Of a DNA stretch of 64,000 nucleotides, positions 1-64,000 are shown in pieces. Each line of letters starts with the position of its first letter. The first letter of the stretch is position 1. The stretch lies in contig OZ024754.1 of the NCBI GenBank assembly GCA_964016885.1, positions 24,366,001 to 24,430,000 of the forward strand. Reading direction: 5' to 3'. This stretch comes from Eledone cirrhosa. Lineage: Eukaryota. The notes beneath the pieces were generated by a model. That model was given only the letters and a program-made list of their open reading frames with translations, did no database searches and had not been told where the DNA came from. Made by a program: the position numbers and the translations under genes.

Positions 1-143
1 AATCGTTTCCCTTACTGTTTAACGAAAGTGTGCACTCTGGTCAGCTGAGTTCGAACTTTAATAATACGAACTTGGTTTTCCATAGAGTGAGTGAGGAAAT
101 GGCCGAAGCTATGTCCGATCTATTCGACTTGCTTCGTCTCCTA

Positions 144-270
<127 letters not shown>

Positions 271-350
271 AAGAGAATAATAAGTGATCTAAACAGTAGA
301 TTTTAGCAATAATTTCGAACAATTTTAGTTTCCATGAAAACAAACTTCAA

Positions 351-430
351 GAAATGACGGACAATGACGGACAATGACGTACAATGTCGGACAATGTCGG
401 ACAATGCCGGACAATGTCGAACAATGTTGA
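351..430. repeat. 10-bp minisatellite (ACAATGWCGG), ~8 copies
   Basis: gaaatgacgg acaatgacgg acaatgacgt acaatgtcgg ... acaatgttga. Confidence 0.9.
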
Positions 431-801
431 AAATAGATCTCGTAGTAGAAAAATGTTCATTGTTCTACACTGTATTTTATTCGGTTTTATGTTTTTTTTT
501 TTTTTTTTTTTTTGCATCTGTTCTTTTTAGTGGTTGACATTATTTTGTGTCTTATCTCCTCTAATATAGGCTATTTCTGTTTACTATTTGCCAACTGTTG
601 AATGCTAATCAACATTATCCGGCACCAATAAACCTGTCATCTCTTGGAAACAACAACAACAACAATAAACAAAAACATTGCCAAGTGTTAAATCCAATAG
701 GAAAAATTAGCTACTACAAACGAGTGATTAATCACGTATACGCACACACAAAGATAGATAGACAGACAGACACACACACACACACATACAGACACACGCC
801 G

Positions 802-850
<49 letters not shown>

Positions 851-1000
851 TATACATACAAGAAGACGATAAAATATGGGTAGGTGTTTCTGTATGCATT
901 ATAGACTCAATCTTTGTATCTCTCTTTCTTTCTCATTCTCTCTCATATGTGTGTGTGTATGTACATGTGTGTTTATATATATATATATATATATATATAT

Positions 1001-1465
1001 CGTTTCTGAATTTGTTTAGCAAGATTCTTTATCTGAAATCGTGTGTTGAAACCGATATTGTTATATTGTTATACTTTGGGAGGGTCATATTGCCAATAAG
1101 AAACACACGCACCAGTTGCTTTCACTTCAATTTATTATATATTTATAAATTTATAAATTCACAAATCTACAAACTTATAAATTTCTGGTTGGTTGGTTGG
1201 TTCCACAACCAGATAGTTGTTTATATATAGTCATAGTCCTTTCGTCACACACTCTGTGACCTCTTCAGTGACTGGGGATTCCTTTCTTTGTTTCTGTGCC
1301 TTTCCTTTCTTCTATCCTACGCCATTTTGTTTCTGTGTGTGTGTTGTGTGCTCAGTTTGCGCATGCGCCACATCCGGGTGTCTATTTGTTTATTTATTTA
1401 TTTGTTTATTGTTGGTGCGTGTATTGGCGTGTATTGGCAACATGACCCTCCCAAAGTATAACAAT
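1001..1465 (-). mobile_element. Penelope-like element 3'/pLTR remnant (family P1) with internal inversion
   Basis: Reverse complement of ~2780-3178, which follows a GIY-YIG ORF. 1430-1465 is an inverted copy of 1063-1098. Flanked by (TA)n. Confidence 0.8.
1229..1273 (-). ncRNA. Minimal type-I hammerhead ribozyme motif
   Basis: Minus strand reads AGTCA-CTGAAGA-G-GTCAC(AGAGTGT)GTGAC-GAAA-GGAC-TA-TGACT: stem I, core, stem II, GAAA and CUA site. Confidence 0.7.
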
Positions 1466-1700
1466 ATATATATATATATATATATATTTATTAAAATAAC
1501 AGATTAAAGTTTAAGCAAAGAATCGCTGCTTTCACCCTTAACGGGATCGTCTGAAACTAATCTGTTATTTTAATAAATATTTGTTCTACGGTTCTTATAT
1601 ATTTGATATATATTTATCCTTATCGAACCCTCTTTGGATTTTAGTCTTCAAATTTATTATTATTACTATTATTACTATATATATATATAGTAATAATAAC

Positions 1701-1847
1701 ATTACTGGTACTTTATTTTATCGACCCCGTAAGGATGAAAGGCAAAGTTAACCTCGGCGGGATTTGAACTCAGAATGGCAAGGGCCGTAACTCCATACGT
1801 CAAAGCATGGCGTCCGACCCTCTACCGACACTGCCAATCCACCGCCC
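1701..1847 (-). mobile_element. tRNA-derived SINE with a central domain resembling the MetaSINE domain
   Basis: Minus strand has A-box-like TGGCAGTGTCGG, B-box GAGTTCAAATCC, then GCCTTTCATCCTTACGGGGTCGATAAAATAAAGTACCAG. About 10 further copies or fragments occur in the window. Confidence 0.85.
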
Positions 1848-1883
1848 TAATAATAATAATAATAATATTAATAATAATAATAA

Positions 1884-2350
1884 TGGTTTCTTTATTAATC
1901 ACAAGGGTTGACACAAAGTAAAACATTAAGGACAGTACAGGACGGTACAAATGGGCATTTCTGCGTGTAAAAAAACAAAAACAGAGGATGTAACAAAAAA
2001 AGAAACAAAAAATTCCCCAATAGGGGGGAGACTTCCGAGGGACATTCGTGGAGAAAGCCCATTAAAAAAGCCTCGGAGACCCTGACCACCAGGGCAAGTG
2101 CCCTCTCCCAGTTTTCCACCTTTAATTTACAGGCGCATACTCAGAGCCATCACTCGGGCCATCTTTCAATAAAATGCTGGGAAGAGAGCACTTCCCTCTC
2201 TACCCTGATTTTACTTTTCAAATGAAATTTGAAAAAGTTAATCAGGGCATCACCGAAGAGGTAAGTCTTCAGCCCTTTCAAACGCGTCCACCACACTATC
2301 TCTTTCGCCATGGCCACCAGACAGATAATAACTGCCTGCCCTTCCCGTTT
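1884..2350 (-). mobile_element. Tx1-like LINE 3' fragment
   Basis: Closely similar to 17428-17925; encodes the ORF2 end (KEIVWWTRLKGLKT); 3' end abuts (TAA)n. Confidence 0.9.
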
Positions 2351-2404
2351 AAGTTTAAGTCTACTGTCCCACCATACCATGAATAAGTTAGCTATGTCGC
2401 CTGT

Positions 2405-2716
2405 ATGTATAGCATAAGATGTACTGAAGGACAATGTAGAGACAAAAATATAGTGTACATAGGTGAGACAGCTCGTAGTGTAGGGGAACGGATAAATGAA
2501 CACTGGCGAGACCTTCAAGATAGTAAAGAATCATCTGTACTCTACCAACATGCTAAAATAGAACATAAGGGTAAATTAGAGAACATAGAAATAAAAATAG
2601 AATCTACACACAGAAAAGACGCAATGTTTAGACAAATCACAGAGGCAATAAACATAAAAGAATTACAACCAAAATTAAATAGAAAATATGAGTGGAACAG
2701 CAACATCACAACTTAG
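2405..2716 (+). pseudogene. GIY-YIG endonuclease C-terminal fragment of a 5'-truncated Penelope-like element
   Basis: YSIRC...VYIGETARSVGERINEH...H...EAINI...PKLN, typical of PLE GIY-YIG domains. Confidence 0.85.
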
Positions 2717-3180
2717 AATTAAGGACAAAATGAAAACACACACACACATAGAACAAACAACCAACCGGTAACATGTAAATAAACAAATAAATAAACAAAT
2801 ATAAACACACACAGACACCCGGATGTGGCGCATGCGCAGACTGAGCACACAACACACACACACAGAAACAAAATGGCGTAGGACAGAACAAAGGAGAGGC
2901 ACAAAAACAAAGAAAAGAATCCCCAGTCACTGAAGAGGTCACAGAATGTGCGACGAAAGAACTTTGACAATATATAAACAACAATCTGGTTGTGGAACCA
3001 ACCAACCAACCAGAAATTTATAAATTCCTGAATTTATAAATTTATTAATAATAAATTGAAGTGAAAGCAACTGGTGCGTGTGTTTCTTATTGGCAACATG
3101 ACCCTCCCAAAGTATAACAATTTCGGTTTCAACACACGATTTCAGATAAAGAATCTTGCTAAACAAATTCAGAAACGAAA
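2717..3180 (+). mobile_element. Penelope-like 3' UTR/pLTR (family P1) with hammerhead motif at 2926-2968
   Basis: GTCA-CTGAAGA-GGTCACAGAATGTGCGAC-GAAA-GAAC-TT-TGAC. Ends in (TA)n. Homologous to 1001-1400 and 54481-54825. Confidence 0.8.
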
Positions 3181-3294
3181 TATATATATATATATTCATA
3201 CATAAATATACACATGCATATATATATATAGAGAGAGAGAGAAGAGAGAAATATATATATATGTATATATATATATGTATATTTTATATATATA

Positions 3295-3355
<61 letters not shown>

Positions 3356-3370
3356 TATACATATATATAC

Positions 3371-3403
<33 letters not shown>

Positions 3404-3962
3404 TATGTATATATATATATATACACACACAGTCGCGTTTATAAAGTCATGCGACAATCACAGCTGTCTATTATGGGAAACCCCAGAGTTGAGCTGTATT
3501 CTAACCAGCTGTCTTGATGTTTTTAATGATAGAACCATCAGACATTCTAAGGACAAACACTGCTATGTGGCGCTGAATTTAGTGACCCGACAGAGTTTTG
3601 AAGTGGTTCCCAAAGCGTGGGTCCCCCAATAGATAGGTCCTACTTGTTAATGATACTTTGTTTATTTTTATCCTTTGTTATTTTTAATCTTTTTATTTGT
3701 ATATTAGCTGGGGTTTTTTAACATTTTTTTTTGTTTATGTATTTTCTTCCATTCACCTTGACTAAGATTAAGAAGATATAAGGAAAATATAGAAATAAAA
3801 TGTCATTATCTGAAAGTGATACACACACACACACATACACACACACACACACATACACATATATATATATATATATAAACGTACATATATACTCACACAT
3901 ATATATATATGTATGCATACACATAAACATAAATACACACATGTATGTAAATATTTATACAC

Positions 3963-4064
<102 letters not shown>

Positions 4065-4770
4065 ATATATATATATGTGTGTGTGTTTTTGTCTCTGTGT
4101 GTATGTGTATGTATTTTTAAGCTTATATCTATATAGATTTACGTGTCGACTCGCTGTTGAGTATTACCACTTTTTGCACCTCTGGCTCCTTCCCTTTAAA
4201 GATGCAGTGGCTACCACTTGATGGGAACTCAAGATGCCGACCAATATAGCAACACTATGACCCCGCCTCTTAGGCACCAAAAACAAAGTAGCACGTAGCA
4301 CCATCGGTGACCCGAGAATTGCAACTGCTCTCACTTAATGTTTCACCACACTGATTGTCTGATAAAAATACAGGAGCGTTGTATTTCCTTGTCGCAAATA
4401 CACCTGATACTCAGTTCACTTCAACGAACGGTCTCCTGTGAATATGTTTCGAGAAGTTTATGTCCCGACTTACGTTGCATGAGGCGGAAGTTTAAAAAAA
4501 AAAGTAAAAAAAAAAAACTAAAGGAAAAAAAGGTAGGAAAAAAATGGGCATAAAATTGCCTTTGTATACAGAGACTTTCCAGTGAAAAAAGATTTTACAA
4601 CACGTGAGATTTTCGTTAAATGTTTGATGCTTGATGTATATAAGGCCAGGAAGAAAAACAAAAAAGCCAGAAGCTACAAATACTGCTGGTTTCAAGTATT
4701 TACAAAATCAGGTAAATACGCAGATATATGCACACAAGCGAAGTACGCAGTTCGATGGCAGTCATTTCTG

Positions 4771-4837
<67 letters not shown>

Positions 4838-4918
4838 TGCATTACTGCAATTCAGCAGTTTCATTGGCCGGAGAACGGTGACTTCGTTACTTTTATATTA
4901 TATTATATTATATTATAT

Positions 4919-4985
<67 letters not shown>

Positions 4986-5121
4986 TATATATAGTTGAAA
5001 AATGAACAAGCAAGACACAGGAGGCAATTTTTACAGAGTTATATTAGGTTAACGCTTTGTGAAAGTGGAATATATATCGGGACAGAACCAGTTTTAAACT
5101 AATTATCTCTCTCTCTCTCTC

Positions 5122-5235
<114 letters not shown>

Positions 5236-5956
5236 TTATATTATACATATACACATACACACGCACTCACATACATATATATATACCTATATATTTATAC
5301 ACACACACACACACACATACACGTATATATATATTAGAGTGCTCATTTACAATATCACTATTTATATAAAGATAACATCAACTATGTATAGTGAAAACAC
5401 TTTATCGGCGGGTTATCGTCTCATTCTACTTGCCTCTACACATTAAAATATTTCTACCATCTTGTCCTTGAACAATGTTGAGATCATTAAGGGGGTCCTC
5501 AGATGGAGTCCCTATTCAGAATCTGAATAACCTCACAGTAATTATCTCTTTCTATCATCTACACCTTTTTACTTTCTAACAGTTCATCAATTGTCCAGTC
5601 GTTTCGGCGCCAAAGTATGACGAGGCCCAAACACTCCCAGATTAACATAGCAGTCAGATTAACACTTGCTACGGGCCCTGTAGTTTCATGAGTCGTGCAC
5701 TGTACCACCTTTAACCTATAGCACTGTACCACCTTTAACCTATGTCAGGTTTTGCTTTTAAATTTAAGGACCTTATTCAGTATAAGCTAAACTAGCCTAA
5801 TCCAACACTTGATCCACAGCAGTAGTCACTATGTTGTCGAAGCCACACTCCATTATAAAATGACGGCACCTTTCCAAGTCATTCTGACGAAGGGCACTAT
5901 CACTTCGTGGGTCTTTCGGTTGTTGGCATTATCTGCTAGTCGCAAATCACATAAGG

Positions 5957-6030
<74 letters not shown>

Positions 6031-6031
<1 letters not shown>

Positions 6032-6561
6032 GATTTTGAGTTTATGTTGGTTGTATACCAACACCTCAGTATGCAGGCTGGAGCACTCGACGATGTGCGC
6101 AGGTTGGTTTGGTTACTCCGGAGTAGTGTAAAATAAAGTTAAATAAAAGTCAAATGATTAAAATTTAGCTTCGTTTATTACTGCTATATATATTTCAGTG
6201 ACAGCCATCTTTGGCTGTGACCTCTTCAGGCAGTTTGAATTAGTATGGTATAGACAAGTACATATGTTATTTAGGTGTATGATATTGTCAATACTCTGAT
6301 ATGCCCAGTTCCTTGTTGGGTTGTTAATTCACTGGGGAACGGGAGTCCCGTTCCCCAGTGAATTAACAACCCAACAAGGAACTGGGCATATCAGAGTATT
6401 GACAATATCATACACCTAAATAACATATGTACTTGTCTATACCATACTAATTCAAACTGCCTGAAGAGGTCACAGCCAAAGATGGCTGTCACTGAAATAT
6501 ATATAGCAGTAATAAACGAAGGTAAATTTTAATCATTTGACTTTTATTTAACTTTATTTTA
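6031..6561. mobile_element. Fold-back PLE-type element (family P2): 216-bp-arm palindrome centred at 6345 plus ~98-bp tail
   Basis: 6129-6344 and 6346-6561 are reverse complements (one mismatch seen). A non-palindromic copy lies at 53105-53421. Flanked by (TA)n. Confidence 0.85.
6456..6510 (+). ncRNA. Minimal type-I hammerhead ribozyme (mirror copy on - at 6180-6234)
   Basis: ACTGC-CTGAAGA-GGT(C)ACAGCCA[AAGA]TGGCTGT(C)ACT-GAAA-TATATATA-GCAGT. Confidence 0.85.
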
Positions 6562-7159
6562 TATGTATATATATATATGTATATGTGTATATGTATATAT
6601 ATATATATATATCATATATTAAGTAGGCAAACTAATCAAGAAAGAGAAGTAAAGGATTAGTTATGAAAATTAGAAGCCGGTAGAGAGAGGGTTAGTGTGC
6701 TCTATGGGTATAGTTAGCAATACAGACGAACAGGATGAGTGACTCGTAGAAGATTTGTCAAACAGAAATATCATAGACAGTGCTTAAGTGTTAAATATCG
6801 GAGAAAACAACAACAATTCATTGAATAAGTATATTTAGTGGCTGTCAAGTTGTTTTAGAGGTGAAATGGTTAATATACAGGTGGAGTAACTGGTTACTGA
6901 TTTGAAAATCGATAACCATACAGTGAAAATTAATATTCGAACCCCCCCCCCCTCTTCGGAGCCAGAAAGAAATTTATAAACATAGTTATTCATGTGACCG
7001 TGGAGAAGATCGTACAATAAAAGCGATACTTCGATAGATATGGATCTCTAGTAAGGTGTTTAGTAACATTACTTCTTTTTACATTCTCCTATTAGTCCCC
7101 GCCATGTTTATTTAGAAGTTAACTTGTCTACTCCATAAACATATTATCACAAACGATAA

Positions 7160-7896
<737 letters not shown>

Positions 7897-8797
7897 GGGG
7901 GAGGGGCATATATATGTGTAATTTATGTTTGTATATGCGTGTGTGTGTTTATCTCCCAAAACTTAGGGTTTCAACTATAACGAGATTGATAAATTATGTA
8001 CGAAATATGAAAAACATGTAGTGCGCTCTATATGAGCGATTGAATCAAGACGATACTCCAGCGAGGTCGTAGTCTAAAGACTAAAACCAGTGAAAAGAAT
8101 ATAAGGACATACATATGTACACATACATAAACTAGATAAAATCCATGCATACACACATACATACTCACATACATACATGCATGCATACATACATGCATGC
8201 ATACATACATACATACATACATACATACATACATACATACATACATACATACATACATACTATTGTGAAAAAATTTGTGAAATTATAAAACCAGAAGAAC
8301 ATACATACATACATAGATACATACATACATACATAAAAATGCACCCATTTATATCTATGAAGAGAACAGAATCACATACCGGTAACTTTGGCACGAAGAT
8401 ATTGTCCTGCAAGTCTGGCAGAATTCGTTGTATTTCAGAAAGATGATGAAATAAAAAATAAGATAACGAAACGCTAATATCGTCTGCTTGCTTTGATTTG
8501 TGTAACAGACCAACAGACATGCCTTACTCTTTCGTTTTATCTGGAACTTTCTATTTATTCATTTATTTATTACTATTACTTTTTTTGGTCGGGGGTGAGG
8601 GGTTACTTCTTAACATGTCTTTTTGGTTGGTGTTTTTCTATATATTTTTTTAATCATGTTAAGAGTGAATGCACCGACTGACCGCCATCTTAAAAACTTG
8701 TTACGAAGAACGAGGCTTGTTCATTTTTTAAAACAACAAAATAATAATGATGATGATGATGATAAATACAACACGTACTATTACAACAACAGCAACA

Positions 8798-8861
<64 letters not shown>

Positions 8862-9817
8862 ATCTACCTATGCGGCTCAATTTATTAGAATAGTTAATTT
8901 TTTGCTAGTTTTTGTAGAAAATATCAGACAGAGAGAGAGAGAGAGAAGTGAGAGAGTTAAGGAGTAAAGGAAATATGTAATATGTGGAGAAGTTTCAATA
9001 AGTTGGGTGATTAGGATAGTTGGCACTTGGATATCAGTGATATGTCATCAGCAAAATCAAGAAGGCTGATAGTCACTGTTGCTACTCACTATGATCTCTG
9101 CCTATCTGTGATGAATCTTAGTCTTTCTTCTCTGAAGTCCATGATTACGGTGTACAGATAAGGCACAAGAGTGTCGCCAAGTTGCGCCCCAGAAAATATA
9201 TAAACAAATTTAAATTCCTCCATCCACAGAAAGTACCCTGAGTTCTCGTATTTCCATAAGTGTTTCCACTAGCTTGACCTAGCCCTTCTCATATTCTGTA
9301 CGTTCGCAGGATTTTGAGCATTTTGATTCGGTGAATACAATCAATGGCTTTACTAAAAATCAACAAAGTTATTGATAGCAAGATATTTGCTCCTCTTGAT
9401 TGACCTGACCTAAAACTATTTTGATTTGGAGCGAGGTGACGATCGTGTTCACGTTGAATTTGTTGCAAATATTCAGGCTAGGTATAAGGTTTGAGTGTAC
9501 CTCCCTCCCTCTCACTCACCAGCCGCAAAGGTCCCGAAAAGAGTCCTGGTCAGTGCCCTTTTCTCACAGTCGAAGTCTCAGAATATAATTTCAGAATATT
9601 TGTTTCCATGAAGAGAGTTTTCATTCACTACCAGGAGAAAGTTTATCACTCATGCAAGTGGAACCTCTCGGTAGCTAAACAGATGAGGGGAATATTCACT
9701 ATGTATGTTTAAAAAGTATAAGAGCCGTGATGAAGAAATAGGTATATACAGATGTTAGGTGCTGAGAAATGAGCTCTGTAGTTTGATAAAAAGAGACCTG
9801 TTGGAAGAATAGAAACA

Positions 9818-10497
<680 letters not shown>

Positions 10498-10744
10498 ATA
10501 TATATATATATATATATATTGACACACCTTGCCAGTATATTTCAACATGATATTTCAGGGCTATTACCCTCTTTTCAAATGTGGAGCTGAAACAGTTCAA
10601 AACAAAACGAATGATAGATACGTATTTCAGACACTTGGGCAAGTTAAGGAAAAACACATCGATCGTCCCTAACTGAAATATTCAGATCGTCTAACATCAG
10701 AGTGTCTGAGATTTACAAAAATGAACCATAATAATAATAATTGA

Positions 10745-10870
10745 AACAATGTGGCATCTCAAAAGGGTTACAATACCAGTGATTTGAGAATAAAAACTGG
10801 TTTATCATCACGGCAAGAAGTGCAAAAAATGTTTTAACTGATACAGAACACGTATTGAGAAGTGCACAAT
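10745..10870 (+). mobile_element. Highly decayed R4/Dong 3' fragment
   Basis: Follows an (ATA)n tract; encodes MWHLKRVTIPVI and EVQK...HVLR, matching the RLE C-terminus MWKLRTKTIPVV...EIQK...HILR. Confidence 0.5.
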
Positions 10871-11157
10871 TGCTGTGAGAAGGATAATCCTCTACGCATT
10901 TTTCTTTTTGTAGATAATCGAAAGCTTATATATGATTGATTATCATTCTGTTATAAATATGATATTTTAAACAGATAATGTGCACATGTATAAAGCAAAT
11001 GATATACTTGTAACTGTGTAAATTGCGTGAAGTGAACAATCTGGTGTGTTTATTTTTGTGGCTTGTCAATGTATACAGTGACTTTTCTTTGCTCTATGAG
11101 TCGGGAAGACACTCGGCAAGAAATTGAAGCAAAACTGAAGGAAAAGGAAAAAACACA

Positions 11158-11209
<52 letters not shown>

Positions 11210-11210
11210 G

Positions 11211-14200
11211 GGAAGAAGACGCACGAGGTGGCGGAGGTCATGAAATCGCTCCCGTAAGTTTTGAATTTTTAACATATTTAAATCATTTGTGAAATAACAA
11301 CTCTTAGTACAAATGCTACGTAAAGCACCCGGCTTGAGCCCCAAAAAATTCGGACCCAAAATATATTGTTATAAGGCTCAAATATTCAAATATTCAACTT
11401 TGTATTGTACACTGTATATCCAAAAAAGAAAATGGCTATAAATGGAAGAAGAACCCCCCCCCCCCCTCCTCTCCCCTGTCTACACTATATAGAACAGCCA
11501 AACTCACCAACACCAGAAACTAGATACACTATATAGAACAGCCAAACTCACCAACACCAGAAACTAGATACACCACCCACCTCATCACCTGTGTACACTA
11601 AACACAACAGCCAGATAACGGCAATTTCACCACCACCGCTCACTACTGCCATCATTACCACCACTATCCCATCACCGCCGCCACCACTCTTCACTCCTTC
11701 ACTGACCACCACTGCCTCGGTATCGACATCACCACCACCACTGTCTCAGTATCGCTACCGCCGCCAGTCTCCCACTTCTCTAAGCTGGCTGCTGCCACCA
11801 CATTATAGAAGTCCTACTACTAAAAAAGAGGAAGGCATCAAAATATATAGATAGACTCAAAAGAAAAAAGAAAAAACAAACAACAAAACCAAAGCAGCAC
11901 AGCAACAACAGCAAAAAACGAGAAAAACAAACAGAGAAAAACAAAAACAAAAAACAAAACAAAAAACGTAAAGAAAATAAGAATGAAGAGAGAAGCAGGC
12001 GGACGGACAGAGAAGAGGGGGGAAAAACTAAAACTAAAAAAGCAAGAACTAAGTCAGACATTCGAACACTACATTACAATGAAACTTATGCTTATTCATT
12101 TTTGGGGCCCTTTCTGCCTGTGTGTTTGTTTGTTTATGTGTGTTCGTATACAGCGTGGTGATAATGCCACACAAGGGCCAAGTGGAACGGCGAATCCACA
12201 GATGGCTATGTAACCATACATTCGCCAATCCTCGATAAGAGTGTTTAAATATCGAACATAAACAGTTCGAATAACGGTGAAATGGAGACTAGAACGTCAT
12301 GTGACAGACTCTCACCCAACAGGTGCCCCCTGGCTCAGCAGCAGGAACCTGACTGTCAACCAAATACTGCTGATGTTGGAGGAAGAAGAAGAAGGAAAGG
12401 GGCCAGAACCAACTGGACGAAAGAATTGAATAAAACTGTTATGCAATGTTACCTGAAAAGTAACCCCAAGGAGAGGGGCTACAGGAGACGGATGCATAAC
12501 ATCTGGAACGAGATTGGTCTATTTAAATTAGATGAACAAAAATTGGCCGGACAGGCTCGGGTAATAAGAACTAATGGGTGGATAAGCGAGCTGGAACTGG
12601 AGGAACTGAGCAGAGAGAATGGCTTGGAGATGGAGGGTGTAGTATGCCAGACAAGCGAGCCAGTGGGAAATGAAGGTGAAGAGGTCCTGAGAACGGAGGA
12701 ACCACCCGAAGTAGACAATGATCTGAATACTGAGATAAATAATACCTGGAACAGAGATACGGCCACTGAGGAGATGAATGCTGACAGGCTAGGACAAGAT
12801 TCGGTTGACATCCTAAATTTAGTGGTAGATGAATTGAACAATGATAGTGGGAGACCTATGAACCTAAGATTTGTAGACAGGAAAAAGTTAAAAGAAACAA
12901 CAGCTAAGGTAAACAAAGTCATCCCATACCTTGAGGCGAGGAGCCTTCACCAGTGCAACAATATCCTCAAGGCAACAGCAAATACGGCGAGGAAACTACT
13001 TGGTATAAAAGCGAGAGGAAACAACAGACAAGAAAGAGCAGAGCCGTGGTGGAAGAAACGACTGAGTGGTCAAATCGGGGAAATGAGAAATGACATAGGA
13101 AAGCTTGAGTCACTACTGAATGGGACACTAAAAAACATAGGCACTAAAAATAGACTGGAAATAAAGTACAAAACTAGGAGGAAAAAGCTAAATATTATCA
13201 TAGAGGAACTGAAGCAACGCATTGTAGCAAAGAGTGCAAAAAATCAGGCGATACGAGAACAGAGTCAGTCAGTAGAAACAGAACCGCATGTTCGACAACA
13301 ACCAGAAGATGCTGTTTGGACAGCTTGAGGGGAAAGAAAGAGGCAACGACTTGATCCCTGGGGCGGAGCAAACTAAAACATTCTGGAGAGGAATATGGGA
13401 GCAGGATGTTAGACATAATGTCCAGGCAGGGTGGATTGAGACAGTACAGAGGGAGATCGGTGAGCAGGCACACCAACAAACTGATTTGAGTATCACAGTT
13501 GAAACTCTTAAGGGGCAGGCCAAAAAACTAACCAACTGGAAATTACCAGGCCCAGATGGTGTGCAGTGGTATTGGATTAAAAATTTAACATCCCTCCACC
13601 CGAAGCTGACGGCCATGTTCAATGACTGCTTGGTGTCGGGTGAGGTGCCAGAGTGGTTGACAAAAGGTACCACAGTTCTGATAATGAAAGACCGAATCAA
13701 GGGTAATGATGTTACCAACTATAGACCTATCATATGTCTGTCCGTAATGTGGAAACTGTTGACGAGCATTGTGTCTGAGGAAATCTACCATCACCTCCAC
13801 ACAAACAACTTGTTACCGGACGAACAGAAAGGATGCCGAAAGAAGTCACGTGGTACAAAGGACCAGTTACTTATTGATAAGATGGTAATGGGGAATTGCA
13901 GGAGGAGACACACTGATCTTGCCATGGGATGGATAGACTACAGAAAGGCATTTGACATGGTGCCTCATTCTTGGATCACCAAAAGCCTGGAGATCTTCAG
14001 AGTGGCAGATAACATCAGACAGTTGCTGGGCAGGAGTATGGGGTCCTGGGAGACAGAGTTGACATCAACTGGAGTATCCTTGGGAAGCGTGAAGATCAAG
14101 AGAGGTATCTTCCAGGGAGATAGCCTGTCCCCTCTGTTGTTTGTCCTTGCCCTGATGCCCTTGACCATTATGCTGCGAAAAGTGAGAGCAGGATACAAGT

Positions 14201-15749
14201 TGGGAAAGGGAGCGCTTACCATCAATCACCTCCTCTTCATGGACGATCTTAAGCTCTTCGGGAAAAGTGAGAAGGAGTTGGATGTGCTTGTTGACACTGT
14301 CCGTATTTTCAGCAGTGATATATGTATGCAGTTTGGTATTAGTAAATGTGGAGTCATTGTGATAAGGAGGGGTAGGTTGAGCAGAAGTAACGGGATCCAG
14401 ATACCAACAGGTGAGATGATAAAGGAAATTGACTCTGAGGAAGGATACAAGTATTTGGGCGTTCTGGAGGCTGATGGCATAAAGAACAAAAAAATGAAGG
14501 AATTGTTAAGAACTGAATACATTAGGAGAGTAAGGAGCGTATTGAAGTCACATCTGAACAGCAGAAATGCCATAAGCGCAGTAAATTCCCGAGCTGTGTC
14601 TATTATTAGGTACAGTGCGGGAATTCTGAGATGGAATGTTGCTGAACAAAAAGAAATGGATAGGAAGACTAGGAAGCTATTGACTATCTACAACATGTTC
14701 CACAAGAGGAGTGATGTCGATAGACTCTACCTAAGGAGATCTGAGGGTGGAAGAGGTCTTATCAGCATAGAGGACTGTGTTCAGATGGAGAAAAACAACC
14801 TATACAAATACGTGACCTATAGTAAGGAGTCAATGCTCAGAACTGTACTGAAGGAGGGGACAGTAGGCCAGGGGATGTCCAAGGAGGAAATAACATCAAG
14901 GAGGAAGAGCAGCCTTAAGGGAAAATCCCTTCATAGTACCTTCTTTGAGAAAACTGAATTTAGAGATCCACAGACATGGAACTGGTTGAGAAGAGGAGAC
15001 CTCAAAAAGGCTACAGAAGGAATGCTAATGGCTGCGCAGGAGCAGGCCCTCAAAACGAAGTGGTTGAAGCACCATATTTACAAGGAGGAGGCTAGCCCAC
15101 TGTGCAGGATCTGTGGAGAGAGAGAGGAGACTGTGGCTCACATTGTGTCCGAGTGTAAACACCTAGCCCAGACCCACTATAAGGGCTGGAGACACGATGT
15201 GATGGGCAGGGTGATCCACTAGCACCTGTGCAAAGTAAACAATTTACCACATTCTGAGAAATGGTATGAGCATAGGCCAGAGGCGGTGATGGAGAACAAT
15301 CAGGTGAAGGTGCTGTGGGATTTTAGGATACAGACGGACAAGAAACTGGAACACAATAGACCTGACCTGGTGGTTGTGGACAAAGAAAAAAGATCGTGTC
15401 TGATTGTGGATGTGGCCTGCCCTTTCGACACGAGAGTGCAAGAGAAGGAGAGGGAGAAAATTAACCGATACCAGGACCTAAAGTGGGAGGTGAAAAGGAT
15501 TTGGAACTGCCATGAAGTCAAAGTGATCCCGATTGTCATAGGCGCACTGGGGACTATCTCCAAAAGTTTCCAGGGATGGTTAAAGAAAATCGGCCCCTTC
15601 ACGCTTTTTGGAACGCTTCAAAAGCATGCTTGCTGGGAACAGCAAGAACCCTCCGATACGTCCTGAATATCTGAGGCTGCAGGTAGTGGCTTGATATTCA
15701 TTCCAACGGACTTTCCAGTTAACCAACATCAATGACTGAGATTCAAGGA
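11211..15749 (+). mobile_element. R4/Dong-clade RLE non-LTR retrotransposon, family D1, full-length copy A
   Basis: Bounded by (TAA)n on both sides. The 5' region is homologous to that of copy C. One disrupted RT-CCHC-RLE ORF. Confidence 0.9.
12282..15674 (+). pseudogene. Dong ORF: N-terminal domain, reverse transcriptase, zinc knuckle, restriction-like endonuclease (frameshifts ~13240 and ~15620, stop 15220)
   Basis: [49 protein letters not shown]...IVDVACP...EK. Confidence 0.92.
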
Positions 15750-15783
15750 ATAACAACAACAATAATAATAATAATAATAATAA

Positions 15784-16718
15784 TGAAAGAACTGCTACAG
15801 AAACTGGCTAAGAAATGGCAAGAAAAGCCTCTGTATGGAAAATACCCAGAGCGAGCTAACAATCCTGATGTTGACAAAACTTTAACCCATCAGTGGTTGG
15901 CATCCTCTGGACTGAAATCGGAGACTGAAGGACTGATTATATCGGCACAAGATCAGTGTCTGCCAACAAAAAATTACCAAGCCAACATAATAAAAAATGG
16001 GTGCAAGCCCATTATGCCGTGTATGCAAAAAACAACCAGAGACCATTGACCATATAATTTCAATGTGCAGTCCTATAGCTCCAACAGAATACCTAAACAG
16101 GCATGACAGAGCTGCACAATACATACATTGGATAATGTGTAAGCATTTTGACCTGCCCCATCAAAAGAATTGGTGGGAGCATCAACCACCTCCCATACTT
16201 GAAAAAGATCACATCTCAATCTTGTGGAACTTTAGCATCCAAACAGACCGAAAAATAGATGCAAACAGACCTGATATAATATTGAAAGACTTTCAAAAGA
16301 GGGTATGCCTGCTAATTGATATGTCTGTTCCAATAGACAAGAATGTATCTATAAAAACATTTGAAAAATTGAGCAAGTATAAGGACCTGGAGATAGAAAT
16401 TGGAAAAATGTGGAAATTGAGAACTAAAACAATACCAGTGGTTGTAGGTGCTCTGGGAATGATACCTAAGGGGTCTAATGATTACATATCGCAAATCCCA
16501 GGAAACCCGCGTATAGGAGAAATACAAAAGATAGTACTAATGGGAACTGCCCATATACTAAGGAAGATTCTGTCAATATAAGTACATCTAAACACTAAAG
16601 ATGCATGTGTGAATATGTATGTTCTTTCTTGAACATGGCGGACCTTGTTGTCTCTTGAGGTCACTGGTTGTGACTTGGTGATAACTCGTATGAACATAAA
16701 GCAAGATAAATGCAACTG
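15784..16718 (+). mobile_element. R4/Dong family D2, 5'-truncated (CCHC and RLE)
   Basis: CRVCKKQPETIDHIISMC, RHD, RPDIIL..LIDMSVP; between (TAA)n tracts. Confidence 0.9.
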
Positions 16719-16743
16719 TAATAATAATAATAATAATAATAAT

Positions 16744-17170
16744 GATTTCTTTATTAACCACAAGGGTTTACATAAAGTAGACATTAAGGACAGTGCAGGA
16801 CAATACAGTACGGTACAAATGGGCATTTCTGCGTGTAAAAAACAAAAACAGAGGATGTAACAAAAAAATAACAATGAAAAATTCCCCAGTAGGGGGGAGA
16901 CTTCGGAGGGACATTTGTGGAGAAAGCCCATTAAAAGGCCACAGTGACCCTGACCACCAGGGCAAGTGCCCTCTCCCAGTTTTCCACCTTTAATTTACAG
17001 ACACATACTCAGAGTAGGCCCATTCACTCGGGCCATTCTTGCTTCTTTCGGTGATGCCCTGATTGACTTTTTCAAATAAAATTTGAAAAAGTCAATCAGG
17101 GCATCACCGAAGAGGTAAGTGCTCGTCTTCAGCCCTTTCAAACGTGTCCACCATACTATCTCTTTCGCCA
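16744..17170 (-). mobile_element. Tx1-like 3' fragment
   Basis: Matches the 3' end of 17428-23256; (TAA)n on both sides. Confidence 0.9.
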
Positions 17171-17187
17171 TAATAATAATAATAATA

Positions 17188-17404
17188 ATTGTCATAGGCG
17201 CACTAGGTACTATCTGAAAGAGTTTCCAAGGATGGTTAAAGAAAGTTAGTCCAGCCCCTTTTTGGAACACTTCAAAAAGCATGCTTGCTGGGAACAGCAA
17301 GAACCCTCCGATACGTCCTGAATATCTGAGGCTGCAGGTAGCGGCTTGATATTCATTTCAACAAACTTTCCAGTTAAATAACATTAATGACTGAGACTCA
17401 AAGA
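17188..17404 (+). mobile_element. Dong D1 3'-end fragment
   Basis: Matches 15532-15749; (TAA)n on both sides. Confidence 0.9.
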
Positions 17405-17670
17405 ACAATAATAATAATAATAATAATGTTTTCTTTATTAACCACAAGGGTTTACATAAAGTAGACATTAAGGACAGTACAGGACAATACAGGACGGTAC
17501 AAATGGGCATTTCTGCGTGTAAAAAAACAGAGGATGTAATAAAATAACAAAGAAAAATTCCCCAATAGGTGGGAGACTTCCGAGGGACATTTGTGGAGAA
17601 AGCCCATTAAAAGACCGCAGTGACCCTGACCACCAGGGCAAGTGCCCTCTCCCAGTTTTCCACCTTTAAT

Positions 17671-20600
17671 TTACAGACACATACTCAGAGTAGGCCCATT
17701 CACTCGGGCCATACTTGCTTCTTTCACCCATCTTTCAACAAAATGCTGGGAAGAGAGCACTTCCCTCTCTACCCTGATTTTCCTTTTCAAATGAAATTTG
17801 AAAAGGTTAATCAGGGCATCACCGAAGAGGTAAGTGCTCGTCTTCAGCCCTTTCAAACGTGTCCACCATACTATCTCTTTCGCCATGGCCACCAGACAGA
17901 TAAAAAATGCCTGCCCTTCCCCGCTAAAGGAAGAGGGCGGGGCAATCCTCAGCTGATAGCTGGATCCGTCCTACACGTGACAGCAGGTGTTCGACATAAA
18001 CCCACAAGTCAGCAATGCTCGGCCACTGGACGAGTGCGTGCAGGATGGCACCTCCATGCCTGTAGAGTTTATCCCGAACTGGCAAAGCTCCCCGGTAGCA
18101 CTGCCAGGCCAGGGATTTCTGGAAGTTGTCCATAGGCCCCGGCCCGAAAGTCCGTCCGAAGAGATTGGCTAGCTGATTTTCGTCGACGCCTAGAGTTTCT
18201 CCAAGTACGTCGTCGATCTTCCCCTCCACTAATCCTCTATAGAACGCCAAGGTGGAGTTTCCACCGATCACATTGCCCGATTGGTCGAGGGCTGTGAGCG
18301 CCTGAAGACATTCCAGTCTCCAAGCGCTCCCTCTCGGTCTTCGCTTGACCCAGGACTGCAGCTCCGTCAAGGAGACGAGCTGGTGAAAGACGTGTCTAGC
18401 AAACGGCGACCACACCTGATCACCGTCGAGGAAGAGGTGGAGATGTCGTAGCCTAAGCGCGTGTCTGCGCATCATCAGCCACGGCATGCCCAGCCTTCCA
18501 GGTAGCGGGTGTTGACAGCAGATGGACCGCCTAACCATCGGAGCGCGTCCCTTCCACAAAAAGCGAAAGAGCAAACGCTCCAGCGCAGTCAGGCGAGGCT
18601 TAGGACAAAATACGACGGTCAGGCGGTAGCAGATGACAGACGCGATGTACGCGTTAGCCACCTCCGCTCGACCTTTCATGGATAGCTTCCTCTCGGCCCA
18701 TTTCTGGGTGAGAGAAGCCACCCTGCTCGTCACCTCGTCCCAGTTTTTCTCCGTCTGGAGGTCCGTATCGAACCAGACCCCTAGCAATTTAACCGGTCCG
18801 TCCGTCCAGCGCCCGACGACGCTGTTGGACGGCATGGACCTGCCTCTCCAGGTGCCGAGCTGCAAGCCCACTGACTTTTCCTAGTTGATCATTGCTCCTG
18901 TCACCGCTTCGTATTCTCTTAGTGTAGTGCCGATCGCCTCGATGTGTTTGGCGTTCGACACCACTACGGTGACATCGTCCGCATATGCTGACACGGATCT
19001 TCCGCATCCTAGTTCGCGCGGGACCCCCATCAACGTCTCCAGTTTGTGCAGTAATGGCTCGAGAGTCAATACGTACAAGAGGGACGAGAGGGGACATCCT
19101 TGGCGGACCGAGCGCATGATGTTGAACGGTTCCGAAAGGTGACCGTTCACTCTCACCACAGAGCAGATGTCGCTGTGCATGGCAGCGGTCCAGCCTCTGA
19201 AGGCGGGCCCAAAGCCAGCCGCCCTCAGGACTGCCGCTAGGTAACGATGGTCGACCCTATCGAAAGCTTTCGACTGATCTAAATTGATCAAGGACCCACC
19301 CGTGCCAGGTTCCCTAGCTACTCTCTCTACGATGTATCGCATGAGGTGGAGGTTGTCGTGGATGGATCTGTCGGGAATGGCGCATGTCTGCGCCTCTCCC
19401 ACCAGACCACCAACGACAAGCGCCAACCTCTTTGCTAGCACCTTGGCCAAAATCTTGAACTCTGTGTTTAGCAGAGTTATGGGCCTAAAATTATCTATGT
19501 TATCCCCCTTGTTCGGATCCTTTCTCAGCAGCGCCACCGCTCCTCGGCTCACAGAGCTGGGAATTCTCCCGTTCTGTTTCCAGTTGCAGTAGACGTCCGC
19601 CAAGAGGCCTCCGAACAAGTCTGGCATTTGTACGTAAAATTCATAGGGCAGACCATCCAAACCAGGCGATTTACCCCTTGTGCAGCCAGTCATTGCCTCC
19701 CGTACTTCAGCGGCTGTTATCGGCTTTTCGCAACACTCCGTCTCAGTGGCCGAGAGCCGCGGCAGTCCGTCGAGGTAGACACTAAAGTCCATCCCTCGAT
19801 CCGGCCCGCCGCTGCCCCCGAACAGTTGAGCGAAGTGTCGCTGAAAAGCTTCACACATTTGCCAGGGATCGAGTATCATGCGCCCGTCGTGGTCCACCAA
19901 AGACCGGATCGTGGCTTTGTTGCCACGACGCGCCTCCGCCACTCGGGCCCATTGAACGGCTTTCGTTTCCTCGTGTCTGAGAGCACGCACCCTAGCTCTG
20001 ACAACGCAGCCTTCGTGCTTTGCATTGAAGAATTGGTCAAGGGCCAATTTCGCCGCAAGTACGTCGGTCGCGATGCCTTTGCTAAGCGCCTCGTCTAATT
20101 TTCTAACTAATTCTCCCTCTGCTCTATTTTTCTCTATTGCTAAAGCCTTACTAAACCTAATGGACTCTATTCTAATTGCTCTTTTCAGAGCAAACCACCA
20201 CTTGTTGTTGACGATGGCCCCCGTCAACGCCCGCTTAACTAGTTCGCTAATCCGGTCTCTGTAGGCCTTGCGCGCTGGTAAGGACGCGTTTAGCTTCCAG
20301 TAGCCGGGTCCTATCTAAGTCAAGCACACAGATCACGAATTTGTGGTCCATGTAGCTGACTATCTTGAATTGTGGACAGCCTATGCTAGACCTATCTATT
20401 TCCCTACAAAATACTCTATCTAGATATGATCTGGATGACCCTATGCGATTTGTCCAAGTCCACATTGGTACATTCGGGAAATCCAATCGGTACCTGTCAG
20501 ACAGTTCAAAACGCCTGAGCAGGTTGGTGAGACTCTTGCACCCTCCTCCCCTATCCACTAATCCCACACAATCCCAGCGTGCATCTAAGATCCCGTTCCA

Positions 20601-21022
20601 GTCGCCCACTAACACTAAAGAGCGGGACGTTCCAAGAAAGGTCTCCAGACGCCGGAAGAAATCAGGCCGCCCTGCTCCTGTCGGGGCATAGACGGCCACT
20701 AGCCTGAAAGCTTGCCCGTCTCCGCTGGTCACGTCCAGCACCACCAACTTACCTTCTCGGTCCAGGAAGATGGCCCGTATGGCAAGATCCAAACCTCTCC
20801 GAAAAAGCACAGCAACTCCTCCCCCGATCCAGGACGGCTGGGAGATGCGTACACATCGCAGCCGCCGAAGATCGTTGCGAAGGTCCGTGCTTCGGAGATT
20901 CTGGTCTCGCTGATGGCCACTACATCTATGTTTAGTGACCTGAGGTCGTTGAGCAGGTGGCCCTGCTTCCATGACGACCCCAAGCCACGCGCATTTATGC
21001 TGCCTATTCTGAGTGAGGTCAT
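17671..21022 (-). pseudogene. Tx1 ORF2 (APE endonuclease, RT, Cys-rich C-terminus), disrupted
   Basis: MTSLRIGSINARGL, VVAISET, VYAP, LVGDWN, YLDR, DH; GKSPGLDG, FRPITLLN, KAFDRVDH, RQGCPLS, AYADD. Confidence 0.92.
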
Positions 21023-21056
21023 GTTGAAATGGAGTGGAAAAGATGGGAAAGACCAC

Positions 21057-23052
21057 TTACCTTACTTCTCGTAGAGGAAGGACGGTTTTTCCATCCTTTT
21101 CACTGCTTGTGGCCTCCTCAGGAAGGATGTCCTTATAAATCCTCTTGGAGAGTGCTTGTCGGAAGTTTCCGATGTCTTTGGGGAATTTTTGTTTTAGTGT
21201 CATGTACTTTTTCTGAGTGATGCGAGTGATTTGTATGTGTGGAGGTGGTGTGAATTTTTGGGTTGTTGTGTAGTCTTTTTCTGTGATGCTGGTATTGTGT
21301 TGGATGTAGTGTAATAATTGGTTGTTGTTCAAATTTAATGCTGTGTAGTGTGTATCGTTTTGGTTGTTTTGTTTGCGTTTGTTGTGGGTTTGTTTCTGTT
21401 TCGCATTTTAGTGACTTTTGTGGTGTAGGTGATGGTGGTGTTGGGGTTAATGATGGTGATGGTGTTGGTGTTTGGGGTGATGGGGTTGGTGATGCTGGTG
21501 TGGATGGTGGCATATCTGTCCTAACTTTTTTATTTGTTAATTTATTTGTTTCCCTCTGTATTTTGTTTTTGGAGGGGGAAGGAAGAGAATTTTTTCTTTT
21601 TTGGTTTCTTTTTTTCTTTTTTCCTGATACCGTTTCCCACTCCTCGTCGTCACAATCTGTCTCCAGTTGTGATAGGCCGGGGAGTGGAAAATCCTCCGCA
21701 GGCGTTAGTTTTGGTTGTGGCGTGGTGGATGGTGTAGGCGCTGGTGCTAGTTCTGAAGCGTTGGGTGGTGGTGGTGTTGGTTTTGCTGGTGGTGGTGGTA
21801 TTGGTTTTGCTACTGTTGCTGGGGTTGTTGCTGTTATAGTTGCTTCTGTTGTTGCTGCTACAGTTGTTGCTGCCATCTCTGCTACTGGTAGTGTTGATGG
21901 TTGAGTCACTGGTGTGGGTAGGAGAGGTGGCCTCAACCTTTTAGCCTGAGGGCAGAAAGCCCTTAGGTGGGTTCCTTCACCACAAACGACACACCTAGGC
22001 CTTCTGCCCTCGACAATTACAGTGAGGTGGCTGCCGTCAGTGAGGTCTATTACCTCTGGGATCTCCTCAATGCTTTTTTGGTCCGCTTGGATCAGGAGCG
22101 CCATCCCAGATCCGGACCAGTTCTCCTGCCTTTCTTTTGCTATTGCTATTATATTGGTGTTGGCTTCGATGCCGGCGCGGACGGCCGCTATTAGCCAGGG
22201 AATTTCGATGGCCGGTGGAACGTGGGTCACCCTGATCTTTACGAGTCTCTGGCCACAATAGCTTGGGACGAGTGTGAAGTCGTCACTTCTTAATGGGGCC
22301 ATGGAGTGTTCTCTAGCCTCCTCTGGTGTTTCAAAGAACACGTCCACGGTTCCATACTTCTGCCCACGTCTGATGTGGGTTTTTCTTGCCCACACATGTC
22401 CCAAAGCTTTTTGGATTTGGGACTCGGATGCCCGTTCCACTCGGCGCGATTTTACATTAATTGCTCGATACGACACGGTGCAAAGGCGCCGATGCTCCAT
22501 TTTATTAGGTGTGGGGGGAGGGGGGGGGGGCTGACCCTGTACCCATCTTTCTTTACCATTTCTTTGGCATTTTCTAATTCCTCCTGAGTTACCGTAAATG
22601 CTTCGCACTGTTTTGCTACTCTGGCAAAACTCAGGGTGGTTTTTTTAATGTCATTGTTGCTGTTGTTGTTATCGTTATTTTTGTTATTATTAATTTTAGT
22701 TTCAGTTGTGGTGGTGGTGACGTCAGTGGTGTTCGGTGTGGAAGAGTCCATTTTGGTTGAAAACATTTCGACATCACGAGTTGATTTATTTTTTTCCTTT
22801 TGTTTCTGTTGTCGCGGTGGTGGTGGGGGTGGTGGTTGTCGCGGTGGTGGTGGTGGTGGTGGCGGCTTTAACACCTGCAGTCATTGGTAATGGCGGGAAA
22901 TGATTGTCTGCCTGAGACAAATTTAAAATATTGCTAGTGCTTAAATTGTTTGTGTTGGCAAACGTAGTAATATTTACAAGGGTGGTGTCGGTGTGAGGTG
23001 TTATTTTGCGAGGAAGCCTCTCAGCTGCTTGGTGCAGAGGTGAATTAGCCAT
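21057..23052 (-). pseudogene. Tx1 ORF1 (gag-like, CX2CX4HX4C knuckle, Pro/Thr-rich), frameshifted at homopolymers
   Basis: RCVVCGEGTHLRAFC; lies upstream of ORF2; pieces 23052-22786, 22874-22452, 22608-21133 and 21332-21057. Confidence 0.8.
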
Positions 23053-23277
23053 TTTTTTTCAAAGAAATTTTTTGATAATCATAAAAGTTTAAATTTTGGG
23101 CACAAGGCCCCAATCTTTTTGGGTGTCCTTTTCGGAAAACAATGTATGTGCGCTTATAAACAGTTAATAATAAAATTTTCCATGGCAATTTTTAACAAAC
23201 GGAAATAACAAACCTTTGCGGAGCTCACGATGATACGATTTACTACGTAGGTCGCCAATAATAATAATAATAATAAT

Positions 23278-24261
23278 GATTTCATTTATTAGCCAGCAGG
23301 GCCGACATGTAGGGGACAATACAAAGACAGGGACAGTGGGGATTTACAATAAGGTGGAGTAAAAGTGCACAATGGCAAGACTAATTTAACAATGAAAATA
23401 TAAAAATATAAAATAAACTATGCATAAATATAACAAAATAAATTCCCCGATAGGGGGTGTACGACCCTGGGGTGCTTCAGGTACCCCACCAATCCTGAAC
23501 CACCCTGCGCTTCTAGGGCACCCAGGGAGAGCACCCCTCTCCTCAAGTTAGCTAGCCTATAGGCGCATGGTCAGAGTAGGGCCATTCACACGAGCCATTC
23601 TCGCCACATTCACCCACCTTTTAGCAAATGTACTGGGAGGCAGCACTTCTCTCTCCACCCTCACCTTCCTTTCCAGGTGAAACTTGAAGAAGTTGATGAG
23701 GGATTGGCCGAAGAGAAAAGTGTCTGTCTTTAGTCCTTTCAACCTGGTCCACCATATAATCTCTTTCGCAACTGCCACCAGACAGAGGAAAATTTCCTGC
23801 TCTTCCTGACCTAAGGAAGGCGGTGGATCGATCTTCACTATGGACTCGGCCGAGAGCCGGATTCGTTCCACACGCGACAGTAGCTGTTCGACATAACTCC
23901 ACAAGTCAGTAATGCACGGACATTGGACAAGTGCGTGCAGAATGGTTTCGTCGTTCTGTGCGCATCTAGGGCAGGTCCGTCTGACAGCACTCCCGTGCCT
24001 GTAGAGTTTATCCCGAACCGGCAGTGCCCCCGGTAGCACTGCCAAGCGAGGGATTTCTGGAAATTGTCCATCGTCCCCGGCTCAAAAGTCCTCCGGTACA
24101 GACTGGTCAGTTCGACTTCGTCGAGGCCCAAATCTTCTCCGAGTGTGTCATCGCACTTGCCCACCACTAATCCTCTATAGAACTCGAGAGTGGAAGTTCC
24201 ACTGATCGCATTGCCCGCTTGGTAGAGGGCAGTGAGTGCCTGGCAACATTCCAGGTGCCAG
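23278..24261 (-). mobile_element. Tx1-like second family, 5'-truncated
   Basis: CPRCAQNDETILHALVQC...KEIIWWTRLKGLKT; different 3' UTR; tail in (TAA)n. Confidence 0.88.
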
Positions 24262-24262
24262 A

Positions 24263-27200
24263 TAATAACAAGAACCAATTGGACGAAAGAATTGAATAGA
24301 ACTGAAGAGTAACCCCAAGGAAAAAGGCTATAGGAAACGGATGAATAACATCTGGAACGAGATTGATCTATTTAAATTAGATGAACAAAAAGATGGCCGG
24401 ACAGGCTCGGGTAATAAGAACTAATGGATGGATAAGCGAGTTGGAACTGGAGGAACTGAACAGAGAGATTAAGTTGGAAATGGAGAGTGGAGTATGTCAG
24501 GAAAACGAGCCAGTGGGAAATGAAGGTGAAGAGGTTGAGAGACCTGAGGAAGCATCCGAAGCAGACAATGATCTGAATGCTGAAATAATAACATCTGGAA
24601 CAAAGATACAGCCATTGAGGAAATGAATGCTGACGGGCTAGGACAAGATTTGGTTGATATCCTGAACTTAGTGGTAGATGAAATGAACAATGATAGTGGA
24701 AAACCTATGAACCTAAGATTTGTAGACAGGAAAAAAGTTAAAAGAAACAACAGCTAAGGTAAACAAAGTCATCCCATACCTTGAGGCGAGGAACCTTCAC
24801 CAATGAAACAATATCCTCAAAGCAACAGCAAATGCGGTGAGGAAATTACTTGGCATAAAAACGAGAGGAAACAACAAACAAGAAAGATCAGAGCCTTGGT
24901 GGAAGAAACGACTGAATGGTCAAATCAAGGAAATGAGAAAAGGCATTGGAAAGCTTGAGTCCCTACTGAATGGGACATTACAAAACATAGACACTAAAAA
25001 TAGATTGGAAATAAAGTACAAAACTAGGTGGGGGGGGAGCTAAATATTATCATAGAGGAACTGAAGCAACGCATTGTAGCAAAAAGTGCAAAGATTAGGT
25101 GGTATGAGAGCAGAGTCAGTCAGTATAGACAGAACCGCATGTTTGACAACAACCAGAAGATGTTGTTTGGACATCTTGAAGGGAAAGAAAGAGGCAATGA
25201 CTTGATCCCTGAGGCGGAACAGACTAAGACATTCTGGAGAGGAATATGAGAGCAGGATGTTGAACATAATAGTCAGACAGTGTGGATTGAGACAGTAAAA
25301 AAAGGAGTGTGAATAGGCACACCAACAAACTGATTTGAGTATCACAGTTGAAACTCTTAAAGAGCAGGCCAAAAAACTAACCAACTGGAAATCACCTGGC
25401 CCAGATTATGTGCAGGAGTATTGGATTAAAAATATAACATCCCTCCTCCCGAAATTGACAACCATGTTCAATGACTGCTTGATGTCGGGTGAGGTACCAG
25501 AGTAGTTGACAAAAGGTACCACAGTTCTGGTAATGAAAGACCGAATCAAGGGTAATGATGTTACCAACTATAGACCTATCACATGTCTGTCCGTAATGTG
25601 GAAACTGTTAACAAGCATTGTGTCTGAGTAAATCTACCATCACCTCCACATAAACAACTTGTTACCGGACGAACAGAAAGGATGCCGAAAGAAGTCCCGT
25701 GGTACAAAAGACCAGTTACTTATTGATAAGATGGTAATGAGGAATTGCAAGAGGAGACACACTGGTCTTGCCATGGGATGGATAGATTACAAAAAGGCAT
25801 TCGACATGGTATCTCATTCTTGGATAACCAAAAGCCTAGAGATCTTCAAGGTGGCAGATAACATCAGACAGTTGTTGACCAAAAGTATGAAGTCCTGGAA
25901 AACAGAGTTAACATCGGGTGGAGAATCCTTGGGAGGCGTGGAGATCAAGAGAGGTATCTTCCAAGGAGATAGATTGTCCCCTCTGCTGTTTATCCTTGCC
26001 CTGATACCCCTGACCATTATATTGCGAAAAGTGAGAGCAGGATACAAGTTTGGAAAAGGAGAGCTTACCATAAACCACCTCCTCGTCATGGACGATCTTA
26101 AACTCTTTGGGAAGAGTGAGAAGGAGTTGGATGTACTTGTTGTCACTGTCCGTATTTTCATCAATGATATATGTATGGAATTTGGTATTAATAAGTGTGG
26201 AGTCCTAGTGATGAAGAGGGGTAAATTGAGCAGAAGCAACGGAATCCAGGTACCAACAGGTGGGATGATAAAGGAAATTGACACTGAAGAAGGATACAAG
26301 TATTTAGGTGTTCTGGAGGCAGATGACATCAAGAACAAAAAAATGAAGGAATTGATAAGATCTGAGTACATTAGGAGAGTAAGGAGCGTATTAAAATCAC
26401 ATCTAAATAGTAGGAATGTCATAAGTGCAGTGAATTCCCGAGCTGTGTCTATTATTAGGTACAGTGCGGGAATTCTGAAATGGAATGTTGCTGAACAAAA
26501 AGAAATGGATAGGACGACTAGCTACTGACTATCTACAACATGTTCCACAAGAGGAGTGATGTCGATAGACTCTACTTAAAGAGATCTGAAGGTGGAAGAG
26601 GCCTTATCAGCATAGAGGACTGTGTTCAGATGGAGAAAAACAACCTGCACAAATACGTGACTGATAGTAGGAAGCCAATGCTCAAAATTGTACTGAAGGA
26701 GAAGACAATAAACCAGGGGATGTCCAAGGAGGAAATAACAACAAGGAGGAAGAGCAACTTTCATGAAAAATCCCTTCATAGTACCTTCTTTAAGAAAACT
26801 GAATTTAGAGATCCACAGACATGGAACTGTTTAAAAAGAGGAGACCTTAAAAAGGCTACAGAAGGAATGCTAATGGCTGCGCAAGAGCAGGCCCTCAGAA
26901 CGAAGTGGGTGAAACACCATATTTACAAGGAGGAGGCTAGCCCACTGTGTAGGATCTGTGGAGAGAGAGGAGACTGTGGCTCACATTGTATCCGAGTGTA
27001 AACACCTAGCCCAGGCTCACTATAAAAGCTGGAGACATGATTTGATATGCAGGGTGATCTACTGGCACCTATGCAAAGTAAACAATTTACCACATTCTGA
27101 GAAGTGGTATGAGCATAAGCCAAAGTCGGTGATAGAAAACGATCAGGTGAAGGTTCTATGGGATTTTAGGATACAGACGGACAAGATATTAGAACACAAT

Positions 27201-27592
27201 AGGCCTGACCTGGTGGTTTTGTACAAGGAAAAAAGATCGTGCCTGATTGTGGATGTGGCCTGCCCATTCGACACGAGAGTGCAAGAGAAGGAGAGGGAGA
27301 AAATTAACCGATAAGAGGACTTGAAGTGGGAGGTAAAAATGATTTGGAACTGCCATGAAGTCAAAGTAGTCCCGATTGTCATAGGCGCACTAGGTACTAT
27401 CTCAAAGAGTTTCCAGGGATCGTTAAAGAAAATTGGTCCCGCCCCGCTTTTTGGAACACTTCAAAAGGCATGCTTGCTGGGAACAGCAAGAACCCTCCGA
27501 TAGGTCCTGAATATCTGAGGCTGCAGGTAGTGGCTTGATATTCATTTCAACAAACTTTCCAGTTAAATAACATCAATGACTGAGACTCAAGG
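24263..27592 (+). mobile_element. Dong D1 copy B, 5'-truncated and more decayed
   Basis: Collinear with 12405-15749; many stops and frameshifts; ends in (TAA)n. Confidence 0.9.
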
Positions 27593-27605
27593 AATAATAA
27601 TAATG

Positions 27606-27652
<47 letters not shown>

Positions 27653-27653
<1 letters not shown>

Positions 27654-30600
27654 TTTTCTTTATTAACCACAAGGGTTCACATAAAGTAGACATTAAGGAC
27701 AGTGCAGGACAATACAGTACGGTACAAATGGGCATTTCTGCGTGTAAAAAACAAAAACAGAGGATGTAACAAAAAATAACAATGAAAAATTCCCCAATAG
27801 GGGGGAGACTTCGGAGGGACATTTGTGGAGAAAGCCCAGTAAAAGGCCACAATGACCCTGACCACCAAGGCAAGTGCCCTCTCCCAGATTTCCACCTTTA
27901 ATTTACAGATATATACTCAGAGTAGGCCCATTCACTCGGGCCATTCTTGCTTCTCTCACCCATCTTTCAACAAAATGCTGGGAAGAGAGCACTTCCCTCT
28001 CTACTCTGATTTTCCTTTTCAAATGAAATTTGAAAAAGTCAATCAGAGCATCACCGAAGAGGTAAGTGCTCGTCTTCAGCCCTTTCAAACGTGTCCACCA
28101 TACTATCTCTTTCGCCATGGCCACTAGACAGATAAAAACTGCCTGCCCTTCGCGGCTAAAGGAGGAGGGCGGGGCAATCCTCACGATGGACTCAGATGAT
28201 AGCCGGATCCGTCCTAAACGCGACAGCAGGTGTTCGACATAAACCCACAAGTCAGCAATTTTCGGACACTGGACGAGTGCGTGCAGGACAGTTTCGTCGC
28301 CCTGCGCGCATCTCGGACATGCCCGGCTGACGGCACCTCCATGCCTGTAGAGTTTATCCCGAACTGGCAAGGCTCCTCGGTAGCACTGCCAGACCAGAGA
28401 TTTCTGGAAGTTGTCCATAGGCCCCGGCCCGAAAGTTCTTCCGAAGAGATTGGCTAGTTGATTTTCGTCGACGCCTAGAGTTTCCCCAAGTACGTCGTCG
28501 CTCTTCCCCTTCACTAATCCTCTATAGAACGCCGAGGTGGAGTTTCCACCGATTACATTGCCCGATTGGTCGAGGGCTGTGAGCGCCTGAAGACATTCCA
28601 GTCTCCAGGCGCTCCCTCTCGGTCTTCGCTTGACCCAGGACTGCAGCTCCGTCAAGGAAACGAGCTGGGGAAATACGCGTCTAGCAAACGGCGACCACAC
28701 CTGATCACCGTCGAGGAAGAGGTGGAGATGTCGTAGCCTGAGCGCGCGCCTGCGTATCATCAGCCACGGCATGCCCAGCCATCCACGTAGCGGGTGTTGA
28801 CAACAGATGGACCGCCTGACCATCGGAGCGCGTCCCTTCCACAAAAAGCGAAAGAGCAAACGCTCCAGCGCAGTCAGGCGAGGCTTAGGACAAGGTACGA
28901 CGGTCAGGCGGTAGCAGATGACAGACGCGATGTACGCGTTAGCCACCTCCGCTCGACCTTTCAGGGATAGCTTCCTCTCCGCCCATTTCTGGGTGAGAGA
29001 AGCCACCCTGCTCGTCACCTCGTCCCAGTTTTTGTCCGTCTGGAGGTCCGGACCGAACCAGACCCCTAGCAATTTAACCGGTCCGTCCGTCCAGCGTCCG
29101 ACGACGCTGTTGGACGGCATGGACCTGCCTCTCCAGGTGCCGAGCTGCAGGCCCACTGACTTTTCCTGGTTGATCATTGCTCCTGTCACCGCTTCGTATT
29201 CTCTTAGTGTAGTGCCGATCGCCTCGATGTGTTTGGCGTTCGACACCACTACGGTGACATCGTCCGCATATGCTGACACGGATCTTCCGCATCCTAGTTC
29301 GCGCGGGACGCCCCTCAACGTCTCCAGTTTGTGCAGTAATGGCTCGAGAGTCAATACGCACAAGAGGGACGAGAGGGGACACCCTTGGCGGACCGAGCGC
29401 ATGATGTTGAACGGTTCCGACAGGTGACCGTTCACTCTCACCACAGAGCAGATGTCGCTGTGCATGGCAGCGATCCAGCTAATCCCACACAGTCCCAGCC
29501 TGCATCTAAGATCCCGTTCCAGTCGCCCACTAACACTAAAGAGCGGGACGTTCCAAGAAAGGTCTCCAGACGCCGGAAGAAATCAGGCCGCCCTGCTCCT
29601 CTCGGGGCATAGACGGCCACTAGCCTGAAAGCTTGCCCGTCTCCGCTGGTCACGTCCAGCACCACCAGCTTACCCTCTGGGTCCAGGAAGATGGCCCGTA
29701 TGGCGAGATCCAAACCTCTCCGAAAAAGCACAGCAACTCCTCCCCCGATCCAGGACGGCTGGGAGATGCGTACACATCGTAGCCGCCGAAGATCGTTGCG
29801 AAGGCCCGTGCTTCGGAGATTCTGGTCTCGCTGATGGCCACTACATCTATGTTTAGTGACCTGAGGTCGTTGAGCAGGTGACCCTGCTTCCATGACGACC
29901 CCAAGCCACGCGCATTTATGCTGCCTATTCTGAGTGAGGTCATGTTGAAAATAGAGTGGAAAAGATGGGAAAGACCACTTACCGTACTTTTCGTAGAGGA
30001 GGGATGGTTTTTACATCCCTTTTCACTTGATCGTCTGGTGAAGGGACCGTTGAATCGTCCCTTCGGCTGGTCGTCGGCTCTTCTATGAGTATGTCTGAAT
30101 ATACTCTTCGATTGATAGTTCATCCTAGGTCCCTGAAATCACCAACTGCGTTGGGGAATTTCGTTTTAATGTTTGTGTATTGTTTCTGTGCTATTTTTAG
30201 CAGTCTTATGTTAGTTGGCGTTTTGATTGGTGCTGGTATTATGTAGTCGTGTTGTGAAATGTCTGTGTGTTCAATTATGTAAGTCATTAGTTTCTTGTGC
30301 GTATTTATTGCCGTGCATTTATGTTTCTGGGGGTGGGGGGTGGTTCTGCTATTTTCTTGTCGTTGTTGCTGGGTGTGTGTGTTTTGTTGTTGTGTTTGCG
30401 ATGTTGGTGCTTGTGGTGGTGGTGTTGAAGGTGTTGTTGGCGGTGGGGTTGTCGCCGGTGGTGATGGTGGTGCTAGTGTGGGTGGTGATGGTGTTGGTGG
30501 TGTTGCTGCTGTGAGTCTCTTTGTAGTAGACTTTACCCTTTTCTCATTTCTTTCCTCCCTTTTCAAAGGCGACGATGCGCTGCTTCTGCGTTTGTGCCTT

Positions 30601-32299
30601 CTTACGACCTTTTGCCATCCCTCTCCCACCTCACACTCCATGTCTGATTCTGTGAGGTCGGGGAGGGGTACCAGCTCCACTCTTTCACTTGTTGTTGTTG
30701 GTGATGTTTGCACTGGAGTCTCTGTTGCAGCTGCATTTGGTATTGCTGTTGTTGTTGTTAATATTTCCACTGCTGCTGCTGTTTTTGATTTCCGTGGCGT
30801 GGATATGGGTGCCACGGACCTATCGTTCCTGGTTGCCACTTGTCCTGTTGCTGGTAGCCGTGGAGCCGGTTTCGGAAGGAGGGGGGTTTTCTCCTTTCTC
30901 AGGGTCTTCTCGTTGCAGAAGGCCCTTAGGTGAGTCTTCGATCCACAGCGAAAGCATTTCAGGCGTTTGCCCTCAACACTTATGGGCAGTTGAGTGCCGT
31001 TATCGAAGTCTATCACATCCGGGATAGCTTCGATGCACTCCTGGTTGGTTTGGATTAACATCTCAATGGAGGTGCCGACCCAATCTTCTCTTACTTTTTT
31101 CTGTACTTGCAGTACAGTTGTTTTGTCCTCGATTCCGACGAGGACAGACGCGGCCAGCCAAGAAGGGGCCATCCGGGGGGGGGGGGGGGGGCGTGGGTCA
31201 GTTTGACCCTCACAATTTTTGCCCGCAGTAGGAGGGCACCAACACCATTTCCTCGCTCCTTAGGGTCACTACGGATTGAGCCTTTGCCTCCTGGAGTGTG
31301 GCAAAAAGTACGTCTACGGTGGCATCTTTTTTGCCTCGGGTGATGTGCGTTTTCCGCTGCCACACAGACCCCAAGGCTTTTTGTATTTGAGCCTCTGTGG
31401 CTCTTTCAACCCTACGGGATTTTGTACTTACTGTACGGTACGTGACCGTACAGTGCTGTTGGGTTTCGAAAAAATTTTCCGCTGCCTTGCAGATTGCTCG
31501 GTGTCCAGTCTTTGTCACCATCTTCTTCGCTTCCTCTAATTCCTCATTTGTTATGAGGATTGTTTCCAGGTTCTTCGCGATACCTGCAAACGAGATTGGT
31601 TTTTCTTTGCTGCTGTTGTTGTTGTTGTCGTCAGAGCTGATGTTACTTTTGTGGTTGCTGCAGATACTACGACTACTGCCTCCGCCGCTGTTGCTGTGGT
31701 TGTTGTTGGTGTTGCTGCTGCTAATGCTGTTGTTGTTTATGCTGCTGGTGATGCTGTTGCGGCTGCTACTGTTGTTTTCATTGTCACTGTTGCTGTTGTT
31801 ATTACGGCTGCTACTGCTATTATTCCTGATGTCAGACGAATGAAATGGGTTTTCGTATTTCCCGCACACCTGTTTCGTCGTTGTCGTCGTCGTCGTGGAG
31901 AAATCTTGCACGCTTTGCACGAGACTTTTCTTCTCTGTCGTCGCTTGCGAAAGAGAAAGGAGGGAGAGAGACACATTTAAAGAAGGGAGGGAGAGAGACT
32001 ATCTTCTCTCTGCTGTAGTGATGATTGAGGAAGAAGACGGAATGAGTGGGAGTGACCTATGAAAATTCTTTTTCGTAGCCATGTTGTTTTTTTTTGTTTA
32101 AAATAAATATTGGGCACAAAACCCCAATAAGCAGTTATTTAACCCCGAAGGGCCAAATAACGGGCAGAAAGACCCCTCCCACGAGGAGGAGGGTGTTTTT
32201 GTCTACAAGTTTGTTAAAGTTTTAAACAATTTACAATTGTTATAGCGTTCAAAATTTACAATACCTTACAGAGCCGAGCCTCCGTCAACCATAGCATTC
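27653..32299 (-). mobile_element. Tx1-like copy 2 with ~1.37 kb internal ORF2 deletion and a different ORF1/5' UTR
   Basis: ORF2 nearly identical to copy 1. ORF1 (start ~32082; KCFRCGSKTHLRAFC) is only distantly similar. (TAA)n at both ends. Confidence 0.9.
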
Positions 32300-32340
<41 letters not shown>

Positions 32341-32341
<1 letters not shown>

Positions 32342-33008
32342 TTCAATGTGCAGTCCTATAGCTCCAACCGAATACCTAAACAGGCAGGACAGAGCTGCAC
32401 AATACATACATTGGATAATGTGTAAGCATTTTGACCTGCCCCATCAAAAGAATTGGTGGGAGCATCAACCACCTCCCATACTTGAAAAAGATCACATCTC
32501 AATCTTGTGGAACTTTAGCATCCAAACAGACCGAAAAATAGATGCAAACAGACCTGATATAATATTGAAAGACTTTCAAAAGAGGGTATGCCTGCTAATT
32601 GATATGTCTGTTCCAATAGACAAGAATGTATCTATAAAAACATTTGAAAAATTGAGCAAGTATAAGGACCTAGAGATAGAAATTGGAAAAATGTGGAAAT
32701 TGAGAACTAAAACAATACCAGTGGTTGTAGGCGCTCTGGGAATGATACCTAAGGGGTCTAATGATTACTTATCGCAAATCCCAGGAAACCCGCGTATAGG
32801 AGAAATACAAAAGATAGTACTAATGGGAACTGCCCATATACTAAGGAAGATTCTGTCAATATAAGTACATCACAAGTCTAAACACTAAAGATGCATGTGT
32901 GAATATGTATGTTCTTTCTTGAACATGGCGGACCTTGTTGTCTCTTGAGGTCACTGGTTGTGACTTGGTGATAACTCGTATGAACATAAAGCAAGATAAA
33001 TGCAACTG
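32341..33008 (+). mobile_element. R4/Dong family D2 3' fragment
   Basis: Nearly identical to 16058-16718. Confidence 0.9.
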
Positions 33009-33327
33009 TAATAATAATAATAATAATAATAAAATAAAAAACAGAGGAAGAAGACACACATGGTGGAGAGAAGGTCGAGAAATCGCTCCCGTAAGTTTTG
33101 ATTTTTTAACATATTTAAATCACTTGTGAAATAACAATTCTTAGTACAAATGTTGCATAAAACATCCAGCTTGAGTCCCAAAAAATTCGGATCCACAATA
33201 TATTGTTATATTGCTCAAATATTCAATTTTGTATTATACATTTTATATTCAAAAAGAAAATGGTTATAAATGGAAGGAAACCCCCTCTGTCTACACTATA
33301 TAGAACAGCCAAATAACAGCAATTTCA

Positions 33328-35470
33328 CCGCTGCCTCACTATCGCTACCGCCGCTATTCTCTCCCACTACCTCCTGCTAGTTGCTGCTAGCACAGCATCG
33401 CCACCGCCGCCGCTGCCTCAATATCACTACCGCCGCTATTCTCTCCCGCTGCCCCCTGCTACATTGTAGAATTCCCACTAAAAGAGGAAAACATCAAAAT
33501 ATATAAATAGACTGAATTGATGACCTGGTCAAAATAAAAAAAAAAACAAAACAAAAATCAAAATCAACATCAGAAACTAGATACACCACCTACCCCATCA
33601 CCCCTCTGTGTACACTAAACACAACAGCCCGATAACGGCAATTTCACCACCACCACCACCAATCTCAGCATAATAATAATAATTACTATTACTATTGCCT
33701 CAAGTTTTAGTTTTAACAAAATGTTTAATTCCAATATTATGGGTAAATGTCAACACATACACGCGACTAACGATAATTTCACTCAAGATAATTTCCCCAC
33801 CAATACCACCACCACTACCACGATGAAAACTCTGGTCAAGTCGACTCAAATTTCTACTCCAACTTCAACACCATCACTACAGTAATACGACCACATCACC
33901 ACCACCGCTGCCTCACTATCGCTACCGCCGCTATTCTCTCCCACTACCTCCTGCTAGTTGCTGCTAGCACAGCATCGCCACCGCCGCCGCTGCCTCAATA
34001 TCACTACCGCCGCTATTCTCTCCCGCTGCCCCCTGCTACATTGTAGAATTCCCACTAAAAGAGGAAAACATCAAAATATATAAATAGACTGAATTGATGA
34101 CCTGGTCAAAATAAAAAAAAAAACAAAACAAAAATCAAAATCAAGTTTTAGTTTTAACAAAATGTTTAATTCCAATATTATGGGTAAATGTCAACGCATA
34201 TACGCGACTAACGATAATTTCACTAAAGATAATTTCACCACCAATACCACCACCACTACCACGATGAAAACTCAGGCCAAGTCGACTCAAATTTCTACTC
34301 CAACTTCAACACCATCACTACAGTAATACGACCACATCACCACCACCGCTGCCTCACTATCGCTACCGCCGCTATTCTCTCCCACTACCTCCCGCTAGGT
34401 GCTGCTAGCACAGCACCGCCACCGCCGCCGCTGCCTCAATATCACTACCGCCGCTATTCTCTCCCGCTACCGCCTGCTACATTGTAGAATTCTCACTAAA
34501 AGAGGAAAACATCGAAATATATAAATAGACTGAATTGATGACCCGATCAAAAAAACAAAAAAAAAACAAAAAACAATAATCAAAATCAAGTTTTAGTTTT
34601 AACAAAATGTTTAATTCCAATATTATGGGTAAATGTCAACGCATATACGCGACTAACGATAATTTCACTAAAGATAATTTCACCACCAATACCACCACCA
34701 CTACCACGATGAAAACTCTGGTCAAGTCGACTCAAATTTCTACTCCAACTTCAACACCATCACTACAGTAATACGACCACATCACCACCACCGCTGCCTC
34801 ACTATCGCTACCGCCGCTATTCTCTCCCATTACCTCCTGCTAGTTGCTGCTAGCACAGCACCGCCACCGCCGCCGCTGCCTCAATATCACTACCGCCGCT
34901 ATTCTTCTCCCGCTACCCCCTGCTACATTGTAGAATTCTCACTAAAAGAGGAAAACATCGAAATATATAAATAGACTGAATTGATGACCCGATCAAAAAA
35001 AAAACAAAAAAAACAAAAAACAATAATCAAAATCAAGTTTTAGTTTTAACAAAATGTTTAATTCCAATATTATGGGTAAATGTCAACACATATACGCGAC
35101 TAATGATAATTTCACTAAAGATAATTTCACCACCAATACTACCACCACTACTACGATGAAAACTCTGGTCAAGTCGACTCAAATTTCTACTCCAACTTCA
35201 ACACCATCACTACAGTAATACGACCACATCACCACCACCGCTTCCTCACTATCGCTACCGCCGCTATTCCCTCCTGCTAGATGCTGCTAGCACAGCACCG
35301 CCACCACTCCCGCCACCGCTGCCTCAGTATCACTACCGCCGCTATTCTCTCCCGCTACCCGCTGCTACATTGTAGAATTCCCACTAAAAGAGGAAAACAT
35401 CAAAATATATAAATAGACTGAATTGATGACCCGGTCAAAATAAAAAAACAACAACAAAAATCAAAATCAA
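33328..35470 (+). repeat. ~445-bp tandem satellite, ~5 units
   Basis: Marker CCGCTKCCTCACTATCGCTACC at 33328, 33905, 34346, 34791 and 35238. Confidence 0.92.
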
Positions 35471-35797
35471 AGCAGCACAGCAACAACGAAAAACGTAAAG
35501 GAAATAAAAATGAAGAGAAAACAAACGGACGGACAGAGAAGGGAAGGGAAAAACTAAGTCAGACATTCAAACACTACATTACAATGAAACTTATGCTTAT
35601 TCATTTTTGGGGTTTTTTCTGCCTGTTTGTTTGTTTGTTTGGGTTCGTCTACAGCGTGATAATGCCACACAAAAGTCACGTGGAGTGACGAAACCACCGG
35701 AGACAAGTAATTCACCGGTGGTTATGTAACCATACATTCGCCAATCCTCGATAAGAGTGTTTAAATGTCGAACCTAAACAGTTCGAATAACGGTGAA

Positions 35798-38700
35798 ATG
35801 GAGACTAGAATGTCATGTGACAGACTCTCACCCAACAGGTGCTCCCTGGCTCAGCAGCAGTGACCTGGCTGTCAACCAAATACTGCTAGTGTCGGAGGAA
35901 GAAGAAGAAGGAAAGGGACCAGAACCAATTGGACGAAAGAATTGAATAGAACTGTTATGCAATGTTACCTGAAGAGTAACCCCCAAGGAGAAAGGCTATA
36001 GGAAAAGGATGCATAACATCTGGAACGAGATTGGTCCATTTAAATTAGATGAACAAAAACTGGCCGGGCAGGCTCGGGTAATAAGAACTAATGGGTGGAT
36101 AAGCGAGCTGGAACTGGAGGAACTGGGCAGAGAGATTAGCTTGGAGATGGAGGGTGGAGTATGCCAGGCAAACGAGCCAGTGGGAAATGAAGGTGAAGAG
36201 GTCGAGAGAACGGAGGAACCACCCGAAACAGACAATGATCTGAATGCTGAGATAAATAATACCTGGAACAGAGATACGGCCACTGAGGAGATGAATGCTG
36301 ACGGGCTAGGACAAGATTTGGTAGATATCCTAAACTTAGTGGTAGATGAATTGAACAATGATAGTGGGAGACCTATGAACCTAAGATTTGTAGACAGGAA
36401 AAAGTTAAAAGAAACAACAGCTAAGGTAAACAAAGTCATCCCATACCTTGAGGCGAGGAGCCTTCACCAGTGCAACAATATCCTCAAAGCAACAGCAAAT
36501 ACGGTGAGGAAACTACTTAGTATAAAAGCGAGAGGAAACAACAGATAAGAAAGAGCAGAGCCTTGGTGGAAGAAACGACTGAGTGGTCAAATCAGGGAAA
36601 TGAGAAATGACATTGGAAAGCTTGAGTCCCTACTGAATGGGACACTAAAAAACATAGAGACTAAAAATAGACTGGAAATAAAGTACAAAACTAGGAGGAA
36701 AAAGCTAAATATTATCATAGAGGAACTGAAGCAATGCATTGTAGCAAAAAGTGCAAAAATCAAGCGATACGAGAACAGAGTCAGCCAGTATAGACAGAAC
36801 CGCATGTTCGACAACAACCAGAAGATGCTGTTTGGACAGCTTGAAGAGAAAGAAAGAGGCAACGACTTGATCCCTGAGGCAGAACAAACTAAAACATTCT
36901 GGAGAGGAATATGGGAGCAGGATGTTAAACATAATGACCAGGCAGTGTGGATTGAGACAGTACAGAAGGAGATCAGTGAACAGGCACGCCAACAAACTGA
37001 TTTGAGTATCACACTTGAAACTCTTAAGGGGCAGGCCAAAAAACTAACCAACTGGAAATCACCTGGCCCAGATGGTGTGCAGGGGTATTGGATTAAAAAC
37101 ATAACATCCCTCCACCCGAAACTGACAACCATGTTCAATGACTGCTTGATGTCAGGTGAGGTACCAGAGTGGTTGACAAAAGGTACCACAGTTCTGATCA
37201 TGAAAGACCGAATCAAGGGTAATGATGTTACCAACTATAGACCTATCACATGTCTGTCCGTAATGTGGAAACTGTTGACAAGCATTATGTCTGAGGAAAT
37301 CTACCATCACCTCCACACAAACAACTTGTTACCGGACTAACAGAAAGGATGCCGAAAGAAGTCACGTGGTACAAAGGACCAGTTACTTATTGATAAGATG
37401 GTAATGAGGAATTGCAAGAGGAGACACACTGGTCTTGCCATGGGATGGATAGACTACAAAAAGGCATTTGACATGGTGCCTCATTCTTGGATCACCAAAA
37501 GCCTGGAGATCTTCAAGGTGGCAGATAACATCAGGCAGTTGTTGGGCAAAAGTATGAAGTCCTGGGAAACAGAGTTGACATCAACTGGAGAATCCTTGGG
37601 AAGCGTGAAGATCAAGAAAGGTATCTTCCAGGGAGATAGTCTGTCCCCTCTGTTGTTTGTCCTTGCCCTGATGCCCCTGACCAGTGTACTGCGAAAAGTG
37701 AGAGCAGGATACAGGTTGGGAAAGCGAGGGCTTACCATCAATCACCTCCTCTTCATGGACGATCTTAAGCTCTTCGGGAAGAGTGAGAAGGAGTTGGATG
37801 TGCTTGTTGACACTGTCCGTATTTTCAGCAATGATATATGTATGCAATTTGGTATTAGTAAGTGTGGAGTCATTGTGATGAGGAGGGGTAAGTTGAGCAG
37901 AAGTAACGGAATCCAGATACCAACAGGTGAGATGATAAAAGAAATTGACTCTGAGGAAGGATACAAGTATTTGGGCGTTCTGGAGGCTGAAGACATCAAA
38001 AACAAAAAAATGAAGGAATTGATAAGAACTGAATACCTTCGGAGAGTAAGGAGCGTATTAAAGTCACATCTGAACAGTAGGAATGCCATAAGCGCAGTAA
38101 ATTCCTGAGCTGTGTCTATTATTAGGTACAGTGCGGGAATTCTGAGATGGAATGTTGCTGAACAAAAAGAAATGGATAGGAAGACTAGGAAGCTATTGAC
38201 TATCTACAATATGTTCCACAAGAGGAGTGATGTCGATAGACTCTACTTAAGGAGATCTGAGGGTGGAAGAGGTCTTATCAGCATAGAGGACTGTGTTCAG
38301 ATGGAGAAAAACAACCTACACAAATACGTGACTGATAGTAAGGAGCCAATGCTCAGAGCTGTACTGAAGGAGGGGACAATAGGCCAGGGGATGTCCAAGG
38401 AGGAAATATCATCAAGGAGAAAGAGCAGCCTTCAGGAAAAATCCCTTCATAGTACCTTCTTTGAGAAAACTGAATTTAGAGATCCACAGACATGGAACTG
38501 GTTGAAAAGAAGAGACCTTAAAAAGGCTACAGAAGGAATGTTAATGGCTGCGCAGGAGCAGGCCCTCAAAACGAAGTGGTTGAAACACCACATTTACAAG
38601 GAGGAGGCTAGCCCACTGTGCAGGATCTGTGGAGAGAGAGAGGAGACTGTGGCTCACATTATATCCGAGTGTAAACACCTAGCCCAGACTCACTATAAGG

Positions 38701-39191
38701 GCTGGAGACATGATGTGATGGGCAGGGTGATCCACTGGCACCTATGCAAAGTTAACAATTTACCACATTCTGAGAAGTGGTATGAGCATAAGCCAGAGGC
38801 GGTGATAGAAAACGATCAGGTGAAGGTGCTGTGGGATTTTAGGATACAGACGGACAAGAAACTGGAACACAATAGACCTGACCTGGTGGTTGTGGACAAA
38901 GAAAAAAGATCGTGCCGGATTGTGGATGTGGCCTGCCCATTCGAAACGAGAGTGCAAGAGAAGGAGAGGGAGAAAATTAACCGATACCAGGACTTAAAGT
39001 GGGAGGTAAAAAGGATTTGGAACTGCCATGAAGTCAAGGTGATCCCGATTGTCATAGGCGCACTAGGGACTATCTCAAAAAGTTTCCAGGGATGGTTAAA
39101 GAAAATTGGCCCCTTCACGCTTTTTGGAACGCTTCAAAAGGCATGCTTGCTGGGAACAGCAAGAACCCTCCGATACGTCCTGAATATCTGA
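35798..39191 (+). pseudogene. Dong ORF of copy C (RT-CCHC-RLE) with several stops and one frameshift
   Basis: Same motifs as copy A; stops near 35860, 36546, 37338 and 38106. Confidence 0.92.
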
Positions 39192-39274
39192 GGCTGCAGG
39201 TAGTGACTTGATATTCATCTCAACAAACTTTCCAGTTAACTAACATCAATGACTGAGACTCAAAGAGTAATGAC

Positions 39275-39337
<63 letters not shown>

Positions 39338-39339
<2 letters not shown>

Positions 39340-39840
39340 TTTCTTTATTGGCCACAAGGGCTGACATCAAGAAAAACATTACATACGGCACAGGACCGTA
39401 CAGGACGATACGATGTGGGTTTTGTGCGTGTAAATATTTTTATTATTTATATAAGAAAAGAAAATAAAGACATAGAAACACATATATATATAAAAACAAT
39501 AAAAATGAAAATTGAAACAATGAAAAATTCCCCAATATGGGGTAAACCTCCGAAGGTTACTCGTGGCGAAAACCACACAAAAGACCACGGCCACCCTGAC
39601 CACCAGGGCAAGCGCCCTCTCTCAATTTTTCCATTTCTCAAACTACAGACGTATATTCAGAGCGGTCCCGTTCACTCGGACCTTTCTCGCTACATTCACC
39701 TACATTTTAACAAACTTGCTAGAGGGCAGCACTAGCCTCTCCACCCTGATTTTCCTCTTCAAGTGAAACTTGAAAAAGTTAATTAGGGATTCGCCGAAGA
39801 GGAAAGTGTCTGTCTTTAACCCTTTCAACCTTGTCCACCA
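39338..39840 (-). mobile_element. Tx1-like third family, 3' fragment
   Basis: Encodes WWTRLKGLKTDTFLFGESLINFFKFHLKRK; distinct 3' UTR; tail in (TAA)n. Confidence 0.85.
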
Positions 39841-40034
39841 CTCATGAAGAAGAGAAACAGTCGTAGATTGGACGACACGTTGCTTATTTCGAGGAGTAAG
39901 TTTTGTTTAATTTGGTATTCCCTAACACGAAAATTCGACAAATTATTTCACCACTTATCTCTACAAATAATCTGATACTAGTTGTGAGAACTGCATAAAT
40001 ATTTTTATATATTTACCCATTACAATCGCTGTTT

Positions 40035-40142
40035 ATCCCGCCGAGGTTAACTTTGCCTTTCATCCTTACAGGGTCGATAAAATAAAGTACCAGTAATACA
40101 CTGGGTAATTGCTGGCCTTGTGCCAAAAGTAGAAACAATTAT
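40035..40142 (+). mobile_element. SINE 3' part
   Basis: CCGCCGAGGTTAACTTTGCCTTTCATCC...GGCCTTGTGCCAAAAGTAGAAACAATT. Confidence 0.8.
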
Positions 40143-40877
40143 TTAAAGAAAAGAAACGGAAAACACACTGTTTATTTCGGGGGATAAGTTCTGTTTAATC
40201 AAAGATCCGACTAATTATTATGCAATCATCTCTGTGGCTGAAGATGTGAAAGGTGCATATATATTTTTAAATATTTCCCCAATACAATTTACTTTTTTTT
40301 ACATTTTGGTCGATTGTGGCTAAATTTCAGATTTTGAAAGGAAAATGGACAGTTGAAAGATCACTTCTCTCTCCCACCACCACATTCACAACCACTTCCT
40401 CACACATTCACACCAGTAAATCCCCAATCTATTTTTAGACTACTGTCACTGACTGTTACCTACCTCTCTTCTCAGTGTCTAATGTGTGGGTATATATATA
40501 TATGTGTGCATATACATACGTGTGTATAAGTATGCACGTGTGAGTGTATATTTATGTATGTGTATGGAGCCCACATAAAGGACAAAACAAAGGGGGAGAA
40601 AAAAAGAATACTAGCACCCCAGTTTCCCCTCAAACTCAAAATAAACAGAAAATAACACCGGAGAAGCAACTCCTATAAGCTACAATGTCACACTACCCAC
40701 TACCACTCCCAGCACCCCCACCCCCAGCATTAATCTCCCTGCCACCACCACCAACACCACTCACACCACAAGAACAGTTGAGAAAATTCTCGTACACCTT
40801 TTACATCTGCAACCATAACAATATCACCTCAATCAACAACAGCAATGACCATAACTATACAGTTATAATAATAATAA

Positions 40878-41062
40878 TAATTGTTTCTACTTTAGGCACA
40901 AGGCCAGCAATTATCCAGTACATTACTGGTACTTTATTTTATCGACCCGTAAGGAAGAAAAGCAAAGTTAACCTCGGCGGGATTTGAACTCAGGCTGTAA
41001 AGGGACGTAACTATGCTAGAAAGCATGGCGTCCAACCCTCTACTGATACTGCCAATTCACCA
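40878..41062 (-). mobile_element. tRNA-derived SINE
   Basis: Same family as 1701-1847, with (ATT)n tail. Confidence 0.85.
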
Positions 41063-41068
41063 ATAATG

Positions 41069-42372
41069 ATCTCAGTGCCAGCCAGCAAATGCTCTACCCA
41101 AAGAGACGGTCAACTTTCCATGTACGTCCAATACCATGCGTAACGCAAGCATGTACTGCGAGATGAACAAATAAAAATTAATACACAATACCAAATCGCT
41201 TTTCCTATGGTTAATCAGGAAGCGCGTCCCTCAGGAAGGTGCCAACCTGAGATCGAAAAGTCCTCCTCTGGCACAAACTCTTCTCCAATTATGGACCTGG
41301 ATGGTCACTTGATCGGGGATTGCCCCAACTCGAGCCCTCCAGATCCACCACCCAAACCACCTCAAAAAGAAAAACCTAAAAGGATGAAATGGACCCGAGA
41401 AGAGTATAAAGAGGTAATATATGCATATTACTATGCCATCACAAGATAAGCCATCACAAGACAGACACACTTTAAACTCCTACCAAATCTGGAAAACTCG
41501 GAATCAAGCTAGCAGACGTGATATGGATGGAAATAAGTTGGCAAATGTAAGGAGGTATATCTTCAGAAATAATAGACTCACAGACACTGATCTAACTGCG
41601 ATCAAGCAGGCTGTGGAGAATGACATAAATATAAATGATGAAAGAACTGAAGAATCTCCTGGAGATAGTAACCAGTCACAAGTCTTTACTGAAAGACATC
41701 CATCTGACCAAATCACAAATAGGTTTGTAGAAATGAGAAGCCCTATTGAACCCGCTGAAAATAGCCAGGAGAGGGACTTAGAAACACAGGGAGATTATGA
41801 AGGAATTAAAGCAAAAAATACTGAATGAGCTTGCAGTAGTAAGACATTCTAGTATAAATGATAGAGAACCACTTCAAAAACTCCCAAATACAATCCAAAA
41901 TAGAAAACAAATAGTGATTGGTAATTCTGTGACAAAAGAAATCACAGAAGAACTAGAACCTGATCTTACTGAGTTAAATGAAATCATTTATGCATCTGCT
42001 AGAGTAATTGAAACAAGTTGTTTACCACCAAAAAAAAAAAAAAAAAAGGTCGAACCGTCGAGGTAAAACAATTTGGAGGAGTAGAATCGAAAGGGAGATT
42101 GACGTAATGAGAGGAGAAATATCTTTATTGAGTGAGTTAACTGCTGGAAATGATATAAGATCCAAGAAGCTAAAGAGAAAATATGGACTGTCTTCTAGAG
42201 AAGCAATAGTTTCAACAAAAGAATCTCTGAAACAAAAAGTCCAAGTAAAAGCCCAAAGAATTCGTAGATTCGAGAAGCGAAACAACTTCTACAGGCAAAA
42301 TAAGTTGTTCTCATCCAATGCCAAGTCATTTTATAGAGAAGTAGGGAAGAAAAAAAAATTTATTGAAGAACA
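41069..42372 (+). mobile_element. 5' part of another R4/Dong family (N-terminal domain only)
   Basis: RMKWTREEYKEVIYAYY, KLANVRRYI, WRSRIE, LKQKVQVKAQRIRRFEKRNNFYRQNKLF parallel the D1 N-terminus. Confidence 0.8.
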
Positions 42373-42379
42373 ATAATAA

Positions 42380-42570
42380 TAATTGTTTCTACTTTTGGCA
42401 CAAGGCTAGCAATTATCCCAGTACATTACTGGTACTTTATTTTATCGACCCCGTAAGGATGAAAGGCAAAGTTAACCTCGGCAGGATTTGAACTCAGACC
42501 GTAAAGAGACGTAACTATGGTGGAAAGCATGGCGTCCGACTCTCTACCGATACTGCTAATTCACCGCCAT
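42380..42570 (-). mobile_element. tRNA-derived SINE
   Basis: Same family as 1701-1847. Confidence 0.85.
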
Positions 42571-42829
42571 AATATAGATATTTCATGATGAACAGTTCCT
42601 GTTTACGTTAGAAATTACAAATAGACTGTGCAAACATCAAACTAGGAGAGACTTCCTTTCACTAGCAATAGCGATGCTAACAAACACTATCACATATTTG
42701 AGAATCCCGAGATCTTGACAACGTCTCTGTCGTAACACAACGTTCTTATGTATTTAGAACGCGCAGTCGAACAGAAACACAAGAAACACTTTTGCACACT
42801 ATATTCTTCTTCCATTTATTCCTGAGAGG

Positions 42830-43170
42830 GTCGTGGAAACTGTCCTCAGACATGATATCTAGAAGGACCTGTCTGAAACAGCCGTTTCCAAATGATCCGA
42901 TTGAATCCCCAAGCAAGGCCAAACGAGCTCATGAATGTTATCCAACCATCTTATTCGGGGTCTACCTCGTGGGTCTTATGCTGAGATCTCTCGATACGGA
43001 GAAATAGTGGCTTTACCTGGAGCGACTCCCTGACCACTGAGTTACGCGCCCAATCGAGTAACCTTACTCCAGAGACCTTTCGGAGGAACACAGTTTCGGT
43101 GCTTCTACTCGCGATCATCCAAGATTCATGACCATAGGTAAGAGTAGGCAAGAATACCGAATTGAAGATA
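42830..43170 (-). mobile_element. Decayed RTE-clade LINE C-terminal fragment
   Basis: PTLTYGHESW...ETVFLRKVSGVRLLD..RNSVVRESL..IERSQ. Confidence 0.65.
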
Positions 43171-44429
43171 ATTTCTTTCTTCTGATGATCCAGTTGATAA
43201 TCTATTACTATATTTAGTAGGATTCTTTAAGTTAGCAACTAACTCAAATTAACTAAAAAATAACAGTAGCGTATAATCCTGAATGGTGACACAATCTATT
43301 AACTGTAGCTAAACTGGAACCCTTACATTCAGCCTCAGTTTTATCTAACCAGAATTATTCCCTGTTTTCCTTTAGTCAGTTCAACACAGGCTGAGATGGC
43401 GGTATTTAAATCTGTGATTTAATAAGTAACACACCACCGGACTATTTTATTTTTTATTTTTTTATCCTGTCTAAACCGATCTAATTGTTAGTAAAGAAGA
43501 GACCAAAACTAACTAAATATATATAAAAATAAATAAACAAACGAATAAATAAAACTCTTCTAGCAGACGCTGCGTTTAATCTCCTGATCTTCCAGCGGGC
43601 CACATATTAACGTTATTATATCTCATAGCTAGAACTGTGAGCTTTCCGCTTGGCTTCCGTTAGTTTGATACGAGAAGATGACAAGGAGATTAGCTGTAAG
43701 TTTTGTTTCTCACCTAAATTTCGTTTTGCCAAAAAACCACCAATTTCTTTTTTGTTTGTTTGTTTAGCAATAGTTATTTGGATAATTATTGTTATTTTTT
43801 ATCTTTATATATTTTATGACAGTTCGGATATTTTTCACAGTAAATTAGCCAGAAACATGTTGATTCTTCTTACGTATTTTCTTAATTTTTTTCTTTTTTC
43901 TTTCTTTCTCTAATTTTCTTACTTATTCTTTTCTTACTTTCTCTCTAATTTTCTTACTTATTCTTTTCTTTCCTTTTCTCTAATTTTCTTATTTTTTATT
44001 TTATTTTTTCTTACAGTTTTTCTTTCTTTTACTTTTTACTAATAATCACAATTAAGGCACTGACTAGTTTTCTCTCTAATAAGTTCAAATTTTCTCGTCA
44101 AACGGGGAAAAAGGGGGCCCAGCTTTTGTCACATCGTGTCATTACACAATAGAGATACGGTAGAACCTGCATAAACAAAAACTTATTTTGAAAGAAAAAG
44201 GGCCAAACAACAGGAAGCTGTCATCGTAATAATAAACAAAGAAATAAACAAATAAATAAATAAATGAATATATAAATAAATAAACAAATAAATAAATAAA
44301 TAAATAAATAAATAAATTTTCTAAATCCAAATAAAGCCAAGAGATAAAAAAACCCACATCGGAATTGTTAAGAAAATAACTTTACTTCGTAGGAAAAACC
44401 AGGAATATTGATGATCAAGCTCTAAAATG

Positions 44430-45146
44430 TGACGCTTTTTCTTATTACCTCCTACTTTAAATTGAAACAAACTATATAAATTGGGGTTTGTGTTAGTGTT
44501 AGTGTTAGGGTTAGTGTTAATGTTAGTGTTAGGGGTTAGTGTAGTGTTAGTGTTAGTGTTAGTGTTTAGTGTTTGTATTAGTGTTAGTGTTGTGTTAGTG
44601 TTAGTATTTAGTGTTAGTGTTAGTGTTAGTGTTAGTGTTTAGTGTTAGTGTTAGTGTTTAGTGTTAGTGTTAGTGTTTAGTGTTAGTGTTAGTGTTAGTG
44701 TTAGTGTTTAGTGTTAGGGGTTAGTGTTAGTTGTTAGTTGTTAGTGTTAGTGTTAGGGGTTAGTGTTAGTGTTTAGTGTTAGTGTTAGGGGTTAGTGTTT
44801 AGCATTAGTGTTAGTGTTTAGTGTTAGTGTTAATGTTAGTGTTTAGTGTTAGTGTTAATGTTAGCAGTTAGTGTTAATGTTAAGGGTTAGTTTTTAGTGT
44901 TAGTGCTATGGGTTAGTGTTTAGTGTTAGTATTAGAGGTTAGTGTTAGTGTTAGGGGTTAGTGTTGTGGTTTAGTGCTAGTGTTAGAGGTTAATGTTTAG
45001 TGTTAGTGTTAGGGGTTAATGTTAGTGTTAGTGTTAGGGGTTAGTGTTACGGGTTAGGGTTTATTTTTGGGGATTATATGTTAGGATTTAGTGTTAGATA
45101 ACGTTTATTTCAATTTGAAATCCGAGGTAATAACGAAGCAGTGTCA
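44430..45146. mobile_element. MITE-like element: ~43-bp imperfect TIRs enclosing a (TTAGTG)/(TTAGGG) telomere-like array
   Basis: 44430-44472 pairs with 45103-45146; the array spans ~44490-45098. Confidence 0.6.
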
Positions 45147-45814
45147 AAAACGTTTCCGAATATATATTAAATAAGATGAAGGAATAGTAGATTAGGTCCA
45201 GAATGATTTGTACTATGTGTTCTTGTTCTCTATATTCTGAGTTCAAATTCCACCGAGATCAACTTGCTATCGAGCTCGGTATATAGTGAAGCAGTTCAAT
45301 ACTGACATTGATTCTTCATCTATATGTTTTACTGTCTTTCTCTCTGTTCCTTTTTCTGGAAGAAATCGATTGGGTTCTGTCTCACCTGGTTTAAATGTGT
45401 CTCTACGTCTCTATAAAGAATTAAGTGTTTGCCTTTAGTCTTTGTTGTGTCTCAGAGAACAAGTACACATCAAATATCTGTTTGAACATTTCCACACAAA
45501 TATTGCAAAACAAATACAAATACGAAGTATATATATATATATATATATATATGGAGCGGAATCAGTATATTCTAAAGTTTTCCTTCCAATAACAAGATCC
45601 CAAATTCAATTTCACTGAGTGGCATGTCATTTAGAATATTACTATGTTGACCTGATCCTTGTTAAAAAAATGATAGAGAAAAACTGTATGTAATCTCGAT
45701 GAATTTAATTCAATAGCCCTAATTCTAATGGTCATCTTCGTCATACAATCTGTCTCAGTGATGATGTCTGAGAATTACATTAGTAGTATAAATGCTCCTG
45801 CAGGCAACGAACTG

Positions 45815-45960
45815 GCGTTAGAGTCGTTAGAACGTTGAATGCTTTGTGGTATTCGTTCCGGCTTTGAGCGTTCTGATTTCAAATCCCGTCGAAGTCAATT
45901 TTACCTTTCATCCTTTCGAAGTCGATAAACAAAAGGTACCAGTCTAGTACTTGGGTCGGT
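45815..45960 (+). mobile_element. Older SINE copy
   Basis: TTCAAATCCCGTCGAAGTCAA...CCTTTCATCCTTTCGAAGTCGATAAA...GTACCAG. Confidence 0.7.
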
Positions 45961-46347
45961 TCTTCCTCTATTTCTCTTTCTCACATCCTCTCTTTTACTC
46001 TCTTTCTTTCTCATTCTTTGAGTAAATCGGTTGTGTTCAAACCTACAGTGGTGGTAGATTCTGCCAGATTTAAACAACTGTACGACACCAGCAGGAGTTA
46101 TGGGTCCATACATACATAGGTGTTTCTGGAATACTCAGCCATTTTTGTGGTGATCAAACAACTGGAATACTTATCGTTGGAATCGATGTAGGATCTTTTT
46201 TTTGTTACTCATGAAAGATGTATGAAGGGAGAAGGATTATACAGGTATATACACATTTATGTATATATATATATACATATTAACGTGTATATATACATAT
46301 TCATGTGTTTATATACATATTCATGTGTATATATACATATTCGTGTG

Positions 46348-46408
<61 letters not shown>

Positions 46409-46413
<5 letters not shown>

Positions 46414-46569
46414 AACAAGTAAGACCCCGACGGCTGAGCTCAAGCCGTCGAAACGGCTTGAGCTCAGCCGTCGGGGTCTTACTTGTTCCTATTACCCACT
46501 CTATTACCCTAAGTATTGAGTACTTTGGTGCGTTATGGTCCACCTGGTTCCTTACCACATTTCCTTCGT

Positions 46570-46572
<3 letters not shown>
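46409..46572 (+). mobile_element. Hairpin-plus-tail element (family P4), copy 1
   Basis: Perfect hairpin 46409-46492 plus tail, in (TA)n. Confidence 0.8.
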
Positions 46573-46636
<64 letters not shown>

Positions 46637-46670
46637 GTATATGCATACATACATATATATACATATATAT

Positions 46671-46710
<40 letters not shown>

Positions 46711-46714
<4 letters not shown>

Positions 46715-46908
46715 CGAAGGAATTGTGGTAAGGAACCAAATGGACCATAACGCACCAGAGTACTCAATACTTAGGGTAGTAGAGTGGGTAATAGGAAAAA
46801 GTATGACCCCGGCGGCGGAGCTCAAGCCGTTTTGACGGCTATTTCTGGACCAAGAAATAGCCGTCGAAACGGCTTGAGCTCTGCCGTCGGGGTCATACTT
46901 TTTCCTAT
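46711..46908 (-). mobile_element. Hairpin-plus-tail element P4, copy 2, inverted relative to copy 1
   Basis: Tail homologous to 46493-46572; has its own fold-back. Confidence 0.8.
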
Positions 46909-46915
46909 ATATATT

Positions 46916-47030
<115 letters not shown>

Positions 47031-48368
47031 ACACATATTCATGTGTGTATATACACATGAATAGTTTCCTCTCTCTTCCCTTCCAAAAATTTCCTCCTCT
47101 CTCTATCTATCTATATACATATCTCTCTCGCCTCTCTTTTTCTCTAATGTGAAAGATTTCCATAAAGAAAACCATTACTAGGAGACACAGTGTGTTCTTA
47201 GTTGCAAAGAAAATACAAACAAAGCAAAAATAAGTGTAAGAAAACATCTGAAACATGAGCAACAAGTAGAATAACAGATGGCCAAACTCACATGCTACTA
47301 ATTAGAGGAATTAGCAGAACGAACAAACACAACCGATTATGCAATTCTTTGAGGAAAGCTAAAATATGATTTTATCAGAACTAAACATCAATCTGTATGC
47401 CACCAAGGATCAAACTTCGACTAATTTGCAAGAATATCTAACGAGCTCTTGAATGCTTGACAGTTGCTATACCGCCGACAACCTATGTCCTTTTAAGTGG
47501 CGTTTTCTGTGTTTGAAATCTCTTAGAATGTCTTGTGAACTACGGTTCCGTGGCAATCAGGAGAACAACATATTTCTCTAAACAGTTGTTCTTGGTGACA
47601 GAAACAGAGAAAAAAAAAGCAAAATACAAAAGAAGTAAGAAAGAAAAATACGCTGAGATGTATTCATGCGAACATGATATACGCGGTATAAACACACGTT
47701 TTCGTTGTCTCCATCTCTCAATTATTCTGCCGCACCATCTCTGCCTTTCTCCCATTGTGTAGGCGCGTGGCTTAGTGTTTACGGTTTAGTCCAGTCATGG
47801 GCAAAATTATGTCTGGACAACAACAAAAGCAATGGCAGACCTGTCAACTTTCCCCGTCCGACGAGGAGATCTCCCACTATGGAGTGGGTGAGAGATGTAG
47901 ACACTTGTGAAAATGGGTATAGCTTTCATTATGTAAAATCTCCCCATTTTGTGTACATTCTTTCATGGTACTCCCCATTTGGGGTTTTAGAGGTTGGCAG
48001 GTCTGCATTGGTGACAATATAAAAAGAATAATACTAGCAGTATCCACATTAAGATTAACAAGAAAAACGTCAAGAAAGGTAAGTCCAACACAAAGTGATT
48101 CTGTTTACAATAAGATTGACTGTAATAACGAGAGCAGCAACAACAATAACAACATTGTCTTTGATTTTATTAGTTCTAGTTTTATGTTAAACATGGATAT
48201 AGGGGAATAAAATAGATGTTTACCGATATAGGTAGCTGTGGCACTGTTATGAAGAAATCCTTGACTAGAAATTTTCCCATGGAGAAAGATACTTCTCTGC
48301 AGCAGGGAAGCTGTAGTAACGCTAATTAAGACCACGATGTGAACCAGAACAGTTTAAACAATGAAGCG

Positions 48369-48490
48369 AAGGCGTGTGGCTTTGTGGCTAGGGTGTTCGG
48401 CTTAAGATTGTGAGTTGGATTCCCGGTGGCGTGTCATATCATTGAGCAAGACACATGATTTCCCGTAGATCTAATTCACTCATCTGGAAA
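48369..48490 (+). mobile_element. Decayed tRNA-derived SINE of a second family
   Basis: GGCGTGTGGCTTTGTGG..., B-box-like GAGTTGGATTCCC, then TTGAGCAAGACAC. Confidence 0.5.
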
Positions 48491-49401
48491 AAAATGACTT
48501 GTACCTGTAATTCAAAAGGCTATTCGTATCACACTGCGCCATGTTATATCTCTATCTCATGTTATATATCTATACCTGTGGAATGCTCAACCCACCTCAA
48601 GTTGTATTCCTGTCTGTTTGTTTATTCACGAACTCCTATTTTGGAGATAGACCCCTATAACCATATATATTCTGAAACTACATTTCCCAGGGTACTTGGA
48701 TAAGTATATTTCATTTTAATCAAAGGGTTCCCCGGGTACACAAAATCCCCGCTGAAAATTTTTACCCTTCGATTTATATGAAATTTAAACCATAGGTAAA
48801 TGACAAGATATGATACCTATTCACAAAAGTTTTGAATTGATATTTTGAAAAAATATATTTACAAGAAACAAAATAAGAATAAGGTTTAATAATGTAATTT
48901 TGATTTGATATATTACAAAAAATACTATTTTCCAATTTTTCATTGAGTAATATTGAAATGTAGAGTTTTTCTCCATAAATTATATCACTGATTTAAAATC
49001 AATCATGATTTTCTTACAAAAAAAAATGTGTTAACCGCAGCAAGGCGCGGGTAATTCGGATAGTATATATATAAAATTATAAGTTTGAAGAATAATCAGA
49101 CAAAATTTATCCATTTTGTTTTTCTCCTTATCTGGTAGAAATCAACCAGATAAATAATCATTTAAACGGAGGTAAGTTTAAAATGTAACTTTGAAGAAAT
49201 AACAGATAAATGTTATCGATTTTCCTCTGTGAGGAACAGTAAGACAACATTTACCTAGTCTTTCCTCTTAGTCCGTAGAAATTAACTAGACAAATAATCA
49301 ATTAAACGGAGCTAAGTCTAAAATGTAAGTTTGAAGAAAAGAAATAGATAAACGTTACCAAAAATTTTCCCATCCCGACTATCGATAGTTTCGCTTGTAC
49401 T

Positions 49402-49509
49402 TTGTGGATATGTCTAATCGTTGTGGATATGTCTAATCGTTGTGGATATGTCTAATCGTTGTGGATATGTCTAATCGTTGTGGATATGTCTAATCGTTGT
49501 GGATATGTC
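49402..49509. repeat. 19-bp minisatellite TTGTGGATATGTCTAATCG, ~5.6 copies
   Basis: Perfect tandem copies. Confidence 0.95.
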
Positions 49510-49587
49510 CACGAGGCTCCGAGCTTTTCAAGAGACTCCCTCAGTTAGTACAAACATTTCTAAAGTGATCGCTGTTAGTAACGATTT

Positions 49588-49656
<69 letters not shown>

Positions 49657-49729
49657 GAACAAATAATAAGTAGAATCAGAACTGCATCAAATCCACCACA
49701 CACTCCTTTCTCATTTAAGCATCAAGCTC

Positions 49730-51365
49730 ACCACCACCACTACAGTCACAGCTGCCATTGACAAATACAGCAGCAGCAACAGCAACAACCACTACAATAG
49801 CAACAACAAAAACAAAAACAGCAGCAACATCAACAAGAGTCATCATCGGCGAATACGATATTCAACGACATCAAACTTTAAATGCCATGGCCAAAAGTAA
49901 CACGTGTGTTAACAGCATCACTGATAACATCAACACCACCACCAACAACACCACCACCACAACAACAACAACACCAACAACAACATCAACATCAACATCA
50001 CAACAATAACAACACCACCACCAACAACACCACCAACAACAACAACAACAACAACAACACCACCAACATCAACAACAACAACACCACCAACAACACCACC
50101 ACCACCAACAACAACACCAACAACAACAACACCACCAACAACACCACCACCACCAACAACAACACCACTACCAACAACAACACCACCAACAACAACAACA
50201 ACAACACCACCACCACCAACAACAACACCACTACCAACAACAACACCACCACCACCAACAACAACAACAACAACACCACCAACACACCAACAACAACAAC
50301 AACACCAACAACAACACCGCCACCAACAACAACACCAACAACAACACCACTACCAACAATAACAACAACAACAATAACAACACTACCAAAAACAACACCA
50401 CCACAACCACCACCACCAACAACAATCATAACAACATCAACAAAACAACAACAACAGCAACAATAACAACACCACCAACGCCACCACCACCAACAACACG
50501 ACCACCACCACCAACGCCACCACCACCACCACGAACAACACCACCACCGCCACCAACGCCACCACCACCAACAACAACAACACCACCACCAACAACAATA
50601 ACGACATCAACAAAACAACAACAACAGCACCAAAACCTCCACTGCCAACTCTACCGCCACTGCCACTACCACCACTACCACCATACCACCCCCCAATCCC
50701 CAACACAACCCCAACCATCACCCCACCACCACCCTCACCACTACCAACACAACCAGCACCACCAATGAAAACACCGCCACCAACACAACCCCTACCATCA
50801 CCCCACCCTACCACCACCCTCACCACTACCACCACTACCACCATATCCCCCCCAATCCCCACCACAACCCCAACCATCACCCCACCACCACCCTCACCAC
50901 TACCAACACAACCAGCACCACCAATGAAAACACCGCCACCAACACAATCCCTACCATCACCCCACCCTACCACCACCCTCACCACTACCACCATACCCCC
51001 CCAATCCCCAACACAACCCCAACCATCACCCCACCCCCCACCACCCTCACCACTATCAACACAACCAGCACCACCAATGAAAACACCGCCACCAACACAA
51101 CCTCCAACCATCACACCACCCCCACCAATACCTACACCGCCACCCTCACCACTACCAACACAATCACCACCACCAATGCCAACACCGCCACCAACACAAC
51201 CCCAACCGTCACCCCCACAACCACCAACATCTCCACCATTATAGCCTACCAACACCTCCGCCACCATACATTCACAACACCAATACCAGCACAACCATAG
51301 ACAACAACAAAAACAATGTAAAAAAACAACGACGACTCTCATATAACCCCCCCCCCCCCCCCCAA
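49730..51365. repeat. (CAA/CAC)n low-complexity tract with higher-order repeats in 50680-51100
   Basis: Trinucleotide-rich; CCAATGAAAACACCGCCACCAACACAA occurs three times. Confidence 0.9.
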
Positions 51366-51424
51366 CAAAAAACCTACACCACATTTCCCGTGATAACCGA
51401 CCATGTCAGTGGGAAAATATATAA

Positions 51425-51427
<3 letters not shown>

Positions 51428-51470
<43 letters not shown>

Positions 51471-51546
51471 GTGTGTATGTATGTGTGTATGTGTGTATGT
51501 GTGTGTGTGTGTGCACGAATATAGAAAAGATACATACGTATATACT

Positions 51547-51615
<69 letters not shown>

Positions 51616-51678
51616 ATGTATGTATGTATATGTATGTTTGTATATGTATGTGTGTATATGTATGTATATGTGTGTATG

Positions 51679-51723
<45 letters not shown>

Positions 51724-52095
51724 ATGTATGTATGTATATGTATGTATGTATATGTATGTATATATATATATATATATATGTATGTATATGTATATGTATG
51801 TATATGTATGTATGTATATGTATGTATATGTATGTATGTATATGTATGTATATGTATGTATGTATATGTATGTATGTATATGTATGTATGTATATGTATG
51901 TATGTATATGTATGTATATGTATGTATATGTATGTATATGTATATGTATGTATGTATATGTATGTATATATATGTATATGTATGTATGTATGTATATGTA
52001 TGTATATGTGTGTATGTATATGTATGTGTGTATATGTATGTATATGTGTGTATATATATGTGTGTATGTATATGTATGTATGTATATGTATGTAT
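51428..52095. repeat. Compound (TA)n/(TATG)n microsatellite
   Basis: ~670 bp of simple repeats. Confidence 0.95.
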
Positions 52096-52277
52096 AAAAG
52101 CAGAGAAAAAAATATATATAGAAGAGAGAAATACCAAGGCAGTCATACATTTGGTTAATTGCTGAACATCGTTTAAATACTTTTTCTTCCGCTTCTATTT
52201 AAATATTTCTTTTAAAAAACTCTGAGAACATCTGTTAAAATTGTGAAACCGCTCAGGTAACACTTGCACATACATAC

Positions 52278-52391
<114 letters not shown>

Positions 52392-52502
52392 ATGAGGCAC
52401 AAACAAAACCATGTATACATGCATACAAACACACACGTACTCATATAAATATATATATATATACATATATATATATGTATGCATACATATATATATATAT
52501 AA

Positions 52503-52539
<37 letters not shown>

Positions 52540-52651
52540 CACACCCACATATATATATATATATACATATATATACATACATACATATGCATATATACAT
52601 TTATATATATATATATGTGTGTGTGTGGGTGTGGGTGTGCGTGTGTGTATG

Positions 52652-52682
<31 letters not shown>

Positions 52683-53021
52683 ATTCCTCTGTGTAGTCAT
52701 GCTTAAACCAAATAAACCAACAAATATATGAATAAATAAACATATAAACACCTCTCGGCAACTTCCGATTCAGAGTTGGGCAGCGGAAGTGGTGTTCTCT
52801 AGCCGAACTGTATCTCGTTCTGGGGTTGTTTCTGTCGAGAAAATCGTGGTAATATGAAGATATTTGCGGAATGCCTAGTCTCGATTTTGATTAATATTAC
52901 AGAGTTATTTACCCCTTCTACTAGTCTTACCACATTTTTATCGGACATAGAAACGACGGAACCTTTATATACTGGCACAGCATCCATTTTTTAACATTTG
53001 TTTGCATGTATGTCTGCCTGC

Positions 53022-53103
<82 letters not shown>

Positions 53104-53104
53104 T

Positions 53105-53421
53105 AGATTTTGAGTTTATTTTGGTTGTATACCAACACCTCAGTATGCAGGCTGGAGCACTCGACGAAGTGCGCAGGTTGGTTTGGTTACTCCGGAGTAG
53201 TGTAAAATAAAGTTAAATAAAAGTCAAATGATTAAAATTTAGATTCGTTTATTACTGCTATATATATTTCAGTGACAGCCATCTTTGGCTGTGACCTCTT
53301 CAGGCAGTTTGAATTAGTATGGTATAGACAAGTACATATGTTATTTAGGTGTATGATATTGTCAATACTCTGATATGCCCAGTTCCTTGTTGGGTTGTTA
53401 ATTCACTGGGGAACTGGAGTC
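53105..53421 (-). mobile_element. PLE-type family P2, non-palindromic copy; hammerhead at 53254-53308
   Basis: Near-identical to 6031-6347. Confidence 0.85.
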
Positions 53422-53496
53422 ATATATATATATATATCAAGGCTCTGATACCATCAACACTATAAACACAGAGCTGGCATATCTAAGAACTGACTA

Positions 53497-53552
53497 ACTG
53501 CCTGATGAGGTCATAGCCATTCAATGGCTATCATCGAAATATATATAGCAGT
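53497..53552 (+). ncRNA. Minimal type-I hammerhead ribozyme
   Basis: ACTGC-CTGATGA-GGT(C)ATAGCCA[TTCAA]TGGCTAT(C)ATC-GAAA-TATATATA-GCAGT. Confidence 0.85.
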
Positions 53553-53682
53553 AAATAAAGGATTATGATATATATAAATCAAGAGATTTATTTTGAATGA
53601 AACAGTTCTAGTCGTGTAGAAGCCATTTCTATATTAAACATGGTGTTTACACTCTACTAATGTATTGAAAACCCGGGGCTCA

Positions 53683-53796
<114 letters not shown>

Positions 53797-53952
53797 CACG
53801 TTTATGTATGTGTTCAGCAAGAATTTTGATGTAAAATCTTGTGTTGAAGCCGATATTATATTTGGGGATGGTTATGTTGCTAATATTGTCAATAAAAAGA
53901 AACACACGTACCATATAATTTTCATTTTTTCTTTATTGTTCCTGATTCATTC

Positions 53953-53991
<39 letters not shown>

Positions 53992-54153
53992 CAATATATA
54001 TATAGAGGTAGAACACTGGAAGGTAATATCCGTAGTGGTAGAGCACTCCGTCAATGGGACGAGTTAGGTAGATGTGGTAACACAACAGTTAGTTCACCAT
54101 ACCGAGAACAATTGTTTCACCTTAGCGGATTCTCATATATATATATCATCATC

Positions 54154-54294
<141 letters not shown>

Positions 54295-54480
54295 GAGGGA
54301 GAGAGAGAGAGAAGGTGAAGTTGGAAATAGCACGGAAAATATATTTCAGGGTCTGTTTTTCTTTTTTTTTTTTCCTTTCTTTGATTCGTCAAAGTGACAT
54401 TATTGAAAAAATGAGAGGGACAATTCTTTTCCGTGCCGTTTCCAACTTCACCTTTTCTCTATAACTACTGTATATATATA

Positions 54481-54823
54481 TTGTTATGCTTTGGGAGGGT
54501 CATGTTGCCAATAAGAAACACACGCACCAGTTGCTTTCACTTCAATTTATTATAAATTAAATTTATAAATTTAGGAATTTATAAATTTCCGGTTGGTTGG
54601 TTGGTTCCACAACCAGACGATTGTTCATATATTGTCAAAGTTCTTTCGTCACACATTCTGTGACCTCTTCAGTGACTGGGGATTCTTTTCTTTGTTTTTG
54701 TGCCTCTCTTTTGTTCTGACCTACGCCATCTTGTTTTTGTGTGTGTTCTCCTAAAGCATAACAATATCGGTTTCAACACACGTTTTCAGATAAAGAATCT
54801 TGCTAAACAAATTCAGAAACGAA

Positions 54824-54825
<2 letters not shown>
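54481..54825 (-). mobile_element. PLE family P1 remnant with inversion; hammerhead at 54634-54676 (-)
   Basis: 54481-54748 matches 1067-1345; 54750-54825 matches 3108-3180 in the opposite orientation. Confidence 0.8.
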
Positions 54826-54854
<29 letters not shown>

Positions 54855-54859
54855 ATAAA

Positions 54860-56050
54860 TGTTGTAGTTTGCCTGAAGCATTTTATATAATATATAACGT
54901 TGAAAAAGATAGAAGGCTAAACAATGCAAAATGGACTGTAAAGTGAGCTAACGAAAAGTACCTGGTAATCTTTGTTTTTCTTTTTGTTGTTGTTCTTTTA
55001 CCTGTCCAATATTTCGGGACCTAAAAGTCCCTTCATCAGGGTTTTAAGGAACTTTCAGTGGATAATGTTCCAGTTTCCTCTCTTTTGATTTTGATTTAAA
55101 TTTTTTATAAGTCGTTTTCAAGATTTTTTATGGTTATTTCGCTTTCCACGTGAATGACGTCAATTGCCAATATAGTATTTTTTTTTTTTGTATGAGATGT
55201 TTAGTTTGTGTGCCTATGGATGTGTCTTTTTATGTCAAGTACTGTGTGCTGAGTTCTAATATATTATTTATTTGCGGGTTGAACAAGGCTTCCTTAATTC
55301 TTAAGTTGCCCACATTTCTATTACTGGCTTTAATGGTAACAGTAATATGTTGGTTAATGTTTCTACATTTTCAATGTGTTTTTTTAATGAGGATGCGTGT
55401 GTGTTGAGGTGTTCTTTAATGCGAGTGTGGAGTGCTCGGGTCGTGCTACCAATGTAGAACTCCTTACATTTGTTGCATTTAATCCGGTATACCACATGTG
55501 TCCGCTGGCACATACCTGTATCGCGGATAGGGCAGTTAGTCAGCGAGCATTGGTTGTTGTTGTCTCTGGATTGCATTTTAGACAGGTATCCACGCAGTGA
55601 AGGGCCCGAGTGTGCTAACTGTACGTCCATTCCTTCTTTGCGTATAACTGTGGCTATGCTTTCACTGAAATGTGGTCATTTCATGAAGCAGATGTTAGAG
55701 GAGGGCCTATGCCTGTGGTGCCTTCGATTCTTAAGTCGATTCATTGTGGATGTTGTATATCCGTTCATCTTCAGTACATCTGTGTAGTGTGCCGTCTGAG
55801 TGATCTGGTCCTCTGTCTTGCTACATTTATTCCGGCTACGCGTAAGTTCATTTCTTATGTATCAGGTTTTAGCACCAAGGGGAAGGGCTGATCTATAATG
55901 CACAAACAGGTCTCTGCTGGCAGTTTTCTTATAGAAGTTGGTGTATATGATACCTTCTTCTGTTACTGTAAGTTGGAAGCCCAGCAGGGACAAAGAACCA
56001 TAAACATATATATCATTTGTTTCACTCATATAACTGTAGTTATGCTGAAG
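54860..56050 (-). mobile_element. 5'-truncated Penelope-like element (RT C-terminus, GIY-YIG, 3' UTR with hammerhead-like motif at 55001-55040)
   Basis: YTNFYKKTASRDLFVHYRSALP; HVVYRIKCNKCKEFYIGSTTRALHTRIKEH; CTGATGA-A-GGGAC(TTTTAG)GTCCC-GAAA. Confidence 0.85.
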
Positions 56051-56496
56051 CACACCATGTGTAACCCAGAATAGAGAAAGTTAAAAAAAAATCAGGCGAT
56101 TTTATACTTCTAACAATGTTTATACAAAGGCAAACAGAACACACAAAAAACACGAAAAATAAGAACAAAAAAATACGTAAACCTTTCTCAAGCTCCCCTA
56201 TTCATAGGATATAATAGAAGTATTTATATATCACACTGTGTGATAAATTTTGTTAATATATTTATATATCACACTGTGTGATAAATTTTGTTAATATTTG
56301 TGTCGTCAGAGAAGATAGAAATGTTGAAAGAAATGATTAGTGTGCAAAAGATTCCTCTTATCTTGGGTTTGAAATTACATTGAACTTGAAATATTATTAG
56401 CATAACACTTCATTTATCACCTGAATACTTACTCTTGTTATATATATATATATACAATAAAGGGCTTTAACATCTGAAACTACTTCGCATTTTCTT

Positions 56497-56544
<48 letters not shown>

Positions 56545-56680
56545 ATATTAATAAATGGAAACTATATTTATAAAACCATATTTATTATATATATTTCAAG
56601 GGCAACCAAGGCAAATTAGGGTGCGCTGTTATCAGACAAAATACAGATTTGTTTTATAAATAAATATTGACATAGCCGGA
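56545..56680 (-). mobile_element. PLE remnant related to 58756-58880, with degenerate hammerhead at 56581-56640
   Basis: Minus strand: TTTGT-CTGATAA-CAG(C)GCA...TGC(C)CTT-GAAA-TATATATA-ATAAA. Confidence 0.6.
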
Positions 56681-56822
56681 AAAAAGACAACCTTAACGGT
56701 TGGAGCTTCCTGGATAGTATTTACTCCACTAGCCTGTTGAGTGTTTTATATCAGTTATACAAATGTTTAAGCTTGTTGAATCCCAACGAGGGTACAAATA
56801 TTGGAAAAAGAAGTTAAAAATG

Positions 56823-56892
<70 letters not shown>

Positions 56893-56896
<4 letters not shown>

Positions 56897-57097
56897 CGAA
56901 GGAAATGTGGTAAGGAACCAGGTGGACCATAACGCACCAAAGTACTCAATACTTAGGGTAGTAGAGTGGGTAATAGGAACGAGTAGGACCTCGACGGCTG
57001 TGCTCAAGCCGTTTCGACGGCTAATTCTGGACATAATTAGCCGTCCAGAATTAGCCGTCGAAACGGCTTGAGCTCAGCCGTCGGGGTCCTACTCGTT

Positions 57098-57102
<5 letters not shown>
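56893..57102 (-). mobile_element. Hairpin-plus-tail element P4, copy 3
   Basis: Homologous to 46711-46908; a further fragment lies at 58690-58742. Confidence 0.8.
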
Positions 57103-57193
<91 letters not shown>

Positions 57194-57359
57194 TATGAAT
57201 AATAAATGAATCAATGAATATCAGCAAGAGTACCTTAATGGTTTTCTATTAACCTATATATATATACATATATTAATATGTGTAGAAGTAAACACAGTAA
57301 ACCCATGTCTAAAATTACGAGGGTAGATTACTGTGTTTACTTCTACACATATTAATATT

Positions 57360-58162
57360 ATAATTGTTTCTACTTTAGGCACAAGGCCAGCAATTACCCA
57401 GTGCATTACTGGTACTTTATTTTATCGACCCCCGTAAGGATGAAAGGCAAAGTTGACCTCGGCGGCATTTGAACTCAGATCGTAAAGGGACGTAACTATG
57501 CTGCAAAGCATGGCGTCCGACCCTCCACCGATACTGCCAATCCAACGCCCATACATAATAACGAATACATAATCAATAACGGTTTCTAATTTAAGCACAA
57601 GGCCAATAATTGGTGGGCTTGGGGCGATTAAATCGATTCTCTATACTTGAGCGATACATTAGTTTATCGACCCTAGGACGATAAAAGATAAGGTATTTTA
57701 TGTCACAACCAGTGACAACATACTTTACTAGACTTTATTATTGCTATTGTCATTGTTATTAGTAGTAGTAGTCATTTTAGGCTAAGTCATGAGTTTAAAT
57801 TCCGTCGAGGTCAGCTCTACCTTTCATCCTTACGAAGTCCATAAAATTAAGTATCAGTAATACAAAATTGTTGGCCTTGTGCCCAAAATTGTTGTCTTCG
57901 TGCTCAAACCAGAGAGTCGGACGCCATGCTTTGTAGCACAGTTATGTCCCCTTACGGACTGAATTCAAATCCCGCCGAGGTTAACTTTGCCTTTCATCCT
58001 TACGTGGTCGATAAAATAAAGTACCAGTAATGTACTGGGATAATTGCTGGCCTTGTGCCCAAAAGTAGAAACAATTATTATTATTCATCCTTACGGGGTC
58101 GATAAAATAAAGTACCAGTAATGTACTGGGTAATTGCTGGTCTTGTGCTAATAGTAGAAACA

Positions 58163-58165
<3 letters not shown>
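57360..58165. mobile_element. SINE cluster: 57360-57550 (-), 57580-57690 (-), 57790-57890 (+), 57910-58080 (+), 58084-58165 (+, partial tandem duplicate)
   Basis: Repeated TTTCATCCTTACGGGGTCGATAAAATAAAGTACCAG core and (ATT)n tails. Confidence 0.85.
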
Positions 58166-58207
<42 letters not shown>

Positions 58208-58230
58208 AGTAGTAGTAGCAGCAGCAGAGC

Positions 58231-58288
<58 letters not shown>

Positions 58289-58614
58289 TCCTGACTGTTC
58301 TCTCTTATAAAAAGGATTTCGAAAATGTTGGGTCAAACAGTAATCTCTTCTGATTAGTTCAGCAGTGTAGGCTTTACGTGTTAAGTCTGGTATTAGCTTT
58401 GATCATCGCTTGTGTTTAGTTCGCTCCACCTCGTCTGCTCTACGCCATTTTACAAAACGTTTTGCAAAAATACAAAATAGATATGCAAATGTGAAAGGGA
58501 AAAAATTGCAAAGTAAATAAGCAAATATACAAAAACATTATAGGAAACCAAGTGTAATTTAGAAAACCAAATATTGAACGTCTCTTAATTGTTTTAGAAA
58601 TCAAATTTATACAC

Positions 58615-58667
<53 letters not shown>

Positions 58668-58755
58668 CTGGTGGCTTAGTTCGGATCTAGCTGTTGAAAC
58701 GGCCGACGGAGCTCAGCCGTCGGAGTCCTGACTCTTTTCCTATATATATATATAT

Positions 58756-60820
58756 ATCAATAATATTAATAAATGGAAAATATCCTTATAAAACCATATT
58801 TATTTTATTATACATATTTCAAGGGTACCATTATTTTGGTACGCTTTCGTCAGATAAAATATAAAGATAATGACATATCGACATATGAACTTAATGTTAA
58901 TGTTATGAGTTCAATGCAGATAGTGGATAAATATTCAAAACTCAGGATAAATATGCTAATGAGGATAACGTTAAAACTGAAAAGGACCATTAAGTTTAGA
59001 CGCTAGATATATTTAAATAATTATACCAATTGTTTTTTTTTAAAAAAGAAGTATTCTATTAAAATTGAAGAAAAAAAAGCTACTTTCGGAATAAATATGC
59101 ATATATACATCCGAACATATTTACATGGGTATAAAAAGAATGAAATTATTATATTTATTTAATTTTATAATTTGGAAGTTTTTATAATAATGTATTAAAG
59201 TGAGAACTCTTAATTTAATATGTGAAAGATACCTTATATTTATATATACTATTGAATATATTTTACGGGTCTGTTTTAATATTATGATGAGTGCAGTTAT
59301 AAGTATAGTATATTGTATTATAAGAGATTAATTGTATACCGTTATTAAAACATTTATTTAGTACATAAATAGTTATGCGTGAATATAGATTTTGTTTACA
59401 TATAAAAACAGTTAGGATATGCCAAGCGAAGATATATATGCATTTTCTATATATAGCTTAAGAATGTGAAAATAATTATATTTTTATAGAGATGTATAAT
59501 ATTATGTATAATCTATTATTGCGTATGGTTAGAAATATAAATTTAAAAATTTAAATATTTATGTAAAGTTTGAATGTCTCGTAAAGGTGAAATGTAAACA
59601 AGTCTATATCAAAGGAAAAGATAATTCTAATTTTTATTAATTCAAAGAGTTTAAGTTATTTGAAGATATATAGTTACAATATAAGTAATATATATAGTTA
59701 CAATATAAGTAACAAATTTATATATGATTTCAGAGAACCATATAGTAAATATATTCAAGATATTAATAAAAAGATAACACTTTCTATGTATAGATTTTGA
59801 TAACAATAAGTATATCTATGTATAAATTGGATAATATTAAGTATTTGTATGTATAAATTTAAAAACTTATAAAAACCTTTAGGAAAACCTTTGAAAACCT
59901 TCAAAAACACCTTTAAAAACAACCGAAGACATATATATTGTAATTGTGCAACTTATAAAGGCCATGTGCAGTATTTTCTATAAATTATAAATATTTTTAA
60001 ATGTTCGAGAAAATCGATGCAAGCAAGAATTAAATATCTCCTTTTTTTTTGTTTATAGTATTGCTAGGATTGGTAATTATATGAAAAATTTCTTCAATAC
60101 AGAGATGACAAATTCTTGAGAGAGCCATATTCTGGTAAACAGGCGCTTTCGATATCCTTCACCATGAGATGGAATAGTCAGTATTATTGTCTTTTAAAGA
60201 CCAAATTAATTGAGATAATGAAATTGAAAATTTTTTGTCCGATCGTTTGAAGGTATGTTTATGATTATACCAACGGTCCTTAAATTTTGTAGAAGTAGCT
60301 CCTATATAATTATATAATCTATCTCTAGTTTTTATGGTTCATTTGTATACTAAATTTATATCTAGGCAATTATTCTGTAAAGGGCAAGATATTTTATTTC
60401 GGCAATTACATTTTCTAAAATTGTTGTTTAGAGAAACGGTATTATTATTATTATAATTATATGTAATGTTATTAGTAATATTGTTATTGCTATTAGGGTT
60501 TATTTGGGTTGAGTTTAATTTTAAATTCAATTTTAAAAAACAATTGGTATAATTATTTAAATATATCTAGCGTCTAAATTTAACAGTCCTTTTCAGTTTT
60601 AACGTTATCCTCATTAGCTTATTTATCCTGAGTTTTGAATATTTATCCACTATCTGCATTGAACTCATAACATTAAATTCATATACCGATATGTCATTAT
60701 CTATAAACCAAATGTTATATTTTATCTGACGAAAGCGTACCAAAATAATGGTACCCTTGAAATATGTATAATAAAATTAAGTTTTATAAGGATATTTTCC
60801 ATTTATTAATTTTATTGATA
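58756..60820 (-). mobile_element. Decayed Penelope-like element bounded by ~285-bp inverted repeats
   Basis: 58756-59040 pairs with 60533-60820. The minus strand encodes CNCRNKISCPLQNNCLDINLVYK and, after a disruption, IYIGATSTKFKDRWYNH (GIY-YIG). Confidence 0.75.
60721..60775 (+). ncRNA. Minimal type-I hammerhead ribozyme (mirror copy on - at 58804-58858)
   Basis: TTTAT-CTGACGA-AAG(C)GTACC[AAAATAAT]GGTAC(C)CTT-GAAA-TATGTATA-ATAAA. Confidence 0.8.
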
Positions 60821-61206
60821 TTATACCCCAGAAGAATACTGTTGAGTGCTTCTAATCTGTTATAAATTAACTTTGTTGAAGAATCAACAAAACAAATAAC
60901 TCATTGTTTATATATATATATCATCATCATCATCATCATTCGTCGACTACTGTCGAGATGATGGATCTCACTCTCATGCCCCAGAATTCCCTGTCCTCCA
61001 TCACCGCCCCAGATAATAGAGAAAGAGAAAGAGAGAGAGGGGGGAGAGCCATATATCGTCCGAGAAACAGTTTTGTACATAAAAAGAACATAATATTTAG
61101 AGAAAAATATGTACTTCAAGGTTGAACTGAAGTACGTACTTTTTCCTAAATATTATGTGCTTTATATATGTACAAAATATTATGTGTTTCTCAAAACATA
61201 ATATAT

Positions 61207-61337
<131 letters not shown>

Positions 61338-61462
61338 TATACATATAATCTTCTAATTTGAATTATTGATTCTCTGGGCAAAATATCCATTGAAAATATT
61401 CTACTGAGAAACATAAGTATCATATATATTATATATGTTGTATGTTGTGATACCTGAAATTA

Positions 61463-61548
<86 letters not shown>

Positions 61549-61550
61549 GG

Positions 61551-61650
61551 AAAAAATGAAACGAAATTTCATTTCTCACTCTTAGTACGGCTGTTACTTA
61601 AATATAACTATGTATACGTACATACATACATGTGTACAGATGTACAGTAG

Positions 61651-61690
<40 letters not shown>

Positions 61691-62183
61691 CATGCACACA
61701 TATATATATGTACGTATGGATTCACCGAACATTTATTATAATGCCCGGTGTGTTTGTAAACAAACATCCCGAATTAAGCCGTACAGTGTCTAGCAATCAT
61801 CGTTGCTCATTTGTTCAACACTGACAAAGGAACGCTGTACTAGTTTCAAGCTTATTAGCTATCGTCAGCAACGTATACATTCCTGCCAGATGATTGAACG
61901 TCTGAAAGTATATACTTTCCTTATGCATTTAACGGCTGAGCAGCCTAATTTGCATATCGAGTGAGTTAATCGGCCGGGCGCACCGAAAACGATAAACTGA
62001 AAAAATGAAACGAAATTTCATTTCTCACTCTTAGTACGGCTGTTACTTAAATATAAGTATGTATACGTACAAACATACATGTATACAGACGTACAGTAGT
62101 ATGTATATATATATATATATATATATATACATACATGCACACATATATATATGTACGTATGGATTCACCGAACATTTATTATA
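61551..62183. repeat. ~185-bp direct repeats (61551-61740 and 62001-62183) around a ~260-bp spacer
   Basis: AAAAATGAAACGAAATTTC...GGATTCACCGAACATTTATTATA occurs twice. Confidence 0.85.
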
Positions 62184-63141
62184 TATATATATATATATAA
62201 TGAAAGCTCCCTTAATCTCTCGAAAAGTATTCGGGTTGGATTGCTTTCTACAGTTGAAAACTGGTGTCAACTTTACATAGCTAACATGATTTAATTCTAG
62301 GTAAAGAAGTGGTTTGTTGATATTTTTATTCGATCATTTATCGATCTTATGATAAAATATCTACTTACATATAGAACATAAAAACATAACAGCGAGAACT
62401 ATTATCGCAGCAATCAACCAGAATACACACACAAACACAAACACACACATACACCCGCGCGCGTACACACACACACACACATATATATATATGTATATGT
62501 TCTTGTCTGATGACCTCGTAGTTGAAACTCCACAGTAACACGACAGAGTAACAGCCTTTATAAATACATATATACCTCTCAATAATATATATTATGGAGA
62601 GGTATATATGTATTTAGCATTTTTCTGCATTATTTGTATTTATTCCAATATACACCGTAGATATTATATATTCAATAAACATGTGATTGATCAGCCAAGC
62701 ACAAAATATCGCTGCAAGTCATCATTGCTTTAATCTTATTCTTCTTTTACGTAGATTTCAATATTATATTTGCTATGTTCAGCCCAAAATACCATTAACG
62801 GTTTTACATTGGGAACAAAATAAAGTAAAATAAAATAAAATAAAATAGACAAAATAAAAGGAAAATATACACGTACACAAACAAGAAACACTTCCAATTT
62901 TACAGGAGAGCGCTTGCTAATGATGCCTTCTCTTCAGTTTCTGCCAGATTCATCTGAAGGAGAGGGGACATAGAAGAGAAAAGGGGAAAAAGAGGACTAC
63001 TTGGGGGAAACTAAGAACAAAATAAGACTACATCAAAACGATCGGATTTCTCAAACACAATTTTAATAACACACATTATATGGACGAACCACCGTACACA
63101 ACATTACGCTTTTTCTCTTTCCCTTTGTCTCTCTCCCTTTC

Positions 63142-63267
<126 letters not shown>

Positions 63268-63644
63268 CAGACATGAACAAACATAGACAATGACAACAAG
63301 CACACATGGTAAACTAAATCATAGAAAACTATACAAATATCGTTGGATACTGTTCCCTTAAATAAATATTTGATGATAATATAATATTATATATTTGTCT
63401 TATCTGGTAAGCGCTGTTTGACATAAGGGAAGCTCTAACTAAGCTCCTAGCGTGCTAAAACCACAGCGCGGTTTCTGTTCAATTTAATTGCGCTATGAAA
63501 GCATGAACATCACAACATTGCAGGTATCAGCAATTTCTATCAAATTAAATGAAAATGTCTTTACTTTCGTAGTGTTCATGTGGAACAATTACCGTATCTA
63601 GGTGGAGCTGACAGCGTCTTATATGTTGATAGATTTTGACTAAA

Positions 63645-63950
63645 TATCCCAGTGTATTACTGGTACTTTATTTTATCGACCCCGTAAGGATGAAAGGCAA
63701 AGTTAACCTCGGTGGGATTTGAACTCAGATCGTAAAGGGCTGTAACTCTTTGCTTGCAAAGCATGGCGTCCGACCCTCTACCGATACTGCCAATCCACCA
63801 ATGGTTTCTAATGAGATCCCATGCTCAGCAACTTGCGATGAGAGGAAAGTCGATTATATCGATCCCAGTAATTGGCTGGTACTTTATTTTAACGACTCCA
63901 GAAGGTGAAAAGGCAAAGTTGACCTCAACGAGATTTGAACTCAGCACGTA
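63645..63950 (-). mobile_element. Two tandem SINE copies (young 63645-63800, older 63800-63950)
   Basis: Same core as 1701-1847. Confidence 0.8.
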
Positions 63951-64000
63951 AAGAACAGAATTGTAGAGGGCAAACAAATAAAATAATGTCTAACAAAAAT

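What the first reader, a model, noticed from the sequence alone, without database searches (positions are those of the whole stretch)
6456..6510. Hammerhead subtype shared by sequence-unrelated PLE families: C-C mismatch at stem II position 4 and a short, mostly palindromic stem III
Seen: the motifs at 6456 (GGT-C..C-ACT), 53497 (GGT-C..C-ATC), 60721 (AAG-C..C-CTT), 56581 minus (CAG-C..C-CTT) and 10157 (CGG-C..C-CCA) all place an opposed C-C after three stem II positions. Stems I and II covary (ACTGC/GCAGT versus TTTAT/ATAAA; ACAGCCA/TGGCTGT versus ATAGCCA/TGGCTAT). Stem III reads TATATA, TATGTA or CGATCG. Established: PLEs carry minimal type-I hammerheads, and palindromic stem III loops allow dimeric folding. 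Inference: the C-C pair is a selected tertiary-contact or protein-recognition feature.
Basis: partly seen in the sequence, partly recalled or inferred. Interest (0 to 1): 0.7.

Follow-up and report, generated by a model that had tools for sequence, protein, structure and literature searches.

The report
Retrotransposon hammerheads with fixed C·C mismatch
Eight hammerhead-shaped RNA motifs in this animal DNA, one family tied to a broken Penelope-type jumping gene and the others likely so, keep two unpaired cytosines at one fixed step of a stem whose neighbouring pairs change together, unlike relatives sampled from public metagenomes; the mismatch is likely a contact point on a predicted self-cutting RNA of a known kind.

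Summary
The C·C is real: all five cited motifs have it at stem II step 4, as do three more copies. They form three lineages, not five. Two cited motifs are flawed: 56581 has a broken core and first pair; 10157 lacks a stem I arm and has a C·A first pair. One family lies downstream of a decayed Hydra-clade Penelope-like (PLE) endonuclease.

The short palindromic stem III is ordinary for Hydra hammerheads; the C·C is not. It occurs in 0 of 58 Hydra stems fetched here and, by eye, in 0 of 26 and 0 of 56 published rows. Between the two main lineages only 3 of 14 neighbouring bases match, yet both C's stay. In reads of one family they change as rarely as core bases. This is moderate evidence of constraint within one host lineage, not a pan-PLE subtype.

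Most likely it is a contact site on a dimer- or protein-assisted ribozyme; cleavage is untested. No genome was available, and Lünse et al. 2017 could not be read. The scan reported this feature at least four times before on other pieces of this genome. New variant of a known kind.

The parts
6456..6510 (+). Family 1 hammerhead: stem I 6456-6460/6506-6510, core 6461-6467, stem II 6468-6493 with C·C at 6471/6490, G12-A15.1 6494-6497, 8-nt palindromic stem III 6497-6504, predicted cut after A6505
6180..6234 (-). Mirror copy of family 1 in a fold-back palindrome
6129..6561 (.). 433-nt fold-back (head-to-head inverted) insertion centred at 6345, 3 mismatched bases; the longer left arm runs to a (TA)n tract near 6030
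53254..53308 (-). Third copy of family 1, in a 98% identical 366-nt stub flanked by (TA)n
53497..53552 (+). Family 1b hammerhead, 84% like family 1 over the motif only; C·C at 53512/53532; steps 1, 2 and 6 differ but still pair
60721..60775 (+). Family 2 hammerhead in the inverted, 5'-attached repeat; C·C at 60736/60755
58804..58858 (-). Family 2 hammerhead in sense orientation about 1.1 kb downstream of the endonuclease remnant; C·C at 58843/58824
58749..60825 (.). 5'-truncated PLE copy: inverted repeats 58749-59038 and 60535-60825 (89% identical) around the endonuclease remnant and 3' UTR; the left end abuts (TA)n
59970..60560 (-). Decayed Hydra-clade GIY-YIG endonuclease end (two in-frame stops and a frameshift; approximate ends); 34-39% identical to seven Hydra-type proteins over 60033-60416
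56581..56640 (-). Family 2b, a decayed relative of family 2: C3·A8 core mismatch, C·U first pair, C·C at 56625/56601 kept, compensatory change at step 6
10157..10290 (+). Family 3 partial hammerhead: core 10157-10163, 115-nt stem II (C·A first pair, C·C at 10167/10275), perfect 8-nt palindrome 10282-10289, no 5' arm of stem I; mirrored on the minus strand in the palindrome 9953-10363

Best explanation
These are truncated end-pieces of Hydra-type Penelope-like retrotransposons (shown for one family, likely for the rest) whose predicted type I hammerhead keeps a C·C mismatch at stem II step 4, likely as a selected contact site that ties cutting to an assisted fold. Shown: the fold, the compensatory changes around a fixed C·C, the palindromic stem III, and one link to a Hydra endonuclease. 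Computed: a monomeric stem III is unfavourable, so two motifs would have to swap their palindromes. Inferred: in an active element the copies at both ends of one transcript pair through stem III. The C·C loop, three pairs from the junction, would then be the spot where the element's RT-endonuclease protein, or the A-rich strand after stem I, docks to complete the active fold. The window's copies are stubs and are likely inert.
For: C·C is present in all three lineages, while families 1 and 2 share only 3 of 14 neighbouring bases and only one neighbour pair (step 7) is fixed across all five motifs. Outside sets keep step 4 paired: 57 of 58 Hydra stems (50 Watson-Crick, 7 G·U, 1 C·A, 0 C·C), so reversion to a pair would be the expected drift. 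In about 7,200 pooled reads of family 1, C10.4 changes in 1.07% and C11.4 stays under the 1% listing limit. These are the two lowest of 13 G/C positions in stem II (others 1.3-4.7%) and match core C3 at 1.1%, while the wobble at step 1 becomes G-C in 43% and a loop base changes in 20%. A monomeric stem III costs +2.7 to +3.4 kcal/mol, with P(15.1-16.1) of 0.001-0.15. Six of the 80 Hydra loci carry the motif at both ends in the same orientation. A PLE hammerhead that cuts only when its protein is added has been reported (PMC11167929, parts 1-2 of 4 read). An AAA run follows stem I in 35 of 49 Hydra motifs, versus 9 and 5 in control bins.
Against: There are only three lineages, probably from one ancestor, and the feature was picked after the fact; step 7 is equally fixed. 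No conserved G that could pair with either C was seen by eye in the flanks. Read counts come from RAD libraries with uneven sampling of loci, both C's share the same local context, and only family 1 was measured. Families 1, 1b and 3 have no ORF in the window. The A-U-rich palindromes give weak dimers (-3.2 and -2.2 kcal/mol). The control set has no close relative of this endonuclease (30-45% identity, long unplaced branch). In the PAc element, hammerhead cutting was not needed for insertion in vitro. No cleavage data exist for these motifs.
Confidence: 0.45

Rival explanations
1. Inherited accident: one ancestral PLE in this host lineage had the C·C, its descendants radiated, and the mismatch is tolerated rather than selected.
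For: All C·C motifs share other traits that differ from the Hydra norm (8-nt stem III, purine at step 2, A-U at step 7), which points to common descent. The feature is absent outside this genome in every set examined. n is three lineages.
Against: 12 of 14 neighbouring bases turned over across the five motifs while both C's stayed; taking that rate gives about 0.02 for two free bases (from; post hoc). A single C-to-G change would restore pairing, the state in 57 of 58 relatives.
Confidence: 0.25
2. Thermodynamic brake: the mismatch only weakens the three-pair proximal stem II, so the RNA is not cut too early or as a monomer; base identity matters little beyond being unpaired.
For: The proximal pairs are only partly formed in the ensemble (about 0.65-0.70 in family 1, 0.39 in 1b). 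In family 1b the 3' C helps an alternative fold that sequesters the core. Uncut RNA was the main insertion substrate for PAc.
Against: Every window case is C·C rather than a mix of mismatches. The proximal stem is well formed in family 2 (0.85-0.94). The core-sequestering fold is not shared by families 1 and 2.
Confidence: 0.22
3. The C's are kept for a DNA-level or non-ribozyme reason, such as a promoter, splicing or endonuclease signal in the pseudo-LTR, and the mismatch is a by-product.
For: PLE pseudo-LTRs overlap promoters and introns (PMC6765202 passages; PMC4209133).
Against: The bases on both sides of each C differ between lineages, and the spacing between the C's varies from 18 to 107 nt; what is constant is their position in the RNA fold.
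Confidence: 0.08

Closest known systems
Hammerheads of Hydra-clade Penelope-like elements (Craig et al. 2021, PMC8557442; passages and supplementary Files S1 and S2 read)
   Same: Type I layout; stem II starts straight after A9; near-palindromic 8-10-nt stem III; cut mostly after UA; (TA)n targets; inverted 5'-truncated copies; GIY-YIG endonuclease with the CNCR..CPL linker (family 2).
   Different: C·C at step 4 (0 of 26 published rows by eye, 0 of 58 fetched here); purine at step 2 (1 of 60 in the Hydra set); U-A as second stem III pair (1 of 60); long stem II; about 1.1 kb between endonuclease and motif, versus 75-534 nt in the fetched loci.
Minimal hammerheads of metazoan PLE pseudo-LTRs (Cervera and De la Peña 2014, PMC4209133; main text parts 1-2 of 4 and supplement parts 1-2 of 3 read)
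   Same: Long stem II, short stem I, palindromic stem III, proposed dimeric action, dispersed truncated copies.
   Different: They carry an extra base between A9 and 10.1 and mostly a 0-2-nt loop 3; 0 of 56 listed motifs show a C·C in stem II (by eye). The window's non-C·C families at 2930 and 55039 fit this type.
Short-stem-III PLE hammerheads that cleave as dimers (Lünse et al., RNA Biol 14:1499; not held, seen only as cited in PMC6765202 and PMC6466107)
   Same: PLE association, palindromic stem III, dimer cleavage.
   Different: Unknown: I could not check whether its consensus already shows this mismatch.
PAc (Poseidon, Anolis) protein-assisted hammerhead (Frangieh et al. 2024, PMC11167929; parts 1-2 of 4 read)
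   Same: A PLE hammerhead inactive alone and active with the element's protein; the precedent for the proposed mechanism.
   Different: Different PLE clade; no stem II mismatch is mentioned in the parts read; cutting was dispensable for insertion in vitro.

Membership tests
Type I hammerhead ribozyme | Core CUGANGA ... GAAA ... UH | tested here: met
   Met in families 1, 1b, 2 and 3; family 2b has a C3·A8 mismatch.
Type I hammerhead ribozyme | Three stems, ends meeting in stem I, with covariation | tested here: met
   Families 1, 1b, 2 and 2b. Family 3 lacks the 5' arm of stem I.
Type I hammerhead ribozyme | Paired 10.1-11.1, usually G-C | tested here: inconclusive
   G·U or G-C in family 1, G-C in 1b, A-U in 2; unpaired in 2b (C·U) and 3 (C·A). 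The Hydra set has U·U in 33 of 60.
Type I hammerhead ribozyme | Match to an Rfam hammerhead model | tested here: not met
   No hammerhead family at E<=10 in 6400-6560, and none among the 150 of 167 window matches shown. The window's non-C·C PLE motifs are also absent from those 150, so this reflects model coverage.
Type I hammerhead ribozyme | Self-cleavage | not testable with these tools
   No RNA holder was listed; needs an assay.
Hydra-clade PLE | C-terminal GIY-YIG with CNCR..CPL linker, related to Hydra ORFs | tested here: met
   Family 2 only. The remnant hits P0004 at E 2e-20; P0004 carries the RT and linker motifs of the published Hydra rows; tblastn hits to the fetched loci reach E 4e-29. 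No Pfam hit for the remnant itself.
Hydra-clade PLE | RT domain in the same ORF | tested here: inconclusive
   The copy is 5'-truncated; seven Hydra proteins hit only the endonuclease remnant in the window.
Hydra-clade PLE | Hammerhead in the pseudo-LTR, inverted 5' copy, (TA)n target | tested here: met
   Family 2 has inverted repeats around the remnant; families 1 and 3 are fold-backs with one arm ending in (TA)n.
Hydra-clade PLE | ORF link for families 1, 1b and 3 | tested here: inconclusive
   At most about 110 nt lie upstream of these motifs in the window, and no genome is held.
Minimal hammerhead of Cervera and De la Peña | Extra nucleotide between A9 and 10.1 | tested here: not met
   All C·C motifs pair in the no-bulge register.
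Non-LTR retrozyme | Tandem head-to-tail repeats, each with a hammerhead | tested here: not met
   Copies are dispersed or inverted, never tandem, in the self-BLAST; definition from 10.64898/2026.07.22.740005 part 1 of 5.

The most novel reading that the evidence does not exclude
A host-lineage-specific branch of Hydra PLEs has evolved a base-specific recognition site (the C·C loop, or one of its C's) in hammerhead stem II. The element's own RT-endonuclease reads it to switch the ribozyme on, making it a natural protein-gated hammerhead with a defined docking site shared by families whose other sequence has diverged beyond alignment.
Probability: 0.25. Interest if true: 0.65.

Novelty: new variant of a known kind. 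Interest (0 to 1): 0.38.

Why it matters
What PLE hammerheads do is still open: they cut poorly alone, one needs its protein, and Naiad elements thrive without the canonical motif. A fixed mismatch among covarying pairs gives a single-base handle for asking how cutting is switched on. It also warns that descriptors demanding a fully paired stem II will miss these motifs. If the mismatch is merely inherited, it is only a marker for one PLE radiation.

Tried and rejected
Whole-genome scan: not possible, no genome is held, so copy numbers and family counts quoted in earlier notes were not checked.

Rfam gave no hammerhead match; its microRNA and psbJ hits are microsatellite or palindrome artefacts.

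A covariance model from four motifs recovered only the seven known complete copies in the window (next hit E 0.098) and 15 weak matches among the 80 Hydra loci; none of the four alignments shown has a C·C.

Pattern scans outside animals found nothing real. Of 70 viral and 4 prokaryotic loci with the C·C pattern, 9 had partial stem II pairing; the one inspected reads as phage coding sequence (my reading, not tested). No Hydra relative was found in viral contigs.

Read ends piling up at 6449 and 6528 looked like an 80-nt solo element. Both sites are AATT, so I reject this as a likely restriction artefact of the RAD libraries (enzyme identity recalled, not shown). Summed contig depth was not used as a copy number. 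No RNA holder was listed. Runs X9 and X6 laid 1 and 0 records and X5 laid 112; none was informative on the C's.

One search used a mis-registered structure string; its numbers are void and one search replaces it. The endonuclease tree was an unfinished quick tree and left the window's remnant unplaced. Fisher tests (3 of 8 versus 0 of 58, p 0.001; 2 of 7, p 0.01) treat related lineages as independent and are descriptive only.

Family 1 shares 15 bases from C3 onward with the non-C·C family at 2930, but the flanks do not align, so descent from it is unproven.

Literature: searches and a motif search of Craig's supplement turned up no description of this mismatch. Lünse et al., most subscription papers and bioRxiv supplements could not be seen and may bear on novelty.

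Full report
Observation. The motif at 6456-6510 reads as a type I hammerhead: 5-bp stem I, core at 6461-6467, a stem II of three pairs, C6471 opposite C6490, then seven pairs, and an 8-base palindromic stem III with a predicted cut after A6505. The same C·C at step 4 is present at 53502+, 60726+, 56635- and 10157+, and in three uncited copies (6229-, 53303-, 58853-). A descriptor that ignores step 4 found 10 hammerheads in the window, 7 with C·C; ten shuffled windows gave 3 hits in all, none with C·C. Four aligned motifs show two-sided changes in 11 of 18 pairs, and the C·C column never pairs (two lineages, structure read from the same sequences).

56635- is decayed: C3·A8 in the core and C·U at the first pair. 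10157 has a C·A first pair, a 115-nt stem II (z -5.5 for the fold) and no 5' arm of stem I, since a 411-nt palindrome is centred on U4. The five motifs are three lineages: 6461 and 53502 are 84% alike over the motif only; 58853 and 56635 are 80% alike including downstream flank; 10157 stands alone. Flanks do not align between the first two lineages (42 comparisons, only the family 2/2b downstream one is clearly above chance). Step 7 is also invariant in all five.

What carries them. No intact PLE ORF lies in the window. Three GIY-YIG remnants do. Two precede ordinary bulged minimal hammerheads without C·C (2930+, 55039-). The third, near 59970-60560 on the minus strand, lies between inverted repeats (58749-59038 and 60535-60825) that hold the family 2 motif, the layout drawn for PLEs in PMC8557442 (passages). 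It matches 700-residue proteins at E 2e-20 whose RT and linker motifs are those of the published Hydra clade. Families 1, 1b and 3 are short stubs or fold-backs beside (TA)n with no ORF; their Hydra-type origin is inferred from the unbulged stem II, the stem III and the target.

Outside controls. Selection was by protein, not by motif. 58 of 80 loci gave a hammerhead, with 60 distinct stems II. Of the 58 stems that reach step 4, 50 are Watson-Crick there, 7 G·U, 1 C·A and none C·C (the descriptor required steps 2 and 3 to pair, and some loci are near-identical). A plain pattern search agreed: 1 of the 80 loci matched, at a place the descriptor did not call a hammerhead. Stem III was 8-10 bases in 58 of 60 and within one base of a full palindrome in 53 of 60, so that half of the finding is the clade norm. 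By eye, 0 of 26 Hydra rows in File S2 of PMC8557442 and 0 of 56 rows in Fig. S3 of PMC4209133 have a C·C in stem II. The control lacks close kin: the remnant is 30-45% identical to these loci and unplaced in a quick tree.

Is the C·C selected? For: families 1 and 2 share 3 of 14 neighbouring bases, and only one neighbouring pair is fixed across all five motifs, yet both C's persist; two free bases would survive at about 0.02 on that rate. In two raw-read runs (4,259 and 3,511 reads laid), C10.4 changes in 1.07% and C11.4 is below the 1% listing limit. These are the two lowest of 13 G/C positions in stem II and equal to core C3, whereas step 1 shifts from G·U to G-C in 43% and loop bases change in 8-20%. 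Against: few lineages, shared ancestry, a feature chosen after the fact, uneven RAD sampling, identical local context of the two C's in that family, and no read data for the other families. I rate constraint of some kind at about 0.7-0.75.

Mechanism. Closing stem III in a monomer costs 2.7-3.4 kcal/mol and is rarely populated, in line with the dimer model (PMC4209133; PMC6765202 passages). The window's mirror copies face opposite ways and could not meet in one transcript, but 6 of the 80 Hydra loci carry the motif at both ends in the same orientation, which is the arrangement needed. The A-U-rich palindromes pair weakly (-2 to -3 kcal/mol), so help is probably required, and a PLE hammerhead that cuts only with its protein is on record. 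I therefore favour the C·C loop as a docking site for the element's protein or for the A-rich strand after stem I (0.45), ahead of an inherited accident (0.25), a pure folding brake (0.22) and a DNA-level signal (0.08). Every step beyond the fold, covariation and ORF link is inference.

Novelty. The ribozyme class, its PLE setting and the palindromic stem III are known. I found no description of this mismatch in seven searches, but the most relevant paper (Lünse et al.) was not available. Earlier agents of this scan reported the same feature on other pieces of this genome, with claims of over 100,000 copies, about 20 lineages and a single conserved C. These are unchecked leads that I could not test; my data do not tell which C matters. 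The host was not identified here. Verdict: new variant of a known kind, interest 0.38.

Noticed in passing
window 46429+, 46472-, 46811+, 46888-, 56993+, 57082-, partial near 58690-58741: Another (TA)n-inserted repeat family forming fold-back palindromes, with a stable hairpin followed by a GAAAC word. It might be the rearranged Naiad hammerhead family of earlier notes, but I did not test that. The Rfam psbJ-2 hit at 46344-46486 is this palindrome.
   Followed up: no
window 53585-53640 +: 3' half of another hammerhead-like motif with a 4-bp stem III and a longer loop; very deep in reads of two organisms, whose loose ends supply a core upstream. Short stem II, no C·C apparent.
   Followed up: partly
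window 2930+, 1268-, 54672- and 55039-: Ordinary bulged minimal hammerheads; 2930+ and 55039- lie just downstream of GIY-YIG remnants (Pfam PF01541). The 2930 family shares 15 bases from C3 onward with family 1.
   Followed up: partly
window 61868- and 62507+: A Hydra-style hammerhead with U·U first pair and paired step 4 (61868-), and a doubtful one (62507+).
   Followed up: partly
loci L121-L200; window 6511-6516: AATAAA lies within 20 nt after the cut site in 14 of 49 Hydra hammerheads, versus 2 and 0 in the next two bins; also seen after families 1, 1b and 2. Could be a poly(A) signal or an A-rich docking strand.
   Followed up: partly
loci L121-L200: Hydra hammerheads open stem II with U·U in 33 of 60 cases and have G at step 3 in 55 of 60, a tight clade consensus.
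   Followed up: partly
window 6345 and 10158: Fold-back centres: one is a small hairpin about 110 nt upstream of the ribozyme, the other falls on U4 of the core, where C3 and G5 are complementary.
   Followed up: no
window 12249-39191: Several broken non-LTR retrotransposon copies of two types, judged by eye from ORF translations (one with a restriction-like endonuclease end, one with an AP endonuclease).
   Followed up: no

Follow-up and report, generated by a model that had tools for sequence, protein, structure and literature searches.

The window, by which we mean the whole 64,000-nt stretch of Eledone cirrhosa DNA analysed here, holds two copies (A and C) of a retrotransposon family that we call D1, together with 5'-truncated copies of a second family (D2) and the 5' UTR of a third (D3) (Table 1). 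From its architecture and its target, D1 would appear to be an R4/Dong-type element. An intact D1 frame of 1,141 codons, stop to stop, was found at locus L281, and in Pfam searches of the D1 pieces RVT_1 was present and Exo_endo_phos absent (no AP endonuclease), with nothing significant, a SANT/Myb-like domain included, for the N-terminal piece. The best PDB matches of D1 were R2 proteins, the match to R2Tg reaching residue 1102, and the translation contains CRIC..H...C and RPDLVVVD..D, which we take to be a CCHC knuckle and the PD..D motif of a restriction-like endonuclease. The hallmarks of Penelope-like elements, namely a GIY-YIG endonuclease and a telomerase-like RT, are lacking in D1, which resembles Penelope in the position of its donor alone. 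Its insertion site, (TAA)n, is that of R4/Dong, being named as the Dong target in the cited section of PMC7998251; moreover, the R4/Dong elements described in the cited sections of three accounts likewise have a single ORF with RT and a C-terminal endonuclease, and insert into (TAA)n (PMC7998251, PMC13282606, PMC9115989). According to the main text of one of these, Dong-R4 elements are abundant and recent in Octopus vulgaris (PMC13282606).

Table 1. Features of the D1, D2 and D3 elements in the window (positions counted from its first nucleotide).
Feature	Position	Strand	Remark
(TAA)16 target tract ahead of copy A	11160..11207	+	
44-nt leader, 5' end of family D1, also of D2 elsewhere in the genome	11210..11253	+	
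GTAAGT splice donor, copy A	11254..11259	+	5 genomic loci (4 events) are joined exactly here
175-nt segment ending AAAAAAG, copy A	11254..11428	+	D2 counterpart of ~167 nt removed exactly in L150 and L154
Low-complexity UTR interior, copy A	11429..12057	+	prone to tandem duplication; A-type segments ~900 or ~1,210 nt
D1-only AG-free GT-rich tract ending TACAG (proposed acceptor), copy A	12058..12153	+	use: none detected
Rest of 5' UTR, 128 nt, 3 upstream ATGs, copy A	12154..12281	+	
D1 single ORF, copy A (RT, CCHC, restriction-like endonuclease)	12282..15674	+	broken in copy A, intact in L281
3' UTR plus (TAA)n tail, copy A	15675..15783	+	
5'-truncated D2 copy within tail of copy A	15784..16718	+	
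5'-truncated D2 copy whose TAA tail hosts copy C	32341..33008	+	
Leader of copy C (C-type subfamily)	33044..33090	+	
Donor plus 166-nt segment ending AAAAAG, copy C	33091..33256	+	
Four tandem copies of 441-nt UTR unit, copy C	33700..35471	+	94% match
AG-free tract and TACAG, copy C	35563..35654	+	
D1 ORF of copy C	35798..39191	+	broken
GTAAGTTTTG in 5' UTR of third Dong-type family, D3	39896..39905	+	D3 ATG at 41207

The initial annotation had read the 5' UTR of D1 as containing a retained spliceosomal intron, running in copy A from 11254 to 12153. Its landmarks are borne out: GTAAGT starts at 11254 in copy A and at 33091 in copy C, in both right after AAATCGCTCCC, the last base of TACAG is at 12153 and 35654, and the ATG follows 128 and 143 nt on (12282 and 35798), with enclosed segments of 900 and 2564 nt, most of the longer one stemming from its four tandem 441-nt units. 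Given the composition of the UTR, GTAAGT is expected 0.009 times in the first 60 nt and 0.17 times in the whole UTR. The 11254-12153 segment has GT..AG ends and an AG-free 3' tract, AG being absent from the 96 nt (copy A) and 92 nt (copy C) preceding TACAG; this tract is GT-rich rather than pyrimidine-rich (12 pyrimidines in the 20 nt ahead of CAG), and TACAG is outscored by three further YAG sites within this UTR. The further claim, that the enclosed segment has far more indels than the ORF while both boundaries are conserved, needs qualification. When copy A was compared with four C-type loci, gaps per 100 nt were most frequent in the middle of the UTR (5.8-6.5) and nil at the ORF start; they were not confined to the proposed intron, with values of 4.8 in the leader, 1.2-1.8 in the first 175 nt past the donor, and 1.6-2.4 in the UTR past TACAG. 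Substitutions were most frequent in the leader (17-19%), followed by the segment (11-12%), the stretch past TACAG (9-11%), and the ORF (6%); the 3' UTRs of A and C differ by 12%. The boundaries are not islands of conservation, because the leader and the UTR past TACAG are gapped as well and substitutions are highest in the leader.

That leader and donor belong to the mobile unit is evident from the genome at large, where a 17-letter motif of leader plus GTAAG has 1,710 copies on both strands. Independent insertions, on which the initial annotation proposed to check this, do carry the leader and the segment: at all 30 A-type loci sampled, the leader, donor, and TACAG lie behind (TAA)n amid varied flanks, with donor-to-TACAG segments of 880-1,222 nt, and at 30 C-type loci the leader lies behind a TAA or GAA tract, with the donor intact in 29 and a segment of 1,001-1,637 nt in the 19 where TACAG fell inside the locus. 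The flanks differ among both sets of 30 and are often the 3' ends of other elements. Moreover, the 1,710 copies intact at the donor agree with the view that unspliced RNA is the usual template.

The same leader and donor also front D2, a second Dong family with an RT region 40% identical to that of D1. D2 carries these and then 450-580 nt of the D1 module, diverges beyond, and is without the TACAG site; its 5' UTR is 1,139 nt long and has 13 ATGs. Among 40 leader-bearing places, which are the start of a listing of 100, 28 lead to a D1 ORF, 10 to D2, and two to neither. When the 5' modules were put in one tree (38 rows, comprising 37 of those 40 places plus L061; L104, L109, and L110 were omitted since the region is absent there), the grouping of the D2 modules as one clade was rejected (AU p 0.002), which points to repeated swapping of the 5' module between D1 and D2.

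Some variation was also noticed at the fronts of these elements. In two D2 copies (L065:2800-3110 and L079:2800-3110) the leader is replaced by a different sequence shared by both, possibly the end of a DNA transposon, and the D2 5' UTR contains a fixed inverted fragment of the end of a common SINE (e.g., L061:3845-3895). Many 5' junctions (L025, L053, L060, L087, L092, L096, and L148) pass from (TAA)n into (GAA)n or briefly repeat the opening bases of the leader, a pattern suggestive of slippage on its GAAGAAG during second-strand priming.

A small number of genomic copies are joined exactly at the donor. The leaders that lack a following G number 23; all were inspected, and they comprise 19 donor mutants and four joined copies, while among 12 leaders followed by G but not by GT one more was joined (L283). 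In total these are five loci, or four events, among about 1,750 leader-bearing copies (about 0.3%), and to this extent the earlier view of a functional consensus donor is upheld. In L150 and L154, the leader is joined at CCC to AAAATGG, directly past an AAAAAAG about 167 nt downstream (window equivalent 11428), and without microhomology at the junction. The local pair L148/L149, counted as one event, is joined 5 nt before that AG, at a point where 12 of 12 unjoined relatives viewed have no AG, and with a possible one-base overlap (C). In L283, the leader is joined to a SINE inserted in the D2 UTR; this breakpoint is ambiguous by one base (a shared G), and the join position is preceded by TAG or CAG in 65 of 101 SINE matches, the acceptor being read from these other SINE copies as no parent of L283 with its SINE acceptor was found. 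A deletion from donor to AG, of the kind by which SpIREs are recognised, is thus seen in three of the four events (L150, L154, and L283). Furthermore, three of the joined copies (L149, L150, and L154) are D2 elements of full length with TAA on either side; target-site duplications are unreadable inside the TAA.

L150 and L154 are, by their placement in the tree, independent events: L150 groups among unspliced copies (support 100/99) and apart from L154, the two leaders differ, and their union in one clade was rejected (AU p 4.5e-29, 23 rows, with L141 omitted as short). Recombination between copies could also move one junction onto two backgrounds. As controls, we looked for long deletions at breakpoints near the donor in 43 variant element copies, and found none at -4 (0/12, four further matches not being elements), +2 (0/11), +3 (0/13), or about +41 (0/7); the chance of four events falling at one of the five positions is about 0.0016. 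D1, the commoner family, has none of the four events, all of which fall in D2 (p about 0.005). No junction occurs beyond a single locus or a local pair, which is compatible with a dead end of reduced promoter activity but does not show one. Further variant searches yielded no additional joins: none was seen in the nine of 30 loci viewed from two broader searches (2,108 and 424 matches, mostly tandem-unit variants), a narrower one returned only two known joins among nine matches, and another gave no new join among the 30 viewed of 45 matches. Taken together, the joins make it likely that GTAAGT is a real, rarely used splice donor.

At the proposed 900-nt intron, on the other hand, no copy joins the leader to CGTG. 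The junction motif had 0 genomic matches, in a search that misses leaders mutated inside the motif, exons whose first bases are GTA, and joins from any other donor with a terminal G, and none of the 23 leaders not followed by G runs into CGTG. Precisely intron-less copies were thus absent, both by the junction motif and among the donor and acceptor variants. The RNA data gave a similar picture. Run X4 is RNA, as three 14-3-3 exons, separated by two GT-AG introns, are matched perfectly by one 650-nt contig, and the DNA run X1 is without these exon joints; no host exon that might have served as a built-in control was recognised by eye among the 151 listed frames of the window. On copy A, which along with the 14-3-3 control gene was where X4 was examined, the donor is bridged unspliced by a contig at 11209-11387 and by a D2-like one at 11209-11315, these two leader contigs accounting for the whole first-bin depth (162.4), and the TACAG site is bridged unspliced at 12078-12432. 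We found no joint in X4 on copy A, although in this one unstranded contig set of unspecified tissue the absence is not proof, because contigs drop rare forms, and the contigs themselves may reflect read-through of host transcripts. Because no spliced RNA was seen, we infer splicing here from the DNA copies. The claim that 11254-12153 is an intron is consequently not upheld, nor is the companion claim that the spliced form is the mRNA. About a quarter of the leader-bearing copies (10 of 40, all D2) are, moreover, without the TACAG site.

Two observations on the RNA runs stand apart from this question. Over 11339-12142, most of the UTR interior, the X4 contigs sum to a depth about 5-20 times as high as over the leader, the 85 nt that follow the donor, and the ORF start, and there is no such rise in the DNA run X1, depth being in any case a poor measure; tandem-expanded units, host transcripts carrying the piece, or antisense RNA could account for it. 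In run X6, labelled as organism C, a contig crosses the leader and donor at 11209-11309 with six differences and one gap, so that the module may be present in a related organism.

In our assessment, the account with a reasonably good claim to be correct is that of a 5' UTR module with a real but seldom-used donor, from which SpIRE-like by-products arise. The module is probably an internal Pol II promoter. Unspliced full-length RNA would serve as the main mRNA and as the template for target-primed reverse transcription into (TAA)n, and the spliceosome would occasionally join the leader to the nearest usable AG in an RNA that then integrates, leaving dead-end SpIRE-like copies. The donor may be kept through overlap with a promoter element, or through U1 binding near the start that aids transcription, rather than for intron removal. 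In favour of this account are the 1,710 intact copies of leader plus GTAAG set against zero joins to CGTG, and the fact that the deletions start at the donor, with three of four events ending at an AG of unspliced relatives or of the SINE. Against it, L148/L149 ends 5 nt before an AG and not past one, AAAAAAG is a poor splice acceptor, and the account leaves the restriction of all four joins to D2 unexplained.

A Penelope-like germline cycle with two RNAs, in which the donor is spliced to give the mRNA (at TACAG in D1 and at the short acceptor in D2), the unspliced RNA is the template, and the rare joined D2 copies are leaks, strikes us as rather improbable, even with its short-intron version counted in. 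If it holds, an RLE non-LTR element would have a genuine retained intron. It has to face the point that D2 RNAs cut at the donor did integrate, so that copies of a D1 mRNA would be expected as well if its splicing were common, except where integration depends on something in the D1 segment.

Narrower in scope, and unlikely in our judgement, is the proposal that the functional intron is the short one of 166-175 nt, from the donor to AAAAAAG, which, as a promoter intron in the manner of Penelope, would normally be removed from the mRNA but stay in the template. This proposal draws on two independent exact removals, on the position of the segment in the module common to D1 and D2, and on D3, where GTAAGTTTTG is followed by TTTGAAG/AAAAG 157-162 nt on. 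However, the short-acceptor AG is kept in only four of 17 copies sampled from the A-type D1 group, the largest and apparently the youngest, the X4 contigs pass through the donor unspliced, the D3 similarity beats all 500 shuffles in only one of six comparisons, and none of 24 D3 copies viewed is joined at its donor. 

There is only a slight chance that 11254-12153 is after all a true D1 intron, whose spliced form is the mRNA and of which only the unspliced form integrates, for instance because the intron holds a needed RNA element. The consensus donor 44 nt from the 5' end and the 92-96 nt free of AG before TACAG would suit such an intron, its removal would lower the upstream ATGs from 11 to four, and the TACAG context is kept across the D1 subfamilies, with 1,426 intact A-type sites. 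Moreover, D1 is without short-spliced copies, which would fit the preferential use of a stronger acceptor further downstream, and Penelope likewise keeps a 75-nt intron 46 nt past its start site, as described in the cited part of PMC2377424. Yet joined D1 copies number zero among roughly 1,200 D1 leaders (28/40 x 1,710; upper 95% bound 0.25%), though spliced D2 RNAs integrated, and none of the TACAG variants is joined to the leader: all nine of the A-type are point changes, and the 12 of the C-type are 10 point changes, one 9-nt deletion, and one 5'-truncated copy. The X4 contigs cross both donor and TACAG unspliced (with the same proviso on rare forms), D2 has its long, ATG-rich UTR and no such acceptor, and the transcripts of Penelope are, in that same section of the source, mostly spliced (PMC2377424).

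As poor a prospect attaches to the idea that the joined copies result from a jump of the reverse transcriptase onto free leader RNA ending at the donor (e.g., a released 5' exon), or are plain DNA deletions. R2-type reverse transcriptases are capable of end-to-end template jumping, and the L148/L149 junction, with its possible one-base overlap and no AG at its end, could be so explained. Speaking against this are the three of four events that end at AG positions, two of them independently at the same base, and the lack of deletions at the control positions; besides, a free leader RNA with its end at the donor would already presuppose a cut by the spliceosome at that site. As for copies A and C sharing the region only through duplication of host DNA, nothing beyond the initial annotation's own caveat speaks for it, and segmental duplication is ruled out because the copies number 1,710, on both strands, and the flanks differ among the 30 A-type and 30 C-type loci.

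With the preferred account, in which a promoter-like module carries a seldom-used donor, the closest likeness is to the SpIREs of human L1, for which the cited part of the source gives 131 of 6,609 full-length copies, mostly unspliced 5' UTRs, and a donor kept by a promoter site (PMC5860796; Larson et al. 2018). Both have one conserved 5' UTR donor, several acceptors, and rare spliced RNAs that integrate, so that spliced copies form a small share. The differences are that ours is an RLE-type element with a single ORF, in an invertebrate; that the share is about 0.3% against about 2%; and that here the donor lies 44 nt from the 5' end, the module is common to two distant families, and the promoter role is putative. 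The 5' UTR introns of Penelope and Chlamys-3 are alike in a donor about 45 nt from the start, in a putative promoter region, that is retained genomically (PMC2377424, PMC8557442), and in Penelope of D. virilis, as far as the cited part goes, most transcripts are spliced and both sites conserved (PMC2377424). These, however, are PLEs (GIY-YIG) with conserved acceptors and mostly spliced transcripts (PMC2377424, PMC8557442), whereas here the acceptors are not conserved across families, the RNA contigs are unspliced, and spliced copies integrate. In mammalian L1, the cited part of a preprint describes promoter replacement and capture of host first exons, by which sequence resembling a first exon, with a donor at its end, can come to form the front of the element (bioRxiv 10.1101/2025.02.02.635956); as there, 5' regulatory sequence varies here independently of the ORF, but in our case the donor travels together with the intron-like sequence downstream of it.

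For R4/Dong itself, the cited sections of three accounts (PMC7998251; O. vulgaris, PMC13282606; O. bimaculoides, PMC9115989) make no mention of a splice donor, spliced copies, or a shared UTR, and the terms 'intron', 'splic', and 'UTR' each occur 0 times in the main text of the O. vulgaris paper (PMC13282606). The literature searched, mostly open-access and without Repbase or supplements, gave no introns or spliced copies in R4/Dong. Chlamydomonas LINEs may contain introns, though the sources consulted did not bear this out. Spliced-and-integrated copies, described for human L1, would with the present loci extend to a distant endonuclease class in an invertebrate. They also supply an internal control for claims of intron retention: as spliced RNA of these elements can integrate, the rarity of a given splice among the template RNAs can be gauged from the absence of intron-less copies. 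Moreover, a start-proximal donor that is conserved and swapped, while the acceptors are not, offers a direct test of why retroelements keep donors, be it promoter overlap or U1-linked transcription. A new life cycle is not established unless germline RNA shows dominant splicing.

In the third family, D3, the 5' UTR is some 1.45 kb long, and GTAAGTTTTG lies about 460 nt in from the 5' end (window 39896-41207; L370-L394). About 160 nt past this motif lies a degenerate repeat of the preceding 60 nt, into which SINEs often insert. The D3 UTR was considered as a homologue of the D1/D2 module and rejected, the similarity being weak (shuffles as good in 0/500 in one comparison and in 21-417/500 in the other five).

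A U1 anti-polyadenylation role in copy A was likewise considered and is unsupported by the counts of AATAAA (0 in its UTR, 4 in that of C, and 2 in D2). Rfam searches for a ribozyme gave nothing credible at the 5' end over 11150-12400 (three weak matches, E 0.3-4.8) or in two D2 loci. By eye, we noticed HDV- and twister-like pairings near the ATGs, and short hairpins around a GTAAC motif 60-80 nt upstream of the ATG in D1, D2, and D3 (window 12210-12282; L061:3990-4140), for which there is no Rfam family. Elsewhere in the window, perfect or near-perfect inverted repeats, with identical frames on both strands, are found at 10056-10260, 6161-6529, and 53235-53402, and frames resembling GIY-YIG/Penelope fragments were seen by eye near 2387-2713 and 55304-55861. 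Lastly, L1/Tx1-like elements with AP endonuclease and RT occupy 16720-23260 and 27630-32300 on the minus strand, in the same TAA tracts and in the opposite orientation.
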